From an uncultured bacterium (GTDB lineage: Bacteria; Vulcanimicrobiota; JAJTBE01; CAYNGH01), in the NCBI GenBank assembly GCA_964396845.1, contig CAYNGH010000003.1, positions 2,992-66,991 of the forward strand: a stretch of 64,000 nt of DNA, given 5' to 3'. Every line of letters starts with the position of its first letter. The first letter of the stretch is position 1. This document shows, piece after piece, positions 1-64,000 of this stretch. The notes below the pieces were generated by a model, which saw only the letters and a list, made by a program, of their open reading frames with translations, was not told where the DNA came from and made no database searches. The position numbers and the translations under genes were made by a program.

Positions 1-540
1 CGATTCAACCCGGATTCCCGTCACTGTTTCATTGAAGTGAAAGACCGCGCCAATCTCCATGGCTCTGCGGTAAAGAGCATTGATGGCCCTAAGGGGCGAA
101 ACATTGCCATCATCGGGAGAATATGTCCCCCCCCGCAGATTTTCCCGGTTGATGCCCGGCACCAGCTCCCCTACCTGATCCGGCTCAATCCAGTCGATGT
201 TGAGGCCATGCCGGCGCTGAATGACCAGAAGATCCTTCAAGTTTTTTTCCAACTCCTCTTCATAAACAGGAAAGAGATACCCCCCCTTCACCCAGCCGAC
301 ATCGTCCCCATGGGTTTCCTTCCATGTGGAAAGGATCTTCAGGCTGTGCCTGCAGACTTCGATTTTTCCCGGGTCGGAGAATGTGGCCCGGATTCCTCCG
401 ATGGCTGCTTTATTCTGACCCTGCCCCGGCGAAGGATTGCTGTCGATGACCAGCACTTTCAGTCCGTATTTTGCAAGGCCGATGGCAGCTGGAGTTCCCA
501 CACTGCCGGCTCCGATTATTATCGCATCAAAATTCTTGCC
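1..540 (-). CDS. FAD-dependent oxidoreductase (glycine/D-amino-acid oxidase family), N-terminal part; 3' end lies beyond window start
   Basis: Minus-strand translation from ATG near 540 reads MTMGKNFDAIIIGAGSVGTPAAIGLAKYGLKVLVIDS..., a classic GxGxxG FAD/NAD-binding N-terminus, and continues without a stop to position 1. The plus-strand ORF 37..642 in the track is its antisense shadow. Confidence 0.6.
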
Positions 541-740
541 CATGGTCATGCCCGGCTTTCCAAAAATTTGCCGTCCCGCGTTATCCGGCCGGGGATCTCT
601 TTTTTATCCAACGGGATTTTTCCTGCCCTTTTTCCCGTATAAGCCTTGTTTTATGATAAAGAGGATGCAGTTAGAAATAAATGGAGGTATATCCCCTTTT
701 TTTGTGGAATAAATATTTGTTGTAATGGGGGAGTGATATT

Positions 741-1565
741 ATGGCGGAGTTGAATCCTTCCGAGGCGATTAACAATAGATTTTACTGGGGAAAAATCGGG
801 GTCCCGGCAAAAATACTGCTGATAGGCCTGCTTGTTGCCCTGGCCCTGGTGGCGACTCTATGGGTCAAATGGCTGGTTCTGAAGATTATCATTTTTATTA
901 TAATTTTCTTGGGCACTGTATATGCAGTGTTAGTGCCCCTGGTCATTCTTCCCAAACGTCGGGATGAAAACCTCCTGCTTCTGAAGGAACAGCTTGGAGG
1001 CACCATCCACGAGCCGGAGTTCAGATCCCGGGGGTTCTCATCTTATGTCATATGGGCCGGCGACTACAAGGGCTATCCCGTAGAGATGGAAGAAACCTTT
1101 GAAGGCCCCTTGAAGAAGGGGGTTTACCATATCATATACCGGGTCAGGATTGAGCTTCACAAGCAGTTCGACATCCGCCGGGCCATGGCCACTGCCAAGG
1201 ATCTGAACAACCCCAACTACACCAGCCTTCTGGGAGTGAAGTTCATATTGCAGAGCCGCAACAACAAGGACATTCTGATCCAGTGGTTCACCGAGGATGA
1301 CCGCCGGCTGGCCCAGCTGGTGTCCATCTGTGATCTGATCGGCATGGGGGATCTTCAGGGCCGCTGGCTTTCCTTCGGCATCCGCACCAGCAGTATAACT
1401 CCTGTCCGGCGGGATTTTCATCCTGACCATGTGAAAGCTGTATATGACTTTCTCATCGAGGTGGGAGAACAGTTGCGGGATGCCAAGATTGTCAAATCCC
1501 AGAAACCCGAGCTGGGCATGTCCGGCATAGGAGGCCCGGGGATGGGTATCGTCCCCAGGGGATAG
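741..1565 (+). CDS. hypothetical membrane protein (two N-terminal TM helices, soluble C-terminal domain)
   Basis: 274-aa ORF with strongly hydrophobic residues 20-70 (LLIGLLVALALVATLWV..., IIIFIIIFLGTVYAVLVPLVIL); no family recognised. Confidence 0.45.
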   Translation: MAELNPSEAINNRFYWGKIGVPAKILLIGLLVALALVATLWVKWLVLKIIIFIIIFLGTVYAVLVPLVILPKRRDENLLLLKEQLGGTIHEPEFRSRGFSSYVIWAGDYKGYPVEMEETFEGPLKKGVYHIIYRVRIELHKQFDIRRAMATAKDLNNPNYTSLLGVKFILQSRNNKDILIQWFTEDDRRLAQLVSICDLIGMGDLQGRWLSFGIRTSSITPVRRDFHPDHVKAVYDFLIEVGEQLRDAKIVKSQKPELGMSGIGGPGMGIVPRG

Positions 1566-1735
1566 TTTTTTATTGCCTGATCAACAAAGGCGGACTGCCG
1601 GGTTCGTCTTTTTAGTTTTATCCCGATGTCCCCGGCATCAAATGCAAGAGGGATAATGGAAACCGCTTAGAAAAGATATAAAACCCCTGCAACTGCTCAA
1701 CAGATTTTGTTGCAGAAAACACCTGGGAGGTCAAC

Positions 1736-3259
1736 ATGCATATTGCTTTTATCAATCCCCAGGGGAATTTTGATCCTCTGGACAGTTACTGGACAGAACA
1801 CCCCGACTTCGGGGGACAGCTGGTTTATGTCAAGGAGCTGGCCCTGGCCATGGCCCAGCTGGGACATCGCTCCGACATCATCACCCGGCAGATTATCGAT
1901 CCTAAATGGCCTCGGTTTGAAGCATCCCAGGATACATATCCAGGATATGACCGGGTAAGAATTATCCGGATTCCCTTTGGCGGAAAAAAGTTTCTGCCGA
2001 AGGAAGAACTTTGGCCCCACATCGGCTCTGAATTTGTCCGGGGGATAATAGATTTTTACCGCAGGGAGCCGGCTTTCCCCGATGCAGTCACCGCCCATTA
2101 CGGCGACGGAGGCATCACCGGGGCACTGCTTCGAAAAAAACGGGGGATCCCTTTCACTTTCACCAGCCACTCTCTGGGTGCCCAGAAAATGGACAAGCTG
2201 AAGGCCACCCCGGAAAATATTGATTCTCTGGATGAGCGGTTTCATTTCACCAGCCGAATTTTTGCCGAGAGAATCAGCATGAATTATTCTTCCATGAACG
2301 TGGTGAGTACCGGGATGGAATGGTTTGAGCAATATGGCCATCCCGCCTATGCCGGGGCTGTTGATACCGAGGATTACAGTCGGTTCCAGGTAATCCCGCC
2401 GGGGGTGAACCTGAGCATATTCGGCCACGATGTTAAATGTCCCTGTGAAGACAAAGTGAGCCGGCATATCGAAGAGATGCTCCAGCGGGATCTGAACCCG
2501 GAAAGGCTTTCTTTGCCCCTAATTATCTGCTCCAGCCGTCTTGACGGGAAGAAGAACCATATCGGTCTGGTGAAGGCCTTTGCGGAAAACCAGAAACTCA
2601 ACCAGCTGGCAAACCTGGCCATCATTGTCCGGGGAATGAAGAATCCCCTCAAGGATCAGACCGGGGTTAATCCCGAGGAAAAGGCAATACTGGAGGAGAT
2701 TGTCAAAATAATCCATAGAGAAAACCTGTGGGGCCGTGTCACATCCTTTTCTTTGTCAGGCCAGGAAGAACTTGCCTCGGCTTACCGTTACCTGGCGAAG
2801 CGTCAATCGGTGTTTGCCCTCACTTCCCACTACGAACCCTTTGGCTTGGCTCAGCTGGAAGCCATGGCCGCGGGACTTCCCGGGGTTGCCACAAAAAACG
2901 GAGGCCCCAGCGAGAGCATGTTTGATGCCGCCCAGAACAAAGAATTCGGCGTGCTGGTGGATCCAGGGGATCCCGGGGATATCAGCCGGGGAATCCTCCG
3001 GGTGCTGGAATCCCGGGAAAGCTGGGAAAAATTCCACAATGCCGGCATCCAGAGGGTTTATAAGAAATACAACTGGAAAATCACTGCCCAGGGATATTTG
3101 AAAGTGATAGAAGAGATCGTAAAAATGGACACCGACACCAGAAACCTTCTCTCAATCCCGGATTTTTTCATCCATCCCTCCCATGAGAACAAGATAACCC
3201 TCGACCAGTTAAAAGAAGTTTATTTTAAGTCTGACCGGGAGAAAGAGGCCATAGGATGA
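1736..3259 (+). CDS. sucrose-phosphate synthase-like GT4 (GT-B) glycosyltransferase, catalytic domain only (no fused phosphatase domain)
   Basis: 507 aa. N-terminus HIAFINPQGNFDPLDSYWTEHPDFGGQLVYVKELALAMAQLGH, then HYGDGGITGALL, FTSHSLGAQKMDKL and EPFGLAQLEAMAAGLPGVATKNGGP, all characteristic of the short (~500 aa) bacterial SPS type. RBS GGGAGG precedes the ATG. The stop overlaps the next start (ATGA). Confidence 0.75.
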   Translation: MHIAFINPQGNFDPLDSYWTEHPDFGGQLVYVKELALAMAQLGHRSDIITRQIIDPKWPRFEASQDTYPGYDRVRIIRIPFGGKKFLPKEELWPHIGSEFVRGIIDFYRREPAFPDAVTAHYGDGGITGALLRKKRGIPFTFTSHSLGAQKMDKLKATPENIDSLDERFHFTSRIFAERISMNYSSMNVVSTGMEWFEQYGHPAYAGAVDTEDYSRFQVIPPGVNLSIFGHDVKCPCEDKVSRHIEEMLQRDLNPERLSLPLIICSSRLDGKKNHIGLVKAFAENQKLNQLANLAIIVRGMKNPLKDQTGVNPEEKAILEEIVKIIHRENLWGRVTSFSLSGQEELASAYRYLAKRQSVFALTSHYEPFGLAQLEAMAAGLPGVATKNGGPSESMFDAAQNKEFGVLVDPGDPGDISRGILRVLESRESWEKFHNAGIQRVYKKYNWKITAQGYLKVIEEIVKMDTDTRNLLSIPDFFIHPSHENKITLDQLKEVYFKSDREKEAIG

Positions 3260-4227
3260 TCACCTCCGGGGAACTTGATATACTGGCCATCGGTGAAATT
3301 CTGGTGGACTTCATATCCGGGGATGTTTGTGAGGATCTCTCGTCGGCTTTCACATATCATCGGTTTATCGGGGGATCTCCTGTAAATATCGCCATCAACG
3401 GCGCAAGACTGGGAGGCAGGACCGGGGTTATCGCCAGAGCCGGGACAGACTTTCTGGGAGATTATCTGGAAGGTGAACTGAAGGCCTGCGGAGTTGACAC
3501 CACCGGCCTGAGCCGGGATCCCACAGCCAATACCAGCATCATATTTGTATCCCGCACCTGTGGGACGCCCTGCTATGAAGCTTTCCGAAACAGCGACTAC
3601 CAGCTGTCCCCGGACATGATTGATGCCGATATGATCCGAAAGACCCGGCTGGTTCATTCATCGGCCTTTGCCCTGTCCCGGGAGCCCCTTCGAAGTTCCG
3701 TCTTAAAAGTGTTCCGGCTGGCCCGGGAAATGGGCTTGACTGTCAGTTTTGATCCCAATTACCGGGAGAAAATCTGGCCCGATAGACATGAAGCCATGAG
3801 GATTATTCAAGAAGCCTACAGTTATGCTGACATTACCAAGCCATCCCTGGATGATGCGGTGAACATATTCGGCCCGGGCCTTTCCCCGTCAGAGTATGCC
3901 TCCAGGTTTGCCCGGATGGGGCCCTCCACGGTGGTTCTTACCATGGGGGAAAAGGGAGCCCTCCTTTGTCGGGATGAACTTCCCACGGTGATGATTCCAG
4001 CCCGCCGGGTAGATGTTCAGGATGTCACCGGTGCCGGGGATGCTTTCTGGGCGGCTTTCCTGATGGGGCATCTTGACGGCCTTGGCGGAGAAGACGGGGT
4101 TCTCTTTGCCAGAGAGATTGTAGCTATGAAGCTGTCCCGGATTGGCCCTCTGCCCGAGTCCATTGACCGGGAGTCCCTTTATTCACAAATACCCCGGTTC
4201 AGGGAGGAAGTCAGGGCAACAATCTGA
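3256..4227 (+). CDS. PfkB-family carbohydrate kinase (fructokinase-like)
   Basis: 323 aa with ILAIGEILVDFI N-terminal motif, GGSPVNIAINGARLGG and C-terminal DVTGAGDAFWAAFL (ribokinase/PfkB signature). Start overlaps the stop of the upstream GT4 gene. Confidence 0.75.
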   Translation: MITSGELDILAIGEILVDFISGDVCEDLSSAFTYHRFIGGSPVNIAINGARLGGRTGVIARAGTDFLGDYLEGELKACGVDTTGLSRDPTANTSIIFVSRTCGTPCYEAFRNSDYQLSPDMIDADMIRKTRLVHSSAFALSREPLRSSVLKVFRLAREMGLTVSFDPNYREKIWPDRHEAMRIIQEAYSYADITKPSLDDAVNIFGPGLSPSEYASRFARMGPSTVVLTMGEKGALLCRDELPTVMIPARRVDVQDVTGAGDAFWAAFLMGHLDGLGGEDGVLFAREIVAMKLSRIGPLPESIDRESLYSQIPRFREEVRATI

Positions 4228-4253
4228 GAAACAAACAACCACAAGGAGATGCA

Positions 4254-5402
4254 GTGTTGACTGAAGTCCAGAATATCATGATTTTTGCCGGCGAGGCCTC
4301 GGGGGATCTACAGGGGGCTCTGCTGGCCAGGGAATTAAAAAAATTCAACCCCCATATCAGGTTTTCCGGGGTGGGAGGGATCCAAATGAAAAGCCAGGGG
4401 ATCGACCTGGTTTTTGATTCCACCACCTTCGGGGTCATCGGCCCCTGGGAGGGGATCCGCAATCTGCCCCGGCTGTTACGCCTCTACAGGCAATGCCGGC
4501 AGGTTTTTCTGGACACCAAGCCGGATCTGGCAATATTCATCGACACTCCCGCCTTCTGCATGCGACTGGCTAAACTGAGTCGGGAGGAGAACATAAAAGC
4601 AGTCTATTACTTTCCTCCCTCGGCCTGGTCGGGAAGCGTGAAGCGGGCAGAAGAAGTTGCGGGCCTGGTGGATTCCGTCATCACTGCCTTTCGTTTTACC
4701 GCGGACACTTATGACCGGGGAGGCATCCCTCATTTTTATACGGGGCATCCCCTGGTGGATGTTATGCAGAAATGGAAAAATGCCAACAGGGATAAAATCT
4801 TAAAAGACCTGGGCCTTGAAGACGGCCCTTCCTATGTGGCCCTGATGCCGGGAAGCCGCACTCAGGAGATAAATCATGTGCTCCCCTTGCTGGTTGAAAC
4901 TGCCGGCAGGCTCAAAGAAGAAATCCCCGGAGTTCATTTTTTAATTCCGGTGGCATCGCCACTTCTCCGGGAGAAGATCATGTCAGGAGTCGAAAACTGC
5001 AATGCTCCGGTGAGTCTATTTGATGGCCGTGCTCAGGAGATAATGGCAGTTTGCCGGCTGGTGATTATGGCCTCGGGGAGCGCATCCCTGGAGGCTTCAA
5101 TCCTGGAGGTTCCCATGATCCTCACATACCGGCTCAACCAGTTAGACTACAAGATCATCCGGGCCTTTGTAAAGCAGAAATGGGCAGGACTGCCGAATCT
5201 TATTCTTGAGCGGGAGATTGTACCTGAACTGCTTCAGGAAAAGGCCACAGTTGAAAATATATGCCAAATAGCAAAGGATCTGATCCCTGACGGACAGAAA
5301 AGACAGAAAATGATTCATGACCTCAAGGAGTTGAATAAAGCCCTGGGTGAACCGGGAGTCACAGGCCGTGTGGCAAGGCATATATGGGAGGATGTTTTAT
5401 GA
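4254..5402 (+). CDS. lpxB: lipid-A-disaccharide synthase
   Basis: 382 aa. IFAGEASGDLQGALLARELKK N-terminal motif typical of LpxB (GT19). GTG start 5 nt after AAGGAG. Confidence 0.8.
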   Translation: MLTEVQNIMIFAGEASGDLQGALLARELKKFNPHIRFSGVGGIQMKSQGIDLVFDSTTFGVIGPWEGIRNLPRLLRLYRQCRQVFLDTKPDLAIFIDTPAFCMRLAKLSREENIKAVYYFPPSAWSGSVKRAEEVAGLVDSVITAFRFTADTYDRGGIPHFYTGHPLVDVMQKWKNANRDKILKDLGLEDGPSYVALMPGSRTQEINHVLPLLVETAGRLKEEIPGVHFLIPVASPLLREKIMSGVENCNAPVSLFDGRAQEIMAVCRLVIMASGSASLEASILEVPMILTYRLNQLDYKIIRAFVKQKWAGLPNLILEREIVPELLQEKATVENICQIAKDLIPDGQKRQKMIHDLKELNKALGEPGVTGRVARHIWEDVL

Positions 5403-6649
5403 CTTCCACTCCCTCGGATATTGTCATCGTTTCCAACAGCCCCGGGGAGTTGTCATCCTGGGTAAGGGTCACCGCGAACCGGCTCAAGGAAAAAAGCCCT
5501 GATCAGCGTATCATTCTGGCGCTGGTTCCCTGTCCCTATGCATCGGGCAGGGAAATCAACGTGGCGGAGAGCTTTGATACTGTTGATATTGTTCTTTCCC
5601 CTGCTCAATTTCTCCAGTTTATATTTCTGGGCAGGCTCCCGGCAGAATATACCCCGGCGAAACAGGGAATTGTGGTTTTCCTGGGGGGTGACTATTGGCA
5701 CGCTGCAGGGCTGGCATGGAAACTCCGATACCCTGCGGTGGCTTATACAGCCCGGCCTTATGTGGGCATGCAGAAGCATTTCCGCCATATCTTCTGTCCT
5801 TATCAGTCAGTACGGGATCAGCTGGAAAAAAAGGGAGTTGACAAAGACAAACTGATGGTGGTAGGGAACCTGATGGTGGAAGGAGTCAAGCCCACCACCA
5901 GCCGGGAGGAAGGCTTCCGACGATGGGGGCTTGACCCGGAGATTCTCACCGTGGGGATATTCCCTGGAAGCCGTCTTTATCATATGCAGGATTCATTGCC
6001 GGTTTTTCTAAAAGTTGCCGAGGAGATCCACCGGGAAATCCCGAAAGTGCAGTTTATTCTGGGCCTTTCACCTTTTCTGTCCATCCAGGAACTCACTGAC
6101 TGCCTGAGGGATCCCCAGACCCCCATCCCCGGAAGTGGCGGGCAGGTATCCAACTCCGACAGAGGATGTCAGATAACCACCGCCTGCGGTGTAAAGGTTG
6201 AAGTGTTGGAATCGGATCAGTATGACACCATGAACATGTCCGATGTGGTCCTTACAATCCCCGGCACCAATACTGCAGAGGTGGCATATCTGGGACGGCC
6301 CATGGTGGTGGCGGCTTCATGGAAAGCTCGGATACCCAGGGGAGGCCTGGGATTCTTCCTCAATTCCATACCCATGGGAGGACTCCGCCGGGCCATGATC
6401 CTGAAACTGCTGGAGAAGCAACGGTTCACATCTCTTCCCAATATGATTGCCGGTGAAGCAGTGGTGCCGGAAGTGCTGGTGGAAAACAAAGCAGAAGAAA
6501 TAACAAAAGTTGCCCTGGATCTCATCCGGGACAAAGATCGCCAACAGGCCCTCTCAGAAAGGATGCGCCGGATAATGGGTGGTTCCGGGGCTGTTGACCG
6601 GATAACCGATGCCATCATCGAAATAATAAATTCCCAGGAGGCCCAATGA
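5399..6649 (+). CDS. LpxB-related (GT-B-like) glycosyltransferase, 'lipid-A-disaccharide synthase-related protein' type
   Basis: ORF-track ORF 5384..6649. The better start is ATG 5399 (GGGAGGA 6 nt upstream), which overlaps the lpxB stop as ATGA. N-terminus IVIVSNSPGELSSWVRV parallels the LpxB N-terminal sugar-binding loop. Family assignment is from memory only. Confidence 0.5.
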   Translation: MTSTPSDIVIVSNSPGELSSWVRVTANRLKEKSPDQRIILALVPCPYASGREINVAESFDTVDIVLSPAQFLQFIFLGRLPAEYTPAKQGIVVFLGGDYWHAAGLAWKLRYPAVAYTARPYVGMQKHFRHIFCPYQSVRDQLEKKGVDKDKLMVVGNLMVEGVKPTTSREEGFRRWGLDPEILTVGIFPGSRLYHMQDSLPVFLKVAEEIHREIPKVQFILGLSPFLSIQELTDCLRDPQTPIPGSGGQVSNSDRGCQITTACGVKVEVLESDQYDTMNMSDVVLTIPGTNTAEVAYLGRPMVVAASWKARIPRGGLGFFLNSIPMGGLRRAMILKLLEKQRFTSLPNMIAGEAVVPEVLVENKAEEITKVALDLIRDKDRQQALSERMRRIMGGSGAVDRITDAIIEIINSQEAQ

Positions 6650-7245
6650 GGGACTTCATCTTTAAATACAGAGGCTGGCTGTTCATACCCGCAGCCTTGA
6701 TAATGCTCTACCTGGCCAGGCCCACCCTGATTTCACTGACAATTGGCCTGGGGATCTCCTTTCTGTTAGGGGAGGGAATCCGGGTCTGGGCAGTGGGATT
6801 TACCGGCGTCACCACCAGGGATGACAAGGTGGTGGCTCCTATGCTTATCACTGCCGGGCCATACTCTCATCTTCGAAACCCCCTGTATCTGGGGAACCTG
6901 ATTTCATGGCTGGGCTTTGCCATAGCCTCGTCGGGAGATGTCCCCCTGTGGGCATCGGCAGTGGTATTCGCATCAGTGATTTTGTCTTATGCTGTCATAT
7001 ATGGGGCTATCATCCCCCTGGAAGAAAACTACCTTCGAAAAACCTTCGGAGAACCTTTTGATGAATACCTCCAGAGTGTTCCCCGGCTTCTGCCCAGTCT
7101 GAAACCCTATGACAAGCCCCAGGGAGTTTATGACCCTTCGGTCATTCTCAAGGCGGAGATGCATACCATCATTATGCTCATAGTTCTGGCAGGACTTATG
7201 GTAGCCAAGTATGCCGGGGTTATGAAATTTCCTCTGCCGTATTGA
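6646..7245 (+). CDS. isoprenylcysteine carboxyl methyltransferase (ICMT)/phospholipid methyltransferase-family membrane protein
   Basis: 199 aa, 4-5 TM helices, RNPLYLGNLISWLG motif typical of ICMT/PEMT-like methyltransferases. Start overlaps the previous stop (ATGA). Confidence 0.6.
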   Translation: MRDFIFKYRGWLFIPAALIMLYLARPTLISLTIGLGISFLLGEGIRVWAVGFTGVTTRDDKVVAPMLITAGPYSHLRNPLYLGNLISWLGFAIASSGDVPLWASAVVFASVILSYAVIYGAIIPLEENYLRKTFGEPFDEYLQSVPRLLPSLKPYDKPQGVYDPSVILKAEMHTIIMLIVLAGLMVAKYAGVMKFPLPY

Positions 7246-7247
7246 AG

Positions 7248-7287
7248 CCATAAAAAAGAACGGCTGTTGTTTGCCGTTCCTTTTGGG
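7248..7287. terminator. bidirectional rho-independent terminator between convergent ICMT-like gene and rplT
   Basis: AAAAAAGAACGGC-tgttgttt-GCCGTTCCTTTTGG: 9-bp GC-containing stem, A-run upstream and T-run downstream. Confidence 0.5.
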
Positions 7288-7325
7288 TTGATATTTCAAA
7301 CAATAGTATTCAATAGTATTTTTAT

Positions 7326-7688
7326 TTAAACCAGGGTCAGTTCTTTTTTGGCCATCTCTGCAAATCCGGAAAAGGCCTTCTGATCGTTTACCGCCATTTC
7401 CGCAAGAATCTTGCGGTTGATTTCAACTCCGGCCTTCTTCAGACCGCTCATCAGCCGGGAATAGGATATTCCGTTCTCCCTGGCTGCAGCGTTGATACGG
7501 ATAATCCAGAGGCTTCGCATATCCCGCTTGCGGTTACGGCGATCCCTGTATGCATAGGCGAGGGAATGGAGCAGTTGCTCCCGGGCCTGCTTGTTGCGAC
7601 GGCTTCGGGTTCCCCGGTAGCCTTTTGTGGCTTTCATCAGTTTGTTGGTTTTTTTACGGTGCATTATGCCGCGCTTTACTCTTGGCAT
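7326..7688 (-). CDS. rplT: 50S ribosomal protein L20
   Basis: MPRVKRGIMHRKKTNKLMKATKGYRGTRSRRNKQAREQ... is a textbook L20 N-terminus; 120 aa. Confidence 0.95.
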   Translation of the reverse strand: MPRVKRGIMHRKKTNKLMKATKGYRGTRSRRNKQAREQLLHSLAYAYRDRRNRKRDMRSLWIIRINAAARENGISYSRLMSGLKKAGVEINRKILAEMAVNDQKAFSGFAEMAKKELTLV

Positions 7689-7733
7689 GGTGTAACCTCC
7701 TCGGATATATAGAAAAATACAGTAAAAAAGCTG

Positions 7734-7937
7734 TTACATATAGGGGATCGCCGGCTTAATCCTCTTCTCGTCGCTGGGATGAGTGAGGGTTGATTTACGG
7801 TAACCGCGAACCTGCTTGTTGGATTTATTGCTTCTTATGTGGGTACATCCGCTGAAGGCCTTGTTGCGCAACAGACGGCCACTGCCTGTGACTTTCACCC
7901 TCTTGGCGATTGCCTTTTTGGTTTTAATTTTGGGCAT
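7734..7937 (-). CDS. rpmI: 50S ribosomal protein L35
   Basis: Internal start gives MPKIKTKKAIAKRVKVTGSGRLLRNKAFSG... (L35 signature), ~67 aa. The longer track ORF (start 7988) adds a non-conserved N-extension. Confidence 0.9.
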   Translation of the reverse strand: MPKIKTKKAIAKRVKVTGSGRLLRNKAFSGCTHIRSNKSNKQVRGYRKSTLTHPSDEKRIKPAIPYM

Positions 7938-7965
7938 GTCACTCCTTCTCCTTTCGTGAAATAGC

Positions 7966-8496
7966 TTAATTGGTGGCCTTTGGAGCAAGGATCATGGTCA
8001 TGTTGCGTCCCTCTAATTTGGGACTCCTCTCAACAGTTCCATCCTCGCCAATCTCCTCGGCCAGAGTTTTTAACATCTCAAATCCCTTGTTGCGATAAAC
8101 CATCTCCCTGCCCCGGAACATCAAGGTAACTTTTACCTTGTCCCCTGACTTGAGAAACTTTATTGCTCTACGCTTTTTTGTTTCATAGTCATGAACGTCG
8201 ATCTTGGGGCGAATCTTGACTTCCTTGACAGTCACCGTGGTTCTTTTCTGTTTCGCTTCCTTCTCCCGTTTGCTTTGTTCGTAACGATGCTTGCCATAGT
8301 CCATAATCTTGCAAACAGGGGGTTTGGAATTTGGATTTATCTCCACCAGGTCAAGCTCTGCAGTTTTTGCCATATCCATAGCTTCTCTGAGAGTAATGAC
8401 CCCCACCTGATTACCGTCATCCCCAATCAGACGAACCTCCCGGGCCCGAATCTGTCTGTTTACCCTTAACTTCCTGCTTCTGGTTATATGAGCCAC
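7966..8496 (-). CDS. infC: translation initiation factor IF-3
   Basis: IRAREVRLIGDDGNQVGVITLREAMDMAKTAELDLVEI... and C-terminal domain motifs. Classic infC-rpmI-rplT order. The track start is GTG; infC genes often use non-ATG starts. Confidence 0.9.
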   Translation of the reverse strand: MAHITRSRKLRVNRQIRAREVRLIGDDGNQVGVITLREAMDMAKTAELDLVEINPNSKPPVCKIMDYGKHRYEQSKREKEAKQKRTTVTVKEVKIRPKIDVHDYETKKRRAIKFLKSGDKVKVTLMFRGREMVYRNKGFEMLKTLAEEIGEDGTVERSPKLEGRNMTMILAPKATN

Positions 8497-8760
8497 CGCC
8501 CTTTCCTGAAATAAACAAAGCGGTCTTCACACCGCTTCAACAACAAACTAATGTCATCAACCCTTCAGCCAGGTCTTCCGGTGGAGTCATCATCACCAAG
8601 ACTCCTGCCCGCCAACAGGGTGAGAAGCGGTCGCTTCTGCTTTTTTGCCCATCTGGGCTTCAATAGTCTTAAACAATATATCAGAACCACAAGCGGTTGT
8701 CAACCACCCCGAAACAAAAAAAACCATAAAATACAGCATGCAGAGAAAAATTAAAAAAAA

Positions 8761-9057
8761 TTAATAATCCGATGTCATAATCCCTGTGGAATTATATTTA
8801 TAACTGCCGTTGCCCTTGCCATTGGAACCGGTATAGTCCACCTTGAGATCCTCGAAATACCTCCGGGTTGAACTGCCCACCAGTATCTTGATTCCATAAC
8901 TCATGTAAAGAATATCATCGTTGTTTACCGAATCGGTAAAATCGATTGCGTAATCAACCTTATTGTCATCTTCCACAATAACCTTAAGGCGGATATATCT
9001 GCTGTTGTCTTTCTTCTGCCTGATGTTTTCTGCAGCCCGTCGGGTAAGGGATACCAT
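8761..9057 (-). CDS. IscA/HesB-fold small protein lacking all three cluster-ligating cysteines
   Basis: From internal ATG (MVSLTRRAAENIRQ...). The pattern S-L-T-x-x-A-A, RLKV, DYAIDF, GIKILV, DLKVDY aligns position-by-position with the E. coli IscA core (ITLSDSAAARV.., LRLGV, MAYVLEF, GVKVVVD, QLDFV), but CSG and CGCG are replaced by DDNK and STGIM. Immediately downstream of the radical-SAM gene on the same strand. Confidence 0.4.
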   Translation of the reverse strand: MVSLTRRAAENIRQKKDNSRYIRLKVIVEDDNKVDYAIDFTDSVNNDDILYMSYGIKILVGSSTRRYFEDLKVDYTGSNGKGNGSYKYNSTGIMTSDY

Positions 9058-9138
9058 AAAGATTATCACATCCTTCCAGAGCAATCTCAACAAATAAACA
9101 ACATGGTGAACACTTCCAGTTTTTTTATTTCCCTTGGA

Positions 9139-10227
9139 TTATGGTTTTCTCTTCTCGGAATTTTTTTTACCCAATAAAACCCTCAACTGAATACCGGCCA
9201 TCTCAAAAAATGCTGAAACATCAGTGAAAATTTGCGCCGTATCTACCCAGCAGGGACGAAAACAATCCCGGCAGTTTTCCCGGATCACTGCAACACCGGC
9301 ATCTTTACAGTGGCTTCTGAACTTCTCTACAAAATCATCATCGGCAACAAACCCCTCCACCCCGGCCCAACCCCGGTGACGATGGCAAATGGAAAAACCC
9401 CCGTCAGGCCCTACAGAAAAATACAACCCTCCCGCAAGGCATTTCCATTCAACCCTCTTCCCTGACAGAAGCTCCCCCGCCTTCTTTAAATATACACTGG
9501 AATTGAACAACGGCGCACCCCGGGACTTTTTTTCCCTAAGTCCCCAAAAAATCTCCTCCACCCGGCCTTTCTGCTCATCAGACAAATGATATGAAGTCAG
9601 GCTCTTGCTGTCAACAAGACAGGCCCCCCCCATATTCTGCGCCTCCAGGGGAATCAAAGACAAATAAAAGCCCACACTTCCGGCATAATCGAGAATATCA
9701 TCCAGCTCATCAAGGTTATGCCGGGACACCACAGTGTTAATCAAACCCAAACCTCCGACCCTCTTCAACCGGGATGAAAGGTGAGATATGGAAGACTTTA
9801 CCTTCTCAAGAACACCCTTTGTCCCGGCAACCTCATCCAGCCGGCGGGAATCAAGGCTGTCCAGAGATACGGAAAACCCCCTGCAACCCGCATCAATCAC
9901 CCGGTCCAGAAGTCCATGATCCTCAATAACCCCGTTGGTGAGAACCCTCACCGACATCCCCCGCCGGGCAAAAGACTCCACCGCCTGGGCCAGATCATCC
10001 CGCACCAGAGGCTCACCGCCACCCACAGAAACCGCCTGCACACCCAACCGCCTCAGGTTTTCCGCCATTCTGTCAATCTGGGCCAGGGTCATGTCACCGG
10101 CAGAATCCCCAGTCTTCCAAATACCGCACATACCACACCGCAAATTACAGCGATGGGTTATTCCAAAATGAACATAAACGGGACAATCCCCGGTTATTAA
10201 TGCCCTGCCGATTACAAAGGGATTCAT
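9139..10227 (-). CDS. radical SAM enzyme with Cys-rich C-terminal SPASM/twitch-like auxiliary-cluster region
   Basis: 362 aa. CNLRCGMC (CxxxCxxC) at residues 27-34, GGGEPL glycine-rich SAM motif. C-terminal cysteines C-x18-C (CLAGGLYFSVGPDGGFSIC) and C-x2-C-x3-C (CRDCFRPC) are consistent with a partial SPASM or twitch domain. Confidence 0.8.
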   Translation of the reverse strand: MNPFVIGRALITGDCPVYVHFGITHRCNLRCGMCGIWKTGDSAGDMTLAQIDRMAENLRRLGVQAVSVGGGEPLVRDDLAQAVESFARRGMSVRVLTNGVIEDHGLLDRVIDAGCRGFSVSLDSLDSRRLDEVAGTKGVLEKVKSSISHLSSRLKRVGGLGLINTVVSRHNLDELDDILDYAGSVGFYLSLIPLEAQNMGGACLVDSKSLTSYHLSDEQKGRVEEIFWGLREKKSRGAPLFNSSVYLKKAGELLSGKRVEWKCLAGGLYFSVGPDGGFSICHRHRGWAGVEGFVADDDFVEKFRSHCKDAGVAVIRENCRDCFRPCWVDTAQIFTDVSAFFEMAGIQLRVLLGKKNSEKRKP

Positions 10228-10322
10228 AATCCAATTTTATCACAAATTTAACTTTGCAGGGTGATATTCTGGAGTATTTTTTTGTTAACCAGACAATTAA
10301 GCCCTCGAGGACAAAACATGAA

Positions 10323-11051
10323 ATGAACCTGCAACCGGTCCAGCGGATTAAAAACCGCATCAGCACCATCGAAAGCCGAATTCGAAGCCTCTCCGGAGGT
10401 AACTTTGCCGGGGATTCATTTGGCAGTTCCCTGAAAACAGTCAGCGCAAATTCAACATCCCGCCCGGCACTATCTATTCCCACCGCCACAACCACCAAAA
10501 CAACAACAGAAACATCCCCTTCACCCAAGCCCGATAACACCGCCACACCAACACTGAAAACCCGGCACAGCCAAACTCCCATTGAACAAAACCCGGACCT
10601 GCACAAATGGAAAGTCCTGGCCACAGTCATGGAAAGCAGTGAGATTGACGAATCCATCAAAGCCGCCACCATGACAGCCCTGAAATCCCAGAGAACAACA
10701 CCGCCCACAGATCCCCTCAAGGAAACCCTGAAAACAAACCCGGAAAAAATCGTCGAATTTGACGGATTCACCATGCAAGCCCAAACCGCCGTCAAATTCC
10801 GACAACTCAAAACCCTCATAAATAAAAGATTCCCCAACCGGGAAATCCACGTGACATCCACCATGGGAGGAAGACATATCTCACCGGCACACCCCCAGGG
10901 CAGAGCCATCGACTTTGTGGTGGATCACCTCACTATACCCGAATCGATAGAAGTTGAAAAAATGGCCACAAAATGTGGATTCCACGCCTTCAATGAGTAT
11001 ATCCACGATAGCCCCTATAAAACAGGACCACATATGCACGTGGAGTTGTGA
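10323..11051 (+). CDS. peptidase M15 (VanY/L-Ala-D-Glu peptidase-like) domain protein with conserved N-terminal helix motif and Thr/Pro-rich linker
   Basis: C-terminal SPAHPQGRAIDFVVD (H-x-x-G-x-A-x-D) and EYIHD...HMHVE (E-x-x-H, HxH) match M15 zinc-peptidase motifs. Middle region is low-complexity T/P/S-rich. Track ORF begins at TTG 10254; ATG 10323 (MNLQPVQRIKNRISTIESRIRSL) is my preferred start. Confidence 0.5.
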   Translation: MNLQPVQRIKNRISTIESRIRSLSGGNFAGDSFGSSLKTVSANSTSRPALSIPTATTTKTTTETSPSPKPDNTATPTLKTRHSQTPIEQNPDLHKWKVLATVMESSEIDESIKAATMTALKSQRTTPPTDPLKETLKTNPEKIVEFDGFTMQAQTAVKFRQLKTLINKRFPNREIHVTSTMGGRHISPAHPQGRAIDFVVDHLTIPESIEVEKMATKCGFHAFNEYIHDSPYKTGPHMHVEL

Positions 11052-11095
11052 AAAGCACGATAGATGGACTACAAAAAAGCGGTGTGATGCAAGAT

Positions 11096-11142
11096 TTGGT
11101 TTGTGTTGGTTTGGTTTGGTTTGGTTTGGTTTGGTTTGGTTT
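11096..11142. repeat. pentanucleotide microsatellite (TGGTT)n, ~9 units
   Basis: Direct reading: gtgttggtttggtttggtttggtttggtttggtttggttttttc, in the 3' intergenic region after the M15-like gene. Confidence 0.9.
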
Positions 11143-11195
11143 TTTCGGGGGAACCTTTTTCGAGAAAAAGGCTTCCCCCGAACCCCCTCCAAAAA

Positions 11196-11248
11196 GCTTT
11201 AAATCACAGTAATCACCGCATTTTTAATGCCTGGTGATTACTGTAAAT
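11196..11248 (+). terminator. rho-independent terminator
   Basis: ACAGTAATCACC-gcatttttaatgcct-GGTGATTACTGT followed by AAATTTTTT; perfect 12-bp stem. Confidence 0.6.
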
Positions 11249-11268
11249 TTTTTGTGTAAAGAGTCGCC

Positions 11269-11463
11269 TTATTTCTTTTTTTCACTGCTTCCATTGTTTC
11301 CTTGGTTTTGTGGGTTCTGGTTTGCACTGTCACTTTTTGTCTGAATATCAGGTTTCACAGGTAAATCACTTCTACGAGGCGGTTTGTGTATCGAGTTTTT
11401 GGGAATATAGAAATTATCAGATTTAAGCACTTTTCCATTATTGCTGGGCTCATTTTTACACAT
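11269..11463 (-). CDS. hypothetical small basic Asn/Gln/Lys-rich protein (AT-rich islet)
   Basis: 64-aa ORF 14 bp upstream of... correction: it lies 14 bp beyond the stop of the 178-aa membrane-protein ORF on the same strand, inside a ~1-kb low-GC segment. No family recognised; could be non-coding. Confidence 0.3.
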   Translation of the reverse strand: MCKNEPSNNGKVLKSDNFYIPKNSIHKPPRRSDLPVKPDIQTKSDSANQNPQNQGNNGSSEKKK

Positions 11464-11477
11464 TGCCTTACTCCTTT

Positions 11478-12014
11478 CTATGTAATAGAATATATCAACA
11501 AAACAGATCCAACAATTAAGAATAAAATAGAATATGATTCAAAGATTATAATCCACTCTGTCATCCAAGAAGAACTATTATCATTATCTTTGGAATTTAA
11601 CTGTTCTTCTTCTTTGTCCTTGTTTTGCAGTTGTTTTTTCATCATTTCATAATCTTTATCAAGCTTGTCCAACATCTCTTCACAGGCTTGTTTACTAAAT
11701 TTTAATGATAATAGGGCAGACAGTAAACTAAAACCCAAAACAATCAAAAGACTAACAGCGTGATAAATACTTTTTGACTCAGTTATTGTTTTTGATAATG
11801 AAATAGAAAATCCAAATGCACCAGCGGCAAGGGTCACCATAGAGGTGTGAAATCGAAGACTGAGTTCCAATGCACTTTTGTTAAAGTATTCGTACTTTAT
11901 CCTATGATCCTGGTAGCGTAGAAATGCCTCCTGATAATCGTTGTTGTTATCATTGTTATTAACTAAGACAAACTGAGGTCTTTTCTTTTTCCTTCTTGGA
12001 TATAATCCATTCAA
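11478..12014 (-). CDS. hypothetical membrane protein: Asn-rich N-terminus, two central TM helices, coiled-coil, C-terminal TM helix
   Basis: 178 aa. TM segments MVTLAAGAFGFSISL, AVSLLIVLGFSLLSALLSL and WIIIFESYSILFLIVGSVLLIYSI; KQLQNKDKEEEQLNSKD coiled-coil region. Located in the AT-rich islet. Confidence 0.45.
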   Translation of the reverse strand: MNGLYPRRKKKRPQFVLVNNNDNNNDYQEAFLRYQDHRIKYEYFNKSALELSLRFHTSMVTLAAGAFGFSISLSKTITESKSIYHAVSLLIVLGFSLLSALLSLKFSKQACEEMLDKLDKDYEMMKKQLQNKDKEEEQLNSKDNDNSSSWMTEWIIIFESYSILFLIVGSVLLIYSIT

Positions 12015-12285
12015 CTAACTCACCTCACCTTTTAACTGATTTTATCTTTTTATTGATCTACAACATATTATAATTATTCAACCCAATTTTTGTTTCCCTT
12101 CTTTTAAATTTCATTCAGTCTTCTCAAGACTGGATGAAATTGACATAAAGTTTTTTGGAGGGGTTTGGGGATACTTTTTTTCAAAAAAGTTTCCCCAATA
12201 AAACATAAAAGAATAAAACATAAAAGAATAAATAGAAAACAATAATCTATATCTTAATCAATAATCAAGCTGTCGGGCGGTCAGG

Positions 12286-12987
12286 TTACGAGGCGATTTC
12301 CAGTTCCACGGTTTTTCTTGCTCTATGTTCCAGTGTTCCGGAGATGTTGAGTTCTACGGTTTCTATGGCTTTGCGGTTGAGTTCTTCATCGAGGCAGGAG
12401 CCGGTTCTCATGGGTTGTGTGTAGTAGTTTTCCCCGGCCAGCATTTGGTTTTTGATGGATGCTATGTCCAGGGTATCATTGACGGGGGGATAGATTGTGG
12501 TGCGGAATTCATATTCCATCCCTGATTCCCGGCCAGCCTCCCGGATCAGGGCCATAGAGCGGATGCAGTTGCCTTCGATGCCGGGGGTGCCGGTAACTTT
12601 CTCATAGTTTCGCCAGCCGGCTTTCACATCCATTGCCACGTAATCCACAAGTCCTTGTTGCAGGAGGGTTTTGAGGGTCATGGGGTTTGAGCCGTTGGTG
12701 TCCAGTTTAATTTCCAGTCCCATCTCTTTTATCTTCCGGCAAAATTCCACCAGTCCCTGATGGATGGTAGGTTCGCCTCCGGTTATAACCACGCCGTCCA
12801 GGAAAAATTTTCGTCTTTCAATGTGATCCAGCACTTGTTGCGGGGTCAGGTTGTTCCCACCTTCCCGGATAAGTTCCGGGTTATGACAGTATGGACACCG
12901 GAAGTTGCATCCCTTTGTGAATATCATTACCGCTACTCTTCCGGGAAAGTCCAGCAGGGTCAGTTTTTGAATTCCGCCGATTATCAT
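12286..12987 (-). CDS. nrdG: anaerobic ribonucleoside-triphosphate reductase activating protein (radical SAM)
   Basis: LTLLDFPGRVAVMIFTKGCNFRCPYCHNPEL is the canonical NrdG N-terminus; 233 aa; immediately downstream of nrdD. Confidence 0.85.
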   Translation of the reverse strand: MIIGGIQKLTLLDFPGRVAVMIFTKGCNFRCPYCHNPELIREGGNNLTPQQVLDHIERRKFFLDGVVITGGEPTIHQGLVEFCRKIKEMGLEIKLDTNGSNPMTLKTLLQQGLVDYVAMDVKAGWRNYEKVTGTPGIEGNCIRSMALIREAGRESGMEYEFRTTIYPPVNDTLDIASIKNQMLAGENYYTQPMRTGSCLDEELNRKAIETVELNISGTLEHRARKTVELEIAS

Positions 12988-13033
12988 TGCTCTATGACCT
13001 TTTCTTTATATAATGTTTTGGGTTGGGTTGGGA

Positions 13034-15100
13034 TTATGTTCCCACCGAGAAAACTTTTCTCTCCTGGTATTCTTTCTGCTTGCCTTTGTTCCATTGACGC
13101 ACAGGGCGGTGATACCCCATCACCCGTGACCAAACTTCGCATTCGTCGTTGCAATGGGGGCATTTGTGATATTCTCCCGGCAGGTAACCGTGGGCAGGAC
13201 AGATGCTGAAGGTGGGAGTGACGGTAAAATATGGCAGGCGGAAATTGTTGGACACCTTCTTTACAAGGCTCCGGCAGGATTTCCAGTTACTTATTCTTTC
13301 CCCCAGGAATATATGGAATACTGTCCCCCCGGTGTATAGAGTCTGCAATGCGTTCTGATGCTCCAGGGCGCTGATGGGATCGTCGGTGTAGCTTACGGGA
13401 AGCTGAGTTGAGTTGGTATAATATGGTGAATCTGCAGATCCTGCCTGACGGATGCCGGGGTAACGCTTCTTGTCTTCCCGGGCAAACCGGTATGTGGCCC
13501 CTTCTGCGGGGGTGGCCTCCAGATTGAACAGGTTTCCTGTTTCCTCCTGATAGTCAGCTATCCGATCCCGCATGAATACCAGCACTTCTTTGGCGAATTC
13601 CTCCCCGGCAGGTGAGGCAATATCAGAACCCAGCAGGTTCAGACAAGCTTCATTGCCACCGTTGAGGCCGATGGTGGAGAAATGATTCCGCAGGCTGTAA
13701 AGATAACGTTTGGTGAAGGGGAGGAGTCCCTTTTCATAGTTGTCGGTGATGACTTTCCGCTTGATTTCAAGGGAAGATTTTGCCAGATCCATCAGCCTGC
13801 CAAGACCGCGGAAGAATTCTTCCTTGTCGGTGGAAACATATCCCAGCCGGGCCAGGTTGATGGTGACCACTCCCACAGAACCAGTCATTTCCGAGGAGCC
13901 GAACAACCCTCCGCCCCGGGATCGAAGTTCCCGCAGATCCAATTGAAGGCGACAGCACATACTGCGGACATCGGAAGGGTTCAGGGGGGAATTGATAAAG
14001 TTCTGGAAATACGGGGTTCCGTACTTGGCGGTCATCTCGAAGAGCTTCCGGGCATTTTCGCTGTCCCAGTCAAAATCAGGAGTTATGTTGTATGTGGGGA
14101 TGGGGAAGGTGAAAATCCGTCCCTTGGAATCCCCCTCGGTCATAACCTCGATGAATGCCCTGTTGATGAGATCCATCTCCTCCTGAAGCTCGCCGTAGGT
14201 AAAATTCAGGGTCTGGCCACCGATAACCGGGGTCTTGTCCCGGAGATCCACCGGGCATACCCAGTCAAAAGTCACATTGGTGAAGGGCGTCTGAGTTCCC
14301 CATCGGGAAGGGACATTGAGATTAAAAACAAACTGCTGGATGCACTGCTTGACCCGGGGGTAATCCAGCTCCTCCAGCCGGACAAAGGGTGCCAGAAATG
14401 TATCCACCGATGAGAATGCCTGAGCCCCTGCCCATTCGTTCTGAAGAGTTCCCAGGAAGTTCACCATCTGAGCCACTGCAGTTTCCAGATGCTTAGGAGG
14501 CTTGGATTCCACTTTGCCGGGGACTCCGTTGAAGCCTTCCTGCAGGAGTTGCCTCAGGCTCCAGCCGGCGCAGTATCCTGAGAACATATCCAGGTCGTGA
14601 ATGTGCATATCGCCGTTGGTGTGGGCTTCCCGTATTTCCTCGGGATACACATAATTAAGCCAGTAATTGGCGATAATCTTCCCCGCGGTATTTAGAATCA
14701 TCCCCCCCAGGGAATAATCCTGATTGGCGTTAGCCTTGACCCGCCAGTCACTGCGAGAGAGGTATTCATCAATAGTCTTGCTGACCTCCACGGCAACACT
14801 GTTTGCCTGGCGGACACTGGCCCGCTTTTCCCGGTACACTATATAAGCCCGGGCAGTCTTGTAGTATTCAGCGGAGATAAGGGTCATCTCCACCAGATCC
14901 TGTATCTGCTCTACAGTAATTTCCTTGATAAACCTCCGGGAGTTTATGATGCACTGGCAGACCCTGTCGGTTATATCGCCGGAGGTTCGGCCGTTAAATT
15001 CTCTGGTAACTGATGCCGCCTTGGTTATGGCTTTTTCTATTCTCTCTTTTTCAAAAGGGATCCGGTCCCCGTTTCTTTTTACTACCATTGGTAAACTCAT
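13034..15100 (-). CDS. nrdD: anaerobic ribonucleoside-triphosphate reductase (class III)
   Basis: 688 aa. ATP-cone-like N-terminus (VVKRNGDRIPFEKERIEKAI), and a C-terminal Zn-ribbon CPHCNDEC...C plus glycyl-radical region (RVMGYHRPV) as in NrdD. Confidence 0.9.
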   Translation of the reverse strand: MSLPMVVKRNGDRIPFEKERIEKAITKAASVTREFNGRTSGDITDRVCQCIINSRRFIKEITVEQIQDLVEMTLISAEYYKTARAYIVYREKRASVRQANSVAVEVSKTIDEYLSRSDWRVKANANQDYSLGGMILNTAGKIIANYWLNYVYPEEIREAHTNGDMHIHDLDMFSGYCAGWSLRQLLQEGFNGVPGKVESKPPKHLETAVAQMVNFLGTLQNEWAGAQAFSSVDTFLAPFVRLEELDYPRVKQCIQQFVFNLNVPSRWGTQTPFTNVTFDWVCPVDLRDKTPVIGGQTLNFTYGELQEEMDLINRAFIEVMTEGDSKGRIFTFPIPTYNITPDFDWDSENARKLFEMTAKYGTPYFQNFINSPLNPSDVRSMCCRLQLDLRELRSRGGGLFGSSEMTGSVGVVTINLARLGYVSTDKEEFFRGLGRLMDLAKSSLEIKRKVITDNYEKGLLPFTKRYLYSLRNHFSTIGLNGGNEACLNLLGSDIASPAGEEFAKEVLVFMRDRIADYQEETGNLFNLEATPAEGATYRFAREDKKRYPGIRQAGSADSPYYTNSTQLPVSYTDDPISALEHQNALQTLYTGGTVFHIFLGERISNWKSCRSLVKKVSNNFRLPYFTVTPTFSICPAHGYLPGEYHKCPHCNDECEVWSRVMGYHRPVRQWNKGKQKEYQERKVFSVGT

Positions 15101-15796
15101 TGTATCCTCCCAAACAGATAGTCACTTGTCGATTAAAAACTCTGTCCTTGACAGACCAAAAAGGCATCACTTAACCAGGGCATACAGCAATTAAAGCTGA
15201 AAAAACATCCCGTCTTTGCGTTCTCCCTCGCCTTTGATTACAGCCGGCTCCCGGGGTTTTGAGGTTTCAATCCCTAAAAATCCCTTATTGAATCCGGCAG
15301 ATGCATTTTGTAACCAATTTGTTAATTTTAATTCTATATTTTGGCGTGTCGGACTTTCCTGATTGAATAACTATTTGGATAAAACATCTGTCATCACCTT
15401 CTTATTTTTGTATTGAATATAAAAAAATTTTTGTTGAATTAAATTAAAAACCACCCCTGCCTACATGGGTACATACATAGAAATGATGAATAGGGATCAT
15501 AAACCGATGAACTTGATGATTCTGCACAGAAAAAGGAATAATAATATTGAAGACCCCGGGGATGTTTCCCGATGATGACAGGGTGTATCCGGAAGTGCGA
15601 TTATAAAAAATATGTGAATTTATATCTATTTTTGTATTTTAATATTAGTTTCGCCAGAAGTATTGATGATGGCTGCAAAATAATTTATTTTGATATTTGC
15701 TTTTTATGGGGATAACTAAACAAACCTTGATATGGCAGGCTTTTTGCTGTCTTTTATTATAAAAATCGAATAAAAACAAAGAAAAACATAATGTTA

Positions 15797-15836
15797 TAAT
15801 AAAAAAACCCTGTTTTTTTAAAAACAGGGCAGGAGT
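15797..15836 (-). terminator. rho-independent terminator after the dehydrogenase gene (symmetrical, possibly bidirectional)
   Basis: AAAAAAACCCTGTTTTT-tt-AAAAACAGGGCAGG: 10-bp stem flanked by A-run and T-run. Confidence 0.55.
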
Positions 15837-15864
15837 TTTCTGATAAGCGACAATACAATTCGCA

Positions 15865-16782
15865 TCAATATTTCACCAGGATTCTCAGGGGACGGCGGGA
15901 TTCATTTTTTATCCTGTCAAACAAACCAGGCAATTCATCCGTGGAAACCTCTTCTGTAAACATAGTTTCTAATAATTGTTCATAGCCTTCCACATTGTCA
16001 AAAAACCACCGGGCATAAACATGACTGTCAGGATCAAAGCTGGTGGAGAAAAGCTGAAGGTCCCGGCGGTAAAACTCTCTGCTGAGAACCAGTTCTTCAG
16101 GCACTGTATCGGCAATAACAGATATACTCCCCCCGGGAAGCATCCTGGACTGGATCCTCTGGAAGGATTCATTGCTGTTGGAACACTCAAAGGCCACAGG
16201 ATAAAGGCCTCCTACATCCACAGACTCTTCCGGGGTGACAGCAAAGCGGGCTCCCAGTCCCCGGGCCAGCTCACGGCGTTCATCCACCGGCTCTATCACA
16301 TCCACATATTCCTTGCCGGAAGCCTTCAGGACAAACAGAGTAAAAAGTCCCCTCATACCTGCTCCGGAAATAAGAACCGGTTTCCTGGGCCTCGGATTGA
16401 CCTTTCGTATGCCTCCCACCACCTGGGAAGATATGCCAGACAAAAGAGCAATGCGATGGCTCACGCCTTCGGGCACCACGATAACCTGATCCTGATCTGT
16501 TAGGCCCTCTTCCCGGTGGCCATAAAAAGCCAGCACCTGATCTCCCGGTTTTATCCTTTTTACATCAGGGCCACAACGGGTCACCCTGCCCAGGACCTCC
16601 CAGCCCATGAAACGGGGATAATCTCCGGGAACCTGCCCGGTGAATATGGGAAGCTGGGATCCCGCATCCACGGCGCTGTATTCAGTTTTAATCAGCACCT
16701 GCCCGCCTTCTGGAGCAGGCAGTTCAATCTCTTCCCAGGACAGCCTGCCCTGGCTTATTAATTGCAAGGCCCTGATTTTCAT
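15865..16782 (-). CDS. medium-chain (zinc-type/MDR) alcohol dehydrogenase-like oxidoreductase
   Basis: From internal start MKIRALQLISQGRLSWEEIELPAPEGGQVLIKTEYSAV...; later VLISGAGMRGLFTLFVLKASG Rossmann motif. The track ORF extends 32 codons further upstream without support. Confidence 0.7.
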   Translation of the reverse strand: MKIRALQLISQGRLSWEEIELPAPEGGQVLIKTEYSAVDAGSQLPIFTGQVPGDYPRFMGWEVLGRVTRCGPDVKRIKPGDQVLAFYGHREEGLTDQDQVIVVPEGVSHRIALLSGISSQVVGGIRKVNPRPRKPVLISGAGMRGLFTLFVLKASGKEYVDVIEPVDERRELARGLGARFAVTPEESVDVGGLYPVAFECSNSNESFQRIQSRMLPGGSISVIADTVPEELVLSREFYRRDLQLFSTSFDPDSHVYARWFFDNVEGYEQLLETMFTEEVSTDELPGLFDRIKNESRRPLRILVKY

Positions 16783-16974
16783 TTTGATTCCCCCCATCTG
16801 AAATGGGAAATACCAGTTGGGACGGCAATGATCCAATAGCCCACGGCTTCCGGCCCTGGCGGGCATCGGCCTGGCCATGTCATTTCCTTTCCCTCCAGAA
16901 AAATATTATCGCTGTGAAACAGTCAGCCTGAATAATCGGAACTGTTTAATCAGACATTAAATTCTCAAGACTCC

Positions 16975-17649
16975 TCAGGTCAGAGGATCGATTCCACCCC
17001 GCATAAGATTCTTTAGAAACTTCACCTTGTTGAGGCTGTTGATGACCAGCTCAAGGATTTTTCTGGAAATATCCTCAACATCCTGGCTCCCGTCGAGAAC
17101 TCGGAATCTGTCGGGTTCTTCCCGGGATATAAAATGGTAACCTTCCCGCACACGGTGGAAAAAGTCCAGGGTTTCCTTTTCGATACGGTCTGCGGGTTTT
17201 TCCAGCTCCTGGATCCGGTTATAAACCCTGGTGAGTCCCTGGGCCGGGTCCAGATCCAGAAAAATAGTCATATTGGGCCGTACATTCCAGGAAGCCCGAG
17301 AGCTGGTTTCCCGCACCAGATTTTCCGGAAGCCCCCTGCCAAAACACTGGTATGCAAGGGTGGCATCAGAAAAACGGTCGCAGATGACAATCTTGCCCTC
17401 CTCCAGAGAGGGGCGGATCAACCGATCCACATGCTGGGCCCTGGCGGCGCATATCAGAAACAGCTCCGTCAGGGGAGTCATATCATCATAGGAAAGATCT
17501 GTGAAGATTGTTTTAATTGCATTGCCTATGCCGGTTCCTCCCGGTTCTGATGTCAGGACGCAGGGATAGCCCTGCCGGGTAAGCTCGTCAAAGAGGACCC
17601 TGGCCTGGGTAGTCTTGCCGGCTCCCTCAAGCCCCTCAAAGGTGATCAT
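16975..17649 (-). CDS. tmk: thymidylate kinase
   Basis: MITFEGLEGAGKTTQ P-loop and DRF/DRY motif (ICDRFSDATLAYQ) typical of dTMP kinase. Start chosen at MITFEG. Confidence 0.85.
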   Translation of the reverse strand: MITFEGLEGAGKTTQARVLFDELTRQGYPCVLTSEPGGTGIGNAIKTIFTDLSYDDMTPLTELFLICAARAQHVDRLIRPSLEEGKIVICDRFSDATLAYQCFGRGLPENLVRETSSRASWNVRPNMTIFLDLDPAQGLTRVYNRIQELEKPADRIEKETLDFFHRVREGYHFISREEPDRFRVLDGSQDVEDISRKILELVINSLNKVKFLKNLMRGGIDPLT

Positions 17650-17731
17650 ATGTCCTTTCATTAAAATCCTCCAATTTTTGACTGTCAAGGGGGTTATTCA
17701 CCGCAGATGCACTCAATGCCTTCTGAATGCC

Positions 17732-19387
17732 TTAATCCTTGTAAACTCTCACCCGGCGGAAAGGCTCCTGCCCCAGGCTTGAGGATCGCAGGCTGTAGCT
17801 GTTGACAAGCTGGTGCTGAAGCCTCCTCAGATATGAGTTCTGGGGCATTAAATCCACAGAGTTAGAAGAACGGATGACTTCCATTACAGCCTTCTCTGCG
17901 TCCTTCAATGCGGCGTTTTCCATATTCAGTTTTTCCTGCTGGGATTCGGACAGCTCCCCATAAATTGGCTCGCCGGGGCTGTCCTTCACCTGGAAATGTT
18001 CCTTCAGAAATTTCTGAATCTGAGTGACAGTATTGCTCCGGATGGCATGAACCGGGGTTCTGCCCGCGGATTCCCGAATCTTTTTCAATCCCTTGTGCTC
18101 CTGACTCTTGATGGTCAGGACCATATCGGCATCCTCAATCCGGCGAACCACTGCCACTTTCAGCCCCAGAGCCTCTACCGCCTTTTCAATTCTGTTCCGA
18201 CTGACAGCATAGGGGAAAATCCTCACAGCACGGCCTCTGCCGGTCACAGGAGCTCTGGGAGGCGGAAGCTGGCTGTAATAATCATCTGCGGGAGAACTGT
18301 CGGACTCCCGGTTGTTGTTCTCCCGACGGGATCCTTTTTTGAAGCCGTTTCCATCGGAATTCCCCGTCAAGGCACGGCTCTGAACAACACGGTATCCTCC
18401 CGATTCGTCGTCCCTCTCCCGAATCTCCGGGGTGGGGCTTCCTCCCCTTAGCAGAATATCAATCACCTGATCAACATCCTCGTGGATGGCCAGACGGTCT
18501 TTTTCCTGTATCTCAATCACCACATCAAAGGTGGGCGGAGCTTTCCTCTCCAGCACTGTTTTCTGGGTATGTCTGCGCCGGGCCTCTTCATCGGACAGGG
18601 TCACCGCCTGAATGCCTCCCACCAGGTCTGAAAGAGTGGGATTCATAAGAAGATTGGGCAGGGCATTGCCATGAGCCGTGGCAATCAGCTGAACTCCCCG
18701 TTCCGCGATGGTCCTGGCAGCGTAGGCTTCCTGTTCGGTGCCGATCTCATCCACCACGATGACTTCCGGCATATGGTTCTGGACAGCCTCGATCATGACT
18801 TCATGTTGCAGGTCATGATGGGGTACCTGCATTCGCCGGGCCAGGCCGATCCCCGGATGGGGAATATCCCCGTCACCGGCAATCTCATTAGATGTATCAA
18901 CAATAACAACACGTTTTTTAAAATCGTCCGCCAGAACCCTGGCCATTTCCCGAAGCATTGTGGTTTTGCCTACTCCCGGCCTCCCCAGCAGTAAAATGGA
19001 ACGATCTGTATCCACCAGGTCGCTGATGAGGGAGATGGTGCCGTAAACAGCTCTCCCCACCCGCAGGGTCAACCCGATGACATCATTGGTGCGGTTTTTG
19101 ATGGCAGAGATGCGGTGGAGGGTTCGGGGGATGCCGGCCCGGTTATCAGCGCCGAACTTGCCAACCCTTTCCACCACATGATTAATATCCTCAAGATTGA
19201 TAAATTCATCTCTCAGGTAAGTAAAATGGTCTTCAAAACGGGCTTCAGGCCTCCTGCCCAGGTCCATCACCACCTCAATGAGATCCTGCACACCCCGGAG
19301 TTTCTGCAGCGCTCCGGCCACGTCTTCCGGCAGTATGGTAAGAAGCTCGTCAAGGTTGTCAGTAATACGAATTTCACCTTTTGTCAA
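17732..19387 (-). CDS. AAA-type ATPase with C-terminal R3H nucleic-acid-binding domain (Ycf45/SpoIIIAA-like)
   Basis: LLLGRPGVGKTTMLREMARVL Walker A, VIVVDEIGT Walker B, C-terminal R3H-like segment (VRRIEDADMVLTIKSQEHKGLKKIRESAGRT). Confidence 0.7.
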   Translation of the reverse strand: MTKGEIRITDNLDELLTILPEDVAGALQKLRGVQDLIEVVMDLGRRPEARFEDHFTYLRDEFINLEDINHVVERVGKFGADNRAGIPRTLHRISAIKNRTNDVIGLTLRVGRAVYGTISLISDLVDTDRSILLLGRPGVGKTTMLREMARVLADDFKKRVVIVDTSNEIAGDGDIPHPGIGLARRMQVPHHDLQHEVMIEAVQNHMPEVIVVDEIGTEQEAYAARTIAERGVQLIATAHGNALPNLLMNPTLSDLVGGIQAVTLSDEEARRRHTQKTVLERKAPPTFDVVIEIQEKDRLAIHEDVDQVIDILLRGGSPTPEIRERDDESGGYRVVQSRALTGNSDGNGFKKGSRRENNNRESDSSPADDYYSQLPPPRAPVTGRGRAVRIFPYAVSRNRIEKAVEALGLKVAVVRRIEDADMVLTIKSQEHKGLKKIRESAGRTPVHAIRSNTVTQIQKFLKEHFQVKDSPGEPIYGELSESQQEKLNMENAALKDAEKAVMEVIRSSNSVDLMPQNSYLRRLQHQLVNSYSLRSSSLGQEPFRRVRVYKD

Positions 19388-19476
19388 TTATGTATTCAAA
19401 CCTCCTGATCCATTAATTAGAAAAATCTACATTATAATTTATCATTCTCTCCGGTTAACCTTTTGCCGGAGAAAAT

Positions 19477-21006
19477 TTACCTGAATCTTTTCACCACTCG
19501 GATAAACTCAAGGCTCGGGTCTATGGCTCCCTGAATATGAACCCCCGCGTCCATTTCGACGCGGATATAATCAATAATCTCCCGGGTTATCTCATCGCCG
19601 GGACGCAGAATCGGAATCCCCGGCGGATAAGGGGTTATCATCTCAGAGCAGATCCTTCCCTGGGCTTTTTCCAGGGCAATGGTTTCAAAATCCGCCACAT
19701 AAGCATCCCTGGGTGTCATCAATTGACGGGACCAGTCGGGAAGCTCCATGGGCCGGTTCTTTCGTTTGTAAAACAGGCGGATCCGGGACAGAGAGTGATC
19801 CTCCCGGGGCCAGCTGTCGATTTCTCGGAAAGCCTGAATTATCCTGTTCACATCATCCTTGTGGTTGCCGATGGTTATAAGGGCCAAACAGTTAAAGAGA
19901 TCCGACATCTCAAACTGTATATTATAACGTTTCCGCAGTATCGCCTCCACCTCATACCCGGTAAGATCCAACTCCCGGGCAGTGACAGTCAGCTTGGTTC
20001 CGTCGAACCCGTGAACTCCCGGCCTGCCCACAAGTTCGTATCCATAAGCGTGGATGCCGGGAATCCGGTTCAACTCCTGCCGGGCATTTTCCGCCAGCTG
20101 GAGGGTTCTGTCCAGTAGCTCCCGTCCGTGAACCGCCATATTCATACGGGCTGCATCCAGAGAAGCCACCAGAAGACATGAAGGACTGGTGGAGAGAAAC
20201 AGCCGGATTGCCGACTGAAGCCGTCCCACATCTATCCTGTCCCCTTTGACATGAATCATGGATGCCTGGGCCATACTCCCAGTCAGCTTGTGGGTGCTGT
20301 TGACCACCAGGTCCGCTCCCGCACTCAGAGCCGACTGGGGCAACTGTGGATGAAAAGGGAAATGAGGCCCCCAGGCTTCGTCCACCAGAATCGGCTTGCC
20401 ATGAGAGTGGGCGATATCCACCATCTTATGGATATCACAGGCAGCTCCGTAATATGTGGGGGACAGGATAAACACCGCTCTGGTGTCGGGGTGTTCCTTC
20501 AGGGTTTTCTCAAGGGTTTCCGGAGTGACAGTGTGATCCACCTGCATTTCATAGTCATATTCCGGTTCCATATATACAGGACAGGCTCCCGACAGGATCA
20601 AAGCGCCCGTGGCGGAACGGTGAACATTGCGGGGAAGCAGGATTTTTTCTCCCGGGTTGACCGCAGCCATAATCATTGCCAGATTCCCCGAAGAGGAACC
20701 ATTAATCAAAAAAAATGTCCGGTCAGCGCCATATGCCTCCGCGGCGAGGCTCTGAGCTTCTTCCACCACCGACATAGGCTGGTGTATGTCGTCAAGACCC
20801 ATAACCTGGCTCACATCCGAGGCCAGACCATACTTCTTGACAAAATCACGGAACCGGGGCAGAGCACCCTTTCCCTGCTGATGACCGGGAACATGAAAAG
20901 TCGTCACCCCCGAGTCGATATACTTCTCCAGGGCGTCGAAATATGGGGTTCGGGACTGATCGTGAGCTGATGAAGACGCATCTGTTTCATCAAGATTCAG
21001 GGGCAT
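19477..21006 (-). CDS. PLP-dependent Orn/Lys/Arg decarboxylase (fold type I; Bacillus SpeA-like)
   Basis: ~509 aa from MPLNLDETD. FHVPGHQQGKG, ILVDEAWGPHF and STHKLTGSMAQAS (PLP-lysine region) match the OKR_DC_1 family. The longer track ORF N-extension is Cys-rich and unsupported. Confidence 0.8.
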   Translation of the reverse strand: MPLNLDETDASSSAHDQSRTPYFDALEKYIDSGVTTFHVPGHQQGKGALPRFRDFVKKYGLASDVSQVMGLDDIHQPMSVVEEAQSLAAEAYGADRTFFLINGSSSGNLAMIMAAVNPGEKILLPRNVHRSATGALILSGACPVYMEPEYDYEMQVDHTVTPETLEKTLKEHPDTRAVFILSPTYYGAACDIHKMVDIAHSHGKPILVDEAWGPHFPFHPQLPQSALSAGADLVVNSTHKLTGSMAQASMIHVKGDRIDVGRLQSAIRLFLSTSPSCLLVASLDAARMNMAVHGRELLDRTLQLAENARQELNRIPGIHAYGYELVGRPGVHGFDGTKLTVTARELDLTGYEVEAILRKRYNIQFEMSDLFNCLALITIGNHKDDVNRIIQAFREIDSWPREDHSLSRIRLFYKRKNRPMELPDWSRQLMTPRDAYVADFETIALEKAQGRICSEMITPYPPGIPILRPGDEITREIIDYIRVEMDAGVHIQGAIDPSLEFIRVVKRFR

Positions 21007-21187
21007 TATCAAGGAACATCCCTCCTGTGGACACGCCGGCAAAAGGCAACAGTACTCGTCAACCGGCCTTGGCCGTTGCTTTTTAAAGCAGTGTATATCC
21101 ATATGAATCCTTTGTCAAGAAGATAGCAAAAAGAAGGAACAAAAAAGGCCGTCTGCGGGACGGCCCAGAAATATATTGAAGTACAAA

Positions 21188-21826
21188 TTATCCTTTTAAA
21201 CGCCTGGCACCGCAAAATTTCTCGGCATAATAGCCCTGATCCATACGGTCAACAACCACTGGCTTTGCCGCGGTGGGACGATGGACAAATTTTCCGTCGC
21301 CAAGATAAATCCCCACGTGGGTATAGTCGGTAGGCAGGTAGGTGTATCCAAAATATACAATGTCGCCGGGCTTTAAATCTTTCTTTTCTACTTTTTTACC
21401 CTGCTTCTGAAGCTCCCAGCAGTTGACCTCGTGCTTGAAATCGGGAGGAGCGATGCCGGAGTCCTTCACCATCTGGCTTACAAAGTCGGCGCAACGCTCC
21501 CGCTGGCCTGGCTTGAATTCCTTGCCGTCCATCTTGGCTGCATAATCCGCCAGCCTCTGTCCCGCCTGGGATGCGGTAATCCCGCCGATGCCCAGGGCAG
21601 CACTTCCACCGGCCCTGGAAAGAAGGGCCTGAAGACTGTCGGGTGTATTCAGGCCGTTGACCCCCATAGCACCAAGGTTGTTCTGGTTTCCCATGGCCAT
21701 CTTCAGGCTGGAATTGAACTGCATGTGGTTAACCTGAAGGGCCTGGGGCGAGGATACCTGGTTAATTCTCTGCTTGATGGAATTAATCCGGCTCATTACC
21801 CTCTGGATTGCATGAAACTGGGACAT
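21188..21826 (-). CDS. NlpC/P60-family peptidoglycan hydrolase with conserved N-terminal helix motif
   Basis: C-terminal catalytic triad context CADFVSQM ... GDIVYF ... HVGIYLGDGKFVH. N-terminus MSQFHAIQRVMSRINSIKQRINQV. Strong RBS GGGAGGAAG. Confidence 0.7.
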   Translation of the reverse strand: MSQFHAIQRVMSRINSIKQRINQVSSPQALQVNHMQFNSSLKMAMGNQNNLGAMGVNGLNTPDSLQALLSRAGGSAALGIGGITASQAGQRLADYAAKMDGKEFKPGQRERCADFVSQMVKDSGIAPPDFKHEVNCWELQKQGKKVEKKDLKPGDIVYFGYTYLPTDYTHVGIYLGDGKFVHRPTAAKPVVVDRMDQGYYAEKFCGARRLKG

Positions 21827-22008
21827 TTAGCTTCCTCCCGACACAAGAATGTAAAAACAGATGGTGGCGACATCTCCACTTCTATTATTACATTTTTAGA
21901 GGATAAATGAAAGGGGGTTTTGTTAAAATCTTGTTACAAAAGTGTAAAAATTTTTGCACAATTGCAGACATGAAGCCGACATCTATTAATTTTTGTTAAC
22001 AAATCCCA

Positions 22009-22392
22009 TTAATCCTGTTTTCTAAAATAAAGAGGGCGTTCCTCCACCAGTCTGCTGTCGAGGAAAATCTGCAGATGATAAGTGCCCGGCTCAGTGAAGA
22101 CCAGCTGGTTTACATCGGTGGTTACATAGGCGGTTTCAGTTTCTTCTTCCAGGGTAAAATACTGCTCCTGGGACTGAGTAACAATAAGAGAATGGGTGGG
22201 GTTTAAAAGTTTGAGCTGTTGGACATGAAACCCGGTTCCATTGGACCAGGCGCACATGACAGAAAAATGGGGATAAGAGAAGGGATACCGGGATGAAGAA
22301 AGCTCGCTGAAAACCCCGTAACAAACCAGTTTGTTGTCGGGCAGGGGTATCACCGAGTCACAGAATATCACATTTGTCAGGGCCAGTTCCAT
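22009..22392 (-). CDS. hypothetical protein
   Basis: 127-aa ORF, no recognisable motif; compact spacing with neighbours. Confidence 0.4.
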   Translation of the reverse strand: MELALTNVIFCDSVIPLPDNKLVCYGVFSELSSSRYPFSYPHFSVMCAWSNGTGFHVQQLKLLNPTHSLIVTQSQEQYFTLEEETETAYVTTDVNQLVFTEPGTYHLQIFLDSRLVEERPLYFRKQD

Positions 22393-22499
22393 TTCCTTGT
22401 TTCTCCTTGATACGAACCGCTGTTTTGCAGTCCTTTTCGAGGCCAGACATACAAATCCCTTGCACAGAGAAAGGTGGTTTTGAACCGGGGAACCTCAGC

Positions 22500-23207
22500 T
22501 CAGAGGATAACTGGCACCGGATCTGTCACCTGGTTTACAAGGGTGTCAATACGGCATCGATAAGCCAAAATTTTAATCCCCTCTTCAAAGGCTTCCCGTA
22601 GAAGCCGGGCAAAGGCGGGATCTTCTTCTTCGTTGGGGGAAAAACTGACGGCATCGGAACGCTGGACAATAAACACCACTGCTCCCTGTTCTCCCTTTCG
22701 GCAGTGATCAATCAGCTCCCGCAGATGCCTGCATCCCCGGGATGTGGGAGCATCAGGGAACCGGGCTACCCCGTCAGTCACCAGGCTTACTGATTTAATC
22801 TCAGTAAAGACTCTCTTCTCTCCGGGATCCTCTAAGACAAAATCAATTCTGGACATCCCCAGTCTTTTTTCCCTGCCAGCTATTCGCCACCGGGCAAACT
22901 CAGTGATAATCCCATCGTTGAGAGCCTCTTCAAAAAGCCGGTTTGCCTTGGCCGCCTCCAGGGATACATAGCCGGAGCCGAACCGGGAAAGAACAAGGGT
23001 ATATGATGTTTTCCTGGCCTTGTTGCCCGGCGGGGCCTGGGACAGGAAAACTTCCCGATTGGGAATCAGAAGCTCCCCGAGCCTCCCGGAATTGGGAACA
23101 TGGACATACTGCTTTCTGCCGTCAACAATGACTGTTGCAGAGAAGCGGTTTTCTCTCTTTACAAATCTTGCGGGTATGAGTCTGTCGGGATATTCCAGGT
23201 CAATCAC
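22500..23207 (-). CDS. sfsA: sugar fermentation stimulation protein A homologue
   Basis: 235 aa, N-terminus LIPARFVKRENRFSATVIVDG and overall length typical of SfsA. Confidence 0.8.
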   Translation of the reverse strand: MIDLEYPDRLIPARFVKRENRFSATVIVDGRKQYVHVPNSGRLGELLIPNREVFLSQAPPGNKARKTSYTLVLSRFGSGYVSLEAAKANRLFEEALNDGIITEFARWRIAGREKRLGMSRIDFVLEDPGEKRVFTEIKSVSLVTDGVARFPDAPTSRGCRHLRELIDHCRKGEQGAVVFIVQRSDAVSFSPNEEEDPAFARLLREAFEEGIKILAYRCRIDTLVNQVTDPVPVIL

Positions 23208-23467
23208 TCCAGAACTGCAAAAGTTTTTTTGCCCTGCCGGGTAAATTCAAGGCTAATCCGGCGGTTTCACTGCAGAAGCCTCACCGACTCACATGAAGTT
23301 TTCGATGTGCTCCAGCTGAAACCTTTCCGAGTTAACCATTTCAGGGCATTTGGAGGAATTCCCAACTGAGAAGCGAAAAACTATCAGACATGGAAACAGG
23401 CAGGATTAACCTCTCCGGAGGTTAATCGTGTATTATCATATCATTGATTAAAAGAGGTGAGATTAAA

Positions 23468-23635
23468 TTGGCACGCGGAAAAGAAAAAAAACCAAGCGAC
23501 CCCAAATGCAGGGGTTGCGGAGGGCTTCTGGAAGGCCGACAGACAGTCCGGATAGCCGGTAACAAGTGGCACGTGGAGTGCGCCCAGAAAGCCGGTAAAA
23601 AAATCCCCAGGGAATACCAGCAGCAGGCCTCATAA
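23468..23635 (+). CDS. small zinc-ribbon protein (putative)
   Basis: TTG start 7 nt after AGAGGTGA; ~55 aa with CRGCGG ... HVEC (4-Cys/His knuckle). Directly upstream of the EF-G paralogue. Confidence 0.3.
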   Translation: MARGKEKKPSDPKCRGCGGLLEGRQTVRIAGNKWHVECAQKAGKKIPREYQQQAS

Positions 23636-23744
23636 AAAAGAATATCAGAACCAACCGCCCGCAAAGCCCCTGGCTCCGACTCTGTCGGAATGCTGACGCG
23701 GCAGTGGGCGGTATTACTACCAATTATTTGACAGGAGGATTTCA

Positions 23745-25823
23745 GTGAAGAAATACAGTGTTGACAAGATCAGGAATGTGGGGTTTTTTGGTCATGGGGG
23801 AACCGGCAAGACCACCATGTGCGAAGGAATGCTATTCGACACAAAAACCATTGACAGATTCGGGAAAATCAACGAGGGAAACACAACCTCGGACTTTGAT
23901 CCCGATGAAATAAAACGGGGAATGTCCATATTCACCAGTGTTATTCCCGTGGAATATAACGGTTGCAAACTCAATATCCTTGACACTCCCGGCTTTTTGG
24001 ACTTTGCCGCCCAGATTCAAAGCAGTTTGAGGGTCGTTGAGTCCGGGGTGTTTTTTATGTCGGCTCAGGCCGGGGTGGAAGTCGGCCTGGAGAGAGCATG
24101 GAAAATGTCAAAGGATCTCAGAATGGGGCGAATGTTTTTCATCAATGCCCTGGACAAGGAAAATGCCGATTTTGACAAGGCTCTGGCATCCATAGAAGAG
24201 ATCCTTCCCGTGGATGGAAGCGTTGTCCCAATCCAGATACCCATGGGTAAATCCCCCAACGTGACGGGAATAATCGATCTGGTGGAGATGTGTTCATATA
24301 CCTTTGACAACGGCAATGCCGTAAAGGGCGAGATTCCTGCCGGTGAAAAGGATCGGGCCGACAGCTTCCGGGAAAAACTGGCAGAAGCCGCCGCGGGCAC
24401 CGATGAAAAGATGATCGAAAAATACTTCGAAGGAGAACTCACCCAGGAGGATATCGCCACGGGACTTTCCACAGGCATCAGAAACGGCAGTATTCTGCCG
24501 GTTATGTGCGGTTCAGCCTATAATAATATTGGAGTAACCACCCTCATGGATGCCCTGGTGAACTTTGCGCCGGCTCCCAACGAAATGGGGCCGACAAAGG
24601 CAGAAAACGCCGACGGAGAACAAGTGGAGATAAATCCCTCCCAGGAGGATCCCATGTCGGCGCTGATATTTAAAACCACCACAGATCCTTATGTGGGGCG
24701 GTTGTCGGTAATGCGGGTCTTCTCGGGAATCCTCAAGCCGGATGCAGTTTATTACAACTCCAATCGGGAAACCGAGGAAAAAATCAGCAGCCTTATGATC
24801 TTCCGGGGAAAGAATCATGAAACCCTGGAAGAAGCTGTAGCGGGGGATATTGTCACCGTGGCCAAACTGACGGTAACAGTCACCGGCGACACCTTGTGTT
24901 CCGATGAAAGGATAGTAAAATTTCCCCCCATCAACTTCCAGGAACCCCTCATGTCCATGGCTGTCTTCCCCAAGAGCAAAGGCGACGAGGATAAGCTGTC
25001 CGGAGGCCTCAACAAGCTCATGGAAGAGGACCCCACCTTTAATGTTTACCGGGATCCCGTCACCAGGGAAACCATCATCTCGGGAATCGGAGATCTTCAG
25101 CTGACAATCCTCATGGACCGGCTTAAGAGAAAATTTGGTGTTGACGTGGATCTGAAAAGCCCCAAGGTTCCTTACAAGGAAACCATCAAAGGAACCACCA
25201 AGGTTGAGAACAAATACAAAAAACAGACCGGAGGCCGGGGTCAGTATGGTCATGTGTGTCTTGAGATCGGCCCCATCAACCCCGAGGAGGGATTTGTCTT
25301 TGAAGACAAGATTGTCGGGGGAGTTGTGCCCAAGAATTACATCCCTGCGGTGGAAAAGGGAGTCCGCAAGGCCATGACCGAAGGAGTGCTGGCAGGCTAT
25401 CCCGTAGTGGGTGTCCGGACAGCCCTGTATTTTGGATCTTATCACACCGTTGACTCATCAGATATGGCTTTCCAGATAGCCGGCTCAATGGCCTTCAAAA
25501 AAGGCGCTCCCAACTGCAAGCCGGTCCTGCTGGAACCCATATACGACATCGAAGTTATTGTCCCCGAATCATTCATGGGAGATGTCATCGGAGATCTCAA
25601 CAGCCGGCGGGGCAGAATCATGGGTATGGATCCCATGAGTGATGGAAACCAGTCCATCAAGGCCCAGGCTCCCCTGGCAGAGATTCAGAGGTACTCCATA
25701 GACCTTCGTTCCCTGACCCAGGGCCGAGGTATTTTCCATATGAAGTTCAACCGTTACGAAGAAGTCCCCGCCCAGGTGGCAGAACCGATTATTGAAGCGT
25801 CAAGAAAAGAAGAGGAAGAATAA
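23745..25823 (+). CDS. elongation factor G-family GTPase paralogue with divergent G1 and G4 motifs
   Basis: 692 aa, five-domain EF-G layout, DTPG and domain-IV GGRGQYGHV present. The P-loop reads GHGGTGKTT (canonical AHIDAGKTT) and G4 reads NALD (canonical NKMD). Not adjacent to rpsL/rpsG/tuf. Confidence 0.85.
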   Translation: MKKYSVDKIRNVGFFGHGGTGKTTMCEGMLFDTKTIDRFGKINEGNTTSDFDPDEIKRGMSIFTSVIPVEYNGCKLNILDTPGFLDFAAQIQSSLRVVESGVFFMSAQAGVEVGLERAWKMSKDLRMGRMFFINALDKENADFDKALASIEEILPVDGSVVPIQIPMGKSPNVTGIIDLVEMCSYTFDNGNAVKGEIPAGEKDRADSFREKLAEAAAGTDEKMIEKYFEGELTQEDIATGLSTGIRNGSILPVMCGSAYNNIGVTTLMDALVNFAPAPNEMGPTKAENADGEQVEINPSQEDPMSALIFKTTTDPYVGRLSVMRVFSGILKPDAVYYNSNRETEEKISSLMIFRGKNHETLEEAVAGDIVTVAKLTVTVTGDTLCSDERIVKFPPINFQEPLMSMAVFPKSKGDEDKLSGGLNKLMEEDPTFNVYRDPVTRETIISGIGDLQLTILMDRLKRKFGVDVDLKSPKVPYKETIKGTTKVENKYKKQTGGRGQYGHVCLEIGPINPEEGFVFEDKIVGGVVPKNYIPAVEKGVRKAMTEGVLAGYPVVGVRTALYFGSYHTVDSSDMAFQIAGSMAFKKGAPNCKPVLLEPIYDIEVIVPESFMGDVIGDLNSRRGRIMGMDPMSDGNQSIKAQAPLAEIQRYSIDLRSLTQGRGIFHMKFNRYEEVPAQVAEPIIEASRKEEEE

Positions 25824-25853
25824 TTCTTTGGAATATTTTAAGGGGGTTACATA

Positions 25854-27416
25854 ATGAAAAAATGGAAAATCCTGATGTTGCTTGTCTTATGCGTCTTTAT
25901 GGCGGCAGCCTTTATACCTGGTTGTACCGGCGGAGTTGAATACAGGTATCAGAGTGACGATCCTGCTCCACCGCCACCGCCTCCGCCACCGCCTCCGGGG
26001 CCCACAGGGACTCCAACTTTTGAAACCGGCAAGGATCTGGTGGAGTTTGTCACCGGCAGGACGAATATTTTTAATATTTCTCTTTGGGGCAGTGACAATA
26101 TCTATCCCTATGCCAATTCCAGCGCTGGTACATATACCGGGCAGGATGTTTACTGGGTTGAGAGTGTTGGAAACCCCAACGGCAGAGTTGCTGTTCTGTC
26201 CAACAGCCGGGTGGGCGATGACGTGGTAACCGGCTTGAATGTACCCCAGGCCTTTGCTCTTCACCGCAGGAACGGTACAAACTACCTGTTTGTTGCCGAA
26301 AGTGGTGGCGGTTCCGGCGGTTCTCTTTATAGATATGACCTGAGTACCAATCCTCCCACTGCTACCACCCTGGCTTCAGGACTCCAGGGAGAAGTTTATT
26401 ACATGGCTCTGGACAATCCTGAATCATTGGATCCTTGGCTCTATTATGCCGTGGATGCCGGGGGAACCAGTTCTGTCCTGGCCCGGGTTGTTTCCCATTC
26501 CACAAACCCGGTCCCCCAGGTCATATCAACCAGCCTGAGCAATGTCCATCATGTCTATGTTTATTCTCAATTCATTCCCCAGGGGGCCGTGGATCCTGAC
26601 ACCGGCGATGATGTGTCGGTTCAGCCCAATGCCAGTGACTTTGTCTTTGTGACCGAGGACCTGGGAACACCCAACGGAAAAGTGCTGATGTTCAATGTTT
26701 CCAACTGGAACGGCACTGCCCCGCTGACTCCCGTTGAGATAAATTCCGGCAACGGGCAGAATCGTCCAGCCAAGATCACCTTTGTGCCGGATATCAAGGA
26801 ATACCTTGTTAATGGTGAATCCCGGTATGGCCACACAGACAATACCGGAGGCACAATCTTCTGGACCAACTATGCATCCAATACCGGCGAGGTATGGGGC
26901 GCAAGGCTGGAGATTAACGGCTCGGGAACAAATATGGAAGTAACTGATGGCCCCAAGAAAATCGCAGAATCCCTCCGCATGTCTTATGACATAATCGGTC
27001 CCGATGATTTCCGCTATCTTTTCACCACCTTCAATGGCAACACTCCAACCCATGTCAGCGGAAACAAATATGATGTGTGGGCGGACTATGTGGCAAACGG
27101 CAACGAGTTATTCAACCGTCTTTATGTTTCCCGCAATGAAGCCAGAGGCGACGGTGGCAATTACTATGTGATTGACCTGAATGCCTACAACGATTCACCT
27201 CTTACGCCAGGCAACGGTGTGAGCAATTTCATAACAGAGAATGCTCAGTTCCCCTTGAATGGAAAGATGCAGGTTTATCTGTATGATCCTGATGATGGTT
27301 CGATTCCCCAGGCATATCGGATGGACTTGTTCTTCACCGGTATGGAGAGGGATACCGGATCCAACAACACATATATTTATATATTCAAAAACAAGTTCAG
27401 CCCTCCGGGGTCATAA
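25854..27416 (+). CDS. secreted lipoprotein with poly-proline linker and beta-rich (propeller-like) body
   Basis: Signal peptide MKKWKILMLLVLCVFMAAAFIPGC, then PAPPPPPPPPPPGPTGTP; rest rich in G/N/T/Y/V as in beta-propellers. 520 aa. Confidence 0.6.
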   Translation: MKKWKILMLLVLCVFMAAAFIPGCTGGVEYRYQSDDPAPPPPPPPPPPGPTGTPTFETGKDLVEFVTGRTNIFNISLWGSDNIYPYANSSAGTYTGQDVYWVESVGNPNGRVAVLSNSRVGDDVVTGLNVPQAFALHRRNGTNYLFVAESGGGSGGSLYRYDLSTNPPTATTLASGLQGEVYYMALDNPESLDPWLYYAVDAGGTSSVLARVVSHSTNPVPQVISTSLSNVHHVYVYSQFIPQGAVDPDTGDDVSVQPNASDFVFVTEDLGTPNGKVLMFNVSNWNGTAPLTPVEINSGNGQNRPAKITFVPDIKEYLVNGESRYGHTDNTGGTIFWTNYASNTGEVWGARLEINGSGTNMEVTDGPKKIAESLRMSYDIIGPDDFRYLFTTFNGNTPTHVSGNKYDVWADYVANGNELFNRLYVSRNEARGDGGNYYVIDLNAYNDSPLTPGNGVSNFITENAQFPLNGKMQVYLYDPDDGSIPQAYRMDLFFTGMERDTGSNNTYIYIFKNKFSPPGS

Positions 27417-27442
27417 GATCCTGTTTCAAAGACAGTATTATC

Positions 27443-27478
27443 GGGGTGCCCTGTGGGGTGCCCCTTTTGTTTTGTCCA
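27443..27478 (+). terminator. rho-independent terminator
   Basis: GGGGUGCCC-ugug-GGGUGCCCC (9-bp stem with two G-U pairs) followed by TTTTGTTTTG. Confidence 0.5.
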
Positions 27479-27622
27479 CATGTTAACATATTATTAACAT
27501 GCGAAGAGGTTAAGTTGTATCTCATGTAATGCTGATGATTGCTGGTTTTTCGAGGCTATGTATATTGGATGCCTACAGCATGGCTTTTCTTGAGAAATGC
27601 AGACAATTAGGATATAATAAAT

Positions 27623-28831
27623 TTGAGGGAGTATCGGGCCAGTTATTCGATTTTTTTCTGCGGGGGCTTTTATTTGAATATCAACGACATCAACAAGATA
27701 CCATTGTTGCCTGCCAAAGCGGGCAAGGATGCTCCCAAGCCTGCCGGCAAAACCAAGGACCTTGAGCCTGCCCATGAAGTGGTGCAGGATATTTATGACA
27801 ACTCCCTGCCGGTGAGTGTCACCACCAGAAACAACAAAGTCACTCCCCTGATGAACAGCAATGATATTTTTGATCAAACCCAGGAGATGATAAAGTCTGC
27901 AAAAGAATCCATAAACATTGAGATGTATGATTTTGCCGACAAGGATCTGGCCCAGTTGCTAATTGATCAGAAAAAGAAGGGTGTTGACATCAAGGTTCTT
28001 CTGGATCCTTGCCGGGCCGAGGGTGATTCAATGAGTGAGGCCAGGGAGGAAGTTGTCAATATGCTTTCCACCAACGGCATCCCTGTTCTGACTTACACCA
28101 ACGATCGGGGGACCAACTCAACGGATCACTGCAAGCTTATGATTGTTGATAACAAGGCAGTTCTGCTGGGGGGCATGAACTGGAATCCTCTCTCAAGAAG
28201 AAATCACGACACCATGGTAAAAATCGAGGGGACCGCTGCGAACTATTATAATTATCATTTTGCCGAAGGATGGAACATTACCGGTGGCACTGTCAAGGAG
28301 GACCCATATATTCCCCAGAGGGTTTCCTTCAGGGACAAAAAAGGAGGAGGAAAAGCCCTGGTGAAGGGTATTCGCACCAGCCAGGGAGATACCACCGCCA
28401 AAACTGCCATCCTGGATGCCATTAACTCTGCCAAAGAATCGGTCTTTGTGGAGATGTATGTTCTCTCAGACAAAAACACCATCGACGCTTTGGTTAATGC
28501 TCATAATGACGGCCTTGATGTCAGGGTGATTCTGGATCCCAACCACGCAAACACCAACTGGAGCCCCAACGATGCCACCTTTAAAACCCTCAAGGACGCA
28601 GGAGTTCCTGTCCGCTGGTACAAGGTGGATCCCGGACAGCGGGCTCATGGCAAATGGGCGGTGGTTGACCGTGAATCGGTGATTGTTGGCTCCCCTAACT
28701 GGAGTGCCAGAGGTTTTCACCACAACCGTGAAATAGGCGCCATAATCAAAGACGATGAAACATCCGATGTTTTTTCCCAGCAGTTTTTCTATGACTGGCG
28801 CTACAAAGCTTCCGAGGAATATCCCCTGTAG
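27623..28831 (+). CDS. phospholipase D-superfamily protein with two HKD motifs
   Basis: HCKLMIVDNKAVLLGGMNW and HGKWAVVDRESVIVGSPNWSARG are two HxK(x)4D(x)6G(S/G)xN motifs in one chain. True start may be further downstream than the track start. Confidence 0.75.
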   Translation: MREYRASYSIFFCGGFYLNINDINKIPLLPAKAGKDAPKPAGKTKDLEPAHEVVQDIYDNSLPVSVTTRNNKVTPLMNSNDIFDQTQEMIKSAKESINIEMYDFADKDLAQLLIDQKKKGVDIKVLLDPCRAEGDSMSEAREEVVNMLSTNGIPVLTYTNDRGTNSTDHCKLMIVDNKAVLLGGMNWNPLSRRNHDTMVKIEGTAANYYNYHFAEGWNITGGTVKEDPYIPQRVSFRDKKGGGKALVKGIRTSQGDTTAKTAILDAINSAKESVFVEMYVLSDKNTIDALVNAHNDGLDVRVILDPNHANTNWSPNDATFKTLKDAGVPVRWYKVDPGQRAHGKWAVVDRESVIVGSPNWSARGFHHNREIGAIIKDDETSDVFSQQFFYDWRYKASEEYPL

Positions 28832-28930
28832 TTTTTTCCTCCTTGCATCCTTATCAAAAAACCCTTCTTGCATGACATCAAGAGAGGTTTTTTTGTTTCT
28901 TTGAAGGATATTATTTCTGACTTATAAATA

Positions 28931-29878
28931 ATGGATGTGAAGGAGGGGGATTTCATGGAAAACTGGGTGGATATAAGGGATGCCGCCATAGCTTTAAATG
29001 TCAGCCCTGACACCTTGAGAAAAAGGATCAAGCGGGGGGACATGGAAGGCCGTAAGGTTCCCTGCCACAATGGATTCAAATGGCAGGTCAAACTGGATGA
29101 TCCTGGCAATGCCGATGACAACGACAGCTTTGCTGATTTTGAGTCTTCCCGGACAAATCCCCCAGACCCCCATGATCACCTGAGTTCCGGCAATGAACCT
29201 GCAAGTGACTCCCGCCGGGCCTTTTCCGGCCAGGTTGTGCAGGTTGAGAGTACTCTTCCGGGTAAATCAGAACAGCTTTATGAACAGATAATCAGTGAAA
29301 AGGACAAAAGGCTGTCGGAACAGCTCCATCATACATCCATTCTTGAACAGCTCCTTTCTGACTTCCAGGGTAGAATCCGGCTTCTGGAGTCAGACAACCG
29401 GGAAATATCTCAGCAAATCCTGCAGTTGCCGGCTCCGCCGGAGGAAGTGGGAAAAAGACTTCAGGAGAAAGAAAGTCAGCTTGTTCAACTGAAAGAAGAG
29501 GTGGAAAAAAAGGAAACAGTTGTTCAAACCCTGGCTCGTCAGCTCAAGCAGGAAAGGGATGAATCCCAGAAACTGCAACTGGAGATTGAAGAACTGCGTA
29601 GAGAAATCGAAAAATTTAAGTCAGAAAATGCAGAAAAAGACAAGGAAATCGACCAGCTTCAACAGCAGTTTGACCGGCTGGAAGTGGAACAGTCATATGA
29701 AAGACAGAAAACAGATGACCTGAGGCAGGAAAGAAAACGTCTGGAAAAAGCCCTCTCAGAAATTTGGAAGGAAAAGGATCACCTGGCAGAAGTTCTTTCC
29801 CGGCGCAATCGGGAATTGGAAAAGACCCAAAAGGAACTGGAAGAGATAAAACGTCCCTGGTGGCAGAAGTATTTCTGA
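28931..29878 (+). CDS. HTH (excisionase/MerR-like) DNA-binding domain protein with long C-terminal coiled coil
   Basis: NWVDIRDAAIALNVSPDTLRKRIKRGDMEG resembles HTH_17/excisionase-type helix-turn-helix. Residues ~120-315 are heptad-rich E/K/Q/L coiled coil. Confidence 0.5.
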   Translation: MDVKEGDFMENWVDIRDAAIALNVSPDTLRKRIKRGDMEGRKVPCHNGFKWQVKLDDPGNADDNDSFADFESSRTNPPDPHDHLSSGNEPASDSRRAFSGQVVQVESTLPGKSEQLYEQIISEKDKRLSEQLHHTSILEQLLSDFQGRIRLLESDNREISQQILQLPAPPEEVGKRLQEKESQLVQLKEEVEKKETVVQTLARQLKQERDESQKLQLEIEELRREIEKFKSENAEKDKEIDQLQQQFDRLEVEQSYERQKTDDLRQERKRLEKALSEIWKEKDHLAEVLSRRNRELEKTQKELEEIKRPWWQKYF

Positions 29879-29885
29879 GTAACCC

Positions 29886-31043
29886 CTATTCCTGGGTTGC
29901 CTCGGAATCCTCAATCCATACTGGATGCCCGGCCCGATCAATGAGTTTTGTTTCCTTTTCTCCGCCGACTATCCACAATTCTGATCTTTTGATGTTGGAA
30001 AACCTTAACCGGAGCTTTTCATATACAAAATATTTCCCACAGGGAGAAAAATTGTGGCTGAGGTTATTCTCCAGCAGAACCCGTCGGCCAATATCCTTGG
30101 TAAGCTTTGTTGAAGTGGCATCGCTGGTGTTGACGAAGTATAAATCCCCTTCCCCCAGGGGATCATTATTTCTCTGAGGCACAAAAACAATATGCCTGGT
30201 GTCTTCTTTGTTTGATGCGACCCGGAGAAACAGCTTCTTTCCATCTATCACATCTTCCTGTTCCCGGCGTTCCGGGTCATAAAGCTTCAAACCACCCGCC
30301 TCGTCCTCATCGGAAAGGTTTTTAAAATACAAGATCGAAGGATAACCGAATGCAATGACTGTGACATCGTCAAAGGGAAGGTTGAAAATCTGGCGGGCCC
30401 GGCTTACCAGCTCAAACCCGTAAATCTTGTCATTTATGAAATACATAACTGCCGGGCTGTTTTTATCCCATCCCAGCACCTGGCTGACCCGGCCATGAAA
30501 AACATAAACCCCTTTTTCTCCTGGTTCCCCTCCCCAGACTTCTGACTTCTTATCCGGGTCCTCAGGGTTATAGTCAGAATAAACCCAGAAATCGCCTTGA
30601 TGCGATAACACCGGGGTTTCATGATATAACCCCAGGTCCTTGATTAATCCTTCTTCGTCGTTAATCAGAAAAATCTTCTGGCTTCCATCATCAAGGAACT
30701 TGCGAAAGAAAAAACCCCGGGATTTTGTTTTCCAGTCCATCAGGAATATCCCGTCATCATCCTGGCCCTGATAAAGAAGAGAAACTGTATGTTCAGGGCC
30801 TGATACCAGAAAAATCTGGTTGTCCCTGACAAAGGCCAGGCGGGTACCATCAGGAGAAGGCAGAACCGGGCCTCTGGCATCGGGGACAATCACCTTGTTT
30901 CCCCGGCCATCAGGTTGTATTGAACAGAGGGCGCCATCCTTCTCGTAAAGGATTCTCCCGGGCATGTCACTGCAGAATCCCCGAGAAAGGGTGAAAGACA
31001 CCATAATAAGAATCAAGAATAAGCAAATCGGGCTCCTTTTCAC
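29886..31043 (-). CDS. secreted WD40-like/PD40 (TolB-like) beta-propeller protein
   Basis: Signal peptide, repeated SPDGTRLAF / DG-x-x-I-x-F motifs typical of PD40 repeats. Confidence 0.55.
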   Translation of the reverse strand: MKRSPICLFLILIMVSFTLSRGFCSDMPGRILYEKDGALCSIQPDGRGNKVIVPDARGPVLPSPDGTRLAFVRDNQIFLVSGPEHTVSLLYQGQDDDGIFLMDWKTKSRGFFFRKFLDDGSQKIFLINDEEGLIKDLGLYHETPVLSHQGDFWVYSDYNPEDPDKKSEVWGGEPGEKGVYVFHGRVSQVLGWDKNSPAVMYFINDKIYGFELVSRARQIFNLPFDDVTVIAFGYPSILYFKNLSDEDEAGGLKLYDPERREQEDVIDGKKLFLRVASNKEDTRHIVFVPQRNNDPLGEGDLYFVNTSDATSTKLTKDIGRRVLLENNLSHNFSPCGKYFVYEKLRLRFSNIKRSELWIVGGEKETKLIDRAGHPVWIEDSEATQE

Positions 31044-31175
31044 TGTTGCACACCTCCAAGCCCATAATTAATGACCCTGGCAAAAACTCCTCCCGGCATT
31101 TCAGATAAGAGTCGCCAGGAGATTTAATAAATTGCCGGAAGCAAAAAACCAGATCCCACAGGAAAAATGACAGCC

Positions 31176-32060
31176 TCAAGCCGGGAAGAACTTCTCCTTA
31201 AAGAAGGAATCCACATAAATCCACGGGGACTCGTTAAGACCAAACAAAAAATGCCCCCCCATCTTCTCTCCCCCGGGGGATAAAAGCATGGCCTTTCCCT
31301 GACACCGGTTCACTCTTTCCAGCAACAAGGCAGAATGATGACTGGGGACAATTTCATCAGAAAGGCCATGAATCAGAAGCAGGGGCATGTCAAGATTGCC
31401 GGCCCTTTCCAGAACCGACAGGTAACGATAGTTTTCCAGGGTCGCCCTGTCCCGGCGGCGGGGCCATCCCAGTTGATCCCTGGCTTTTTCAAGGCCAGCC
31501 CTGGTCAGAGGGCCTATGTTTATTCCCCTTGAAACCTGCAAACCCCAGAACCGCAGGAGCAGAGCCACATCCACAAAGGCAGAGAAAGCCACCACACAGC
31601 AAGGATTGACATGACGGCCCTCATCGGAGGCACACCGCAAAGACAGGTATCCCCCATGGGAAGGCCCCATAAGGCAAATCCTCTCGGAATGAACCGCGGG
31701 ATGATCCCGAAGGATCCGGTAAAATTCAAAGATCCACGGAAATGCTGATGGATCCCCCGGAAAATCAGAAACAAAATCTGCAAAAAGAACCGGGTAACGA
31801 CGGCATAAATATTTTCTTACCAACTTGACATCCATCATTCCTGCAGGAGTAGCCATGGAAGGCCTCCTGTCCGGCTCACGGGAATCACCTGAGAGGCCCG
31901 GGCCTCCATGAATCATCAGAATCCCCGGCGCCGGCTTGTCAACATGGCGGGGAATCGTCAATATCCCCCTGACAGAAACCCCATGAAGCTCAGCAATGAC
32001 TGGTTCCGCAGAAAAACCACCGTACATGAGGCTCTCTGGATAATAAGTTTTCTGATTCAA
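31176..32060 (-). CDS. alpha/beta-hydrolase (S9 peptidase/dienelactone-hydrolase-like)
   Basis: GILMIHGGPG, nucleophile elbow MGPSHGG, and C-terminal LLLIHGLSDEIVP (Asp/His region). Confidence 0.65.
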   Translation of the reverse strand: MNQKTYYPESLMYGGFSAEPVIAELHGVSVRGILTIPRHVDKPAPGILMIHGGPGLSGDSREPDRRPSMATPAGMMDVKLVRKYLCRRYPVLFADFVSDFPGDPSAFPWIFEFYRILRDHPAVHSERICLMGPSHGGYLSLRCASDEGRHVNPCCVVAFSAFVDVALLLRFWGLQVSRGINIGPLTRAGLEKARDQLGWPRRRDRATLENYRYLSVLERAGNLDMPLLLIHGLSDEIVPSHHSALLLERVNRCQGKAMLLSPGGEKMGGHFLFGLNESPWIYVDSFFKEKFFPA

Positions 32061-32623
32061 CGGATCTTTGATTTTTCTTTTTTCTCCTCTATCTCTTTTT
32101 TTATCTCGTCAAAACGACGATCCACTTCATCTTCATCAATTATGCTGTCGCCACCGTCAGCGTCGCTGTCATCAGACCACTCCCCGGAATCAAAAGGAGT
32201 AAAGCGTGAATTGACTTGAAAATATCCCAGCCGGGGACCTTCCCGAAAAAAAATGGCCCTGGTCCATAATTCCTGACGCATGGAAACCAGAATCTGCTCC
32301 GATGCTCCACCTCCCGACTCCTCAAACCGGAGGCTGTATTCCCCAGGCTCCAGCTTTGCACTCAGCTCCAGAGGACTCTCTGGAGAAACCGTGGAATTCT
32401 GAGCCAGAACCTTTCCATTCAGTGTCACTGTCACCTGCAGAGGTGTTTGTTCCTCCCATTTTTCTATGGTTTTTTCGCCCATAACCCGGGAAGATATTCC
32501 ACCATTGACAACCCTGATGTTAATATTTACAGGTTTTTCCCTGGGAGCGCATCCCCACAGGAAAACCAACAGGATCATAACTGGCAATATACCCCGGCCA
32601 AAAACCCTCGACAGAATTTTCAT
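32057..32623 (-). CDS. hypothetical lipoprotein with acidic C-terminus
   Basis: Lipobox LVFLWGC; 4-bp overlap with the upstream hydrolase gene suggests co-transcription. Confidence 0.5.
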   Translation of the reverse strand: MKILSRVFGRGILPVMILLVFLWGCAPREKPVNINIRVVNGGISSRVMGEKTIEKWEEQTPLQVTVTLNGKVLAQNSTVSPESPLELSAKLEPGEYSLRFEESGGGASEQILVSMRQELWTRAIFFREGPRLGYFQVNSRFTPFDSGEWSDDSDADGGDSIIDEDEVDRRFDEIKKEIEEKKEKSKIR

Positions 32624-32745
32624 GATTTTCCACCCCCGTCAATATTAATAAGACCACTGCCCCTGTTAATGACTAATCTCAGGCAGGAAAAAACTGTTTT
32701 TGTTGAATTGACATTATTATCACTTAAAACCCGGCAAGGTCAACC

Positions 32746-33204
32746 TTGAAGGTGGCGAAAATTTCCTTCAACAAAGAGGGGTTCATGACAAAACAGAAAA
32801 AATTAGGTTCAGTTTCCAACCTTCCCAAGGGAAAGAAGAAACCTTTCTGGGACAGGATATGGGACTACAAGCCATACATGATCGTGGGGATCATCATCAT
32901 CCTGCTGATAATCATTTATTTTGCCATCCTCAAAAACATTGACCGCAACCCCGAAATCAACCCCACACCCACAGTGTCCCAGGAGAAAGCCCCGGATACC
33001 GGCACCCTTGAAGTTATCACCGAGCCTTCAGGGGCAAGAATCCAATTCAAAAATAAATTTCAAATGGCACCAACCACTTTTGAAAATATTCCCGAGGGTG
33101 AACATATTATAATCCTGAGCATGCCTGGCTACAGAACCGTAGAAAAAACCGTAACCATCGAAAAAGACTCCACAACCACCTTTGAATACCAGATGGAAAG
33201 GTAA
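32746..33204 (+). CDS. PEGA-domain membrane-anchored protein
   Basis: TM helix MIVGIIIILLIIIYFAIL, then a beta-sandwich region with NIPEGEH (PEGA motif). Confidence 0.6.
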   Translation: MKVAKISFNKEGFMTKQKKLGSVSNLPKGKKKPFWDRIWDYKPYMIVGIIIILLIIIYFAILKNIDRNPEINPTPTVSQEKAPDTGTLEVITEPSGARIQFKNKFQMAPTTFENIPEGEHIIILSMPGYRTVEKTVTIEKDSTTTFEYQMER

Positions 33205-33537
33205 TCCGGGGAGTTCTACGGAACCCCGGAGTGCCTGGTGATAAAAAGATCCTCCACCGGCTTTTTTTGATTTTTCTAAACAACAAAACTCCCCGAACCA
33301 ACATTATCCCGGCAGGAACTGGTTTCCCCAGGGGGAGAAATATAACTCTTTGCCAAAATGAATACCTGACTGTTATGGGTAATCAAAAAACAGCATACCA
33401 AACCTGTAAGGCAAAATTCAATGTATTCCAGGCAGAGAGAATGATTCCTGATTATTTTAAAAAACATGTAACAGCTGGCCCGAACTGTTGTCTAATTTGT
33501 TTGGGCAGCTTCAGAAAGACCATACGGGGAGAATGGT

Positions 33538-34395
33538 ATGGAAAAAAATGAAGCGGGAAGGACTGCTTCCGGGTGGTCCTTCCCTCTGGAGCCCATGTCC
33601 CTGGGTGAAATCATCGACAACACCCTGTATGTGTTCCGGCACAGATGGAAGGACTATCTGATGATATCCCTCATCTATGCCACACCTATGATGGTGTTGT
33701 TTTTTATATCTTTTTCCCTGGGCCTCTCTGGAAAAAGATATGACTCCCCTGATGTGATTTTTTTCAACCTGACATCCAGCGCTGTTGGGTGGCTTCTTTA
33801 TATGTTGCTTTCGGTAATGATTATCCGGATAACCCAGGGAATTGTCGAAGGAAAGGATTGGGATTTCAAGGAAGGTTTCAGGTTTCTCAGAAAAACCTTC
33901 ATACCTTATGCTTTGACGATTTTTTTAAACGGCGTAGCGATAACCGGACTGGCCATAATTGCTCTGGGAGTGACCCTGCCTGCATTTTTCCTGACCCGGG
34001 AAGGCGGTCTTTCTGGAAGATTTTTATTTCTGATATATGTCATGGTAATTCTTGTCGGCTTCATGTATGCCCTGTCGATGCTTCTTCTGGTTTCCAGCGC
34101 GGCCCTCATTGAAGGAAACTTCTACGGTTCAGCCATATCCCGTTCCATAAAATTATTTAACACCAGCTGGGAAACCCGCTGGAAAATCATGACCCTGCCG
34201 GGGCTGACTCAACTGCTGATTATCATCCTTACGGCTTTCATTCCCATAATCGGATACTTTTTTATGATGCTCCTGACCCCAATACCAATAATCGCCCTGA
34301 CACTGGTATATTACGATGTGCGGATCAGAACCGAAGGACTGGATCTGGAAATTGAAGCCGACAGAATCCTGGAGAGCGAAGGGAAGTTATCATAA
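33538..34395 (+). CDS. polytopic membrane protein, unknown function
   Basis: 285 aa with ~6 hydrophobic helices; no catalytic motif seen. Confidence 0.5.
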   Translation: MEKNEAGRTASGWSFPLEPMSLGEIIDNTLYVFRHRWKDYLMISLIYATPMMVLFFISFSLGLSGKRYDSPDVIFFNLTSSAVGWLLYMLLSVMIIRITQGIVEGKDWDFKEGFRFLRKTFIPYALTIFLNGVAITGLAIIALGVTLPAFFLTREGGLSGRFLFLIYVMVILVGFMYALSMLLLVSSAALIEGNFYGSAISRSIKLFNTSWETRWKIMTLPGLTQLLIIILTAFIPIIGYFFMMLLTPIPIIALTLVYYDVRIRTEGLDLEIEADRILESEGKLS

Positions 34396-34406
34396 GGCAG
34401 ATCAGA

Positions 34407-35336
34407 TCAGGGTTCGATATCCTCGGGAACATAAGCCCTGTTGGCGCTGATATAGTTTTCGATTCCCCGGGTTGTTTCCGAGGGGGGATGATATTTCACA
34501 TAATAGATAAAATACCTCACCGCATTTTCATGATCCTGTTCCCGGCGGTAAATGCTACCGATAACATAATAAGGTTTCGGATCCCTGGGACTCAGGCTGA
34601 TGGAATAACGCAACACTTCCTTGGCTTTGTCGGTCTGACCCACCACCTCCAGGAGGCTTCCGCCATGGAGCAGAATCACGGATTTAATCCTGGCGGGGAC
34701 TGTCCCCGGCTTGTCGGCTTTCCAGATTATCTCGAAAAATCCGATGAGAAACAGAATTAATACCGACAGAGAAACAAACATATAAATATAATGAAGGCCG
34801 GTTTTTTTCTTTTTTTCCACTCCCCCAAGAGATTCCAGCGAAATTATTGCGTCCTTGAACTGGTCAGAAAACAGGTTCGCCTCTTGGATGTTGGACATCT
34901 CAAAGTTGGCTCCCTTTACCCTGGCATCATAGAAGGTGGCCTCCAGCAGGTTGGAATTTTCAAAGTGGCAACCGGTGCAGTCGGCGTTGGTAAAATCCGC
35001 TTCCACCAGACATGCTCCCTGGAACACGGATCCAATAAGGCTGGCGTTTCGAAAGCTGGCGCCGGTCATATTGGCCCGGTTGAACAAAGAACCCTGGAGC
35101 TTGGCCTTTTCCATATTGGCGTTGACAAAACGGGCCATTCGGGCCGTGCCCTTGATAAAAACCGCCTCTCGAAGATCAGCCCCGGAGAGATCAGTGCCGT
35201 CGAGGTTCGCCTTGAAAAGATTATAACCCTTCAGGTCAGCTCCCGAAAGGTCCGGCTTAATCTTGTAGTTGGCCGATCTCCAGTCATTCCAGTGATGAAT
35301 GGAGGAGATCAGTATATCATAATGTTCCTGGTTCAT
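34407..35336 (-). CDS. pentapeptide-repeat protein with TM helix and C-terminal TPR-like region
   Basis: Consecutive A(D/N)LxGA(D/N)L-type pentapeptide repeats (SGADLKGYNLFKANLDGTDLSGADLREA...), one TM helix (IYMFVSLSVLILFLIGFF), C-terminal helical repeat. Confidence 0.65.
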   Translation of the reverse strand: MNQEHYDILISSIHHWNDWRSANYKIKPDLSGADLKGYNLFKANLDGTDLSGADLREAVFIKGTARMARFVNANMEKAKLQGSLFNRANMTGASFRNASLIGSVFQGACLVEADFTNADCTGCHFENSNLLEATFYDARVKGANFEMSNIQEANLFSDQFKDAIISLESLGGVEKKKKTGLHYIYMFVSLSVLILFLIGFFEIIWKADKPGTVPARIKSVILLHGGSLLEVVGQTDKAKEVLRYSISLSPRDPKPYYVIGSIYRREQDHENAVRYFIYYVKYHPPSETTRGIENYISANRAYVPEDIEP

Positions 35337-35462
35337 TTTCCTGCCTGGAGGTAAAAATCATGCCGGGAAGTAATTTAACTATTTCCCATTTGCCCTGATT
35401 TCCCTCCATTTTTGTCCAGTGTTAACAAACTGTTAACACCTTGTCGGTTGTGAAGGGGAAAC

Positions 35463-36116
35463 ATGGTTGTTATAATAAAGTTGAGGGAGGAAACTCCCTC
35501 AATATCAGCTTTCTGGAGTGCACGCATCTTGGATAACTCAATCAAACATTCAACTATATCACTGCCCGCCTCAACCAACAGACACACTGTCAAGGCGGGA
35601 AAGTCCGGCGAATCCAATCCTTCCCATTCCCTTCCCCGGGATTTGGTGCAGGTGGACGGCGGTGAACCGAAGCAGAAGCTCACAGGTTTTGCCAGGGTGA
35701 AAAACTTCATCAACAGTGTCACTCCTGACATCACCATTGCCGCAACCGGCACTACCCTCATGTCCTTTGGCCTCAGCGGGCTTTCAGTGGCGTCCAAAAG
35801 CTCCATAGGTCGGCTGGCAGCCAGCTTCAGCCCCATGGCGGGCAAGATTCTGGGACTGGTCAGCGGGCCCACCGCATCGGTGGTTCCTTATGTCGCCGGG
35901 GTGGCGGCAGGACTCAACATGCTCAAGGGCGCCCGTCAGCTGTTCATGGGCAAGGGAATCCACGATAAAATCAACGGGGTTCTGGATGTGGGGCTTTCTG
36001 TGGCATGCACTGCCAGCATGATGCCTCCCCTGGTTCCAGCAGGCCTGGTGGCCACCGGGGTCATCGGCACGGCAAGAATCATCAGCGGGCTTATGAAAAA
36101 ATCCCAAAAGGCCTGA
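35463..36116 (+). CDS. hypothetical Gly/Ala-rich protein (possible membrane-associated)
   Basis: RBS GAAGGGGAAAC before ATG. C-terminal half GLVSGPTASVVPYVAGVAAGLNML ... GLVATGVIGTARI is glycine-zipper-like. Competes with antisense ORF 35375..35872. Confidence 0.35.
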   Translation: MVVIIKLREETPSISAFWSARILDNSIKHSTISLPASTNRHTVKAGKSGESNPSHSLPRDLVQVDGGEPKQKLTGFARVKNFINSVTPDITIAATGTTLMSFGLSGLSVASKSSIGRLAASFSPMAGKILGLVSGPTASVVPYVAGVAAGLNMLKGARQLFMGKGIHDKINGVLDVGLSVACTASMMPPLVPAGLVATGVIGTARIISGLMKKSQKA

Positions 36117-36131
36117 TATTACCCAGGAGCG

Positions 36132-37514
36132 TCAGTCATCATGGGGATCTTCTGGATCGTTTCTGTTTTCTGAATCTGTGTCGGTTTTTGATTTTCCCAT
36201 CAGAATTATGTCATCTCCCTTTCCTTTGTCGTCCTGATGATTGGGGCCGGAGCTGTAGAGAAGAACACCATCGCCGGACTTTTCATATCCAAAGGAGCCT
36301 TCACTGTCATAAGGATCTGCTGGAATCTCCGACAAGTATCCCGGTGTTAATTGCGAGAGTTTATCCGGATACGAACCATAATCCCGGCGGTATTTATGCA
36401 GAGCTGTCATAATCATCAGTCCGTTGTAATATGTCTGCCGGTTATATGCCGTATGACACAGCCCCTCAAGATAACGGCAGGCCAGGGCTTCATAAATCGA
36501 CAGCTTCCCGGGTTTCATGGATTTAACCGTATCGGGAAAGGCCACAGGATCCTTCCGGTATTCTTCCAGCACCTTGATCATCAACCCCCGGCTCACCTTT
36601 CTCTCTCTTTCCAGCAAAAAGGCAGCGGTATTTAGCTGGGGAGATTTTATCACCTGATCCATCATCATCTCGTTGGCATAAAAATGATAATCGAGCTGAT
36701 ATTCCATCGGCTCCGGGGCAATCCGCCACAGATTTGCCGACACAAAATCAACAACTTCCCCCGGCAAATCATCCCGGTTCATCAGGGCCGCCAGTTTTTC
36801 CCATGCCATCATTCCATAGCTTTTCTGAGCTATCCCCACAAGCCCGGAAAAACTCCCCCGATAATTCTCGTAAAGCCGGATGCTCTCCATATAACGCCGG
36901 GCCGCGCCCAAATACTGTTCCGACGATGACTCCATCATCCCGGAAATAAGCAGAAAATATCCCAGGGCCTGTATTTTCAGTTCATTTTCCACATTTGAAG
37001 AAGGATTTCCAGGATTTACAGGATCAAAATCAAAACCCGCCGGGACATTAAAAAATCCCAAAGCCATGAATCCCCTGGCAGAAAGCTCCAGGGATTCGGT
37101 GTTGTTTTCGAAAAACTCCTTCAGCTGTTTTTTTTGCTCCGGCCCGGGGCCTTTGGTGGCAATTTCTGTCAGCCGGGTTATTTTCTGGCTGTGATTCTCA
37201 GAACCTGCCGGCGATGAGTCCCCCTTCTGTTCAAGAGAGGAAAAATCCATTTTGACCGCGGCTTCCTGATAATATTTCCAGCCGTTGTTTTCATCTTCGA
37301 TTCTGGATTTCTCCGCCAGCCGGCTTTCTACCCGTTCTACCGCCTGCCTGGCTTCAATGGAATAATCCGGGACTCTCCACACGGCGAAATAAAAGACAAC
37401 ACCGCCGATAATCAAAAGTAACGCTCCCAGGGCCAGAAATAGACAGCATCCGGAAGCAAATCCCTTGCGGGAAAGGGGAAGGGTTTTCATCTTCTGCCTC
37501 GTTTCAAGGTTCAT
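36132..37514 (-). CDS. hypothetical N-terminally membrane-anchored protein
   Basis: 460 aa; TM helix CCLFLALGALLLIIGGVVFYFAVW; C-terminus LLYSSGPNHQDDKGKGDDIIL resembles the C-terminal motif of type II secretion pseudopilins, but there is no prepilin leader. Confidence 0.5.
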   Translation of the reverse strand: MNLETRQKMKTLPLSRKGFASGCCLFLALGALLLIIGGVVFYFAVWRVPDYSIEARQAVERVESRLAEKSRIEDENNGWKYYQEAAVKMDFSSLEQKGDSSPAGSENHSQKITRLTEIATKGPGPEQKKQLKEFFENNTESLELSARGFMALGFFNVPAGFDFDPVNPGNPSSNVENELKIQALGYFLLISGMMESSSEQYLGAARRYMESIRLYENYRGSFSGLVGIAQKSYGMMAWEKLAALMNRDDLPGEVVDFVSANLWRIAPEPMEYQLDYHFYANEMMMDQVIKSPQLNTAAFLLERERKVSRGLMIKVLEEYRKDPVAFPDTVKSMKPGKLSIYEALACRYLEGLCHTAYNRQTYYNGLMIMTALHKYRRDYGSYPDKLSQLTPGYLSEIPADPYDSEGSFGYEKSGDGVLLYSSGPNHQDDKGKGDDIILMGKSKTDTDSENRNDPEDPHDD

Positions 37515-37530
37515 GACAGGGACACAGAGT

Positions 37531-38163
37531 TTATATCTCCGCCATCCCTTCGGTCATATCCATTCCCGCCGGACACATTCTTTCCTTTTTTCTTTCCAGG
37601 TGCCGGCGATATAAACGGTATGCCACATACAGGCCGATAAGCACCACAAAGGCCGCCAGTATTGGCAGCAGAAACGACAGGGCCACCCCTGCCACGGCTC
37701 CGGCATCCTCGGCAAAGGACAGGAATGGATTGCCGGCCCCGGCGGAAAGGCTTGTGGAAGCCAGCCTCAAAGCTGCTTTTCGAACGTGAACCAGCTCCGA
37801 GAGAGAACCCCCGGCAATAATACCCAGAACCACCGCCAGGAGAGGGTCCATTTTTATGATGACCGTGGAGAAAAGAAGAGTGCCTGCCACGGGCTTGATA
37901 AAAAAACCAGCAGAATCAAGAAAATTATCCACCATGGGGATTTTATCCCCCATTATCTCAACCGCAGTTGCCACACCAAATACTATCATGGCCGGGTTTG
38001 ACCCGATCCACTGAAAGTTTTCAGCAACATTTATATATCCGGACCGGGCCAGGAGCGACAAAACCAGGAGAGGCAGAAAAGCCCGCAACCCGGCACAGGC
38101 CGCCAGGGAAACTCCAAGACACACCTGAACCCCCACCGACAACCACAATGATGCATCACTCAT
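37531..38163 (-). CDS. DUF4126-like polytopic membrane protein
   Basis: From MSDASLWLSVGVQVCLG...; 5 hydrophobic helices, ~210 aa. The track ORF's first 31 codons have no RBS support. Confidence 0.5.
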   Translation of the reverse strand: MSDASLWLSVGVQVCLGVSLAACAGLRAFLPLLVLSLLARSGYINVAENFQWIGSNPAMIVFGVATAVEIMGDKIPMVDNFLDSAGFFIKPVAGTLLFSTVIIKMDPLLAVVLGIIAGGSLSELVHVRKAALRLASTSLSAGAGNPFLSFAEDAGAVAGVALSFLLPILAAFVVLIGLYVAYRLYRRHLERKKERMCPAGMDMTEGMAEI

Positions 38164-38389
38164 AAATCTTCTCCAACAGTTATTGACATATCTATTATAC
38201 AATAACCTGACACAGCCTTTCAACACCCGGCAAAGGGAATTACCCGGGCCGGCCAATAATTAATGTTGTTTTTTCTCCGATAGAAGGAATCTGTGAAAAT
38301 CCTCTCAAAAAGGGTCATATAAAATCTAATCCGAAGTAAACAGATTGAACGGCAATTTGCTTAATTTTGCCATACAATGGAGGCAATGA

Positions 38390-39937
38390 ATGAGTCTTGA
38401 ATCAAAACTCCTGGAGTTGAGCAAGCTTCGGGACAAGGCAAAGCTGGGAGGCGGCACTAAAAGAATCGACGCCCAGCATGCCAAGGGAAAGCTGACCGCC
38501 AGGGAGAGGATTGACCTTCTGCTGGATGCCGACAGCTTTGAAGAGTTTGACATGTTTGTCAAACACCGTTGCAGTGATTTCGGCCTGGGGGATAAAAAAA
38601 TCCCCTCCGACGGCGTAATCACAGGCTATGGAACCGTTGACAGCAGGCCGGTGTTTGTGTTTTCCCAGGACTTCACAGTGTTTGGAGGCTCCCTGTCCAA
38701 GACCTTTGCAGAAAAAATCTGCAAGGTGATGGATATGGCGGCAAAAATGGGAGCGCCCCTGATCGGCCTCAACGATTCGGGAGGTGCTCGAATCCAGGAA
38801 GGAGTTGACAGCCTGGCAGGCTATGCGGATATTTTCCTTCGAAATGTCCTCTACTCGGGAGTTGTCCCCCAGATCAGCGCCATTCTTGGCCCCTGCGCAG
38901 GAGGCGCCGTCTATTCACCGGCCATCACCGACTTTACCATTATGACCCGGGAAAACAGCTACATGTTTGTCACCGGCCCAAAGGTAGTCAAGACTGTCAC
39001 CGGCGAAGATGTTACCAACGAAGAGTTAGGCGGCCCCATGGTTCACTGCTCCCGCTCCGGTGTGTCCCATTTTCTGGCGGAAACCGAGGAAGAAGCTATC
39101 CTGCTCATCCGCAAGCTCCTTTCGTATATTCCTCAGAACAACCTTGAAGACCCCCCCACCATGACATGTGAAGACCCGGTGAACCGGGCCGATGACAATT
39201 TGAACCAGATTGTCCCCGACAACCCCAACAAACCCTATGACATGAAAGAAATCATCGAAGCGGTGGTTGATTCCAGAGAGTTTCTGGAGATTCACCGGCT
39301 GTGGGCTCCCAACATCATTGTGGGGTTTGGCCGGTTCAACGGCAAATCCGTGGGGATCGTGGCCAACCAGCCCAAGAACCTGGCCGGAGTTCTGGACAAC
39401 CAGTCATCCATCAAGGCTGCCCGGTTTGTCCGCTTCTGTGACGCCTTCAGTATCCCCGTGGTCACCTTTGTGGATGTCCCCGGGTTCATGCCGGGCACGG
39501 TCCAGGAGTATGGCGGAATCATCCGCAACGGGGCAAAGCTGTTATATGCCTATGCCGAGTGCACCATCCCCAAGATCACCGTCATCACCCGGAAGGCATA
39601 CGGAGGTGCCTATGATGTGATGTCCTCCAAGCATATCCGGGGCGATCTCAACTATGCCTGGCCTTCGGCAGAGATTGCAGTGATGGGGCCCAAGGGAGCA
39701 GTGGAGATAATCTTCCGCAACGAACTCAAGGGGGAGGATCGGGAAGAAAAGGCCTCACAATTGGAAGCAGAATATCGAAGCAAGTTTGCCAACCCCTATG
39801 TGGCTGCGGAGAGGGGCTTTGTGGATGATGTCATCGAACCCCGGCAGACCCGGTTTCGCATCATCAAGGGGCTGGAAATGCTGGCTGCCAAGAAGGACAG
39901 CAATCCCGCCAAAAAACACGGAAATATTCCCCTTTAG
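38390..39937 (+). CDS. mmdA: methylmalonyl-CoA decarboxylase alpha subunit / propionyl-CoA carboxylase beta-type carboxyltransferase
   Basis: 515 aa, full-length match in layout to the 12S carboxyltransferase family ([28 protein letters not shown]). Confidence 0.85.
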
Positions 39938-39943
39938 GGAGGC

Positions 39944-40378
39944 ATGATGGACACTCTCACAATGTTTATAAATACCGCAGGAGATCCGGCAGTCCAGACA
40001 AAAACCATCGGCGGATTGGATGCGATTTCTAAAAACCACGGCGACAAGCTGACCTTGCTGGGGATGGTGGTGGTTTTCTCAGGGCTGGTGATATTAACCC
40101 TGGTCCTGTATTCCCTCCCCGGTGTGATCAAATATATCCGCAACATCCATGAATCCATTTTTTCCCCGGAAAAAGCCCGGAAACAGACTCCCGACACAAA
40201 TGAACAACCTCATATCACCGGTGAAGAAGCCGCGGCCATCTGTACAGCAATACTGTTGTATCACCGGATGCACATGGCGGATCGACGACAGAAGCTTACA
40301 ATGCGTTCCGAGCTGAAAATGCTTTCACCCTGGGCCCTTGCGGGCAAAATTCAAAGAACCGGGCGCACCCTGAAATAA
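39944..40378 (+). CDS. OadG-like small membrane subunit of Na+-translocating decarboxylase
   Basis: 144 aa, single TM helix (LLGMVVVFSGLVILTLVLYSL), positioned between carboxyltransferase and biotin-carrier genes as in mmdADCB/oadGAB operons. Confidence 0.55.
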   Translation: MMDTLTMFINTAGDPAVQTKTIGGLDAISKNHGDKLTLLGMVVVFSGLVILTLVLYSLPGVIKYIRNIHESIFSPEKARKQTPDTNEQPHITGEEAAAICTAILLYHRMHMADRRQKLTMRSELKMLSPWALAGKIQRTGRTLK

Positions 40379-40400
40379 CGGGCCCCGCCAGGAGGATAAA

Positions 40401-40832
40401 ATGTATGAATACCAGTTTGTAATAAACGGAAACCAATATAATGTCAAGATTAATGATATTACCGAAACCCAGGCCAAGATTGATGTCAACGGCACTTTTT
40501 ACAATGTTGACATAGCACAGCTCTTTGAAGCCAAAACTCCGAAGCTGGTCCGCAAGGAAGTGGTGGAATCTTCCATCGTCCGCCAGCCCCTCACCGACAA
40601 ACCCGGCAAGGACCTGTCCCTGGGGATTGTCCGGGCGCCACTGCCGGGGGTTATCATCAAAATAATGGTCAAACCCGGCGACAAGGTAAAATCGGGACAG
40701 ACCATATTAAAAATGGAAGCCATGAAGATGGAAAACGACATATCATCGCCCCTGGACGGCGAAGTGAAGGATATATTCGTCAAGGAAGGGGAAAGCGTTC
40801 TGGAGGGCGCAGAACTGGCCAAGATAGAATAG
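40401..40832 (+). CDS. biotin carboxyl carrier subunit (biotinyl domain)
   Basis: C-terminal EAMKMEN biotinylation motif. Confidence 0.8.
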   Translation: MYEYQFVINGNQYNVKINDITETQAKIDVNGTFYNVDIAQLFEAKTPKLVRKEVVESSIVRQPLTDKPGKDLSLGIVRAPLPGVIIKIMVKPGDKVKSGQTILKMEAMKMENDISSPLDGEVKDIFVKEGESVLEGAELAKIE

Positions 40833-40844
40833 GAGATACTGCAA

Positions 40845-41981
40845 GTGGAAATCATCACAAATTTTTTAAGATCCACAGGTTTTTACCTTGCCACATACAG
40901 GCATATCATTATGATCATAATCGGGCTGATTTTCATATATCTTGCCATTGCCAAGGATTATGAACCTCTCCTGCTGGTTCCCATCGGTTTTGGAATCCTC
41001 ATCGGGAACATCCCTTTCATGGCCGGGCAGAAATTAGGAATCTATGAAGCAGGAAGCGTCATGAACTATCTCTACTTCGGGGTCCTTCAGGGAATATATC
41101 CGCCCCTGATATTTCTGGGCATCGGGGCCATGACTGATTTTTCATCCCTGATATCCAACCCGAAATTACTGCTTCTGGGAGCAGCGGCCCAGGTGGGGAT
41201 ATTCATGACTCTGGCAGGTGCTCTGTTTCTGGGCTTCTCTCCGGCAGAGGCAGCATCCATCGGCATCATCGGAGGAGCCGACGGCCCTACTGCCATATTC
41301 CTGTCTTCAAAACTTGCGGAACACCTCATCGGGCCTATTGCCATCGCAGCTTATTCATATATGGCCCTGGTCCCGGTAATACAGCCCCCCATCATGAAGC
41401 TCCTCACTTCACCCGAGGAAAGACGGATCAAGATGAAACCCCCCAGGGCCGTATCCAAGACTGAGAAGATTGTTTTCCCCATTATTGCATTCCTGGTATG
41501 CGCCTTTATTGCCCCTGCATCCATTGTCCTTCTGGGGATGCTCTTCTTCGGCAACCTCCTGAAGGAATCAGGGGTAACCGAAAGACTGGCCAACACAGCC
41601 CGGAACGCCCTGGTGGATATTGTCACCATCCTCATCGGCGTTACTGTCGGGGCCAGCACCCAGGCGGATGTGTTTTTGACCATCGATTCCATCAAGATAT
41701 TCGCCCTGGGAGCTTTGTCTTTTATCATAGCAACTGCAGGGGGGCTTATCTTTGCAAAAATCTTGAACCTCTTCCTAAAGGAAAAAATAAACCCCCTCAT
41801 CGGGGCAGCAGGGGTTTCCGCAGTGCCGGACTCTGCCCGGGTGGTGCATACCGTGGGCCTCAGGGAAGACCCCACCAACTTCCTCCTGATGCATGCCATG
41901 GGCCCCAACGTGGCTGGGGTTATCGGGTCGGCCATCGCTGCGGGAATACTCTGGTCAACCATGTCGATGCTTCTAAGATAG
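40845..41981 (+). CDS. Na+-transporting decarboxylase beta subunit (OadB/MmdB/GcdB family)
   Basis: 378 aa, ~9-10 TM helices, family-typical GIIGGADGPT segment. GTG start. Confidence 0.85.
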   Translation: MEIITNFLRSTGFYLATYRHIIMIIIGLIFIYLAIAKDYEPLLLVPIGFGILIGNIPFMAGQKLGIYEAGSVMNYLYFGVLQGIYPPLIFLGIGAMTDFSSLISNPKLLLLGAAAQVGIFMTLAGALFLGFSPAEAASIGIIGGADGPTAIFLSSKLAEHLIGPIAIAAYSYMALVPVIQPPIMKLLTSPEERRIKMKPPRAVSKTEKIVFPIIAFLVCAFIAPASIVLLGMLFFGNLLKESGVTERLANTARNALVDIVTILIGVTVGASTQADVFLTIDSIKIFALGALSFIIATAGGLIFAKILNLFLKEKINPLIGAAGVSAVPDSARVVHTVGLREDPTNFLLMHAMGPNVAGVIGSAIAAGILWSTMSMLLR

Positions 41982-41995
41982 GTGATCCGGAAATA

Positions 41996-42889
41996 TCAGC
42001 CTCTGGGCCGGTGGGTTCCTGCAGGGGCTTTGTAAAACTGGTACATCCGGGAAGAGAGATGTTCCCCCAGCACCTGATCCGACAGCTGGGACGGTTTCAT
42101 ACCGATCATCATCATAGCCAGGGTGACAATTTTTCTTTTGGTATCCGGAACCGTATCAGGAGTTGAGGTTTCCATCTCATTGACAACTTCCCGGTAAAGG
42201 TCATTTATTATTTTTTTTCTGACAGCCCGGAACATATCCCCCGCCAGGGATGGAATCCTGTTGCAGGCATCAGAATAAGACAGCCACGGGTTTTCTTCCA
42301 GCAGGTGGATAAGGTTTTCCCGGTTTTTCTCTTCCACTTTGATCTGACAGAAGACACACAGGGTCTGTCCCTTTGGCACCAGCACACCACAGGCGGGACA
42401 AGGTGATGCCCCCTGTTTTTTCATCCACCGATCATATTTATACTTTTCCCGAAGAAACCCCGCCATCAGCACCCTTGCCTTTTCATCCCGGATTTCCCCG
42501 ATGATTGCCTGGATCTTCCTTTCGTCCCCCGCGGGAAGTTTCATACTCCGGGGGTCATAGACTCCTTTTGCCTTCTTGTTTTTCTTCTCCATCAGAAGCC
42601 CCGGCCTGGGAACAAAACGGATATGCCTGATGGAGTCATCTCCCAGAAGCTCCCGGAACCTTTGGATATATTTCAGCTGAAAATGGCTGAGTTCTGTAGC
42701 CCATATGGGATCCTTCACCCCCACAAACAAGGTGTCCCCTTTTATGCGGTAAGGCCTGCTGATGGCCGCCACCTGAGGCCCGCATACCTGGCTCCAAAAC
42801 TCAAGAGCACGGTAACGATCAAAGGCCGGGGACAAATCCAGCTGAGCCTTCATGCTGGTCAGGCAGTCTTTCAGGGATACTAACTGCAA
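41996..42889 (-). CDS. DUF721 (DciA-like) protein with C-terminal Zn-ribbon
   Basis: Located directly downstream of recF (10-bp overlap), as usual for DUF721. CPACGVLVPKGQTLCVFC zinc ribbon. Confidence 0.6.
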   Translation of the reverse strand: MQLVSLKDCLTSMKAQLDLSPAFDRYRALEFWSQVCGPQVAAISRPYRIKGDTLFVGVKDPIWATELSHFQLKYIQRFRELLGDDSIRHIRFVPRPGLLMEKKNKKAKGVYDPRSMKLPAGDERKIQAIIGEIRDEKARVLMAGFLREKYKYDRWMKKQGASPCPACGVLVPKGQTLCVFCQIKVEEKNRENLIHLLEENPWLSYSDACNRIPSLAGDMFRAVRKKIINDLYREVVNEMETSTPDTVPDTKRKIVTLAMMMIGMKPSQLSDQVLGEHLSSRMYQFYKAPAGTHRPRG

Positions 42890-44001
42890 GGGGTAATCCT
42901 CCCTTCGTTTACCTGAAATATTGAAATACCATCAATCCCGTCAAAGTATCGAGGTATGCAGGTTGCGGCATATATCACCTGCCGGTTTCCTGCAAGGTGA
43001 TTGAGAAAAAGCCGAACCCTGTCCGGGTCAAATTCATTGAGGCAGTCATCCATCAGGATCACTGGTTCCCTCTGGAGTTTCCGGGATAAAACCACGGCCT
43101 CGGCAAGTTTAAGGACTGCCGCCGCGGTGCGGATCTCCCCCAGAGAGGCAAATTTCTTCAGGGGGCCGTTATAGCTGATCATTTCCAGGTCATCCCGGTG
43201 AGGCCCTGCCATGGTATGTGCCCGGCGATCCTCAAGCCTTTTCAGGGAGCCGAGAGTTTTTCGAAAACTGTCCCGGACATCCTCCTGACCGGACTTTCCC
43301 GGTTTTAATGCCGTTGAACGATAGGAAACCGCCGGGGGTTCGCCCCGGAATATCTCCCGATACAGGGATTCAAACTCCTCCCGGAGTTGTTTGATTATAT
43401 CCATTCGGCTCAACATTACCCCGGCCCCCAGGAACACCAGCCGATCCAGATAAACTTCCCCCAGCCGGGGATCCCGTTTTCCCGGAGGTATTTTCAGCCA
43501 TGCATTGCGGGCCTCTAATACTTTTTTATATTCCCGCAAATCTACAACATAAGAAGGATTTACCCGGCTGCATAAAAGATCCAGAAACCGCCGGCGCAAC
43601 TGGGGATCACCCCGGACAATGTCCAGATCGTCCACTGTGAGGAGAACCATAGGGGCAAGGCCGATAAAATCCGACAACCGGGAAACCGGGGTTTTGTTGT
43701 GCCGGATTATCTTTCGCAGGACTCCTGATGAGTGATTATCCCAAATGATTTCCAGACTGAAGGATATTTCCCCTTCGGTGAATTCCCCGGCAACCCGGGA
43801 ATACCCGGCCCCCGGCGGGAGTGCGTCTTCCTCCCGGCTTGTCCTATAGGGCCGTCCCAGTCCCAGCAGGTAGAGAGCCTCGATGCAGTTGGACTTGCCC
43901 TGGGCGTTTTTTCCCACCAACAGGTTGAACCCCGAGCCTGGCTCAAGGGTTTCCTTTTGGTAATTGCGGAAATTTTCTATGGTGAGCTTATTTACAATCA
44001 T
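42880..44001 (-). CDS. recF: DNA replication and repair protein RecF
   Basis: From MIVNKLTIENFRNYQKETLEPGSGFNLLVGKNAQGKSNCIEAL (Walker A GKNAQGKSN); C-terminal signature region present; 374 aa. Confidence 0.85.
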   Translation of the reverse strand: MIVNKLTIENFRNYQKETLEPGSGFNLLVGKNAQGKSNCIEALYLLGLGRPYRTSREEDALPPGAGYSRVAGEFTEGEISFSLEIIWDNHSSGVLRKIIRHNKTPVSRLSDFIGLAPMVLLTVDDLDIVRGDPQLRRRFLDLLCSRVNPSYVVDLREYKKVLEARNAWLKIPPGKRDPRLGEVYLDRLVFLGAGVMLSRMDIIKQLREEFESLYREIFRGEPPAVSYRSTALKPGKSGQEDVRDSFRKTLGSLKRLEDRRAHTMAGPHRDDLEMISYNGPLKKFASLGEIRTAAAVLKLAEAVVLSRKLQREPVILMDDCLNEFDPDRVRLFLNHLAGNRQVIYAATCIPRYFDGIDGISIFQVNEGRITPCS

Positions 44002-44111
44002 GGTAATATTCCGTGAAGTCCCGGAATAGCGGTTTTTGTCCTGCCCCGGATAAATCCCTTCCCTTCTCTTGAAGGTATCTGACTGCGGACTGCCAATATT
44101 CAACGGGATGA

Positions 44112-46052
44112 TTGTTATTGCAGGAGAGAAATATCCATTTGAACTATTCAAAAAAATATGACTTGATAGTGGTGGGAGCAGGTCACGCCGGAGTGGAGGC
44201 GGCTCTTGCCAGTGCCAGGATGGGTGCCAGAACTCTTTGTTGTACCATAAACATGGATACAGTGGCCCTGATGCCCTGCAATCCTTCCATCGGCGGCCCC
44301 GCCAAAGGTCAGCTCTGCCGGGAAGTGGATGCCCTGGGAGGATCCATGGGAAAGGTCATCGACGAAACCCATATACATATCAGGATGCTCAACACCGGCA
44401 AAGGGCCTGCTGTTCAGGCACTGCGGGCACAGGCGGATCGCAGGGATTATCAATACCGGTTCAAGGAGATCCTGGAAGGCACCGATAACCTGGACATGAA
44501 ACAGGAAACAGTGACGGAAATACTGGTGAAGGGGAATCAAGTCGCCGGGGTGAGGACCGCCACCGGCTGGGAATACCTGAGCCGGGCCGTTGTGGTTACC
44601 ACCGGGACATTCCTCCGGGGACTTATTCATATAGGAGGATATACCTGTCCAGGAGGCCGTTCAGGAGAACTGCCGTCAATGGAGCTTTCCCGGTGTCTTG
44701 CAGGGCTGGGCTTTGATCTGGGCCGCCTGAAGACCGGCACTGTTCCCAGGGTTGACAGCCGAACCATCGATTTTTCCAAAACCACTCCCCAGTATCCGGA
44801 TCTGCTTCCCCACCGGTTTTCCTTCGATACCATACCACAGGTGAAGCCCGACCAGGTGCCATGCCACCTGACATACACCACCACAGAAACTGTCAGGATA
44901 ATAATGGCCAACATCCACCGATCCCCTCTTCACGGGGATCACCGTACCATCGAAGGAACAGGCCCCCGATACTGTCCTTCCATCGAGGATAAACTCCTGC
45001 GGTTTCCCGGCAGAGATCGGCATCAGGTCTTTCTGGAACCCGAAGGCAGACATACCCGGGAGATTTATGTTCAGGGGCTTTCCACCAGCCTTCCCATAGA
45101 TGTTCAGGAGCTTTACATCAAAACCGTGGAGGGCATGGAAAAAGCCGAGATAATGCGTCCCGGCTACGCCATTGAATATGATTACATCCCCCCCACTCAG
45201 CTTCATCCCTGGCTGGAAACACGAAGAATAAAGGGATTGTATATGGCAGGACAGATAAACGGGACATCGGGTTACGAGGAAGCAGCTTTTCAGGGGATAA
45301 TCGCCGGAATCAACGGGGTCCTGGGTCTTGATGGGAAGGATCCCCTGATTCTCAGCCGGGATCAGGCTTACGGCGGGGTGTTGATTGACGACCTGGTGAC
45401 CCTGGGAACCCGGGAGCCTTACCGGATGTTTTCATCCCGGTGCGAATACCGCCTCACCATGCGCCAGGACAATGCCGATGAGCGGTTGACTCCTATGGGA
45501 TACCGCCTGGGGCTTATCCCCGAAGAGCGCTACCGCAGGTTCACAGAAAAGATGGATCGAATCCACCGGGAGATGGAACGGTTGGAGGGAATCCGGGTAA
45601 AGGGGAATGAAGCAGAAGAACTTTCTGAGCTGTTTGAAACCCCGGTTTCGCCGGGAGTGACATATGCGGAGCTTCTGAAACGGCCCCAGGTCAAATACCG
45701 GCAATTAAACCGCCAGGATCCATCAGCGCCGGAGATTGTTGACGGGCTTGATGTCCCCGGCGAAGGATTTATCACCAGAATTGAAGCAGAACAGGTGGAG
45801 ATTCGCATCAAATACCAGGGCTATATTGCCCGGCAACAGGAACAGATCGAAAAATTCCACCAGACAGAAGAAATCCTGATACCGCCAGATATTAACTATG
45901 AAGAGATTTCCTCCCTGCGGTGCGAGTCCCGGGAGAAACTGCAGAAGATCAAACCCCGATCCATCGGACAGGCCTCCCGCATATCAGGCATAACACCCTC
46001 GGATGTATCCATCATTCTGATGTTTCTGAAAAAAACAAGGGTATTGTTATAA
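44112..46052 (+). CDS. mnmG: tRNA uridine-5-carboxymethylaminomethyl modification enzyme MnmG (GidA)
   Basis: YDLIVVGAGHAGVEAALASARMGARTLCCTINMDTVALMPCNPSIGGPAKGQLCREVDALGG is near-invariant GidA N-terminal sequence; 646 aa. Confidence 0.9.
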   Translation: MLLQERNIHLNYSKKYDLIVVGAGHAGVEAALASARMGARTLCCTINMDTVALMPCNPSIGGPAKGQLCREVDALGGSMGKVIDETHIHIRMLNTGKGPAVQALRAQADRRDYQYRFKEILEGTDNLDMKQETVTEILVKGNQVAGVRTATGWEYLSRAVVVTTGTFLRGLIHIGGYTCPGGRSGELPSMELSRCLAGLGFDLGRLKTGTVPRVDSRTIDFSKTTPQYPDLLPHRFSFDTIPQVKPDQVPCHLTYTTTETVRIIMANIHRSPLHGDHRTIEGTGPRYCPSIEDKLLRFPGRDRHQVFLEPEGRHTREIYVQGLSTSLPIDVQELYIKTVEGMEKAEIMRPGYAIEYDYIPPTQLHPWLETRRIKGLYMAGQINGTSGYEEAAFQGIIAGINGVLGLDGKDPLILSRDQAYGGVLIDDLVTLGTREPYRMFSSRCEYRLTMRQDNADERLTPMGYRLGLIPEERYRRFTEKMDRIHREMERLEGIRVKGNEAEELSELFETPVSPGVTYAELLKRPQVKYRQLNRQDPSAPEIVDGLDVPGEGFITRIEAEQVEIRIKYQGYIARQQEQIEKFHQTEEILIPPDINYEEISSLRCESREKLQKIKPRSIGQASRISGITPSDVSIILMFLKKTRVLL

Positions 46053-46079
46053 CAGCTGATGCCGGAGATTTAACAGGCG

Positions 46080-46850
46080 TTACCGGGTAAGGCTTCCCGG
46101 CACCGGCTCATATTTATCCACCGATACGATCTCCCGGCGGGCTGTTCTGCCGCCACCGGAAAAAACCCGGCTCACCCTGACCTTGTATCCATCTGTCCCC
46201 CTGGAGGAAATCCCCATGGGATCTCCATCATCGGCAGGAACATCGGGATACCGTGGAGCTGGATAGACTTTAAGGGTTTCCACCTCCACGGATATTTTTT
46301 CTTCCAATTCCCTGGGGGATATGAACCGGACAAACAGACGCCGGTTCTGAATTTCACAAACAATTTTCACTGGAAGATCGTGAGGATTCTTAAATTTCAG
46401 ATCGATTTCGCCGGTCTTTTCCAGATATATGGCCGCATCCAACCCCGGCCCCACCGAATCTATCTTCCAGAGATGAGGAGTCCTTTCGATGATATCCATG
46501 CCCGAAAGAAGAGCAGCATTGTAAAGGGTGGATGACAGCTGGCAAAGCCCCCCGCCGGGAGTGTCCACCATTCTCCCCATGAATATGGTGGGAGCACCGC
46601 GGTAACCCCAGCTCCTGAGCCTTTCCCCGACAATCTCATTGAAGGAGAAGACCTCTCCCGGCTTCAGGATAGTGCCGTCAATCTTTGCCGTGGCAATGTA
46701 AAGGTTGTCAATCTGGGATTGAGCCCTGCCCTCCAGGGAAGTGGTAAAGCCGGCAATTTCAAACTCCCGGGTCATATTGACAGTGGCCCACAGAAACAGC
46801 CCCAGAAGAACCAGGACCACAATGAACAGGGCAATCCGCCTGCCGGTCAT
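46080..46850 (-). CDS. VanW-family protein
   Basis: N-terminal TM anchor, GGGLCQLSSTLYNAALLSG motif typical of VanW. Confidence 0.75.
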   Translation of the reverse strand: MTGRRIALFIVVLVLLGLFLWATVNMTREFEIAGFTTSLEGRAQSQIDNLYIATAKIDGTILKPGEVFSFNEIVGERLRSWGYRGAPTIFMGRMVDTPGGGLCQLSSTLYNAALLSGMDIIERTPHLWKIDSVGPGLDAAIYLEKTGEIDLKFKNPHDLPVKIVCEIQNRRLFVRFISPRELEEKISVEVETLKVYPAPRYPDVPADDGDPMGISSRGTDGYKVRVSRVFSGGGRTARREIVSVDKYEPVPGSLTR

Positions 46851-46891
46851 AAAAATCGGCTTCCCTTCAATGATACTGTCGGCGGGCCTGG

Positions 46892-47374
46892 TCAGGCAGG
46901 ATAAAGCTCCCTGATAACCTCCAGATCCCGCAGGGCGTCTTCATGCCTGGGATCCAGCTCCACAGCCCGTTCCATGAACTCCCTGGCTGTCTTGAACTGT
47001 TCCATCTCTGCATATATATAGCCCATAAGGTAGTAAATCTCCGGGTTTTTGCTGTCATACTGCATGGCATATCGAAGCTGTTCCAGGGCTTTGTCCTGCT
47101 CGCCGGTTTCGTCATACAGGTTGCCCATCATTATCCAGGCCCGGATGTTTTGAGGATCATATATCAAGGCATTCCTGCAACATTCCAGTGCCTGATCATA
47201 CTTTTCCACATTGGTGTTGATTTCTGCCAGATCCAGAAGAGCCTCGCTGTTGCGGGGGTTCAATTTGACCGCTTCGTTGAGTTCCTCAAGGGCTCCCTTC
47301 AGATCGCCCTTCTCCGCCAACTCCCTACCCCGTTCGAGGTGGATTGAAGAAGCCTTGAGATCAAGATCAGCCAT
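46892..47374 (-). CDS. TPR-repeat protein
   Basis: Four or more 34-aa TPR units (ALECCRNALIYDPQNIRAWIMMGNLYDETGEQDKALEQLRYAMQYDSKNPEIYYLMGYIYAEMEQF...). Confidence 0.6.
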   Translation of the reverse strand: MADLDLKASSIHLERGRELAEKGDLKGALEELNEAVKLNPRNSEALLDLAEINTNVEKYDQALECCRNALIYDPQNIRAWIMMGNLYDETGEQDKALEQLRYAMQYDSKNPEIYYLMGYIYAEMEQFKTAREFMERAVELDPRHEDALRDLEVIRELYPA

Positions 47375-47548
47375 TTTATCCTCCTGCCCTTTCGGGAAAA
47401 TTAATATCTCATATAATGCCCGCCACAAGACAACGAACCGACAGGATTATATTCTTCTACCCCCTGTGGGTCTATCCTGCCTGATTAACCCAGGGCATAA
47501 CTGGTTTTAAAAACTGGTTATAAATTCCATTATCACCTGATGGACTCT

Positions 47549-49453
47549 TCACTTGGCGCTGTCGCCAATGGGAATCCACATGATATATTTTACCCAGTCA
47601 GGGGCCAACTCCATTATTCTTTCACCGCCAAACATGAAAACAAATATGTCCCGCAAAAGATACCTGGCATCCTGGGGGTTCTTAGCCTTGTCGATATAAT
47701 CAAACAACCTGTACTGAACAACAAGATACTCGCCCCTTCTTTCCTTCACCAGCCCCAGAGGAGTTGCCACCAGATTGGTTTCCGGATCAGACATGACCAC
47801 GATGGGCTCTATGCTCATTTCCTTTTCCCGAACCTTCACCAGCAGAGATCGGATACCGAAGTCCGACAGCCTCCCCTCAAACTGCTGTGGGGTGAACTCC
47901 CGGAATATGTGGTGCCATTGCCGGGGAAGCCTGAAGTTCATCATATGCCGGGCGGGTTCGTATTCCTTGTAAACCGGGGTAAAGGGCATGGACATATTGC
48001 TCTGGGAGTCATGTTCAAAAAATATCACCCGGCCTCCTTCGGCTACATAGGATCGAATCAAATAATTAAAATTGCGGATTGTTTCCGCAGCCCCCGGAGC
48101 AACCACCAGCAACCTGGGCAGAGATCTCCTCCCCTGCTGAAGATTTTCAATCTCCCTGGTCAGTATTTCCTGGCTGAAAGGGATAAAGTCAATCCCTAAT
48201 TCAGATAAAACCCCGGAAATTTTTTTCCCGGCCCGTCTTCCCTCTGCTAAAATTACTGTGGTATTAAAACTGGGCCGTAGTTTCTGGAAAAGAACTATTC
48301 GAATGCCGAAGTAGCCCATCAGAAGATAAACCAGAGTCAGGATTACAGCAAGACGTGCCCTGGCGGGATCCGCCACATCAGGAACAAGATCCTGGGGGGT
48401 TTTCCCCGGAACATAGGAATCACCCTTGAAACCGGTAATCTCATCGATGGGGATATTATATCGGATATTAAACAAATCCCCCTGTATCACTGGTTTGCGG
48501 TCAATCTCAATGTGAAAGCTCTTAAATATCCATCCCCCGTCTTCAAAATGCTCAAAATTGTCATATTCCGCCCGGGCATAAAGTTTGCCCATGGGATCCA
48601 GCAGGTCTATCCGCCGGATGTAACGATTGTCGTCGTTGGACACATAAAGCTTGAAATGCCCATAATCATTGCTTTTAACATCCACGATGACTATCTGATG
48701 ATCCCCCATCATGAACCGTCCCAGAAATTCTGTCTTCCACTGGGGATCCCTGACCTTGATGTAAAAGGGAAAGACAAGATGCATGGGGTTGTCCCGGTTG
48801 AAAACAACATTGTTGTCACTGTCCACTGATTCCGCTCTGGTGTATGCGGTAATAACTCGACGGCTCTCCATCTCTTCTTCGGGGATGGGAATCTTTTTAA
48901 TGGGAATGGTCTGGCGAACCCCTAAAGATGGCCTGGGTCTTTGCCGGGGAGTCGGCTGTTCGTCTTTCTTAAGAGAAGGAACCAGCTCCACAAAATCGTT
49001 CTTTAACCTGAGCAGGTAACCATCCTGGCTGAAGAAATTAAAAAAATAGCCTCCTTCCGGGCTGGCAAAAAGCAGGATGTTAAAAACCCTGGGATGCCGG
49101 TGAAAATTGATTATCCCCACAGGCCGGGTAAACCGGATATCTTCATGGGGGGGCAGTATCCCCCTCATCAGGAAAGGATGCTTCCGCACCGTCAACAGGT
49201 CTGCTTCCATGCTCTGGATATTGTCATTGGCCTGGAAAATCTCCTGAATGATTGTATCGGGATCCTTCTCATAATCCTCATCATCAGCCAGTGCCGGAGA
49301 AACGGAAAAAAGAAAGAAGGCCAGCAGGCATATAAACACCAGAAAGCAGAAAGTCTGGAAACCCCGGGGCTTCAGTGTTGTTGATTGTCCTCTCCACAAA
49401 GGCAAAATAAAGAACACCTTTCTTCTTGCAGCTACATAAAAGCAACCCGGCAA
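47549..49453 (-). CDS. single-pass (bitopic) membrane protein, paralogue 2 of tandem pair (periplasmic N-domain / TM / cytoplasmic domain)
   Basis: 634 aa; shares with the upstream gene the blocks VILAEGRRAGKKISGVLSELGIDFIPF, GGRVIFFEH, MPFTPVY, GEYLVVQYRL. Confidence 0.55.
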   Translation of the reverse strand: MPGCFYVAARRKVFFILPLWRGQSTTLKPRGFQTFCFLVFICLLAFFLFSVSPALADDEDYEKDPDTIIQEIFQANDNIQSMEADLLTVRKHPFLMRGILPPHEDIRFTRPVGIINFHRHPRVFNILLFASPEGGYFFNFFSQDGYLLRLKNDFVELVPSLKKDEQPTPRQRPRPSLGVRQTIPIKKIPIPEEEMESRRVITAYTRAESVDSDNNVVFNRDNPMHLVFPFYIKVRDPQWKTEFLGRFMMGDHQIVIVDVKSNDYGHFKLYVSNDDNRYIRRIDLLDPMGKLYARAEYDNFEHFEDGGWIFKSFHIEIDRKPVIQGDLFNIRYNIPIDEITGFKGDSYVPGKTPQDLVPDVADPARARLAVILTLVYLLMGYFGIRIVLFQKLRPSFNTTVILAEGRRAGKKISGVLSELGIDFIPFSQEILTREIENLQQGRRSLPRLLVVAPGAAETIRNFNYLIRSYVAEGGRVIFFEHDSQSNMSMPFTPVYKEYEPARHMMNFRLPRQWHHIFREFTPQQFEGRLSDFGIRSLLVKVREKEMSIEPIVVMSDPETNLVATPLGLVKERRGEYLVVQYRLFDYIDKAKNPQDARYLLRDIFVFMFGGERIMELAPDWVKYIMWIPIGDSAK

Positions 49454-49465
49454 TTAATGCCCGGG

Positions 49466-51349
49466 TCACTTCTCCTGCTCTTCTTCATCTTCCCCGGCAT
49501 CATTTTGTTTTACAGGCTGTTTTACTCCCATCATATCCATAAGCCAGGTGGGAGCGAACAACAGATTCTTTTCTTTGCCGAATATATATTCCAGCAGATC
49601 TCTTAGCATCTTTTCCGCAGTGGCCGAGGTGAACTTCAGCTTTACAATTGCCTCCAACAGACGATACTGGATGATCATATACTCACCCTTGCCCTCCCGG
49701 ACCATGCAGATAGAAGCCGCCGTCAGATTGGTTCTCTCGTTTACCACCACCAGGATGGGATCGATTTCCAGGTTCTCTTCATGGATCTTGGCAATAAGTT
49801 CATAGGGAAGGAAAGCAGTGGTCCTCTTCTGGATCTCCTCTGCGGATGTGAGCTTCCATATCTTTTCCCAGTTGGGCATAATCACATAAGTATTGTCGGG
49901 ATCTGACCGGTCAAGGGGAACAAAGGTGGGAGTGAAAGGCATATCCTGAGCCTGCTCAACCCCATGGTCAAAGAATACCACCCGGCCACCGTCCCGGACA
50001 TAGGTCTTGAGCAGGAAGTTATATCCCTTGGACTGAGAAGACATACCCGGCGCTACAAATACAACCCTGGGTCTTTTCTTCTTTTTGAAGTCCAGCAGTT
50101 CCCTCTCCTGGGTCAGTTTCTGGGGAGTGAAGGGAGTGAAATGAATTCCCAGCTTTTCAAACACCGGGGAAATCTTCTCTTCGGCTCGGTTCCCCTCCAC
50201 AAGGATAACCTCCCGGCTGAAGGCGGGACGTTCTGCCTTGTAGAACCAGTAACGGTAACCGATGATGACCAGAACCACCAGAAGGAACAGAACCAGGAAA
50301 ATCAGCCCCACTGTCAGGAAGGGGCCTCCCCGCCATATCTGATCATTCTTGTCAACCTTGGGAGCTTCAGTAGTCTGAGGTCTTTCCCTGGGTTCATCCT
50401 GGTTGCTCAACAGGGTTTTATCATTCAGAGTCGCCCGCAACACAGGAAGCCCGTGCATGTATATATCACATACAGTATAAAGTCGGCCCCCCTTGATGAA
50501 AGAATAAAAATTCCTGTAGGTGGCTCTGGCATAGACCAGGTCATCCCGATCCAGCCTTTCCACCTGGATTACATCCCGGTTCTCATCGGCGGTTATAAAA
50601 ATCCGGGACTTGCCGTAAGTGGGGCTGTCAATCTCAACCACATAGCATTCCATGTTCATCAGGGTCCGCTTCCCCATATAACGCATTTCCTGGGTCGCCT
50701 CAAAAGGCTTGAAGGCATAAGGAAAAAGCAGGTTCAGGGGGTTTTCTCTGTTGGAAACCAGGCTTCCGTCAGGATTATGATCAAAGAGAGTCAGGTTGTA
50801 TATGTTTTCATATTCAACCCCTTCACTGTCTTTTGGAATATGCACCCCTATCTCTTCAAAGCCCGGATTAAGGCGGAACTGGTAGCCATCAGTGCTGGTA
50901 AAAGTATAGAAATATCTCCCCCGGCCCCGGTCATACATTTGAAGCTGATATCTCTTGGGTGCCCGGACATAATGGATGTATGACTTGGCGTTAAGATAAC
51001 CTACTTCATCGAAGTGAGGCAGGACATTTCTCATGAAATCCGGGTTCAACCTGTCGATGGTAAGCTCCGACTCATAGCTGACAAAGCGGGCCTTCACATC
51101 CCATATCTCCTTGATCAGCTTGCCGGCATCAATCTCTTCTTCTTCGTCGGAATCCTCGGCTTCTTCAGTAACAACCGGTGTGGCATCCGCTTCAGGTTCA
51201 TCACCGGGGGGGCCGGATCCACACGATATGGCACAGGTCAACAGAAAAACCAACAGCAACAAAACCACCGGCACAAGTAATACCAGGCGGCATCTTCTCT
51301 CCCTGTCGGGGCTGCTGCTTCCCCTGTTGCAAAATATAGTCTGTATCAT
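49466..51349 (-). CDS. single-pass (bitopic) membrane protein, paralogue 1 of tandem pair
   Basis: 627 aa; signal/lipoprotein-like N-terminus, acidic linker, ~250-aa periplasmic domain, TM (FLTVGLIFLVLFLLVVLVIIGY), cytoplasmic domain with VILVEGNRAEEKISPVFEKLGIHFTPF, GGRVVFFDHG, MPFTPTF, GEYMIIQYRL. Confidence 0.55.
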   Translation of the reverse strand: MIQTIFCNRGSSSPDRERRCRLVLLVPVVLLLLVFLLTCAISCGSGPPGDEPEADATPVVTEEAEDSDEEEEIDAGKLIKEIWDVKARFVSYESELTIDRLNPDFMRNVLPHFDEVGYLNAKSYIHYVRAPKRYQLQMYDRGRGRYFYTFTSTDGYQFRLNPGFEEIGVHIPKDSEGVEYENIYNLTLFDHNPDGSLVSNRENPLNLLFPYAFKPFEATQEMRYMGKRTLMNMECYVVEIDSPTYGKSRIFITADENRDVIQVERLDRDDLVYARATYRNFYSFIKGGRLYTVCDIYMHGLPVLRATLNDKTLLSNQDEPRERPQTTEAPKVDKNDQIWRGGPFLTVGLIFLVLFLLVVLVIIGYRYWFYKAERPAFSREVILVEGNRAEEKISPVFEKLGIHFTPFTPQKLTQERELLDFKKKKRPRVVFVAPGMSSQSKGYNFLLKTYVRDGGRVVFFDHGVEQAQDMPFTPTFVPLDRSDPDNTYVIMPNWEKIWKLTSAEEIQKRTTAFLPYELIAKIHEENLEIDPILVVVNERTNLTAASICMVREGKGEYMIIQYRLLEAIVKLKFTSATAEKMLRDLLEYIFGKEKNLLFAPTWLMDMMGVKQPVKQNDAGEDEEEQEK

Positions 51350-51490
51350 AAATTATGGCTTGATAATTTATATTTTTATTTACATCCGTTGCCTGTTTCA
51401 CCTCAACATTTCGAAAAAACTCCCCCATGTCCTCTTTGTGCCCGGAAGAATGACCACAAGACGCCAGTTTTTCTTATGCTCCCATACATT

Positions 51491-51776
51491 GGTGTTCGGT
51501 TAAGCAATATAAGCTTGTAGCTGTGCCGTCTGGATGGGGTTTCTCCCGCTGTCTTTCTCCTGCTTCAGGGAGGTTTGCTCCATGTCGCCTCACAGATTCC
51601 TTTCCCTCCGGGATACGCCGTCCCTGGCGCGCCCGGAGCATCGGACATCGTGTCCGATGAAGGAATCCTGTGGACTCCCTGTCGCACTCCCTGGGCAGGA
51701 GAATAATGCGTTTCAAAACCCCAACCCTGACTGTCTGGACATTGATGGAGCAATGATTGCAATCTTAACCGAACAC
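51491..51776 (+). mobile_element. MITE-like non-autonomous element (~286 bp) with perfect 13-bp terminal inverted repeats GTGTTCGGTTAAG / CTTAACCGAACAC
   Basis: Left end ggTGTTCGGTTAAGc at 51491-51505, right end CTTAACCGAACAC at 51764-51776. Internal hairpins include ATCGGACA-tcg-TGTCCGAT and CACAGATTCCTT/AAGGAATCCTGTG. A ~90%-identical inverted copy lies at 57130-57358. Confidence 0.55.
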
Positions 51777-51926
51777 GGATGTGCCCCCATATTGTGTTTT
51801 GTTGCCAACAGGAGTAATTTGTATTACAATATCATGGAATATTTTAAAGAAAATTCAGTATTTTCCTGTGGGTGGGATGACTCACCCCAGTGAATGCAAT
51901 ACCCGGGCAGACCCTGATTTGAGAGG

Positions 51927-53771
51927 ATGATTCTTATGAAACGAGCCAGGTGCCTTCTGGGCATATTGATATTAGTCCTGGTGATTCTTTATCTGTCAGG
52001 AAAACCCGGCCCCGACAATAAAATTACCCCGGTCCCTGACAGCAACACCATTATCAACGATTTGTCCAGGAGTGATCAATCCCTGTGGGCAAAAGGTGAA
52101 TTTGTGGTGGACTTCAAGGATCAGACCACCTGGGATGAAATCAGGAAGCTGGAAGAAGCCCTTGGGGTGAATATGGAATATGTCAGCCCCCATTCTAAAA
52201 AAGCCCGAATTATGAGAGGATATGCCGGGGATAATATTTCTGAAGTTCTGGCCCGCTTAAAATCTGACCCCAGGGTAGAATATGCCGAGCCGGATTATTA
52301 CTACCATATCTTTGACTCGGACAAAATGGCAAATCCCAACGATCCATTTTATAAATACCAGTGGAACTTTGAAAAGATCAATGTCCGGGATGCCTGGAAC
52401 ATCAGCCGGGGCGACGGGGTAACCGTTGCGGTGATTGATACCGGGGTGGCATTTCGGGATCACGGCCGGTTCCACCGCCTGGAGGACCTGGAAAACACAA
52501 GGTTTGTAAAGGGATACGACTTCATCCACAACAACAACCTGCCCCTGGATGATCATGGCCACGGAAGTCATGTGGCCGGCACAATTGCTCAGTCCACCAA
52601 CAACGGCAAGGGTGTCGCCGGGATAGCCTACAATGCCCGGATAATGCCCCTGAAGGTGCTCTCCGCCAACGGCTACGGGCGCACTTCGGACATTGCCGAT
52701 GCGGTTCGATATGCTGCAGATAACGGTGCTCAGGTGATAAACATGAGCCTCGGGGGATCCTTCCCCAGCCTTGTGTTAAAATCTGCCTGTGACTATGCCT
52801 GGAAAAAGGGAGTGGTGATAGTCTGCGCCGCGGGCAACTCCAGCACATCCCGCCCCAGCTATCCCGCAGCTTTTTCCTCGTGTTTGTCGGTTTCCGCCAC
52901 CCGCTATGATGACAAGTTAGCGCCTTATTCAAACCGAGGGCCTTTCATCGACATCGCCGCACCGGGTGGAGATACCACAGTGGATCAGAACAACGACGGC
53001 AAGCCCGACGGTATAATGCAGAACACCATAATGATAGGAAACCCGGAAAAAGAAGGATATTATATCTTCCAGGGCACTTCCATGGCTTCTCCCCACGTGG
53101 CGGGAATTGCAGCAATGCTGATTTCCGCGGGAGTCGGGAACAACCGGGAAGTGGTTTCCATCCTCAAAAAAACCGCCCGCCGGGACGGGCTTCCCTTAAA
53201 AGAAGGATACGGAGCGGGGATTGTCGATGCCCGGAAAGCCCTGATTCATGCCACAGTAAACCGGGGCTGGATGAAACTGGGGGTGGCGATTATTGTGGTG
53301 GTAGTATTGATTCTTCTGCTGGGAAGCACATCCGCCAATAAAATTATCTACTCCCCCTTGTTCTATATTTCATGGCTTTTTGGATCCACGGGTCTTTTCT
53401 TCCTGCCGGCCATAATTGCAAAGCCCTTCCCCGGAATGGAGCTGTTAACCAGAGGATTTACCCGCTGGGATTTCCTGATTTCAGGGCCTGGCCCTCACAA
53501 CCCCCTGTTTTTAAGCATTCTGGCCCCGGTGATCCTTTCAGTGCTACTGTATAAAACCCCCTGGCAGAACCTGGCGGCAGGATTCACCACTGGTGTGGCG
53601 GGTGCTATTCTGTGGGCACTGCTGTTCTCCAGAGCTGATGTGGCGTGGATTCCCGGCACCCTGATTCTGGATAAACTGTGGCTGATTATTAATTTTGCCG
53701 GGGGTTTGTTTCTGGCATATCTGGTAATCACACCGGGAGAGAAAAAACAATGCCCAGGGGAGGCTGAATAA
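51927..53771 (+). CDS. subtilisin-family (S8) serine peptidase fused to a C-terminal polytopic membrane domain
   Basis: Signal anchor, I9-like propeptide, catalytic motifs VAVIDTGV (Asp), HGHGSHVAGTIA (His), GTSMASPHVAG (Ser). Residues ~445-614 form 5-6 TM helices. Confidence 0.8.
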   Translation: MILMKRARCLLGILILVLVILYLSGKPGPDNKITPVPDSNTIINDLSRSDQSLWAKGEFVVDFKDQTTWDEIRKLEEALGVNMEYVSPHSKKARIMRGYAGDNISEVLARLKSDPRVEYAEPDYYYHIFDSDKMANPNDPFYKYQWNFEKINVRDAWNISRGDGVTVAVIDTGVAFRDHGRFHRLEDLENTRFVKGYDFIHNNNLPLDDHGHGSHVAGTIAQSTNNGKGVAGIAYNARIMPLKVLSANGYGRTSDIADAVRYAADNGAQVINMSLGGSFPSLVLKSACDYAWKKGVVIVCAAGNSSTSRPSYPAAFSSCLSVSATRYDDKLAPYSNRGPFIDIAAPGGDTTVDQNNDGKPDGIMQNTIMIGNPEKEGYYIFQGTSMASPHVAGIAAMLISAGVGNNREVVSILKKTARRDGLPLKEGYGAGIVDARKALIHATVNRGWMKLGVAIIVVVVLILLLGSTSANKIIYSPLFYISWLFGSTGLFFLPAIIAKPFPGMELLTRGFTRWDFLISGPGPHNPLFLSILAPVILSVLLYKTPWQNLAAGFTTGVAGAILWALLFSRADVAWIPGTLILDKLWLIINFAGGLFLAYLVITPGEKKQCPGEAE

Positions 53772-53989
53772 TGTTCGAAAAATCATTGAAGGGAACCGTG
53801 AAAAAACGCGAGGTTGAAGGCGGAGTCTGGGTGTTGGAAACCGAGGACAAGAAAATATACCAGCTCAAGGACGGCCCGGCGGATCTTTATCAGGACGGGG
53901 TGAAGGTTACCCTTGAAGGAAAGGTTCGAAAAGACCTGATGGGTTTCGGTATGTCCGGCCCCATTTTTGAAGTTAAAAAAGTCCGCTGA
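53771..53989 (+). CDS. small DUF5818-like beta-barrel protein
   Basis: 72 aa; pattern VEGGVWVLETEDKKIYQL..G....L..DGVKVTLEGKVRKD......G.IFEV as I recall for DUF5818. Start overlaps the S8 gene stop (translational coupling). Confidence 0.45.
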   Translation: MFEKSLKGTVKKREVEGGVWVLETEDKKIYQLKDGPADLYQDGVKVTLEGKVRKDLMGFGMSGPIFEVKKVR

Positions 53990-54056
53990 TTTTTTAGCCG
54001 GTGAACCGGCATTGCCGGGCTTTTGTTCAGCTTCCGGCGTAAGCTGACATGAGCCG

Positions 54057-55058
54057 TCAGCCTTTTGCCCCGTTTTGCAACAGCAGTTCTGCTATCTTTT
54101 CATGCCTTTCGTTAACTGCCAGCTGATAAGGAGTCTGGCCGATAAGATCCCTGGCGTTGACTTTGGCCCCTTTTTTTACAAGCATCCGGGCAATCTCCAG
54201 ATCGCCTTCCTTGGCAGCATAATGAAGAGGAGTGCGATCCACCTTGTCCCGGGTATTCACCTTTGCCCCCCGAATCATCAGCAAACGGGCAACCCCGGTT
54301 TCACCGTTGGCCGCGGCACAGTGAAGAGGAGTGCGATCCACCTTGTTCCGGGCGTTCATATCCGCATCCAGGGCCAGGAGTATCGCTGCCACTTCCTTTC
54401 CGCTGGCCATGTGCAGAGGAGTATCCCCGTTGTTGTCCCGGGCGTTCACATCGGCACCGCAGGAAATCAGCATATCTGCAGCCTCGGGGTTTCCCATCAT
54501 GGATGCCCGGTGCAAGGGATTGCATCCATCCCGATCCCTGACATTGCAGTCGGCTCCCTTATCGATGAGTTTGGCGATAACCCGGGTCAGCCCCATCAGC
54601 GCGGCAATATGCATAAGAGTACTGCCACTGTCATCAAGATCATTAATATTAAAACCCCTGGTTAAGAGATACAGGGCCACTTCCTCATGGCCTGTTCTCA
54701 AAGCCCAGCGAAGAGGAGTGTTGCCGAATTTATCCCGGCGATCAAGATTGGCCCGCTTTTCCACCAGCATCCTTGCCACCTCGGGACTGGTGGCCACATG
54801 AAGAGGCGTACGTCCGTCGGTGTCGGTGGCATCCACATCGGCACCGCCCCACAGCAAGGCTTCAGTTATGGCAGGAAATCCCGCCACCGAGGCAAGATGC
54901 AGGGGGCTATATCCCTGGGAGTCCCTCAGGTTCACCAGGCTTTCGTTTTTTAACAACAGGGTTTTTATGCGGTCAGGATTACCTCCGGTTACAATCTCTT
55001 CCCTCAGCTCCTGACTGTCGCTCCTGTTGAACATACCAAACATCAGCACACCCCCCAT
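54057..55058 (-). CDS. ankyrin-repeat protein (~9 ANK repeats)
   Basis: Repeated G-x-TPLH-x-A-x-x-G 33-aa units (GYSPLHLASVAG, GRTPLHVATS, GNTPLRWALRTGH, GSTLMHIAALMG, GCNPLHRASMMG, GDTPLHMASG, RTPLHCAAANGE, RTPLHYAAKEGD, GQTPYQLAV). Confidence 0.8.
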   Translation of the reverse strand: MGGVLMFGMFNRSDSQELREEIVTGGNPDRIKTLLLKNESLVNLRDSQGYSPLHLASVAGFPAITEALLWGGADVDATDTDGRTPLHVATSPEVARMLVEKRANLDRRDKFGNTPLRWALRTGHEEVALYLLTRGFNINDLDDSGSTLMHIAALMGLTRVIAKLIDKGADCNVRDRDGCNPLHRASMMGNPEAADMLISCGADVNARDNNGDTPLHMASGKEVAAILLALDADMNARNKVDRTPLHCAAANGETGVARLLMIRGAKVNTRDKVDRTPLHYAAKEGDLEIARMLVKKGAKVNARDLIGQTPYQLAVNERHEKIAELLLQNGAKG

Positions 55059-55089
55059 TTACCTTACTGCACAACTGCAATGCCTGCCA

Positions 55090-55773
55090 TCACATATCCA
55101 TCATCTTTCTGATGGTTGAAGGAACCTCGTCCCGGAGGGACTGATCCCCTGACAGAGCATCGCTGATATGTTTCCTGCCCATATCTTCCTTGCCTGACTC
55201 CACCAGGGATATCCCCAGAAACAGCCTGGCCCGGTTGTCGCCGGGGTCAAGCCTGAGAGCCTCTTCAAAGCATTTTTTTGCTTCCTCGAAACGATATAGC
55301 TTCACCAGGGCATAGCCTTTGTATTTATATGCCCGGATATAATCCGAATCTTTTTTGATGGCGGTGTCAAAACTCTTGATGGAATCATCATGCTGACCGG
55401 CCCGCCCCTGAGCATAACCCAGATTGAACCATATGTCCGGGGAATCAGGCAACGCTGCCAGGGCCTTGCGATAAGTCCCCAGGGCATAATTGAACTTGCC
55501 TGTATCAAGATATACATTGGATATCATAACCCAGGCATCGATGTTGGTCTTGTCGATTTCCACCGCCTTCTGAAGCAGGGGCATCCCGCTGTTGATGTCC
55601 CCTTTTTCCAGCAAGGCCGCTCCCCTCTGGACAAGATCCCTGGAACGGGTTGCAGGATCCGTGGTTTCCGGCTGGGCCTGACAGAAGCCATGAGTTGCAG
55701 TTAATGCCAGAAAGACCGTCAATATGGCAATTACCCTGATTGATGTGTTACAGATTATACTAAAATCTTTCAA
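55090..55773 (-). CDS. TPR-repeat secreted/lipoprotein
   Basis: Signal peptide VIAILTVFLALTATHGFC, then 4-5 TPR units. Confidence 0.65.
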   Translation of the reverse strand: MKDFSIICNTSIRVIAILTVFLALTATHGFCQAQPETTDPATRSRDLVQRGAALLEKGDINSGMPLLQKAVEIDKTNIDAWVMISNVYLDTGKFNYALGTYRKALAALPDSPDIWFNLGYAQGRAGQHDDSIKSFDTAIKKDSDYIRAYKYKGYALVKLYRFEEAKKCFEEALRLDPGDNRARLFLGISLVESGKEDMGRKHISDALSGDQSLRDEVPSTIRKMMDM

Positions 55774-55791
55774 TTCAAATACCTCCGGTGG

Positions 55792-56997
55792 TTATATTCT
55801 GGTAGATTCCGACCGAGCGCCGATAACTCTGCCGGGACATCCTTCCATCACACAGCCCGGCGCAACATTGCGATCCACCGATGTGCCCGGCGCAACAATC
55901 ACATTATCGCCAATCTCGATATTAGGGGATACAGCTCCGCCAATACCGATGAGAACCCCACGGCCAATTCTTACCATCCCTCCCAGGTGAGATCCCGGCG
56001 CCATGTGGGAAAACTCCCCCAGCCGGCAATCATGGCTGATGGAACAGTTCTGGGTGATAAAAGTCCCCCGGCTTATGGTACTGCGGATTGACACCAACGA
56101 ATGAGCCTCCACCACACAACCATCTTCAATAAGGGCATTTTTGGATATACAAGCCCTGGGATGAATAGCGGATATGGGCTTCAGCCCTGCATCGACAGCC
56201 CTTTGAAAAAGCTGTGCCCTCAGATGAGGCTCCCCCACCGATACAATAAAATTATTCACTCCCCGGCGGGCAATTTCTGCCAGCATATTAGTCCTGCCCA
56301 ACACCGGCAGACCGTCAATCTTTTTTCCGTCAAGGGCAGGATTATCATCCAGGTAACCTTCAATCTCCAGCTTTTCAATTTTTTCCAGAATCTCCCGGAT
56401 AACCCCGGAATACTGTCCGGCGCCGATTATGACGCACTTGCGGGGCCTGCTGGAAAAGAGAATATAGGTTTCCACATCTTCATGGGTGATGGTGTCCCCC
56501 CGGGAAGGCTTGATGTCCGCCAGGTTTATTCCCGCCTGACGCGCTCTCCGCCGTGCCCTGGGTGATGCCTTGATCCCGGGAGCTTCTGAAGAGTGCATAG
56601 GGGCATGCATCATCCGTTGAATCTCCATGGTGGCGGGGCCTGGCTCTCCCTGATCATCGGCGGCAACCGGCTCCTCCAGTTCTTTTGATTCAACTTCAGG
56701 GATTTTCTGTGCATCCTTTCGCCGGGCTATCTCGTCCAACAGCCCCCGGATATTTTCATCTTTCCCCCCGATAATCCCCACCGCCTCTGCAATGGGAACC
56801 CTGGCACCCTCTCCGGCAATGATTTTCTTGAGTATTCCCCGGTTTTCTGCTTCCACCTCGACGGAAGCCTTATCGGTTACCATCTCGAAAAGGGGATCCC
56901 CGATATCCACCGGCTGACCTTCACCCACAAACCAGTGGACAATCCTGCCCTGGGTCATGTTGGCACCAAGTTTTGGAAGGAAAATTTCATATGCCAT
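55792..56997 (-). CDS. fusion protein: lipoyl domain + E3-binding (PSBD) domain + NeuD/PglD-type left-handed beta-helix sugar N/O-acetyltransferase
   Basis: From MAYEIFLPKLGANMTQGRIVHWFVGEGQPVDIGDPLFEMVTDKASVEVE (lipoyl-lysine TDKA context). Then ASPRARRRARQAGINLADIKPSRGDTITHEDV (peripheral subunit-binding domain). Then KCVIIGAGQYSGVIREIL...LDDN (NeuD N-terminal Rossmann-like part). Then repeated hexapeptides (IGRGVLIGIGGAVSPNIEIGDNVIVAPGTSV). RBS GGAGA 7 nt upstream. Confidence 0.7.
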   Translation of the reverse strand: MAYEIFLPKLGANMTQGRIVHWFVGEGQPVDIGDPLFEMVTDKASVEVEAENRGILKKIIAGEGARVPIAEAVGIIGGKDENIRGLLDEIARRKDAQKIPEVESKELEEPVAADDQGEPGPATMEIQRMMHAPMHSSEAPGIKASPRARRRARQAGINLADIKPSRGDTITHEDVETYILFSSRPRKCVIIGAGQYSGVIREILEKIEKLEIEGYLDDNPALDGKKIDGLPVLGRTNMLAEIARRGVNNFIVSVGEPHLRAQLFQRAVDAGLKPISAIHPRACISKNALIEDGCVVEAHSLVSIRSTISRGTFITQNCSISHDCRLGEFSHMAPGSHLGGMVRIGRGVLIGIGGAVSPNIEIGDNVIVAPGTSVDRNVAPGCVMEGCPGRVIGARSESTRI

Positions 56998-57129
56998 GGC
57001 GTTTCTCCAGAATAATATAGATACCAGATAAATTTTTGATTGATGACAGTTTTCCTTTACAACAGGAGAAATATCGTAAATACAATCCAAAACAAGACTT
57101 ACGCATTTTTTATTTTCGGGGGAACCTTG

Positions 57130-57358
57130 CAGTCAGGGCTGGGGTTTCGAAAGGCATTATTCTCCTGCCCAGGGGGTGGGACAGGAAGTTCACAGGATTC
57201 CTTCATCGGACACGATGTCCGATACTCCGGGAGCGCCAGGTACGGCGTATTCCGGAGGGAAAGGAATCTGTGAGGCGACATGGAGCAAACCGCCCCAAAG
57301 CAGGAAAGACACCATCCAGACGGCACAGCTACTGAGTTATATTACTTAACCGAACACC
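57130..57358 (-). mobile_element. partial inverted copy of the MITE-like element (outer TIR intact, inner end truncated)
   Basis: Reverse complement of 57130-57358 aligns at ~90% identity to 51491-51733 with one ~14-nt indel; retains CTTAACCGAACACC at 57345-57358; lacks the second TIR. Confidence 0.55.
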
Positions 57359-57512
57359 AGTTTAATAAGCTTAAAGTGGATGTCTATGGGTTTTCCAGTG
57401 CATCGTATCAACAGAATAACATTTCATCACATTTATAAGGGGATCCGTTTTTTAATGGTGCTTATGACACCTACAAAAGAGTATAGAGGCCAGACATATC
57501 TGTCAGAAACAT

Positions 57513-59144
57513 TCAACGAACCCCGCGGGAAGAACAAAATGCATATAGGATGCCCCTGGTGGTGGCGACATAGAGAAAGCCATCGGAAACCACCGGTGAG
57601 GTGCGAATCGGCGAATCCAGGCGGTATTTCCACAGTTCTTCACCAGTTTCCAGATCCCGGCAATAAACATAGCCAGAGTTGGATCCGATAAAAATCAGCC
57701 TGTTGCCGGTAATAACCGGGGTTGAGAAAATAGAATCCACCAGCCGGATTCGAGTGTTTCTTCTGCGCCAGTTTTCTCCTCCGGCATGCATGTTAAGGGA
57801 TATGACGTGCTGAGTGCCGGTGCCAACGATTATACTCCCGAACCCTATGGAGGGGGATCCTTCCACAACTCCGTCAAGATCAACGGTGAACTGCCAAGAG
57901 TCGAAGCCTTTCTTCTCATCGACAGAATAAAACTTCCCTGAGCGATCGGGAATAAAACATTGTCCTGCCGACACCGAGGGAGTTGACACAAAACAGGATT
58001 CCACCGGCCCGTCACCGGGAAAACTCCACAATATCGTCCCATCGTTGGCATCAAGACAATAAAGCCTGCCGTTCTTACCCGGCACAAATATCTTCCAGTC
58101 ACAAAATGCCGGCCCTGGTGCAAGCCCTGTGGTTTCAACAGCCGAATCCCCGACATCCAGCTCCCTGATGAGGGTTGACCATTTAAATCCCCCCCCCTTC
58201 TCGTCAAGACAAATCACCTGCCCCGCATCACTGACCGCCACCACCCCGGCAGGACATGCCAAAAGGGGAGCAGAAATCTCCCCTAAATTTTCTTCCCGAT
58301 CCGGCGGATATGCCCACAAAGGCTTTCCTTTCATGGCCTCCTGGGCATAAATCCTGCCGTCACATGAGGCGATAAATATAACACCATTTGTTATTGCAGG
58401 TGTCGAAAGTATGTTCCCGTTAGTAGGTTTTTTCCATATAAGTTCACCACTATATTGATTTAGTGCATGTAGATGCTTATTACACGATCCGTAATATATG
58501 ATGCCATTATGAACCACAGGAGAAGCCAGAATTCTTTCTGCTTTCCTGGTGTCGGGATATGACCAACACAGCTTGAGATCCGGACTCAGCACATCAGGGG
58601 TACAGCCGGAACGGCCAGGATCTCCTTTGAACATTGGCCAGTTTCCCGGATCCAAAGGCACTTTGGCACCGCAATGAGAACAGGCCGACCCACCGGGGAC
58701 GAGATATTTCCTGCAACCATCACAGAAACGAACTCTCCGGTAACATTCAGAACAATAACGCATCTCATCTGTCAGGGGATTCTCGCAGTCAGGGTATGGA
58801 CAGAGATGTTTTACCGGAGTTTCATCTGATCGGGTAGAACCGGCAATGTCCCGGCGATAGCTGACCAGCTCGAACCCGCAGTGATTGCAGAACCGGGCCT
58901 TGCGCCCCGACAAAAGAACTTCACCGCAGTTGGGACAGTGAGCAGTTATAACCCGCACTGATTCTGTCTTGTAATTATCTCGTCGAGGATTTGGCTCCTG
59001 TGGTGGAAGATTTCTGCCGGTACGGGAACAGAACCGGGCATCGGCCCGATGCATCTTACCGCAGTAGGGGCAGGCCCTCTGAGGCCCCCTGACCCTGGAC
59101 AAATGCAACCCTCCTTTGTTAATCAGTTCTTCTGACGTTAACAT
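57513..59144 (-). CDS. multi zinc-ribbon + PQQ-like beta-propeller repeat protein
   Basis: From MLTSEELINK. Four or more C-x2-C...C-x2-C zinc-ribbon modules (CPYCGKMHRADARFC, CPNCGEVLLSGRKARFCNHCG, CSECYRRVRFCDGC, CSHCGAKV), then repeated PQQ-type blades (LWSFPGDGPVESCFVSTPSVSAGQCFI, LWKYRLDSPIRTSPVVSDGFLYVAT, etc.). Confidence 0.65.
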   Translation of the reverse strand: MLTSEELINKGGLHLSRVRGPQRACPYCGKMHRADARFCSRTGRNLPPQEPNPRRDNYKTESVRVITAHCPNCGEVLLSGRKARFCNHCGFELVSYRRDIAGSTRSDETPVKHLCPYPDCENPLTDEMRYCSECYRRVRFCDGCRKYLVPGGSACSHCGAKVPLDPGNWPMFKGDPGRSGCTPDVLSPDLKLCWSYPDTRKAERILASPVVHNGIIYYGSCNKHLHALNQYSGELIWKKPTNGNILSTPAITNGVIFIASCDGRIYAQEAMKGKPLWAYPPDREENLGEISAPLLACPAGVVAVSDAGQVICLDEKGGGFKWSTLIRELDVGDSAVETTGLAPGPAFCDWKIFVPGKNGRLYCLDANDGTILWSFPGDGPVESCFVSTPSVSAGQCFIPDRSGKFYSVDEKKGFDSWQFTVDLDGVVEGSPSIGFGSIIVGTGTQHVISLNMHAGGENWRRRNTRIRLVDSIFSTPVITGNRLIFIGSNSGYVYCRDLETGEELWKYRLDSPIRTSPVVSDGFLYVATTRGILYAFCSSRGVR

Positions 59145-59258
59145 TTTTCGAAAAAAAAAAGCATTTACCTGCACAAATAAATGCACTGGGGAAACTTCCA
59201 ATGCCACAGAGGGAAACACTCCTGCCCGGATTAACATTACAAACCAGAAAGCAGGGGT

Positions 59259-59789
59259 GTGTACAAAATGGAGATTGTCATTGTAATGGTCCAGAGCGCC
59301 GACGGAAGAATCGCAAAACATTCAAGCCATGTGTCCTTTGAATGGAACTCCCGGGAAGACAAACTCTACTTCCGGGAACTGACCCGGAATGCCCCCCTGG
59401 TAATCATGGGCCGGCGGACTTTCGAAACATTAAACAGCCCCATTCCCGGCCCCCTCAATATAATCCTCACCAGCACTCCCGACAGATATAAAGCCATACC
59501 TGGTCGCCTGGAATATATATGCGCAGACCCGGCCCGACTGGTAAAACAAATGGAACGCCGGGGATTCAGCAAGGCCCTCCTCCTGGGAGGCTCCACCACC
59601 AATACCGCCTTTCTGGAAGCTGGACTGGTGAACCGGATTAACCTTACACAGGAAGGGATTCTGTTCGGCAAAGGCCCGGGAATATGCCGGGAACTTTCAA
59701 AAGATATCAAACTCAAGGTAATTGAAGCGGCTCCATTATCCCAAGATAGTATCATAATTAAATATTCTGTGTTGAATAAACAGCAATAG
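59259..59789 (+). CDS. dihydrofolate-reductase-fold protein (RibD C-terminal domain-like)
   Basis: MEIVIVMVQSADGRIA..., LVIMGRRTFETL, ALLLGGSTTNTAFLEAGLVNRINLT are the conserved DHFR/RibD_C blocks. GTG start. Confidence 0.6.
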   Translation: MYKMEIVIVMVQSADGRIAKHSSHVSFEWNSREDKLYFRELTRNAPLVIMGRRTFETLNSPIPGPLNIILTSTPDRYKAIPGRLEYICADPARLVKQMERRGFSKALLLGGSTTNTAFLEAGLVNRINLTQEGILFGKGPGICRELSKDIKLKVIEAAPLSQDSIIIKYSVLNKQQ

Positions 59790-59980
59790 ATTAAATTTTA
59801 TCTAATTGCTTCCATTTTTAAAATGAATTTATTCACAGTATTTTAGCTAAATAGATAAAATTGGATTTTTAATTCACGGGAGAAGTATCAAATGGGTAAT
59901 AATTATTGAAAGGAATTTAATTAATTTTGTTTAATTAATTAGAACAGACTCCACCAGTCATCAGGAAAACATATTAGGAG

Positions 59981-60409
59981 GTGCAACCTGTGACATTTCG
60001 CAGAGTGGGCAGCAGTTACATGGTCCGCCTTTTCAAGGGTGAAGAGAAAATTGACACCTTAAAAGGGTTTCTGAGAAAATACGGGATAACCGCAGGAACC
60101 GTTTCAGGGATCGGGGCCACCGATGATGTGACCATCGGGTATTTTGACCCGGAGAAAAAAGAATACCAGAAAAAAACTTTTCAGGGAGATTTTGAGATTT
60201 TGAACCTGTCGGGGAATGTCACCATGCTGGATGGTGAGCCCCTGCTTCATCTTCACATACTTCTGGGGGACCGGGAATACAGGGTTTCCGGGGGGCACCT
60301 GTTTTCCGCCAATGTCAGTGTAACCTGTGAAGTTTTCGTCAAGGGACTCGACACAATAATTCATCGTGAGATGGACCCGGAAACAGGATTGAACCTGATG
60401 AAGCTGTAA
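59981..60409 (+). CDS. PPC-domain (DUF296) protein
   Basis: 142 aa; GEEKIDTLKGFLRKYGITAGTVSGIGATDDVTIGYFD ... GEPLLHLHILLGD pattern typical of PPC/DUF296 proteins. Confidence 0.6.
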   Translation: MQPVTFRRVGSSYMVRLFKGEEKIDTLKGFLRKYGITAGTVSGIGATDDVTIGYFDPEKKEYQKKTFQGDFEILNLSGNVTMLDGEPLLHLHILLGDREYRVSGGHLFSANVSVTCEVFVKGLDTIIHREMDPETGLNLMKL

Positions 60410-60673
60410 TTATTTCAATGCAGGCCCCTGTTAAGAGGAATTAGTCCCGGTTCTGTCAAAAAATCTTATGGAATCTTTTATGTGATCTTCAATTAGCCTC
60501 AACCGGTACCGATACACAAGCACCAGTCGGCACCAATCCGGGAATAACCGAAAGCCCGGCAATGAAGCATCAATGAAGCATCATGTTAAAAGGGTTTTGT
60601 TTTACAAGGGCAGAAATCATCGCAAACTGGTTTTTTTACTTTCGGTTATTTTTATTCCGGACACAGAAAGGAA

Positions 60674-62287
60674 GTGTATTCTTTGCAGAAGTTGGTCGAA
60701 AGGAGCGATTTTTCTGAAATTCGCCCGAACTTTTTACCTGCCCAGGCAATCCTTGAGGCTCAGCGGTGTCTTTACTGTTTTGACGCCCCATGCCGTGAAG
60801 GCTGTCCTGCCGGCATTGATATTCCTCATTTCATACAGGCGATCCGCACCCACAACCTGAAGCGGGCTGCCCGGATAATCAGCCGGGACAACCCTCTGGG
60901 TTCAGTATGTGGAAGGGTCTGCCCCGTGGAAAGACTGTGCGAGGAAAAATGCACTGCCAGAAAAATCAACGGAAAATCTATCCAGATATCAATGCTTCAG
61001 CGATATGCCGTGGACAACGCCGACTACCGCCACCCCACAGCTACAGGCAACGGCCGTAAAGTGGCAGTGGTAGGCTCTGGCCCGGCAGGCCTCAGCTGTG
61101 CTGTAATCCTTGCCCGCAACGGTTATGAAGTCACTGTGTTTGAGTCCAAGAGCGTCGCCGGCGGAATGGTTGCCCTGGGAGTGCCCCAGTATCGGTGTCC
61201 TCACCAGGTAACCCAGGAAGAGATTCAAAGAATCGAATCAGAAGGGGTTGAAATCCGACTGTCCACCCCGGTGAATCAGGACATATCCCAGCTTTTCCAG
61301 TTGGGATACGAAGCGGTTTTTGTAGGCGTGGGGCTGACCCGTTCATACCGGCCCGACATGCCCGGCATGGAACTATCAGGAATATATATGGGCCTGGACT
61401 TCCTCAACCGCATCGGCACCGGAGATACCCCGCCGGTGGGCAAAAGGGTCGTGGTGGTAGGCGGAGGGGATACTGCTCTGGATTGCGCCCGTTCTGCCCT
61501 GCGTTTGGGAGCAGAAGAAGCCACCATCATGTACCGCCGTTCAATGATTGAACTGCCCGCGGACTCTGAAGAGATTCATCAGGCGCTGGAAGAAGGGATC
61601 ATATTCCGCACCCTTACTAATCCCGTTGCCCTTCATGGCGATGAAAAGGGGATACTCCGGGCTGTGGAAGCTGTCAACATCAAGCTGGGATCCCCGGATG
61701 AATCGGGCCGGAGAAGCCCGGCAGAGATAAGAGGGTCCAATTTCCGCATCCCCTGCAATACAATCATTTTTGCCATCGGCACCGAGCCGTCCAATCTCTT
61801 GAAGAAACTGCTTCCTGACGTGGAGTATAAAAAAGACCGATTCCTGGTGGTTGATCCGGAAACCTGCATGACTTCCAGGGAAGGAGTGTTCGCCGGAGGA
61901 GATGTGGTGAACCAGGGAGCCACAGTGGTTGAAGCGGTAGCCGAAGGCAAAAAAGCCGCCCTTGGCATAATGGCATATCTTGAGGCAAAACCTGCAGAGG
62001 ATAAAAGGGATCTGGCGGTGGAATCCCATGACCTGCCCGAGGAATCATCCCAGGAAATTGCCGACGGGACCGAGGACCTGTCCGAGGAATCATCTCCGGA
62101 GATTGAGGATCAGGAAGAGGACATCATCCTCCAGGAGGGGGAAAGCCATGATTCTGACGAGATTGACGCCGAGGAAATAAGAGAAGAGCTGAAGGAAAAA
62201 TGGAAACAGAAACTCAGCGACAGGCAGGGCTCCACAGAAGAAGAAACAGACCCGGAGGAAGATCAGCCGGATTCTGAAGTGGAGTAA
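60674..62287 (+). CDS. preT: glutamate-synthase-small-subunit-like NAD(P)H oxidoreductase (PreT-type dihydropyrimidine dehydrogenase subunit) with ~100-aa acidic C-terminal tail
   Basis: N-terminal 2x[4Fe-4S] Cys motifs (CLYCFDAPCREGCP, CGRVCPVERLCEEKC), two dinucleotide folds (VAVVGSGPAGLSCA, VVVVGGGDTALDCA). Tail is EESSQEIADGTEDLSEESSPEIEDQEEDII.... Confidence 0.75.
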   Translation: MYSLQKLVERSDFSEIRPNFLPAQAILEAQRCLYCFDAPCREGCPAGIDIPHFIQAIRTHNLKRAARIISRDNPLGSVCGRVCPVERLCEEKCTARKINGKSIQISMLQRYAVDNADYRHPTATGNGRKVAVVGSGPAGLSCAVILARNGYEVTVFESKSVAGGMVALGVPQYRCPHQVTQEEIQRIESEGVEIRLSTPVNQDISQLFQLGYEAVFVGVGLTRSYRPDMPGMELSGIYMGLDFLNRIGTGDTPPVGKRVVVVGGGDTALDCARSALRLGAEEATIMYRRSMIELPADSEEIHQALEEGIIFRTLTNPVALHGDEKGILRAVEAVNIKLGSPDESGRRSPAEIRGSNFRIPCNTIIFAIGTEPSNLLKKLLPDVEYKKDRFLVVDPETCMTSREGVFAGGDVVNQGATVVEAVAEGKKAALGIMAYLEAKPAEDKRDLAVESHDLPEESSQEIADGTEDLSEESSPEIEDQEEDIILQEGESHDSDEIDAEEIREELKEKWKQKLSDRQGSTEEETDPEEDQPDSEVE

Positions 62288-62338
62288 CCCGCCGGCTTCA
62301 TCCATATTTCATATGACGCCGGGCACCAGTTCAAGGAT

Positions 62339-63580
62339 ATGCCCGGCACATCAGACAAGGAGGATACAATGGGAGTCGATATAGGCATAGAATATTGCGG
62401 TGTCAAATTTAAAAACCCTTTCCTGCTGGCGGCGGCTCCTCCCAGCGATAAGCCCGACATGGTCCGGCGCGCCTTCGAGGCAGGCTGGGGTGGTGCAGTC
62501 ATCAAAACCCTCTCGGTGGAAACAGAACCGGTAAGCCTGTGCTATCCCATGATGAAGGGGATTTCCCACCGGGGCCAGCCTTTGATGGGTCTGGAGAATA
62601 TTGACCTCATCTCGGAACACCACGTGGACGAGTGGCTTCCGGAGATAACAAAAATCAAGCAGGAGTTTCCCGACAACATACTTATCGCCAGTATAATGGG
62701 TTCAAAAAAAGAAGACTGGCAGGACCTGGTGACCCGCCTTGAGGATGCAGGCATCGACATGATCGAGTGCAGTTTTTCATGTCCCCATGGAATGCCCGAC
62801 CGGGGAATGGGAAGCACCGTGGGCCAGAACCCGGAGTTGACGGAACGCACTGCCCGCTGGGTCAAGGAAGCAGCCAAAAGGGTTCCGGTGATTATCAAGC
62901 TCACCCCCAATGTCACCGACATTACCGGCCCTGCAGAAGCAGTGAAAAAATCCGGAGCCGACTCGGTATGCGCCATCAACACTGTCAAGGGGCTCATCGG
63001 TTACAACCTGGATACCTGGTGTCCCTACCCCGAGGTTGACGGCAAATCCACCTACGGCGGATATTCTGGGCCTGCCATCAAACCCGTAGCATTAAAATGC
63101 GTGTCGGAGATCGTGTCAAAGGTTGGCATCCCGGTGACTGCCGTTGGGGGAATATGGGACTGGACCGACGCGGTGGAATTTTTCCTGTCCGGAGCGGAAA
63201 CAGTTCAGCTTTGCACCTCGGTAATGGCCCAGGGATACCGTATCATCGACGATCTGTGCGAGGGCCTTGCCAATTATCTTGAAGAAAAAAACCTCTCCTG
63301 CCTGCGGGATCTCATCGGCAAGGGCCTTTCCAACATCCGCAGTCACGAGTCCCTTTCCCGGGATTACAAGGTCCATTCATACATTGATCAGGATCTTTGC
63401 ATCCGGTGCGATCTTTGTCATGTGGCCTGCCGGGACGGCGGTCACCAGGCCATTGAACGCCTTGAGGATCGCAAGGTTGTAACCGATACGGAAAAATGCG
63501 TCGGTTGCGGTTTCTGCCCCGCGGTATGTCCCGTGGGCGCTCTGTCCATGATCCCGGCGGATGCTTATCCCGAATCCTGA
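62339..63580 (+). CDS. preA: dihydroorotate-dehydrogenase-like TIM-barrel subunit with C-terminal 2x[4Fe-4S] ferredoxin domain (PreA-type)
   Basis: VKFKNPFLLAAAPPS N-terminus, FMN-barrel motifs, C-terminal CIRCDLCHVAC and CVGCGFCPAVCP. Confidence 0.8.
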   Translation: MPGTSDKEDTMGVDIGIEYCGVKFKNPFLLAAAPPSDKPDMVRRAFEAGWGGAVIKTLSVETEPVSLCYPMMKGISHRGQPLMGLENIDLISEHHVDEWLPEITKIKQEFPDNILIASIMGSKKEDWQDLVTRLEDAGIDMIECSFSCPHGMPDRGMGSTVGQNPELTERTARWVKEAAKRVPVIIKLTPNVTDITGPAEAVKKSGADSVCAINTVKGLIGYNLDTWCPYPEVDGKSTYGGYSGPAIKPVALKCVSEIVSKVGIPVTAVGGIWDWTDAVEFFLSGAETVQLCTSVMAQGYRIIDDLCEGLANYLEEKNLSCLRDLIGKGLSNIRSHESLSRDYKVHSYIDQDLCIRCDLCHVACRDGGHQAIERLEDRKVVTDTEKCVGCGFCPAVCPVGALSMIPADAYPES

Positions 63581-63583
63581 TTC

Positions 63584-63632
63584 TGGTTTATTAAACCAGT
63601 TTGAACAGGGCCTTTTGAGGCCCGTTATTATC
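63584..63632 (+). terminator. possible terminator (two tandem hairpins)
   Basis: CTGGTTTA-tt-AAACCAG then GGGCC-ttttga-GGCCC followed by GTTATTAT; T-run is weak. Confidence 0.35.
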
Positions 63633-63652
63633 AATAATAAAGGGGTTGAAAA

Positions 63653-64000
63653 ATGTTTTCCAAAGCGTACGTGGAAGCACTGGAAGAAAAGTGCAAAGAG
63701 ATCAGAAAAGATATTCTGATGATGCTCCATGAGGCCAAATCGGGCCACTCGGGAGGTTCCCTCTCATCGGTGGAGGTCATGGCTGCCCTCTATTTTTACA
63801 AAATGAGGATCAATCCGGCCGATCCCAGGTGGGAAGGCAGGGATTACTTCATCTTGTCCAAGGGCCATGTCTGCCCCACCCTTTATTCGGTCATGTCCCA
63901 TGCGGGCTTCTTTCCCAGAGAGGAACTCTCCACCCTGCGGAAGATGGGTTCCCGCCTGCAGGGACACCCCCACATGCACAAGCTCCCCGGCCTTGAGAAT
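63653..64000 (+). CDS. transketolase, N-terminal subunit/section (5' part; continues beyond window)
   Basis: RBS AAAGGGG; MFSKAYVEALEEKCKEIRKDILMMLHEAKSGHSGGSLSSVEVMAALYFYKMRINPADPRWEGRDYFILSKGH is the conserved TK N-terminal thiamine-diphosphate-binding segment. Confidence 0.75.
   Translation, partial: MFSKAYVEALEEKCKEIRKDILMMLHEAKSGHSGGSLSSVEVMAALYFYKMRINPADPRWEGRDYFILSKGHVCPTLYSVMSHAGFFPREELSTLRKMGSRLQGHPHMHKLPGLEN

Follow-up and report, generated by a model that had tools for sequence, protein, structure and literature searches.

Why does the gene for a protein with the fold of an A-type iron–sulfur carrier, but with every cluster ligand lost, lie downstream of a radical-SAM gene? The question arises in a 64,000-nt stretch of DNA from an uncultured bacterium (the window), the relevant features of which are collected in Table 1. 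A preliminary description of this DNA had proposed a two-gene unit headed by the radical-SAM gene; the two genes do lie on the same strand, 81 nt apart, and the arrangement recurs on many contigs. No description of a pairing between a radical-SAM enzyme and a cysteine-free IscA-like protein was found in our literature searches.

Table 1. Features of the two-gene unit and its surroundings (coordinates in the window)
Feature	Coordinates	Strand	Details
Radical-SAM enzyme gene	9139..10227	-	362-aa ORF, uncharacterized subfamily
CX3CX2C motif (C27, C31, C34), SAM-cleaving [4Fe-4S] cluster site	10126..10149	-	Sequence CNLRCGMC
C-terminal Cys-rich domain, residues 263-327	9247..9441	-	Partial SPASM/twitch-like motif, conserved residues
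81-nt intergenic spacer	9058..9138	-	GGAAGGA RBS-like sequence 13 nt before ATG
Small cysteine-free IscA/HesB-fold protein, 98 aa	8761..9057	-	PF01521 match, predicted fold
Near-invariant core of small protein, residues 41-80; proposed docking surface	8818..8937	-	Family alignment
Downstream boundary: promoter and attenuator serving infC-rpmI-rplT	8506..8703	-	Promoter precedes attenuator
Sigma-70-like promoter of infC	8675..8703	-	11/12 positions matched, extended TG
L20-leader-like attenuator	8506..8648	-	RF00558 38.4 bits, E 3e-6; full model length, but below gathering score
Divergently transcribed gene, no family match	10323..11051	+	Recurs divergent to radical-SAM gene in two other loci

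The radical-SAM gene was confirmed as an ORF on the minus strand, and its product matched the Pfam profile PF04055 with 85.8 bits (cutoff, 29.5), which assigns it to the radical SAM superfamily. The three cysteines of the cluster motif are conserved at 90% or more in 78 relatives of the enzyme. In the public NCBI annotation, the predicted product (P0001, 317 aa) begins at M46, so that the motif is left out. Within the superfamily, the enzyme reached no curated NCBIfam family cutoff. MoaA scored best (83.7 bits against a cutoff of 284), followed by MftC (74.4 against 265), PqqE (73.8 against 381), and AhbD (65.8 against 500), and all these matches covered the core domain only. By the NCBIfam equivalog cutoffs, the enzyme is therefore not placed in MoaA, PqqE, MftC, AhbD/NirJ, or anSME, and it lies outside the well-characterized housekeeping subfamilies to which, as the preliminary description had allowed, it might have belonged. 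HpnH did not occur among its 25 best NCBIfam matches. Membership in the HpnH/DUF3463 family (PF11946) was also rejected, with no match for the window enzyme and sub-threshold scores for P0034 and P0008 (27.4 and 15.1 bits, respectively, against a cutoff of 31.3). In a fold search with the AlphaFold model of the enzyme (pLDDT 94), the nearest structures were PqqE, CteB, BlsE, SkfB, SuiB, and MoaA, with TM-scores of 0.64 or less.

As in PqqE, CteB, SkfB, SuiB, BtrN, BlsE, and MoaA, the group that matches it best in structure and profile, the N-terminal CX3CX2C core of the enzyme is followed by a cysteine-rich C-terminal extension, which has the pattern C263-X12-G276-X4-C281(H282) ... C319-X2-C322-X-R324-X-C326(W327). 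All five cysteines (C263, C281, C319, C322, and C326) are kept across the 78 relatives, and the histidine adjoining C281 (H282) is invariant. A SPASM domain (PF13186) is defined by CX9-15GX4C, a gap, CX2CX5CX3C, a further gap, and C, that is, by seven cysteines and two auxiliary clusters, together with a profile match. The enzyme has the first half of this motif, C-X12-G-X4-C, as SPASM/twitch enzymes do, but CX2CX3C stands in place of CX2CX5CX3C and the final cysteine is absent, leaving five of the seven cysteines. The window enzyme had no PF13186 match in Pfam, and its relatives remained below threshold for SPASM (approximately 15 bits against a cutoff of 21.5) as well as for DUF3463 (15–27 bits). 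Meanwhile, the enzyme family profile aligned through the SPASM regions of CteB and SuiB, and the fold search listed BlsE and SkfB (TM-scores of 0.63–0.64). The spacing C263-X17-C281 ... C319-X2-C322 also resembles that of the four ligands of BtrN. The earlier claim of a partial SPASM or twitch C-terminus is borne out by the five conserved cysteines but not by a Pfam match to SPASM. "Partial SPASM/twitch" is a fair label as judged from the sequence, and it denotes a remote resemblance. The domain presumably binds an auxiliary Fe–S cluster, probably a single one.

The small protein was read, as had been proposed, from an internal ATG; this start is correct because all homologs begin with MVSLTR. 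The protein matched the Fe-S_biosyn profile PF01521 in Pfam with 32.5 bits (cutoff, 26.3), and its AlphaFold model (pLDDT 83) superposed on IscA and SufA with TM-scores of 0.72–0.78 (best IscA match: 0.78, E-value 2e−7, Foldseek), so that it shares the fold of IscA, SufA, and ErpA. DsrR (TM-score 0.75) and YneR/PdhI were also among the structural matches. Unlike IscA, SufA, and ErpA, however, it lacks all three cysteines with which A-type carriers ligate a cluster (one in the Cys35-type loop and two in the C-terminal CXC). In the alignment, the second Asp of EDDNK takes the place of Cys35 of IscA, and the chain stops where the CGCG tail would start, as the preliminary description had noted for both sites. 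There are no cysteines at all in the window protein, and none is conserved across the family. The NCBIfam cutoffs for IscA (30 bits against 150) and ErpA (27.5 against 117) were not reached. The family is conserved and sharply separated from the canonical carriers: at 50% identity, its 21 clusters merge into a single one out of 1.84 billion representatives, all members are 94–109 aa long, and their scores against the profile of the family are 116 bits or higher, with canonical carriers reaching no more than 59. The cysteine-less IscA/HesB fold was thus upheld, as was the conservation of the small ORF, the lack of which had been named as a possible refutation.

In the family alignment, the near-invariant residues are T41, V44, D47, D48, I49, Y51, S53, Y54, G55, I56, K57, I58, V60, T64, R65, F68, E69, G77, N79, and G80. 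In the model, the core that they define spans strands 48–53 and 56–61, helix 62–68, and strand 71–76. This region includes both faces of two strands, and the YMSYGIK segment of the hairpin is invariant. The variable parts are residues 29–40 (the loop that would hold Cys35) and the C-terminal tail, which correspond exactly to the one-time cluster-binding loop and tail. This pattern bears on the idea that the small protein serves specifically to mature the auxiliary cluster, using non-cysteine ligands (the invariant Asp47/Asp48, Tyr, Glu69) or a site that it completes together with the fifth cysteine (C326) or His282 of the enzyme. The A-type-carrier fold would suit such a role, as would the odd number of conserved C-terminal cysteines (five) and the invariant His beside C281 in the enzyme. 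Nevertheless, conservation in the small protein is lowest where IscA binds its cluster, the five cysteines and the His of the enzyme are also present in its relatives that have no partner, and DsrR, a similar cysteine-free fold, binds neither iron nor an Fe–S cluster according to Grimm 2010 (cited in PMC11406059). We therefore consider a metal-handling role very unlikely.

At least 12 contigs of uncultured bacteria carry the pair, and pairing in so many contigs is far beyond chance. The genes are adjacent and co-directional in the window and in L001, L004, L005, L006, L007, L087, L091, and L092, with further cases implied by contigs of matching length, and in the MAG GCA_021287065.1 both are retained on different contigs. 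Around the adjacent pairs, no third gene is conserved. The relatives are labeled as Vulcanimicrobiota/Eremiobacterota and "Bacillota" MAGs. Among pairs on the same contig, mean identity was 56% for each protein, which ruled out that the small protein is better conserved than the enzyme, and the pairwise divergences of the two proteins were correlated (r = 0.75). The spacers at other loci (64–228 nt) are not conserved. A precursor peptide hidden in the spacers was ruled out, since the 67-aa antisense ORF of the window bears no relation to that of L003, and what is conserved there is non-coding sequence, namely the L20-type leader.

That leader belongs to infC, which lies downstream of the pair in five contexts (the window, L087, L001, L006, and L092), and it is conserved with compensatory changes in the latter four. 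Because infC is served by a promoter and an L20-type leader of its own, the enzyme and the small protein form a separate two-gene unit. IF3 identity among the infC-adjacent contexts is 60–71%, suggesting that these lineages form a single deep clade, in which case inherited synteny accounts for the infC adjacency. A translation-related role deduced from this adjacency is unlikely, given the separate promoter and leader and the single clade. It might be supposed that inherited synteny beside infC-rpmI-rplT in one lineage likewise explains the adjacency of the two genes themselves, with no functional link between them. The pair, however, is intact without infC in L004, L005, L007, and L091, the small-protein family was not found apart from genomes with the partnered enzyme clade, and the two proteins have diverged in a correlated manner, which together make this explanation extremely improbable.

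Upstream of the radical-SAM gene, homologs of the divergently transcribed gene lie at the corresponding place in L087 and L091 (41–44% identity, and 85% over one fragment, by tblastn), making it a possible associate of the pair. Its earlier label as an M15-like peptidase was not supported, as it had no match in Pfam, NCBIfam, PHROGs, or PDB sequence searches. Other neighbors could connect the pair to [NiFe]-hydrogenase maturation. In L001, 2 nt separate the end of a true hypE gene (TIGR02124, 425 bits; cutoff, 252) from the start of the radical-SAM gene; in L087, a HypE fragment lies approximately 1 kb upstream; and in L008, a HycI-type maturation protease is encoded 0.6 kb from the enzyme gene. 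Nonetheless, neither the 64-kb window nor the flanking regions of L004, L005, L006, L007, L091, and L092 contain a recognizable hyp or hydrogenase gene. Moreover, L001 and L087 are related lineages, leaving only about two independent occurrences, and the link, seen in only 3 of approximately 10 contexts, was picked out post hoc from many that might have been considered. A role of the pair in hydrogenase maturation is therefore highly improbable.

The strongest rival to an accessory role is that the small protein is the substrate, and that the enzyme modifies a residue of its hairpin (for example Y51, S53, Y54, or K57) to produce a protein-derived cofactor or a cross-linked protein. Such a relationship would fit the gene order, in which the enzyme gene is followed by the small-protein gene and by no other conserved gene, and the retention of both genes even when they are unlinked. 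The peptide and protein maturases PqqE, CteB, SkfB, SuiB, MftC, and anSME are among the nearest structures and profiles of the enzyme, and the conserved Tyr, Ser, and Lys of the invariant YMSYGIK would suit a modification site. On the other hand, the usual marks of a RiPP maturase with its precursor were not found. The enzyme has no N-terminal RRE/PqqD-like domain (its CX3CX2C motif begins at residue 27) and no RRE match, and no separate RRE gene accompanies it; no protease or exporter is conserved nearby in the loci examined, and the spacers contain no conserved ORF that could encode a precursor. The small protein itself is a compact folded domain, with conserved residues in its core strands and with neither a leader nor a variable core, and it has no cysteine for thioether chemistry.

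The relatives of the enzyme provide the main argument in this matter. The clade without the small protein is much larger than the partnered clade, and its loci resemble small-molecule-type operons: the neighbor is a DegT aminotransferase gene in 58 of 78, a count that rises to 69 when B12 radical-SAM genes are included. In one DegT-linked relative, the operon runs DegT - rSAM - rSAM - ABC-2 transporter. Both clades have 59 conserved positions in common and differ consistently at only one. As the larger clade works without the small protein while keeping the same 59 positions, the enzyme family needs no small-protein substrate. This argument assumes that shared conserved residues define the substrate class; the 59 positions could instead be there chiefly to bind SAM and the clusters, in which case the substrate might still have changed. 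Taken together, these observations make modification of the small protein unlikely. We regard as rather improbable the broader proposition that the small protein is what the enzyme works on, whether as a substrate or as a platform for ligand or cofactor assembly, perhaps with a tie to anaerobic [NiFe]-hydrogenase maturation that the hypE and hycI neighbors in three loci bring to mind. The preliminary description had left open whether the small protein is a scaffold or chaperone or else the substrate; the partner-less relatives shift the balance toward an accessory partner, and the substrate option is now the less favored.

Cysteine-free A-type folds are not unusual, and they are known from DsrR, the N-domain of NfuA, PdhI/YneR, and several further families. 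The A-type domain of NfuA (Escherichia coli, Azotobacter) lacks a cysteine needed for ligation, binds no cluster, targets client proteins, and is required for action on the radical-SAM enzyme LipA (PMC8593673). The small protein resembles this domain in having an A-type-carrier fold without cluster ligands. In NfuA, however, the A-type domain forms one chain with a C-terminal Nfu domain that carries a cluster, whereas the protein described here is a single domain with zero cysteines that stands alone, as the lengths of all family members attest, and is genetically tied to one radical-SAM subfamily. DsrR of Allochromatium vinosum (PDB 2k4z) is likewise a stand-alone IscA-like protein, with weak sequence similarity to the small protein (E-value 0.097); unlike the latter, it is encoded in the dsr sulfur-oxidation operon, has a regulatory role, and has no radical-SAM partner. 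YneR/PdhI of Bacillus subtilis (model 9a4q) is a small protein of related fold and a weaker match (TM-score 0.52), which acts solely by binding the pyruvate dehydrogenase E1 and occluding its active site (PMC10090944). Its target is thus not a radical-SAM enzyme, and no gene pair is involved.

These cluster-free precedents support the reading that we tentatively favor, at a confidence a little short of even, namely, that the enzyme has in the small protein a docking or adaptor subunit that carries no cluster, the two forming a self-contained two-gene module. It is preferred over the substrate reading because the more numerous relatives share the 59 positions and work without the small protein. 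As a docking subunit, the small protein would have retained the A-type-carrier fold after the loss of every cluster ligand and would most likely bind the enzyme via the surface formed by its near-invariant β-hairpin and helix. The enzyme may use SAM to abstract hydrogen from a substrate that is not a protein, as seems to be the case for its DegT-linked relatives, and the small protein may control substrate access or connect the enzyme with further proteins, for example Fe–S donors.

If this is true, the fold of an Fe–S carrier has been repurposed and now serves a particular radical-SAM enzyme as a binding subunit without a cluster, and the small protein would be a stand-alone, genetically hard-wired counterpart of the fused NfuA A-type domain. 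Most members of the large group of radical-SAM enzymes with auxiliary clusters have no assigned function, and dedicated small partners are often key to what these enzymes do. The pair offers a tractable two-protein system for separating a partner from a substrate, and a handle on the wider, uncharacterized enzyme family, whose genes in many uncultured lineages are linked to those for DegT aminotransferases and B12 radical-SAM proteins.

A radical-SAM gene of the enzyme's clade lay directly upstream of the small IscA/HesB-fold gene, on the same strand, not only in the window but also in contigs L001–L007, L087, and L091–L093, so that the small ORF proposed in the preliminary description is indeed conserved and paired with a radical-SAM gene; further pairs are implied by the match lists of both genes. 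In an HMM scan of 87 loci, every enzyme with the small gene next to it scored more than 500 bits against the family model; the one exception to this association, L008, belongs to a metagenome-assembled genome (MAG; GCA_021287065.1) that has the small gene on a separate contig, L090. Because both genes are present in this assembly on different contigs, the pair is retained even when unlinked. In the six same-contig pairs compared, the mean identity was 56% for each protein, and the divergence of the enzyme was correlated with that of the small protein (r = 0.75). It is very improbable that the two genes are neighbors through mere synteny, with no functional link. At its L090 location (2992–4920), the small gene is convergent with another radical-SAM gene, which is about 0.4 kb away, encodes a full SPASM protein of 415 aa, and may be either a replacement partner or a coincidental neighbor; a VanZ-like gene lies between the two. 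On the ENA long-read contig L087, the small gene is apparently frameshifted (2256–2640, with MVS... and the remainder in different frames), as is the divergent gene, which is broken into two parts (297–1060); both frameshifts probably reflect indel errors of the assembly rather than pseudogenes.

Features of the pair and its surroundings (window coordinates)
Feature	Position	Strand	Remarks
Radical-SAM enzyme gene	9139..10227	-	362 aa; Radical_SAM Pfam 85.8 bits
Spacer between enzyme gene and small gene		-	81 nt
Small IscA/HesB-fold gene	8761..9057	-	98 aa; Fe-S_biosyn PF01521 32.5 bits, cutoff 26.3
Promoter and L20-leader-like attenuator upstream of infC	8506..8703	-	promoter match and Rfam
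Divergently transcribed gene of unknown family	10323..11051	+	homologues at same position in L087 and L091

Downstream of the pair, infC-rpmI-rplT followed in five contexts. The 264-nt gap before infC holds a strong sigma-70-like promoter (11/12 matches plus an extended TG) and an element that aligned with the Rfam L20_leader (RF00558) over the full model length (38.4 bits, E = 3e−6); a default Rfam scan misses it because this score is below the gathering score of 58.7. The element was kept in four other loci (L087, L001, L006, and L092), where compensatory changes were seen in each of its hairpins, and may be a lineage-specific L20-leader variant outside the Firmicutes. As promoter and attenuator belong to infC, the enzyme and small genes form a separate two-gene unit, as previously claimed. 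IF3 identity among the infC-linked loci was 60–71% (and roughly 50% with IF3 of E. coli), which suggests from sequence that these loci are one deep clade, and the infC adjacency can be explained as inherited synteny.

No third gene was conserved around the pair across the loci. The divergent gene was kept at its position in three of them (the window, L087 425–1060 (-), and L091 3974–4696 (-)), and it had no match in Pfam, NCBIfam, PHROGs, or PDB that would support the earlier label "M15-like" or any other family. By eye, its C-terminus has an H-x6-D plus H-x-H pattern, and its N-terminus is weakly similar to window 21188..21826 (-). A link between the pair and hydrogenase maturation is suggested by a true HypE gene in L001 (4284–5378) that ends 2 nt short of the radical-SAM start, by a HypE fragment beside the enzyme gene in L087 (1–204), and by a HycI-type protease beside it in L008 (7671–8147 (-)); however, no such maturation genes were found in the window or in six other contexts, and we consider this link very unlikely.

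The enzyme carries the motif C27-N-L-R-C31-G-M-C34. Its public NCBI gene call, P0001 (317 aa), begins at Met46 and omits the CX3CX2C motif. By comparison with homologues, the 362-aa reading is correct and the P0001 start an annotation error, which would conceal the radical-SAM nature of the enzyme. No curated NCBIfam model was reached: the best was MoaA (84, cutoff 284), with MftC at 74 (cutoff 265) and PqqE at 74 (cutoff 381), all confined to the core, which places the enzyme outside these characterized housekeeping subfamilies. PDB sequence matches ended at approximately residue 195. The solved structures closest to the AlphaFold model (pLDDT 94) were the SPASM/twitch enzymes PqqE, CteB, BlsE, SkfB, SuiB, and MoaA, as well as viperins, none of them close (TM ≤0.64).

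In the C-terminal third, five cysteines (C263, C281, C319, C322, and C326) were kept across 78 relatives, with an invariant His directly after C281 and a Trp directly after C326. The opening half of the SPASM signature, C-X12-G-X4-C, can be read in the enzyme, but the second half is C-X2-C-X3-C rather than C-X2-C-X5-C-X3-C and lacks the final Cys. The alignment of the family profile with CteB and SuiB extended across their SPASM regions; the window enzyme had no Pfam SPASM or DUF3463 match, and its relatives scored below threshold (SPASM, about 15 bits versus 21.5; DUF3463, 15–27 versus 31.3). "Partial SPASM or twitch-like" is therefore a fair label for the resemblance seen in the five-cysteine motif and the profile alignment, but not for SPASM membership. 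The region putatively binds one auxiliary cluster.

The internal ATG is the correct start of the small protein because every homologue begins MVSLTR. Its AlphaFold model (pLDDT 83) superposed on E. coli IscA and SufA with a TM of 0.72–0.78; the protein has no cysteine, HMMER aligns IscA Cys35 with the second Asp in EDDNK, and the chain ends where the CGCG tail of IscA would start. The earlier factual points on both genes (ORFs, motif, fold, and missing cysteines) were thus all confirmed. Relatives numbered 14 by single-sequence search and 21 by profile search, all 94–109 aa and at least 116 bits, with ordinary carriers next at 45 bits. When 1.84 billion representatives clustered at 50% identity were searched exhaustively with an HMM, the family was one cluster (146 bits) and the best match outside it reached 59 bits; it is therefore rare and sharply bounded. 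Its alignment contains no conserved cysteine, and it is quite unlikely that the protein handles a metal or cluster via non-cysteine ligands. The loop at 29–40, the would-be Cys35 site, and the C-terminal tail were hypervariable, and residues 41–80 included near-invariant T41, V44, DDI 47–49, Y51, SYGIKI 53–58, V60, TR 64–65, FE 68–69, G77, N79, and G80, which in the model span both faces of two strands and a helix. Conservation has thus left the former cluster site and now marks a different, putative interaction surface. Several unrelated cysteine-free A-type folds were among the weak matches; such folds are in themselves not rare, as passages on DsrR (via PMC11406059), the NfuA A-type domain (PMC8593673), and YneR/PdhI (PMC10090944) document.

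Many enzyme relatives at 33–41% identity, mostly about 390 aa, occurred in MAGs labeled Myxococcota, Omnitrophota, Acidobacteriota, Chloroflexota, and others. No small gene was found near them, and because the small family is so rare, their genomes are taken to lack it altogether. The partnered and partner-less clades had 59 conserved positions in common, among them every cluster ligand as well as H282, R324, and W327; only one position was conserved differently. Since the catalytic signature is unchanged in relatives without the small protein, conservation has moved off the old cluster site, the protein is a folded single domain, and the same fold has precedents for acting purely through protein binding, the reading we favor as most likely, though at slightly less than even odds, is that it serves the enzyme as a docking or adaptor subunit and carries no cluster. 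The main alternative, that it is the enzyme's substrate, fits the layout of an enzyme plus a small protein and the invariant YMSYGIK hairpin, but there is no peptide-recognition element, leader/core layout, protease, or exporter, and we consider it rather unlikely. Radical-SAM enzymes with dedicated small accessory proteins and degenerate A-type folds as binding modules are already known; our literature search found no paper describing this pairing, and no curated family covers either protein. All carriers of the pair are uncultured.

The operons of the partner-less relatives look biosynthetic. One order, DegT aminotransferase, second radical-SAM, enzyme relative, ABC-2 permease, ABC_transp_aux, and DUF4340, is widespread and uncharacterized (L096/L097 4696–12037 and 58 of the 78 loci L009–L086), with many of the MAGs labeled Myxococcota or proteobacterial, and resembles a pathway for a small molecule or an envelope component. 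In one Chloroflexota genome, the order is AMP-ligase, DegT, two radical-SAM genes, U32 protein, hypothetical, B12 radical-SAM, enzyme relative, and AMP-ligase. In the Chloroflexota MAG GCA_023475345.1 (L094 134–9366), the partner-less relative closest to the window enzyme is surrounded by a dense cluster with DegT, two AMP-binding ligases, a U32-family protein, and four radical-SAM genes, of which one encodes a B12-binding protein and another a protein with an HMPTM-type zinc ribbon. B12-binding radical-SAM genes also lie within a few kb of the pair in L001 (2078–3493 (-)), L005 (4523–6130), and L007 (3952–5595) and occur in 17 of the 78 partner-less loci; the 64-kb window has none. DegT was within 6 kb in 58 of these 78 loci, DegT or a B12 radical-SAM gene was present in 69, and no partnered locus had DegT. 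Where radical-SAM enzymes are encoded beside DegT-family aminotransferases, as BtrN is with BtrS and DesII with DesI, their substrates are sugar-like small molecules. By analogy, the DegT linkage offers a lead, not a result: the substrates of this enzyme family may belong to a sugar-like small-molecule class.

Follow-up and report, generated by a model that had tools for sequence, protein, structure and literature searches.

Genes A and B of the window (the whole 64-kb stretch of DNA that was analysed) encode two peptidoglycan hydrolases whose catalytic domains are unrelated, and their N-termini, as sequence comparisons show, are a genuinely homologous and portable module. The reading that we prefer, with a probability of roughly 0.35, is that this module is a Sec-independent leader shared by the two enzymes, with a type III (flagellar-type) gate as the route. 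The parts of this statement carry different weights: the module is probably an export or targeting signal of some kind, and the type III route, which is proposed by analogy, is tentative.

The shared N-terminal module

An ungapped match of 19 residues between the two N-termini, VQRIKNRISTIESRIRSLS in gene A and IQRVMSRINSIKQRINQVS in gene B, has a BLOSUM62 score of 46, which was equalled by 1 of 20,000 shuffles of the first 30 residues of B. Local alignment of the full-length proteins gave a score of 57, and none of 2,000 shuffles reached this value. Plain BLASTP of A against B did not return the module match, its sole hit being an unrelated stretch of 6 residues with an E value of 11. Profiles of the N-termini built from the A family only and from the B family only were aligned by HHalign over 52 columns, with a probability of 98.2% and an E value of 6e-14. 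An HMM of the module alone gave 46 bits for A, 68 bits for B and at most 6.5 bits for all other ORFs of the window; carriers of the module scored 46–69 bits, compared with no more than 11.5 bits among ~20,000 control ORFs.

The first-pass annotation had described a conserved motif of ~18 residues at the start of both proteins. The motif is real and stands in pairwise alignment with statistics, but its extent had been set too small, since the F-x-x-x-L and PDSL patches described below belong to it too. Nor is it a generic feature of an annotated domain: five module-bearing N-terminal fragments matched no Pfam family at E ≤ 10, the FlgJ Rod-binding domain (PF10135) included. An exhaustive search of 1.84 billion representatives for all carriers of the motif found it confined to the A family, the B family and one ORF of Leptospira.

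The first part of the module is a helix of three heptads (I/V-Q-x-V-x-x-R-I-x-x-I-x-x-R-I/F) that starts at residues 2–7. Its a/d pattern is perfect: six core positions in a row are occupied by Ile/Val, and the Arg residues at the g positions are conserved. In A, the helix comprises residues 4–24 (10332..10394, + strand), as judged from the AlphaFold model and family alignments, and has V6, I9, I13, I16, I20 and L23 at the a/d positions; across the A-family alignment, R12 and I16 do not vary at all and I13 hardly does. In B, it comprises residues 2–25 (21752..21823, − strand; alignment and predicted structure), with I7, V10, I14, I17, I21 and V24 at the corresponding positions and with R13, I14 and I17 invariant. 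The AlphaFold confidence for both helices is moderate (pLDDT 57–74).

After a variable spacer, the second part follows, an F-x-x-x-L(K)xA(M) patch at residues 33–46. It reads F33-G-S-S-L37 in A (10419..10433, + strand), where F33 and L37 are invariant in the family, and F37-N-S-S-L41 in B (21704..21718, − strand), where it lies within a short predicted helix of residues 37–44. A third patch, PDSLxALL, is present in B as P62-D-S-L-Q-A-L-L69 (21620..21643, − strand; predicted helix 63–71) and, as a PDSL-type sequence, in some A orthologues (P0003, P0004, P0131 and the A protein of L133). The whole putative leader is ~45–75 residues long and is separated from the catalytic domain by disordered linkers.

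The module is kept in orthologues of both A and B, and its register from Met1 is identical in every carrier. The first hydrophobic residue is found at positions 2–4 in all 30 carriers; an F-x-x-x-Phi motif occurs at residues 33–46 in 29 of the 30 and begins 24–43 residues after the first hydrophobic residue.

An origin by plain chance, or by low-complexity convergence between two amphipathic helices, would be in keeping with the silence of BLASTP and with a short match in which R, I, S, N and Q are frequent. For practical purposes it is ruled out by the shuffle tests, by the HHalign result for family-only profiles and by the restriction of the module to the two families and the single Leptospira ORF. 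The collinear second motif, the third one in B and some A orthologues and the constant Met1 register also speak against it.

Catalytic domains and expression signals

Gene A (10323..11051, + strand) encodes a protein of 242 aa, in which the module is followed by a long Thr/Pro/Ser-rich linker and a C-terminal LAS zinc peptidase domain with the Hedgehog/DD-peptidase fold. The low-complexity linker (residues ~42–130; 10446..10712, + strand) was delimited from the predicted structure, in which pLDDT is below 50 over most of residues 26–90 and ~60 at residues 91–130. The catalytic domain (residues ~131–242; 10713..11048, + strand) was defined by motifs, model and fold search, and most of its residues have pLDDT values above 90. 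The zinc/catalytic motifs of LAS peptidases, H-x(3-6)-D and H-x-H, are represented by H190-x6-D197 and H237-x-H239, which show no variation among 9 homologues. When the PDB was searched by Foldseek with the model of A, the top 38 matches were Hedgehog N-terminal domains (best E value 2.8e-5), and the sole solved bacterial peptidase in the list was ChiX (5opz), a weak match with an E value of 0.09. The sequence of A had no match in Pfam, NCBIfam, PHROG or the PDB. A is a member of the LAS superfamily only, outside every named M15 family; the label "M15-like" given to it earlier is apt for the fold and for the H-x6-D and H-x-H motifs and does not extend to any curated M15 sequence family. Adjoining A, on the opposite strand and in an AT-rich island, is a gene whose small product has three transmembrane segments and matches DUF2951 weakly.

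Gene B (21188..21826, − strand) encodes a protein of 212 aa in which the module and a linker rich in Gly, Asn and Met precede a C-terminal NlpC/P60 cysteine peptidase domain (residues 85–212; 21191..21574, − strand). The domain was recognised by PF00877 over residues 112–209 (53.6 bits at a cutoff of 23; E value 2.4e-14). Residues C112, H170 and H182, which we take to be the catalytic triad, are invariant across 16 B orthologues. The orthologues are well conserved, mostly at 50–70% identity. The best curated matches of B were MepS-, RipC- and EntFM-type endopeptidases, which are secreted wall enzymes; all of these matches scored well under the family cutoffs. The start of B is set by a GGGAGG ribosome-binding site and by a stop codon that lies in frame immediately upstream, and the start codon of A is consistent with the starts of its orthologues. 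Both ORFs and their N-termini are as the first-pass annotation had given them, as are the NlpC/P60 assignment of B and the order of a low-complexity linker followed by unrelated catalytic domains, LAS in A and NlpC/P60 in B.

A promoter region that is conserved upstream of B orthologues (21884..21948, − strand) contains direct repeats, TGTAAC-N5-TTTAAC / TGTTAC.., at positions 21921–21948 and a σ70-type extended −10 element, TGTAATAAT, at positions 21892–21884. An intrinsic terminator (21146..21166, − strand), with an 8-bp stem of which 6 pairs are G-C and a T-run, lies right after the B stop codon, and B is therefore monocistronic here. Upstream of A, B and their orthologues, no σ28/SigD promoter of the class 3 flagellar regulon, with the form TAAA-N15-GCCGATAA, was detected beyond shuffle level; the best matches had 2–4 mismatches and were equalled by 29–295 of 300 shuffles.

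Genomic context of A and B

In the window, A and B are 11 kb apart on opposite strands, and in four other genomes they are adjacent on one strand. In L133, the leaders of A and B agree at 16 of 18 helix positions and can be aligned over ~70 residues. The two genes were neighbours ancestrally, and their adjacency, taken together with the near-identical leaders of L133, fits co-evolution with one shared partner. Many genomes have a module-bearing B with no A nearby (L010, L011 and L015) or a module-bearing A with no B nearby (L097, L098, L134 and L138), so heterodimerisation cannot be the general function of the module.

This linkage bears on the view that the helix acts in docking or regulation as a short coiled coil, either zipping A to B into a hydrolase complex with two activities or binding a common regulator or scaffold, export being achieved otherwise. 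Such a role is possible, if on the whole doubtful. The perfect a/d heptads and the conserved g-position Arg would suit it, as would the adjacency of A and B in four genomes, the homogenised helices of L133 and the good conservation of B orthologues, and the B promoter repeats, which are of the TGTWAH-N5-TGTWAH type, are consistent with a housekeeping autolysin. In Firmicutes, direct repeats of this type mark the WalR cell-wall regulon. The same regulon controls, in Firmicutes, hydrolases of the CwlO, PcsB, RipC and EnvC kind, which act in housekeeping wall growth, bind FtsEX through their coiled coils and resemble A and B in combining helical N-terminal sequence with an NlpC/P60, CHAP or M23 domain. 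However, the FtsEX-controlled enzymes have Sec signal peptides and coiled coils of 200–300 residues, whereas here a 21-residue helix at the extreme N-terminus, predicted at moderate confidence only, is combined with F-x-x-x-L. A docking role also leaves the missing export signal unaccounted for and is silent on the F-x-x-x-L patch, which is equally conserved, and on the fixed extreme N-terminal position.

The neighbours of A and B are housekeeping genes in every genome examined, and there is a conserved chromosomal position beside infC-rpmI-rplT, which argues for a core gene. Housekeeping neighbours, together with the absence of an export signal of any known kind, would also fit a cytoplasmic function of A and B in wall-peptide recycling, as a YkfC-type γ-D-Glu-DAP endopeptidase paired with a LAS dipeptidase or L-Ala-D-Glu peptidase, the helix serving only for oligomerisation; judging from family knowledge, the bond specificities of the two enzymes would complement each other on the stem peptide. 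We consider this improbable. Disordered linkers of 40–100 residues, rich in Thr/Pro/Ser or Gly/Asn/Met, are unusual for metabolic enzymes; the best curated matches of B are secreted, and its phage relatives are tail lysins; the Leptospira leader precedes an SLT domain, which has no cytoplasmic substrate; and no epimerase, LD-carboxypeptidase or transporter genes are linked to A and B. We infer that Thr/Pro-rich disordered linkers, being typical of extracytoplasmic wall enzymes, speak in favour of export.

A phage-tail-like apparatus had been among the options of the first-pass annotation, and relatives of both catalytic domains do occur in tail proteins, although these lack the module. Relatives of the A domain form the C-terminal ends of phage tail/baseplate-hub proteins (phrog_52, 8e-83; phrog_196), and relatives of the B domain lie within a virion protein that exceeds 1,150 residues in length and has an SLT region as well. 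A and B might on these grounds be phage-derived, either as a holin-released prophage endolysin pair or as leader-loaded effectors of a contractile injection system or T6SS, and both ChiX and the small membrane protein next to A can be cited in support. ChiX is a signal-less LAS peptidase that is exported by a holin (the ChiX/ChiW type 10 secretion system); it shares the fold of A, albeit weakly, and like A and B lacks a signal peptide. To our knowledge, ChiX has no N-terminal leader, and none of the genomes has a holin or spanin gene linked to A or B. Phage tail and virion lysins, which breach the wall locally, include both types of catalytic domain, but as fusions to tail, baseplate or virion proteins, whereas the leader is found in chromosomal genes and is missing from all viral copies. 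The use that phages make of both domain types is, for its part, in accord with export of A and B. In addition, no phage, sheath, tube or baseplate genes adjoin A or B in any genome, an immunity-like gene is absent, the membrane protein is encoded on the opposite strand and has no counterpart in other genomes, and the infC-rpmI-rplT position points to a core gene. A phage origin is thus very improbable.

A candidate export leader and its route

Over residues 1–80, the mean Kyte-Doolittle value of any 12 successive residues is at most 1.14 in each of the 30 carriers. This leaves no room for a transmembrane segment or a hydrophobic core of the Sec type, in line with the earlier remark that neither protein has a classical Sec signal. 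The twin-arginine (RR, Tat) motif is absent from the N-termini of A and B. A double-glycine (PCAT) leader, which S24-G25-G26 in the A protein of the window could resemble, was rejected, as the GG is missing from A orthologues and from all B proteins.

We propose that the leader would replace the Sec signal on the LAS zinc peptidase A and the NlpC/P60 cysteine peptidase B and would act as a recognition signal by which one Sec-independent route carries both enzymes across, or to, the envelope. The F-x-x-x-L patch would dock on the type III gate, which in flagella is FlhB-C, and the export channel would be engaged by the hydrophobic helix at the N-terminus, the two enzymes being handled in the way of early rod/hook substrates, FlgJ and Bacillus subtilis CwlQ. 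A common export or targeting route had been suggested already in the first-pass annotation; the shared homologous module agrees with it, and it is still the reading that we favour.

The export signal of FlgD, as defined by experiment, comprises hydrophobic residues 2–5 and a gate-recognition motif (GRM) at residues 36–40, at a spacing of at least 19 residues with an optimum of ~24 (PMC8983047). In E. coli FlgB, FlgD, FlgE, FlgF, FlgG, FlgJ, FliE and FliK, F-x-x-x-Phi is found within residues 29–45. The module has the same layout as these early substrates, with small hydrophobic residues at the N-terminus and F-x-x-x-Phi at ~30–45, at least 19–24 residues apart (29 of 30 carriers), and FlgJ is, moreover, a wall hydrolase delivered by the early-substrate route. 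Unlike early flagellar substrates, A and B have no C-terminal axial-protein domain, and no type III genes were found near them. F-x-x-x-Phi is a short motif, for which another partner is conceivable.

CwlQ is a lytic transglycosylase without a Sec/Tat signal, whose secretion is FliF-dependent and requires residues 2–35 (bioRxiv 10.1101/2021.01.13.426625). Its likeness to A and B is at the level of architecture, CwlQ being likewise a small hydrolase of peptidoglycan that lacks a Sec/Tat signal, has an N-terminal region of unknown function and is encoded outside flagellar operons. CwlQ differs in being σD-dependent, whereas A and B are without a σ28 promoter, and in having an SLT domain where A and B have peptidase domains (LAS and NlpC/P60); the host lineage of A and B, furthermore, is not known as flagellated. 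An SLT domain of the CwlQ type is what the module reaches in the Leptospira ORF, the sole carrier outside the A and B families, which runs in line into it. Leptospira is a flagellated spirochaete. The gene there is broken by a conserved in-frame TGA, and in one assembly by a homopolymer frameshift as well; it could be a pseudogene or represent two genes. One divergent homologue of A has a well-supported FliO gene (E value 3e-15) at a distance of 1.3 kb.

Gene sets for a flagellar T3SS, a T6SS or a contractile-injection system, some of which the first-pass annotation had brought up, were absent from the 64-kb window, which has no injectisome genes either, and from ~2 Mb of related loci, which cover a small share of each genome. 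E. coli flagellar queries against ~1.8 Mb of such loci yielded ATPase cross-hits only and no flagellar gene. The module has no significant similarity to flagellar protein families. The best of 20 flagellar proteins was FliE, at 10.8 bits and an HHalign probability of 20.9%, aligned end-to-end from Met1; an unbiased PDB search with the module did not recover FliE, and unrelated proteins reached 12–14 bits. The nearest named phylum has a single cultured member, which bears type IV pili and lacks flagella (PMC9758169).

It is also conceivable, though rather unlikely, that the leader belongs to an undescribed Sec-independent route for wall hydrolases in a diderm candidate phylum that is perhaps flagella-less. 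This could possibly be a dedicated machine for the heptad helix and F-x-x-x-L or the remnant of a type III-like gate that is independent of flagella, and the Leptospira ORF, perhaps along with CwlQ-type enzymes, would then be a distant member of the leader class.

How signal-less wall hydrolases reach the wall, and which hydrolases open the wall for envelope-spanning machines, are open problems. We know of no dedicated enzyme for Gram-positive flagella, and in the literature searched, CwlQ was the only hydrolase that we found reported as secreted by the flagellar system. The leader described here is compact, conserved and easily mutated, and is common to two peptidase classes and, apparently, to one glycosidase class; since current domain libraries miss the module, it deserves a family definition. 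If the gate is of the flagellar type, the CwlQ observation would be extended to another phylum and to peptidases; if it is not, the leader would mark an export route new to science, in a phylum whose biology has hardly been studied by experiment.

Two wall hydrolases with one N-terminal module

Gene A (10323..11051, + strand) encodes a LAS zinc peptidase of 242 residues with the N-terminus MNLQPVQRIKNRISTIESRIRSL, and gene B (21188..21826, - strand) encodes an NlpC/P60 peptidase (PF00877, 2.4e-14) of 212 residues with the N-terminus MSQFHAIQRVMSRINSIKQRINQV. The start codon of B is set by an in-frame stop and a GGGAGG ribosome-binding site, and its C112, H170 and H182 are invariant (n = 16 orthologues). 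No sequence match for A was found in Pfam, NCBIfam, PHROG or PDB. The C-terminal 110 residues of A were modelled with pLDDT > 90; the best Foldseek matches of the model were Hedgehog N-terminal domains (E down to 2.8e-5), and the LAS peptidase ChiX was matched weakly (E 0.09). Hedgehog proteins and DD-peptidases have one fold in common. The invariant H190-x6-D197 and H237-x-H239 of A constitute the LAS zinc-peptidase signature. The label "M15-like", given to A in the first-pass annotation, is therefore valid at the superfamily level, through the fold and the LAS motifs, and does not hold for a named sequence family, since no library matched. The strand composition of gene A is strongly biased (AT skew +0.38, GC skew -0.31 at positions 10400-11000), presumably due to the codons of its Thr/Lys/Pro-rich linker.

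The motif that the first-pass annotation had noticed at both N-termini is real. The ungapped match of 19 residues scored 46, which was equalled by 1 of 20,000 shuffles, and the full-length local alignment of A with B recovered the similarity with a score of 57, equalled by none of 2,000. HHalign comparison of N-terminal profiles built separately from the A and the B families matched 52 columns (probability 98.2%, E 6e-14), and a module-only HMM gave 46 bits for A, 68 bits for B and at most 6.5 bits for the remaining ORFs of the window. BLASTP of A against B returned no N-terminal match; a similarity this short escapes BLAST, and the tests with shuffles and profiles take precedence. Scans of the module against Pfam and NCBIfam retrieved nothing at E <= 10, so an annotated domain, the FlgJ Rod-binding domain included, does not explain it, and the leader is absent from every library searched.

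The orthologue alignment shows that the module extends beyond the first-noticed motif and consists of three collinear elements: a helix that runs from residue ~2-7 to 24, carries an invariant R-I and has Ile or Val in six consecutive a/d positions of the heptads; then, after 12-20 variable residues, an F-x-x-x-L(K)xA(M) patch (residues 33-37 of A and 37-41 of B); and a (G)PDSLxALL patch, present in B and some A proteins. AlphaFold predicts each element as a short helix, with low-confidence linkers in between. A membrane-anchoring amphipathic helix was ruled out, as the hydrophobic stripe is limited to the a/d positions. The heptad pattern counts in favour of a coiled-coil docking or regulatory role of the leader, which is a live alternative to export.

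Gene order and expression signals

The window is core chromosome, with infC, EF-G, two lpxB-like genes, nrdD/nrdG, tmk, recF, dciA and mnmG; LpxB implies that the host is a diderm, and NrdDG that it is an anaerobe. The lpxB-like genes (4254-6649) are consecutive and overlapping; the first matches LpxB in full (4e-82), and the second is a divergent paralogue of 421 aa (2e-14). Two adjacent large ORFs at 47549-51349 (634 and 627 aa) have no Pfam match, and neither do those at 25854-27416 (520 aa) and 36132-37514 (460 aa).

Four other genomes have A and B as immediate neighbours in the same orientation, with A first and ~80-220 bp between them (L005/6, L007-9, L132 and L133; pairs at L005 1842-3718, L007 10001-11674, L132 1242-2679 and L133 1810-3015). 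The infC-rpmI-rplT genes adjoin the pair in L007 and likewise adjoin A in the window. Here (10323-21826), A and B are ~10 kb apart, separated by nrdDG, an ADH-like gene, tmk, an R3H ATPase and a decarboxylase, and B is inverted, which, given the adjacency in the four other genomes, looks like a secondary rearrangement. Many genomes carry one module gene without the other. Within one genome the helix cores of A and B are usually identical at 5-7 of 18 positions. In L133 (1810-3015) they are identical at 16 of 18; ~70 N-terminal residues align (score 146), and beyond them the catalytic domains are unrelated. At the DNA level the L133 leaders show patchy identity with a single identical run of 26 nt, which suggests that the leader was copied or homogenised between the neighbouring genes, not very recently. 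The leader is thus a portable unit, open to copying between adjoining genes.

Other features surround the A-type genes. In the window, a (TTTGG)x9.6 tandem repeat (11095-11142) starts 44 bp past the stop codon of A and is followed by an AT-rich island (11200-12200, GC 0.32) that is not present in related loci; its ORF 11478..12014 (- strand, 178 aa) is predicted to have three hydrophobic segments and matches DUF2951 weakly. The module is absent from genes neighbouring A-type genes in the loci L097 and L098. In locus L090 a divergent A homologue lies 1.3 kb from a stand-alone FliO gene (8339-8725; PF04347, E 3e-15), which has smpB on one side and a spermidine-synthase gene on the other; the same contig carries a large gene with a Tubulin_2 domain, next to HEAT-repeat genes (19561-20552).

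Gene B is followed by a terminator of its own, and its conserved promoter combines an extended -10 element with upstream direct repeats TGTTAAC at ~11-bp spacing. The pattern TGTWAH-N5-TKTWAH occurs in 9 copies in the window, with 0.31 expected and none of 100 shuffles reaching 9; sites lie at 7722-7738, 15309-15325, 21921-21948, 27483-27499, 33457-33473 and 35420-35438. Several are intergenic, in possible promoter regions ahead of genes that include B, nrdD and a PLD gene. The pattern, which we take to resemble a WalR/OmpR-family site, is probably widespread in the host lineage, as an element of a regulon or of promoters.

Carriers of the module

The module-only profile was run exhaustively with HMMER against 1.84 billion representatives, the kind of database search for carriers that the first-pass annotation had proposed, and 9 proteins reached E <= 1e-3: short Leptospira interrogans ORFs, a single repeat protein, and members of the A and B families. 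The repeat protein (P0134), with five NRITAIEARF stretches, was judged a false positive. No architecture other than those of A, B and Leptospira was found among these representatives. The closest B orthologues are in MAGs labelled Vulcanimicrobiota/Eremiobacterota and in one labelled Bacillota. Paralogues of the B catalytic domain from Eremiobacterota/Vulcanimicrobiota (P0032-P0061, loci L012-L022) have other odd N-termini and no module: in some, Met/Gln-rich runs (MMQMMQMLQMM) precede Gly/Cys-rich stretches; in others, cationic Gly-rich repeats (GRVVRGIGRAIGGVVRG) precede a hydrophobic segment; and several have no obvious classical signal peptide.

In the Leptospira interrogans locus (L004 4848-5433; AFME02000140.1) an SLT lytic-transglycosylase domain directly continues the module ORF, and the SLT part has neither a start codon of its own nor any ahead of the catalytic Glu. 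Module and SLT part share one frame, and the TGA between them is conserved across two divergent groups of strains. The junction lies between two A7 homopolymer runs; in AFME02000140.1 one run is shifted, an additional frameshift seen in one assembly. The gene is thus decayed, recoded or split, and the locus could be a pseudogene or reflect read-through or phase variation. We cautiously take the locus to support a third class of catalytic domain following the leader. SLT genes of the Vulcanimicrobiota loci lack the module and have ordinary signal peptides.

The leader as a Sec-independent signal

The absence of a classical Sec signal from A and B, claimed on first reading, was borne out: none of 30 module carriers has a hydrophobic stretch fit for a Sec core or membrane anchor. 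A Tat signal was ruled out (no RR plus h-region), as was a double-glycine leader (GG not conserved). Since no known export signal is present in these two, perhaps three, wall hydrolases, the leader is conserved at the extreme N-terminus, the linkers are disordered and A and B were ancestrally linked, we propose, with a probability of about 0.7, that it would serve as a common Sec-independent export or targeting signal. A role of A and B in cytoplasmic recycling is a live alternative.

Phage-derived delivery is another. Relatives of both catalytic domains are present in viral contigs (L102 495-1883, L103 7161-8549, L101 3303-3989 and L105 7839-11300): the LAS domain forms the C-terminal end of phage tail or baseplate-hub proteins (phrog_52, 8e-83; phrog_196), and the NlpC/P60 domain stands at the head of a virion protein, > 1,150 residues long, with an additional SLT region. 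None of the viral relatives carries the leader. Domains of these types are borne by envelope-crossing machines for local wall opening.

As to the route of a Sec-independent signal, the leader matches the layout of early flagellar type III substrates, where experiments have defined small hydrophobic N-terminal residues, a spacing of at least 19-24 residues and an F-x-x-x-Phi gate-recognition motif near residue 36 (PMC8983047). The motif is at residues 29-45 in E. coli rod, hook, FliE, FliK and FlgJ proteins, and at residues 33-46 in 29 of 30 module carriers. A direct precedent is B. subtilis CwlQ, a lytic transglycosylase that lacks a signal peptide and is secreted by the flagellar system, for which residues 2-35 are required (bioRxiv 10.1101/2021.01.13.426625). 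Some FlgJ proteins have a peptidase domain (PMC13584718), which shows that a peptidase can work at the rod. BB0259, a flagellar lytic transglycosylase of Borrelia, was ruled out as an analogue, as it has a Sec lipobox signal. Several results count against the type III route. No secretion or flagellar genes were found in the 64-kb window, and a tblastn search of all loci for 20 flagellar proteins of E. coli returned only ATP-synthase cross-hits to FliI, so that no type III genes were seen in the searched loci; the only cultured member of the phylum is non-flagellate; no sigma-28 promoter was found upstream of A or B, of their orthologues or of the Leptospira ORF; and the resemblance of the module to FliE was not significant. 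Because of these results, we regard a flagellar-type type III route as the best candidate for the proposed signal, but as less likely than not.

As an architecture, a hydrolase that lacks a signal peptide and begins with an uncharacterised region has one known precedent, CwlQ. That the leader marks a genuinely new export route is unlikely.

Follow-up and report, generated by a model that had tools for sequence, protein, structure and literature searches.

The window analysed here, a 64-kb stretch of DNA, belongs to a bacterium (LpxB, MnmG, EF-G), and its S8 protease has its nearest named relatives in MAGs of Eremiobacterota/Vulcanimicrobiota. The window carries a repeat in two copies, the second inverted relative to the first (Table 1). 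Copy A separates the S8 protease gene from a divergently oriented 627-aa gene, and copy B lies upstream of a lipoyl/PglD-like gene. The genes between the copies encode the S8 protease, a 72-aa product, an ankyrin protein, a TPR protein and the lipoyl/PglD-like protein.

Table 1. Coordinates of the repeat, very probably a MITE, and of associated features in the window.
Feature	Position	Strand	Remarks
Left TSD copy, copy A	51477..51486	.	TGCTCCCATA; read from sequence
MITE copy A	51487..51781	+	Complete, 295 bp, transposase-free; bounded by 18-bp TIRs and 10-bp TSD
Left TIR of copy A	51487..51504	+	CATTGGTGTTCGGTTAAG; starts 5'-CAT
Conserved core	51572..51676	+	Predicted three-way junction; most conserved part of the element
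Right TIR of copy A	51764..51781	-	CATCCGTGTTCGGTTAAG on - strand, CTTAACCGAACACGGATG on + strand
Right TSD copy, copy A	51782..51791	.	TGCCCCCATA; read from sequence
Sigma-70-like site TTGCCA-17-TACAAT	51802..51830	+	10/12 consensus match only; outside the element, downstream
MITE copy B	57129..57362	-	Inverted relative to copy A; decayed, truncated
Left TIR of copy B	57345..57362	-	AACTGGTGTTCGGTTAAG; terminus mutated, CAT -> AAC

A preliminary description of this DNA had recognised a unit of ~286 bp (51491-51776) with perfect 13-bp TIRs at 51492-51504 and 51764-51776. These 13-bp repeats were present on recheck and the unit is real, but its bounds had to be widened to 295 bp (51487-51781), with TIRs of 18 bp that are complementary at 16 of 18 positions. 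The element is enclosed by a 10-bp direct repeat (TGCTCCCATA/TGCCCCCATA) whose two copies agree at 9/10 positions; its register is that of the duplication around a further copy described below. That description had not mentioned this direct repeat. Allowing up to three mismatches, the 18-mer of the left TIR occurs three times in the 64-kb window, against 0.04 expected.

Copies A and B share 86.5% identity over 244 nt by blastn (E=2e-82). A repeat search resolved them into two pairs of inverted arms, 51551-51733/57130-57312 (183 nt, 91%) and 51485-51550/57299-57364 (66 nt, 83%), with a 14-nt indel between them. The alignment reported earlier therefore survived exact recomputation at ~87% identity, and both the ~14-nt indel and the missing inner TIR of copy B were seen again. 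Copy B has lost 14 nt internally and, with its right TIR, the final ~50 bp (right boundary ~57129); it is a dead remnant, no longer able to move. No third copy was found in the 64-kb window by blastn.

Outside the window, a metagenome contig (L005; Ga0334890_1056381) carries a full copy at L005:989-1285, 94% identical to 51485-51781. The match spans exactly the element, and beyond it the contig resembles nothing in the window. This copy is flanked on both sides by GCAAATCCTA, a 10/10 duplication. The right end sits directly against the stop codon of a convergent gene; toward the next gene the copy presents its left end. Copy A, copy B and the L005 copy thus place the element in three genomic contexts and are the three independent copies found; L098, an independent assembly of copy A's own locus from another sample, was not counted. 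A scan of 185,579 species genomes for an exact 21-mer of the element returned none. The search for more copies and TSDs that the preliminary description had proposed accordingly bore fruit, with a further copy in an unrelated context and TSDs at both copy A and L005.

The exact 18-mer CATTGGTGTTCGGTTAAG was found at 74 loci in genome contigs, where ~17 would be expected for a random 18-mer in 596 Gb, and these loci group into recurrent subterminal sequence families. Among them, it terminates both ISs and MITEs of the IS4/ISH8 type. A matching right end lies 127-3453 bp away at 27 of the loci; perfect 10-bp TSDs enclose 18 of these 27 elements, and four more have TSDs agreeing at 8-9/10 positions. 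The same ends bound many MITEs of 127-590 bp, archaeal and bacterial. No internal similarity was detectable between our element and any of the 74 loci sharing its TIR.

Exactly copy A's pair of ends also bounds the 1395-bp haloarchaeal ISs L010, L029, L033, L038 and L043. Of these, L010 was examined. Its 432-aa protein product contains a DDE_Tnp_1 domain (PF01609, 3e-25), matches the IS4 family transposase model NF033592 (1.4e-84, 284 bits; cut-off 115) and carries the YREK motif, Y-x2-R-x3-E-x6-K, as YGLRWEVELLFRELK. It is 53% identical to the RefSeq 'IS4-like element ISH8A/ISH8B family transposase', and the ends of ISH8B agree with those of copy A at 14/18 positions. Related transposases, at 31-37% identity, are encoded behind this 18-mer in Desulfotomaculia, Methanosarcinales and Thermoplasmata. 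The ISH8 subgroup is diagnosed by ends of the form CAT-----------T----- and by direct repeats of 10 bp (PMC2266710, Table 1). In our element, CATTGGTGTTCGGTTAAG has C1, A2, T3 and T15, and the direct repeats are 10 bp long. A tblastn search with the L010 transposase found no transposase gene in the 64-kb window, in agreement with the earlier remark that none was recognised between the copies. Nor was an autonomous partner seen in the host lineage.

Because of the L005 copy, the TSDs and the ends common to haloarchaeal ISs and MITEs, we consider the repeat very probably a non-autonomous MITE belonging to the ISH8 subgroup (IS4 family), represented in the window by one intact and one decayed copy. 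At 295 bp it falls below the ~600-bp limit for a MITE, and it has TIRs, a TSD of fixed length, no transposase but only short ORFs, and several unrelated contexts. The original impression of a MITE-like element with TIRs was right, and can now be sharpened to a MITE of the ISH8 subgroup whose TIRs are 18 bp and whose TSD is 10 bp long. The element is ordinary selfish DNA, neither a cassette transposon nor a regulatory RNA.

By analogy with what is known of the IS4 family, a DDE transposase encoded elsewhere, outside the window, would recognise the 18-bp ends (5'-CATTGGTGTTCGGTTAAG), excise the element and reinsert it at a staggered 10-bp cut, the repair of which would yield the 10-bp direct repeat. 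On this reading copy A is an intact insertion that parts the 627-aa gene from the S8 protease gene. Copy B is probably an earlier and separate insertion of this family; having since lost its right end, the terminal CAT and 14 internal bases, it has become immobile. The inverted layout of the two copies around five genes is then coincidental.

The interior of the element has features of its own. The hairpins with which the preliminary description had found it dense were found again, and the complete unit forms a much more stable fold than its shuffled counterparts (z = -7.3 for the + strand, -8.8 for the - strand). The core has a predicted outer stem, CACAGATTCCTT/AAGGAATCCTGTG, and two hairpins, CTCCGGG..CCCGGAG and ATCGGACA-tcg-TGTCCGAT. 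The core differs between copy A and L005 at 1/105 positions and the arms at 14/125 (Fisher p=0.002); for copies A and B the figures are 5/105 and 18/111 (p=0.0075). A core better conserved than the arms is not what plain neutral decay of a MITE would lead one to expect. We regard it as unlikely, though worth stating, that the core, 3-10 times better conserved, is functional cargo spread by this MITE family and not neutral filler; it could then be an RNA structure or a DNA module that binds protein. At the same low level of confidence, and as a separate matter, the element may document cross-mobilisation by an ISH8-type transposase in an Eremiobacterota-like bacterial lineage, the same 18-bp ends serving transposases of only ~31-37% identity across Archaea and Bacteria.

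The preliminary description had also allowed that the repeat could be a shared promoter/leader module or a structured cis-regulatory RNA. We find such a module, be it a structured 5' leader, a riboswitch or a promoter cassette copied in front of two genes, very improbable, even though each copy in the window does lie directly 5' of a gene and is turned the same way relative to that gene, as had been stated. At L005 the copy abuts a stop codon and is oriented opposite to the next gene, so position and orientation relative to genes are not conserved. Conservation of the central three-way junction above the arms and a fold of great stability (z -7.3 and -3.5) speak for such a module, but the - strand folds as well as the +, as a DNA palindrome should. 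The proposed folding and covariance analysis thus bore out the stable structure, but compensatory change was seen in 0/93 predicted pairs, a comparison of three sequences with little power. No Rfam family reached threshold; the best match (E=0.29) was on the opposite strand, with 24 bits against a gathering threshold of 43. A weak promoter-like site (9/12) at 57386-57359 would read through copy B. For copy A, the best sigma-70-like candidate before the S8 gene (ATG 51927 or 51936) is TTGCCA-17-TACAAT, and because this site lies downstream of the element, copy A is probably absent from the S8 transcript. Furthermore, TIRs and TSDs are accounted for by transposition and not by a leader.

A composite-transposon-like geometry had been noted as well, and on that reading the copies would jointly move the 5.9-kb segment 51487-57362 by means of the two outer TIRs. 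IS4-family elements such as IS10 and IS50 form composite transposons, and the geometry suits, with inverted copies whose left TIRs are outermost. Nevertheless, copy A has its own 10-bp TSD directly around its 295 bp and was therefore inserted alone. The 10-bp sequences that flank the pair of copies externally (TGCTCCCATA and TAATAAGCTT) do not match, and copy B is truncated, with an outer terminus that reads AAC, not CAT. Comparison with syntenic genomes, suggested earlier as a way to learn whether the whole segment is an insertion, also speaks against one. The order ~630-aa gene(-)/S8(+)/~70-aa gene(+) is kept in L099/L100, L103/L104 and L105, where neither the element nor a TIR-like 18-mer was found at the orthologous loci. 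In these three element-free relatives (L099, L103 and L105) the S8 gene, inside the supposed unit, adjoins the ~630-aa gene, outside it, so that a boundary at copy A would split an ancestral gene pair; at an S8 amino-acid identity of 56-63%, these relatives are too distant to align a base-level empty site. Given A's own TSD, the decayed end of B, the unmatched outer flanks and the conserved 627-aa/S8 adjacency, we rejected the composite transposon, which has hardly any chance of being correct.

Least credible of all are two further explanations. That the repeat is a plain inverted segmental duplication of immobile intergenic DNA in this genome would suit the presence of merely two copies, ~87% identical, in 64 kb, but the 94% identical L005 copy elsewhere, with precise ends and a perfect TSD, and the fact that its ends recur unchanged in IS4/ISH8 elements from many genomes make it next to impossible. 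The chance that the repeat encodes a small protein is equally negligible, as the preliminary description had judged it not protein-coding. The longest shared frame, which contains MGFLPLSF..., remains open in L005, through most of copy B and in copy A, where it lies in a 119-aa ORF (51534-51893), but ~14 nucleotide differences between copy A and L005 cause ~10 amino-acid changes in it, and the 14-nt deletion shifts it in copy B. A profile of its three versions found no homologs among 5.8 billion proteins, an antisense 80-aa ORF found none among 1.84 billion representatives, and no gene was called over the element on the independent assembly L098.

As an ISH8-subgroup MITE, the repeat has practical consequences. 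In annotation, 51487-51781 and 57129-57362 are to be treated as transposon DNA rather than as genes, leaders or riboswitches, and the five genes between them are no mobile cassette. Recombination could take place between the inverted copies and would invert the intervening 5.4 kb. Finally, one exact 18-bp terminus common to IS4/ISH8 elements and many MITE families in Archaea and Bacteria offers a handy handle for searches.

Several known systems invite comparison. With the ISs of the ISH8 subgroup (ISH8A/B, ISHma1 and the IS at L010:483-1877) the window element shares the 5'-CAT, the T at position 15 and the 10-bp TSD, and its pair of 18-bp ends is identical to that of the L010-type IS. These ISs are autonomous, whereas the window element, short and transposase-free, is a derivative or a hitch-hiker. 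The same 18-bp termini and perfect 10-bp TSDs recur in a 189-bp MITE family from Methanosarcinaceae/ANME MAGs (L022, L031, L037, L056, L058 and L066) and in a 345-bp element of Desulfovirgula (L008), although the interiors of these and the other 127-590-bp MITEs are unrelated to ours and their hosts differ. MIC231 and other IS231-derived cassettes of the Bacillus cereus group are likewise non-autonomous IS4-family elements with 5'-CAT ends and duplications of 10-12 bp. However, IS231, the sister subgroup of ISH8, has a different TIR consensus (CAT-------AA--TAA---), and MICs usually carry passenger genes, while the window element has none (PMC2266710 and general knowledge). A close parallel by description is ISH2 of Halobacterium salinarum, ~520 bp long and listed as a MITE of ISH8 type (PMC7002104), which is also non-autonomous and transposase-free, with ISH8-type TIRs, in the subgroup with ~10-bp duplications. 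ISH2 differs in its archaeal host, its greater length and its 11 copies in strain R1. The current understanding of transposition is unchanged, and the host range of ISH8-type MITEs gains a bacterium.

The 295-bp element belongs to a known transposon family; it is an ordinary, non-autonomous member, represented in the window by one intact copy (copy A) and one relic (copy B). Its sequence agrees with the preliminary description, and the alignment between the two inverted copies held on recomputation, a repeat search recovering two arm pairs offset by a 14-nt indel. By blastn, the unit had a single other match in the window (86.5% over 244 nt, E=2e-82), with no third copy within these 64 kb. The perfect 13-bp inverted repeat reported earlier is present as claimed, but it is only the core of an 18-bp terminal inverted repeat (TIR), which occurs three times in the window at ≤3 mismatches against 0.04 expected. 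Copy A is complete and could in principle still be mobilised. Copy B carries an internal 14-nt deletion and a mutated terminal CAT, and its similarity ends at approximately 57129, with roughly the final 50 bp missing, right TIR included. No transposase was found in the window by tblastn with the protein of L010 (a haloarchaeal 1395-bp IS), and Pfam scans of the window's large ORFs revealed no transposase domains.

Features of the element and its neighbourhood in the window
Feature	Position	Strand	Sequence or description
Left TIR, copy A	51487-51504	+	CATTGGTGTTCGGTTAAG
Right TIR, copy A	51781-51764	minus	CATCCGTGTTCGGTTAAG
Third TIR occurrence, outer end of copy B			AACTGGTGTTCGGTTAAG, terminal CAT lost
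Left flank, copy A	51477-51486		TGCTCCCATA
Right flank, copy A	51782-51791		TGCCCCCATA
First inverted arm pair, copies A/B	51551-51733/57130-57312		183 nt, 91%
Second inverted arm pair, copies A/B	51485-51550/57299-57364		66 nt, 83%
Central core	51572-51676		105 nt
Best sigma-70-like site for S8 gene	51802-51830		TTGCCA-17-TACAAT
First LpxB-family ORF	4254-5402	+	full-length match, 4e-82
Second LpxB-family ORF	5384-6649	+	weak, partial match
634-aa ORF	47549-49453	minus	without Pfam match
627-aa ORF	49466-51349	minus	without Pfam match
Ankyrin-repeat protein	54057-55058	minus	7 repeats
Fusion protein	55792-56997	minus	lipoyl/biotinyl, E3-binding, PglD_N, hexapeptide acetyltransferase

The suggested search for further copies yielded one, in metagenomes. 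Of five loci in metagenome_contigs matched by a 19-mer from the element core, only L005 (Ga0334890_1056381, 1412 bp) holds a true copy, and at the remaining four nothing but the seed matches (19-23 nt). An exact 21-mer from the core had no match in genome_contigs, the unit had none among PLSDB plasmids by blastn, and viral_contigs gave 18 loci with a 15-mer and none with a 21-mer. Searches through spuriously called ORFs uncovered no copies, whether 5.8 billion proteins were screened with a profile built from the longest shared frame or 1.84 billion representatives with the antisense 80-aa ORF.

Between L005 and the window, similarity is confined to 51485-51781, at 94%. The L005 element (CATTGG...CGGATG) has GCAAATCCTA on both sides, and this perfect 10-bp repeat is in register with that of the window, where the flanks of copy A form a direct repeat at 9/10 positions. 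[quoted passage not shown] Both TSDs seen end in TA. In L005 the element sits exactly at the stop codon of an opposite-strand gene, the duplicated target at 1286-1295 including TAG. Several variants are common to L005 and copy B as against copy A, which also has private changes; each copy thus descends independently from a master that was closer to L005.

The preliminary description also considered a shared leader or cis-regulatory RNA, since both window copies lie 5' of a gene in one relative orientation; in each, it is the right end that faces the downstream gene start. We reject this reading. Rfam returned nothing credible, either at the gathering threshold across the whole window or at E≤10 over 51300-52000, where the best sub-threshold match (E=0.29) lay on the opposite strand. 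Compensatory changes were seen in 0 of 93 predicted pairs among three copies, a comparison of low power. In L005 the right end abuts a convergent gene at its stop codon, and the next gene start faces the left end. The best promoter-like site for the S8 protease gene lies downstream of the element. Copy A does fold strongly, but equally well on both strands (z -7.3 and -8.8), as expected of a DNA palindrome.

The composite-transposon geometry proposed for the 5.9-kb segment delimited by the copies is rejected: copy A has a TSD of its own, the 10 bp outside the outer ends differ (TGCTCCCATA vs TAATAAGCTT) and the outer end of copy B is damaged. We compared the nearest S8 protease relatives (56-63% amino-acid identity), namely L099/L100, L103/L104 (an NCBI Eremiobacteraeota MAG) and L105. 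In every one the genes run ~630-aa gene(-)/S8(+)/~70-aa gene(+), and none carries the element or any 18-mer that resembles the TIR at ≤3 mismatches. The spacer 5' of the S8 gene measures 313 bp in L099, 226 bp in L103 and 587 bp in the window; that of L105 reaches 610 bp, yet holds no element or TIR-like sequence. Copy A therefore probably inserted into an ancestral gene pair, and the limit proposed there for a cassette does not mark the edge of a natural unit. Intergenic DNA of L099 and L101 was too divergent for base-level empty-site alignment.

The earlier judgement that the repeat is not protein-coding was borne out. All three copies keep the longest frame open, but a small-protein reading fails on its amino-acid changes (~10 from ~14 substitutions), on the deletion that shifts it in copy B, and on the lack of homologs of two element frames among the 5.8 billion proteins and 1.84 billion representatives. 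Plain duplication was also considered and rejected.

The window is bacterial, with LpxB, MnmG, EF-G, DciA and anaerobic ribonucleotide reductase, and the nearest named S8 protease relatives are Eremiobacterota/Vulcanimicrobiota MAGs. The S8 ORF spans 614 aa; the deposited 611-aa model begins at the second ATG and retrieved only L098, which is this locus from a different sample, ERZ27252299. Homologs of the 627-aa ORF, which adjoins the 634-aa ORF, neighbour the S8 protease in all relatives showing the conserved gene order. RecF-like/DciA genes lie 3' of the S8 gene in L099, the closest relative, and upstream and inverted in the window (41996-46052); the ankyrin gene (within 53989-55058) has also changed place and orientation. 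Breakpoints map near 46052-46080 and 53989-54057, at neither MITE copy. Ankyrin-repeat proteins are uncommon in bacteria, and the repeats of this one register at the DNA level as direct repeats D1, D2 and D4. Two adjacent ORFs that overlap both match the LpxB family. In the unusual fusion protein, N-terminal domains like those of 2-oxoacid dehydrogenase E2 subunits precede a NeuD/PglD-like acetyltransferase in place of the usual E2 catalytic domain.

Two features are noteworthy beyond ordinary family membership: a conserved core, and an 18-bp end kept across domains. The core, a predicted three-way junction, differs from the arms in divergence both between A and L005 (1/105 vs 14/125, p=0.002) and between A and B (5/105 vs 18/111, p=0.0075), and is thus 3-10 times better conserved, significantly so in a sample of only three copies. 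This may reflect a transposition requirement, a host-level function or hairpin-templated homogenisation.

We searched the 18-mer TIR in one genome per species (596 Gb) and found 74 loci, against ~17 calculated for a random 18-mer. Among the hosts are haloarchaea, Methanosarcinales/ANME, Thermoplasmata, Desulfotomaculia, Ectothiorhodospiraceae (Gammaproteobacteria), a Polyangiaceae MAG and Oscillochloris (Chloroflexota). Sequences 3' of TTAAG fall into recurrent families, indicating genuine element ends. For 27 loci a right end that matches was located at a distance of 127-3453 bp, with perfect 10-bp flanking repeats in 18 of them and 8-9/10 in four more. Five haloarchaeal 1395-bp elements share their two ends exactly with the window element (...CTTAACCGAACACGGATG). 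One of these, L010, was inspected for coding capacity and encodes a 432-aa protein matching PF01609 DDE_Tnp_1 and NF033592 'IS4 family transposase' (284 bits, cut-off 115), with the Y-x2-R-x3-E-x6-K motif (YGLRWEVELLFRELK) and 53% identity to the RefSeq 'IS4-like element ISH8A/ISH8B family transposase'. Elsewhere the 18-mer is followed by related transposases (31-37% identity to the haloarchaeal one), at loci of Desulfotomaculaceae, Desulfoscipio, Desulfofundulus, Methanosarcinales and Thermoplasmata. The terminus CATTGGTGTTCGGTTAAG is thus common to ISs and MITEs across Archaea and Bacteria, a strikingly strong cross-domain conservation.

Methanosarcinaceae and Ca. Methanovorans MAGs (L020, L022, L031, L035, L037, L056, L058, L062, L066) harbour a multi-copy family of 189-190-bp MITEs with the same TIRs and mostly perfect 10-bp TSDs. 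Further MITEs with these TIRs measure 133, 171 and 497 bp in haloarchaea and 345 bp in Desulfovirgula. On Natrinema gelatinilyticum plasmid NZ_CP100758.1 (L039), the same TIR pair and a perfect 10-bp TSD bound an element of 3453 bp rather than 1395 bp, which could be an IS with passenger DNA or a nested insertion.

The initial recognition of a MITE-like element with TIRs is thus upheld by the 18-bp TIRs, the 10-bp TSD, the L005 copy and the ISH8-type ends. The termini of the 1403-bp ISH8B (L102:139-1541) are CATCCGTCTTTAGTTAGG and CATTCGTCTTTAGTTAAG, and the second of these matches the window element's end at 14/18 positions. The ISH8 subgroup of IS4 is diagnosed by ends CAT-----------T-----, 10-bp direct repeats and a size of 1400-1800 bp (De Palmenaer et al. 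2008, PMC2266710, Table 1), and the window element displays both DNA features, ends and repeats. ISH8-type MITEs are already known in Halobacterium salinarum as ISH2 and MITEHsal6 (PMC7002104).
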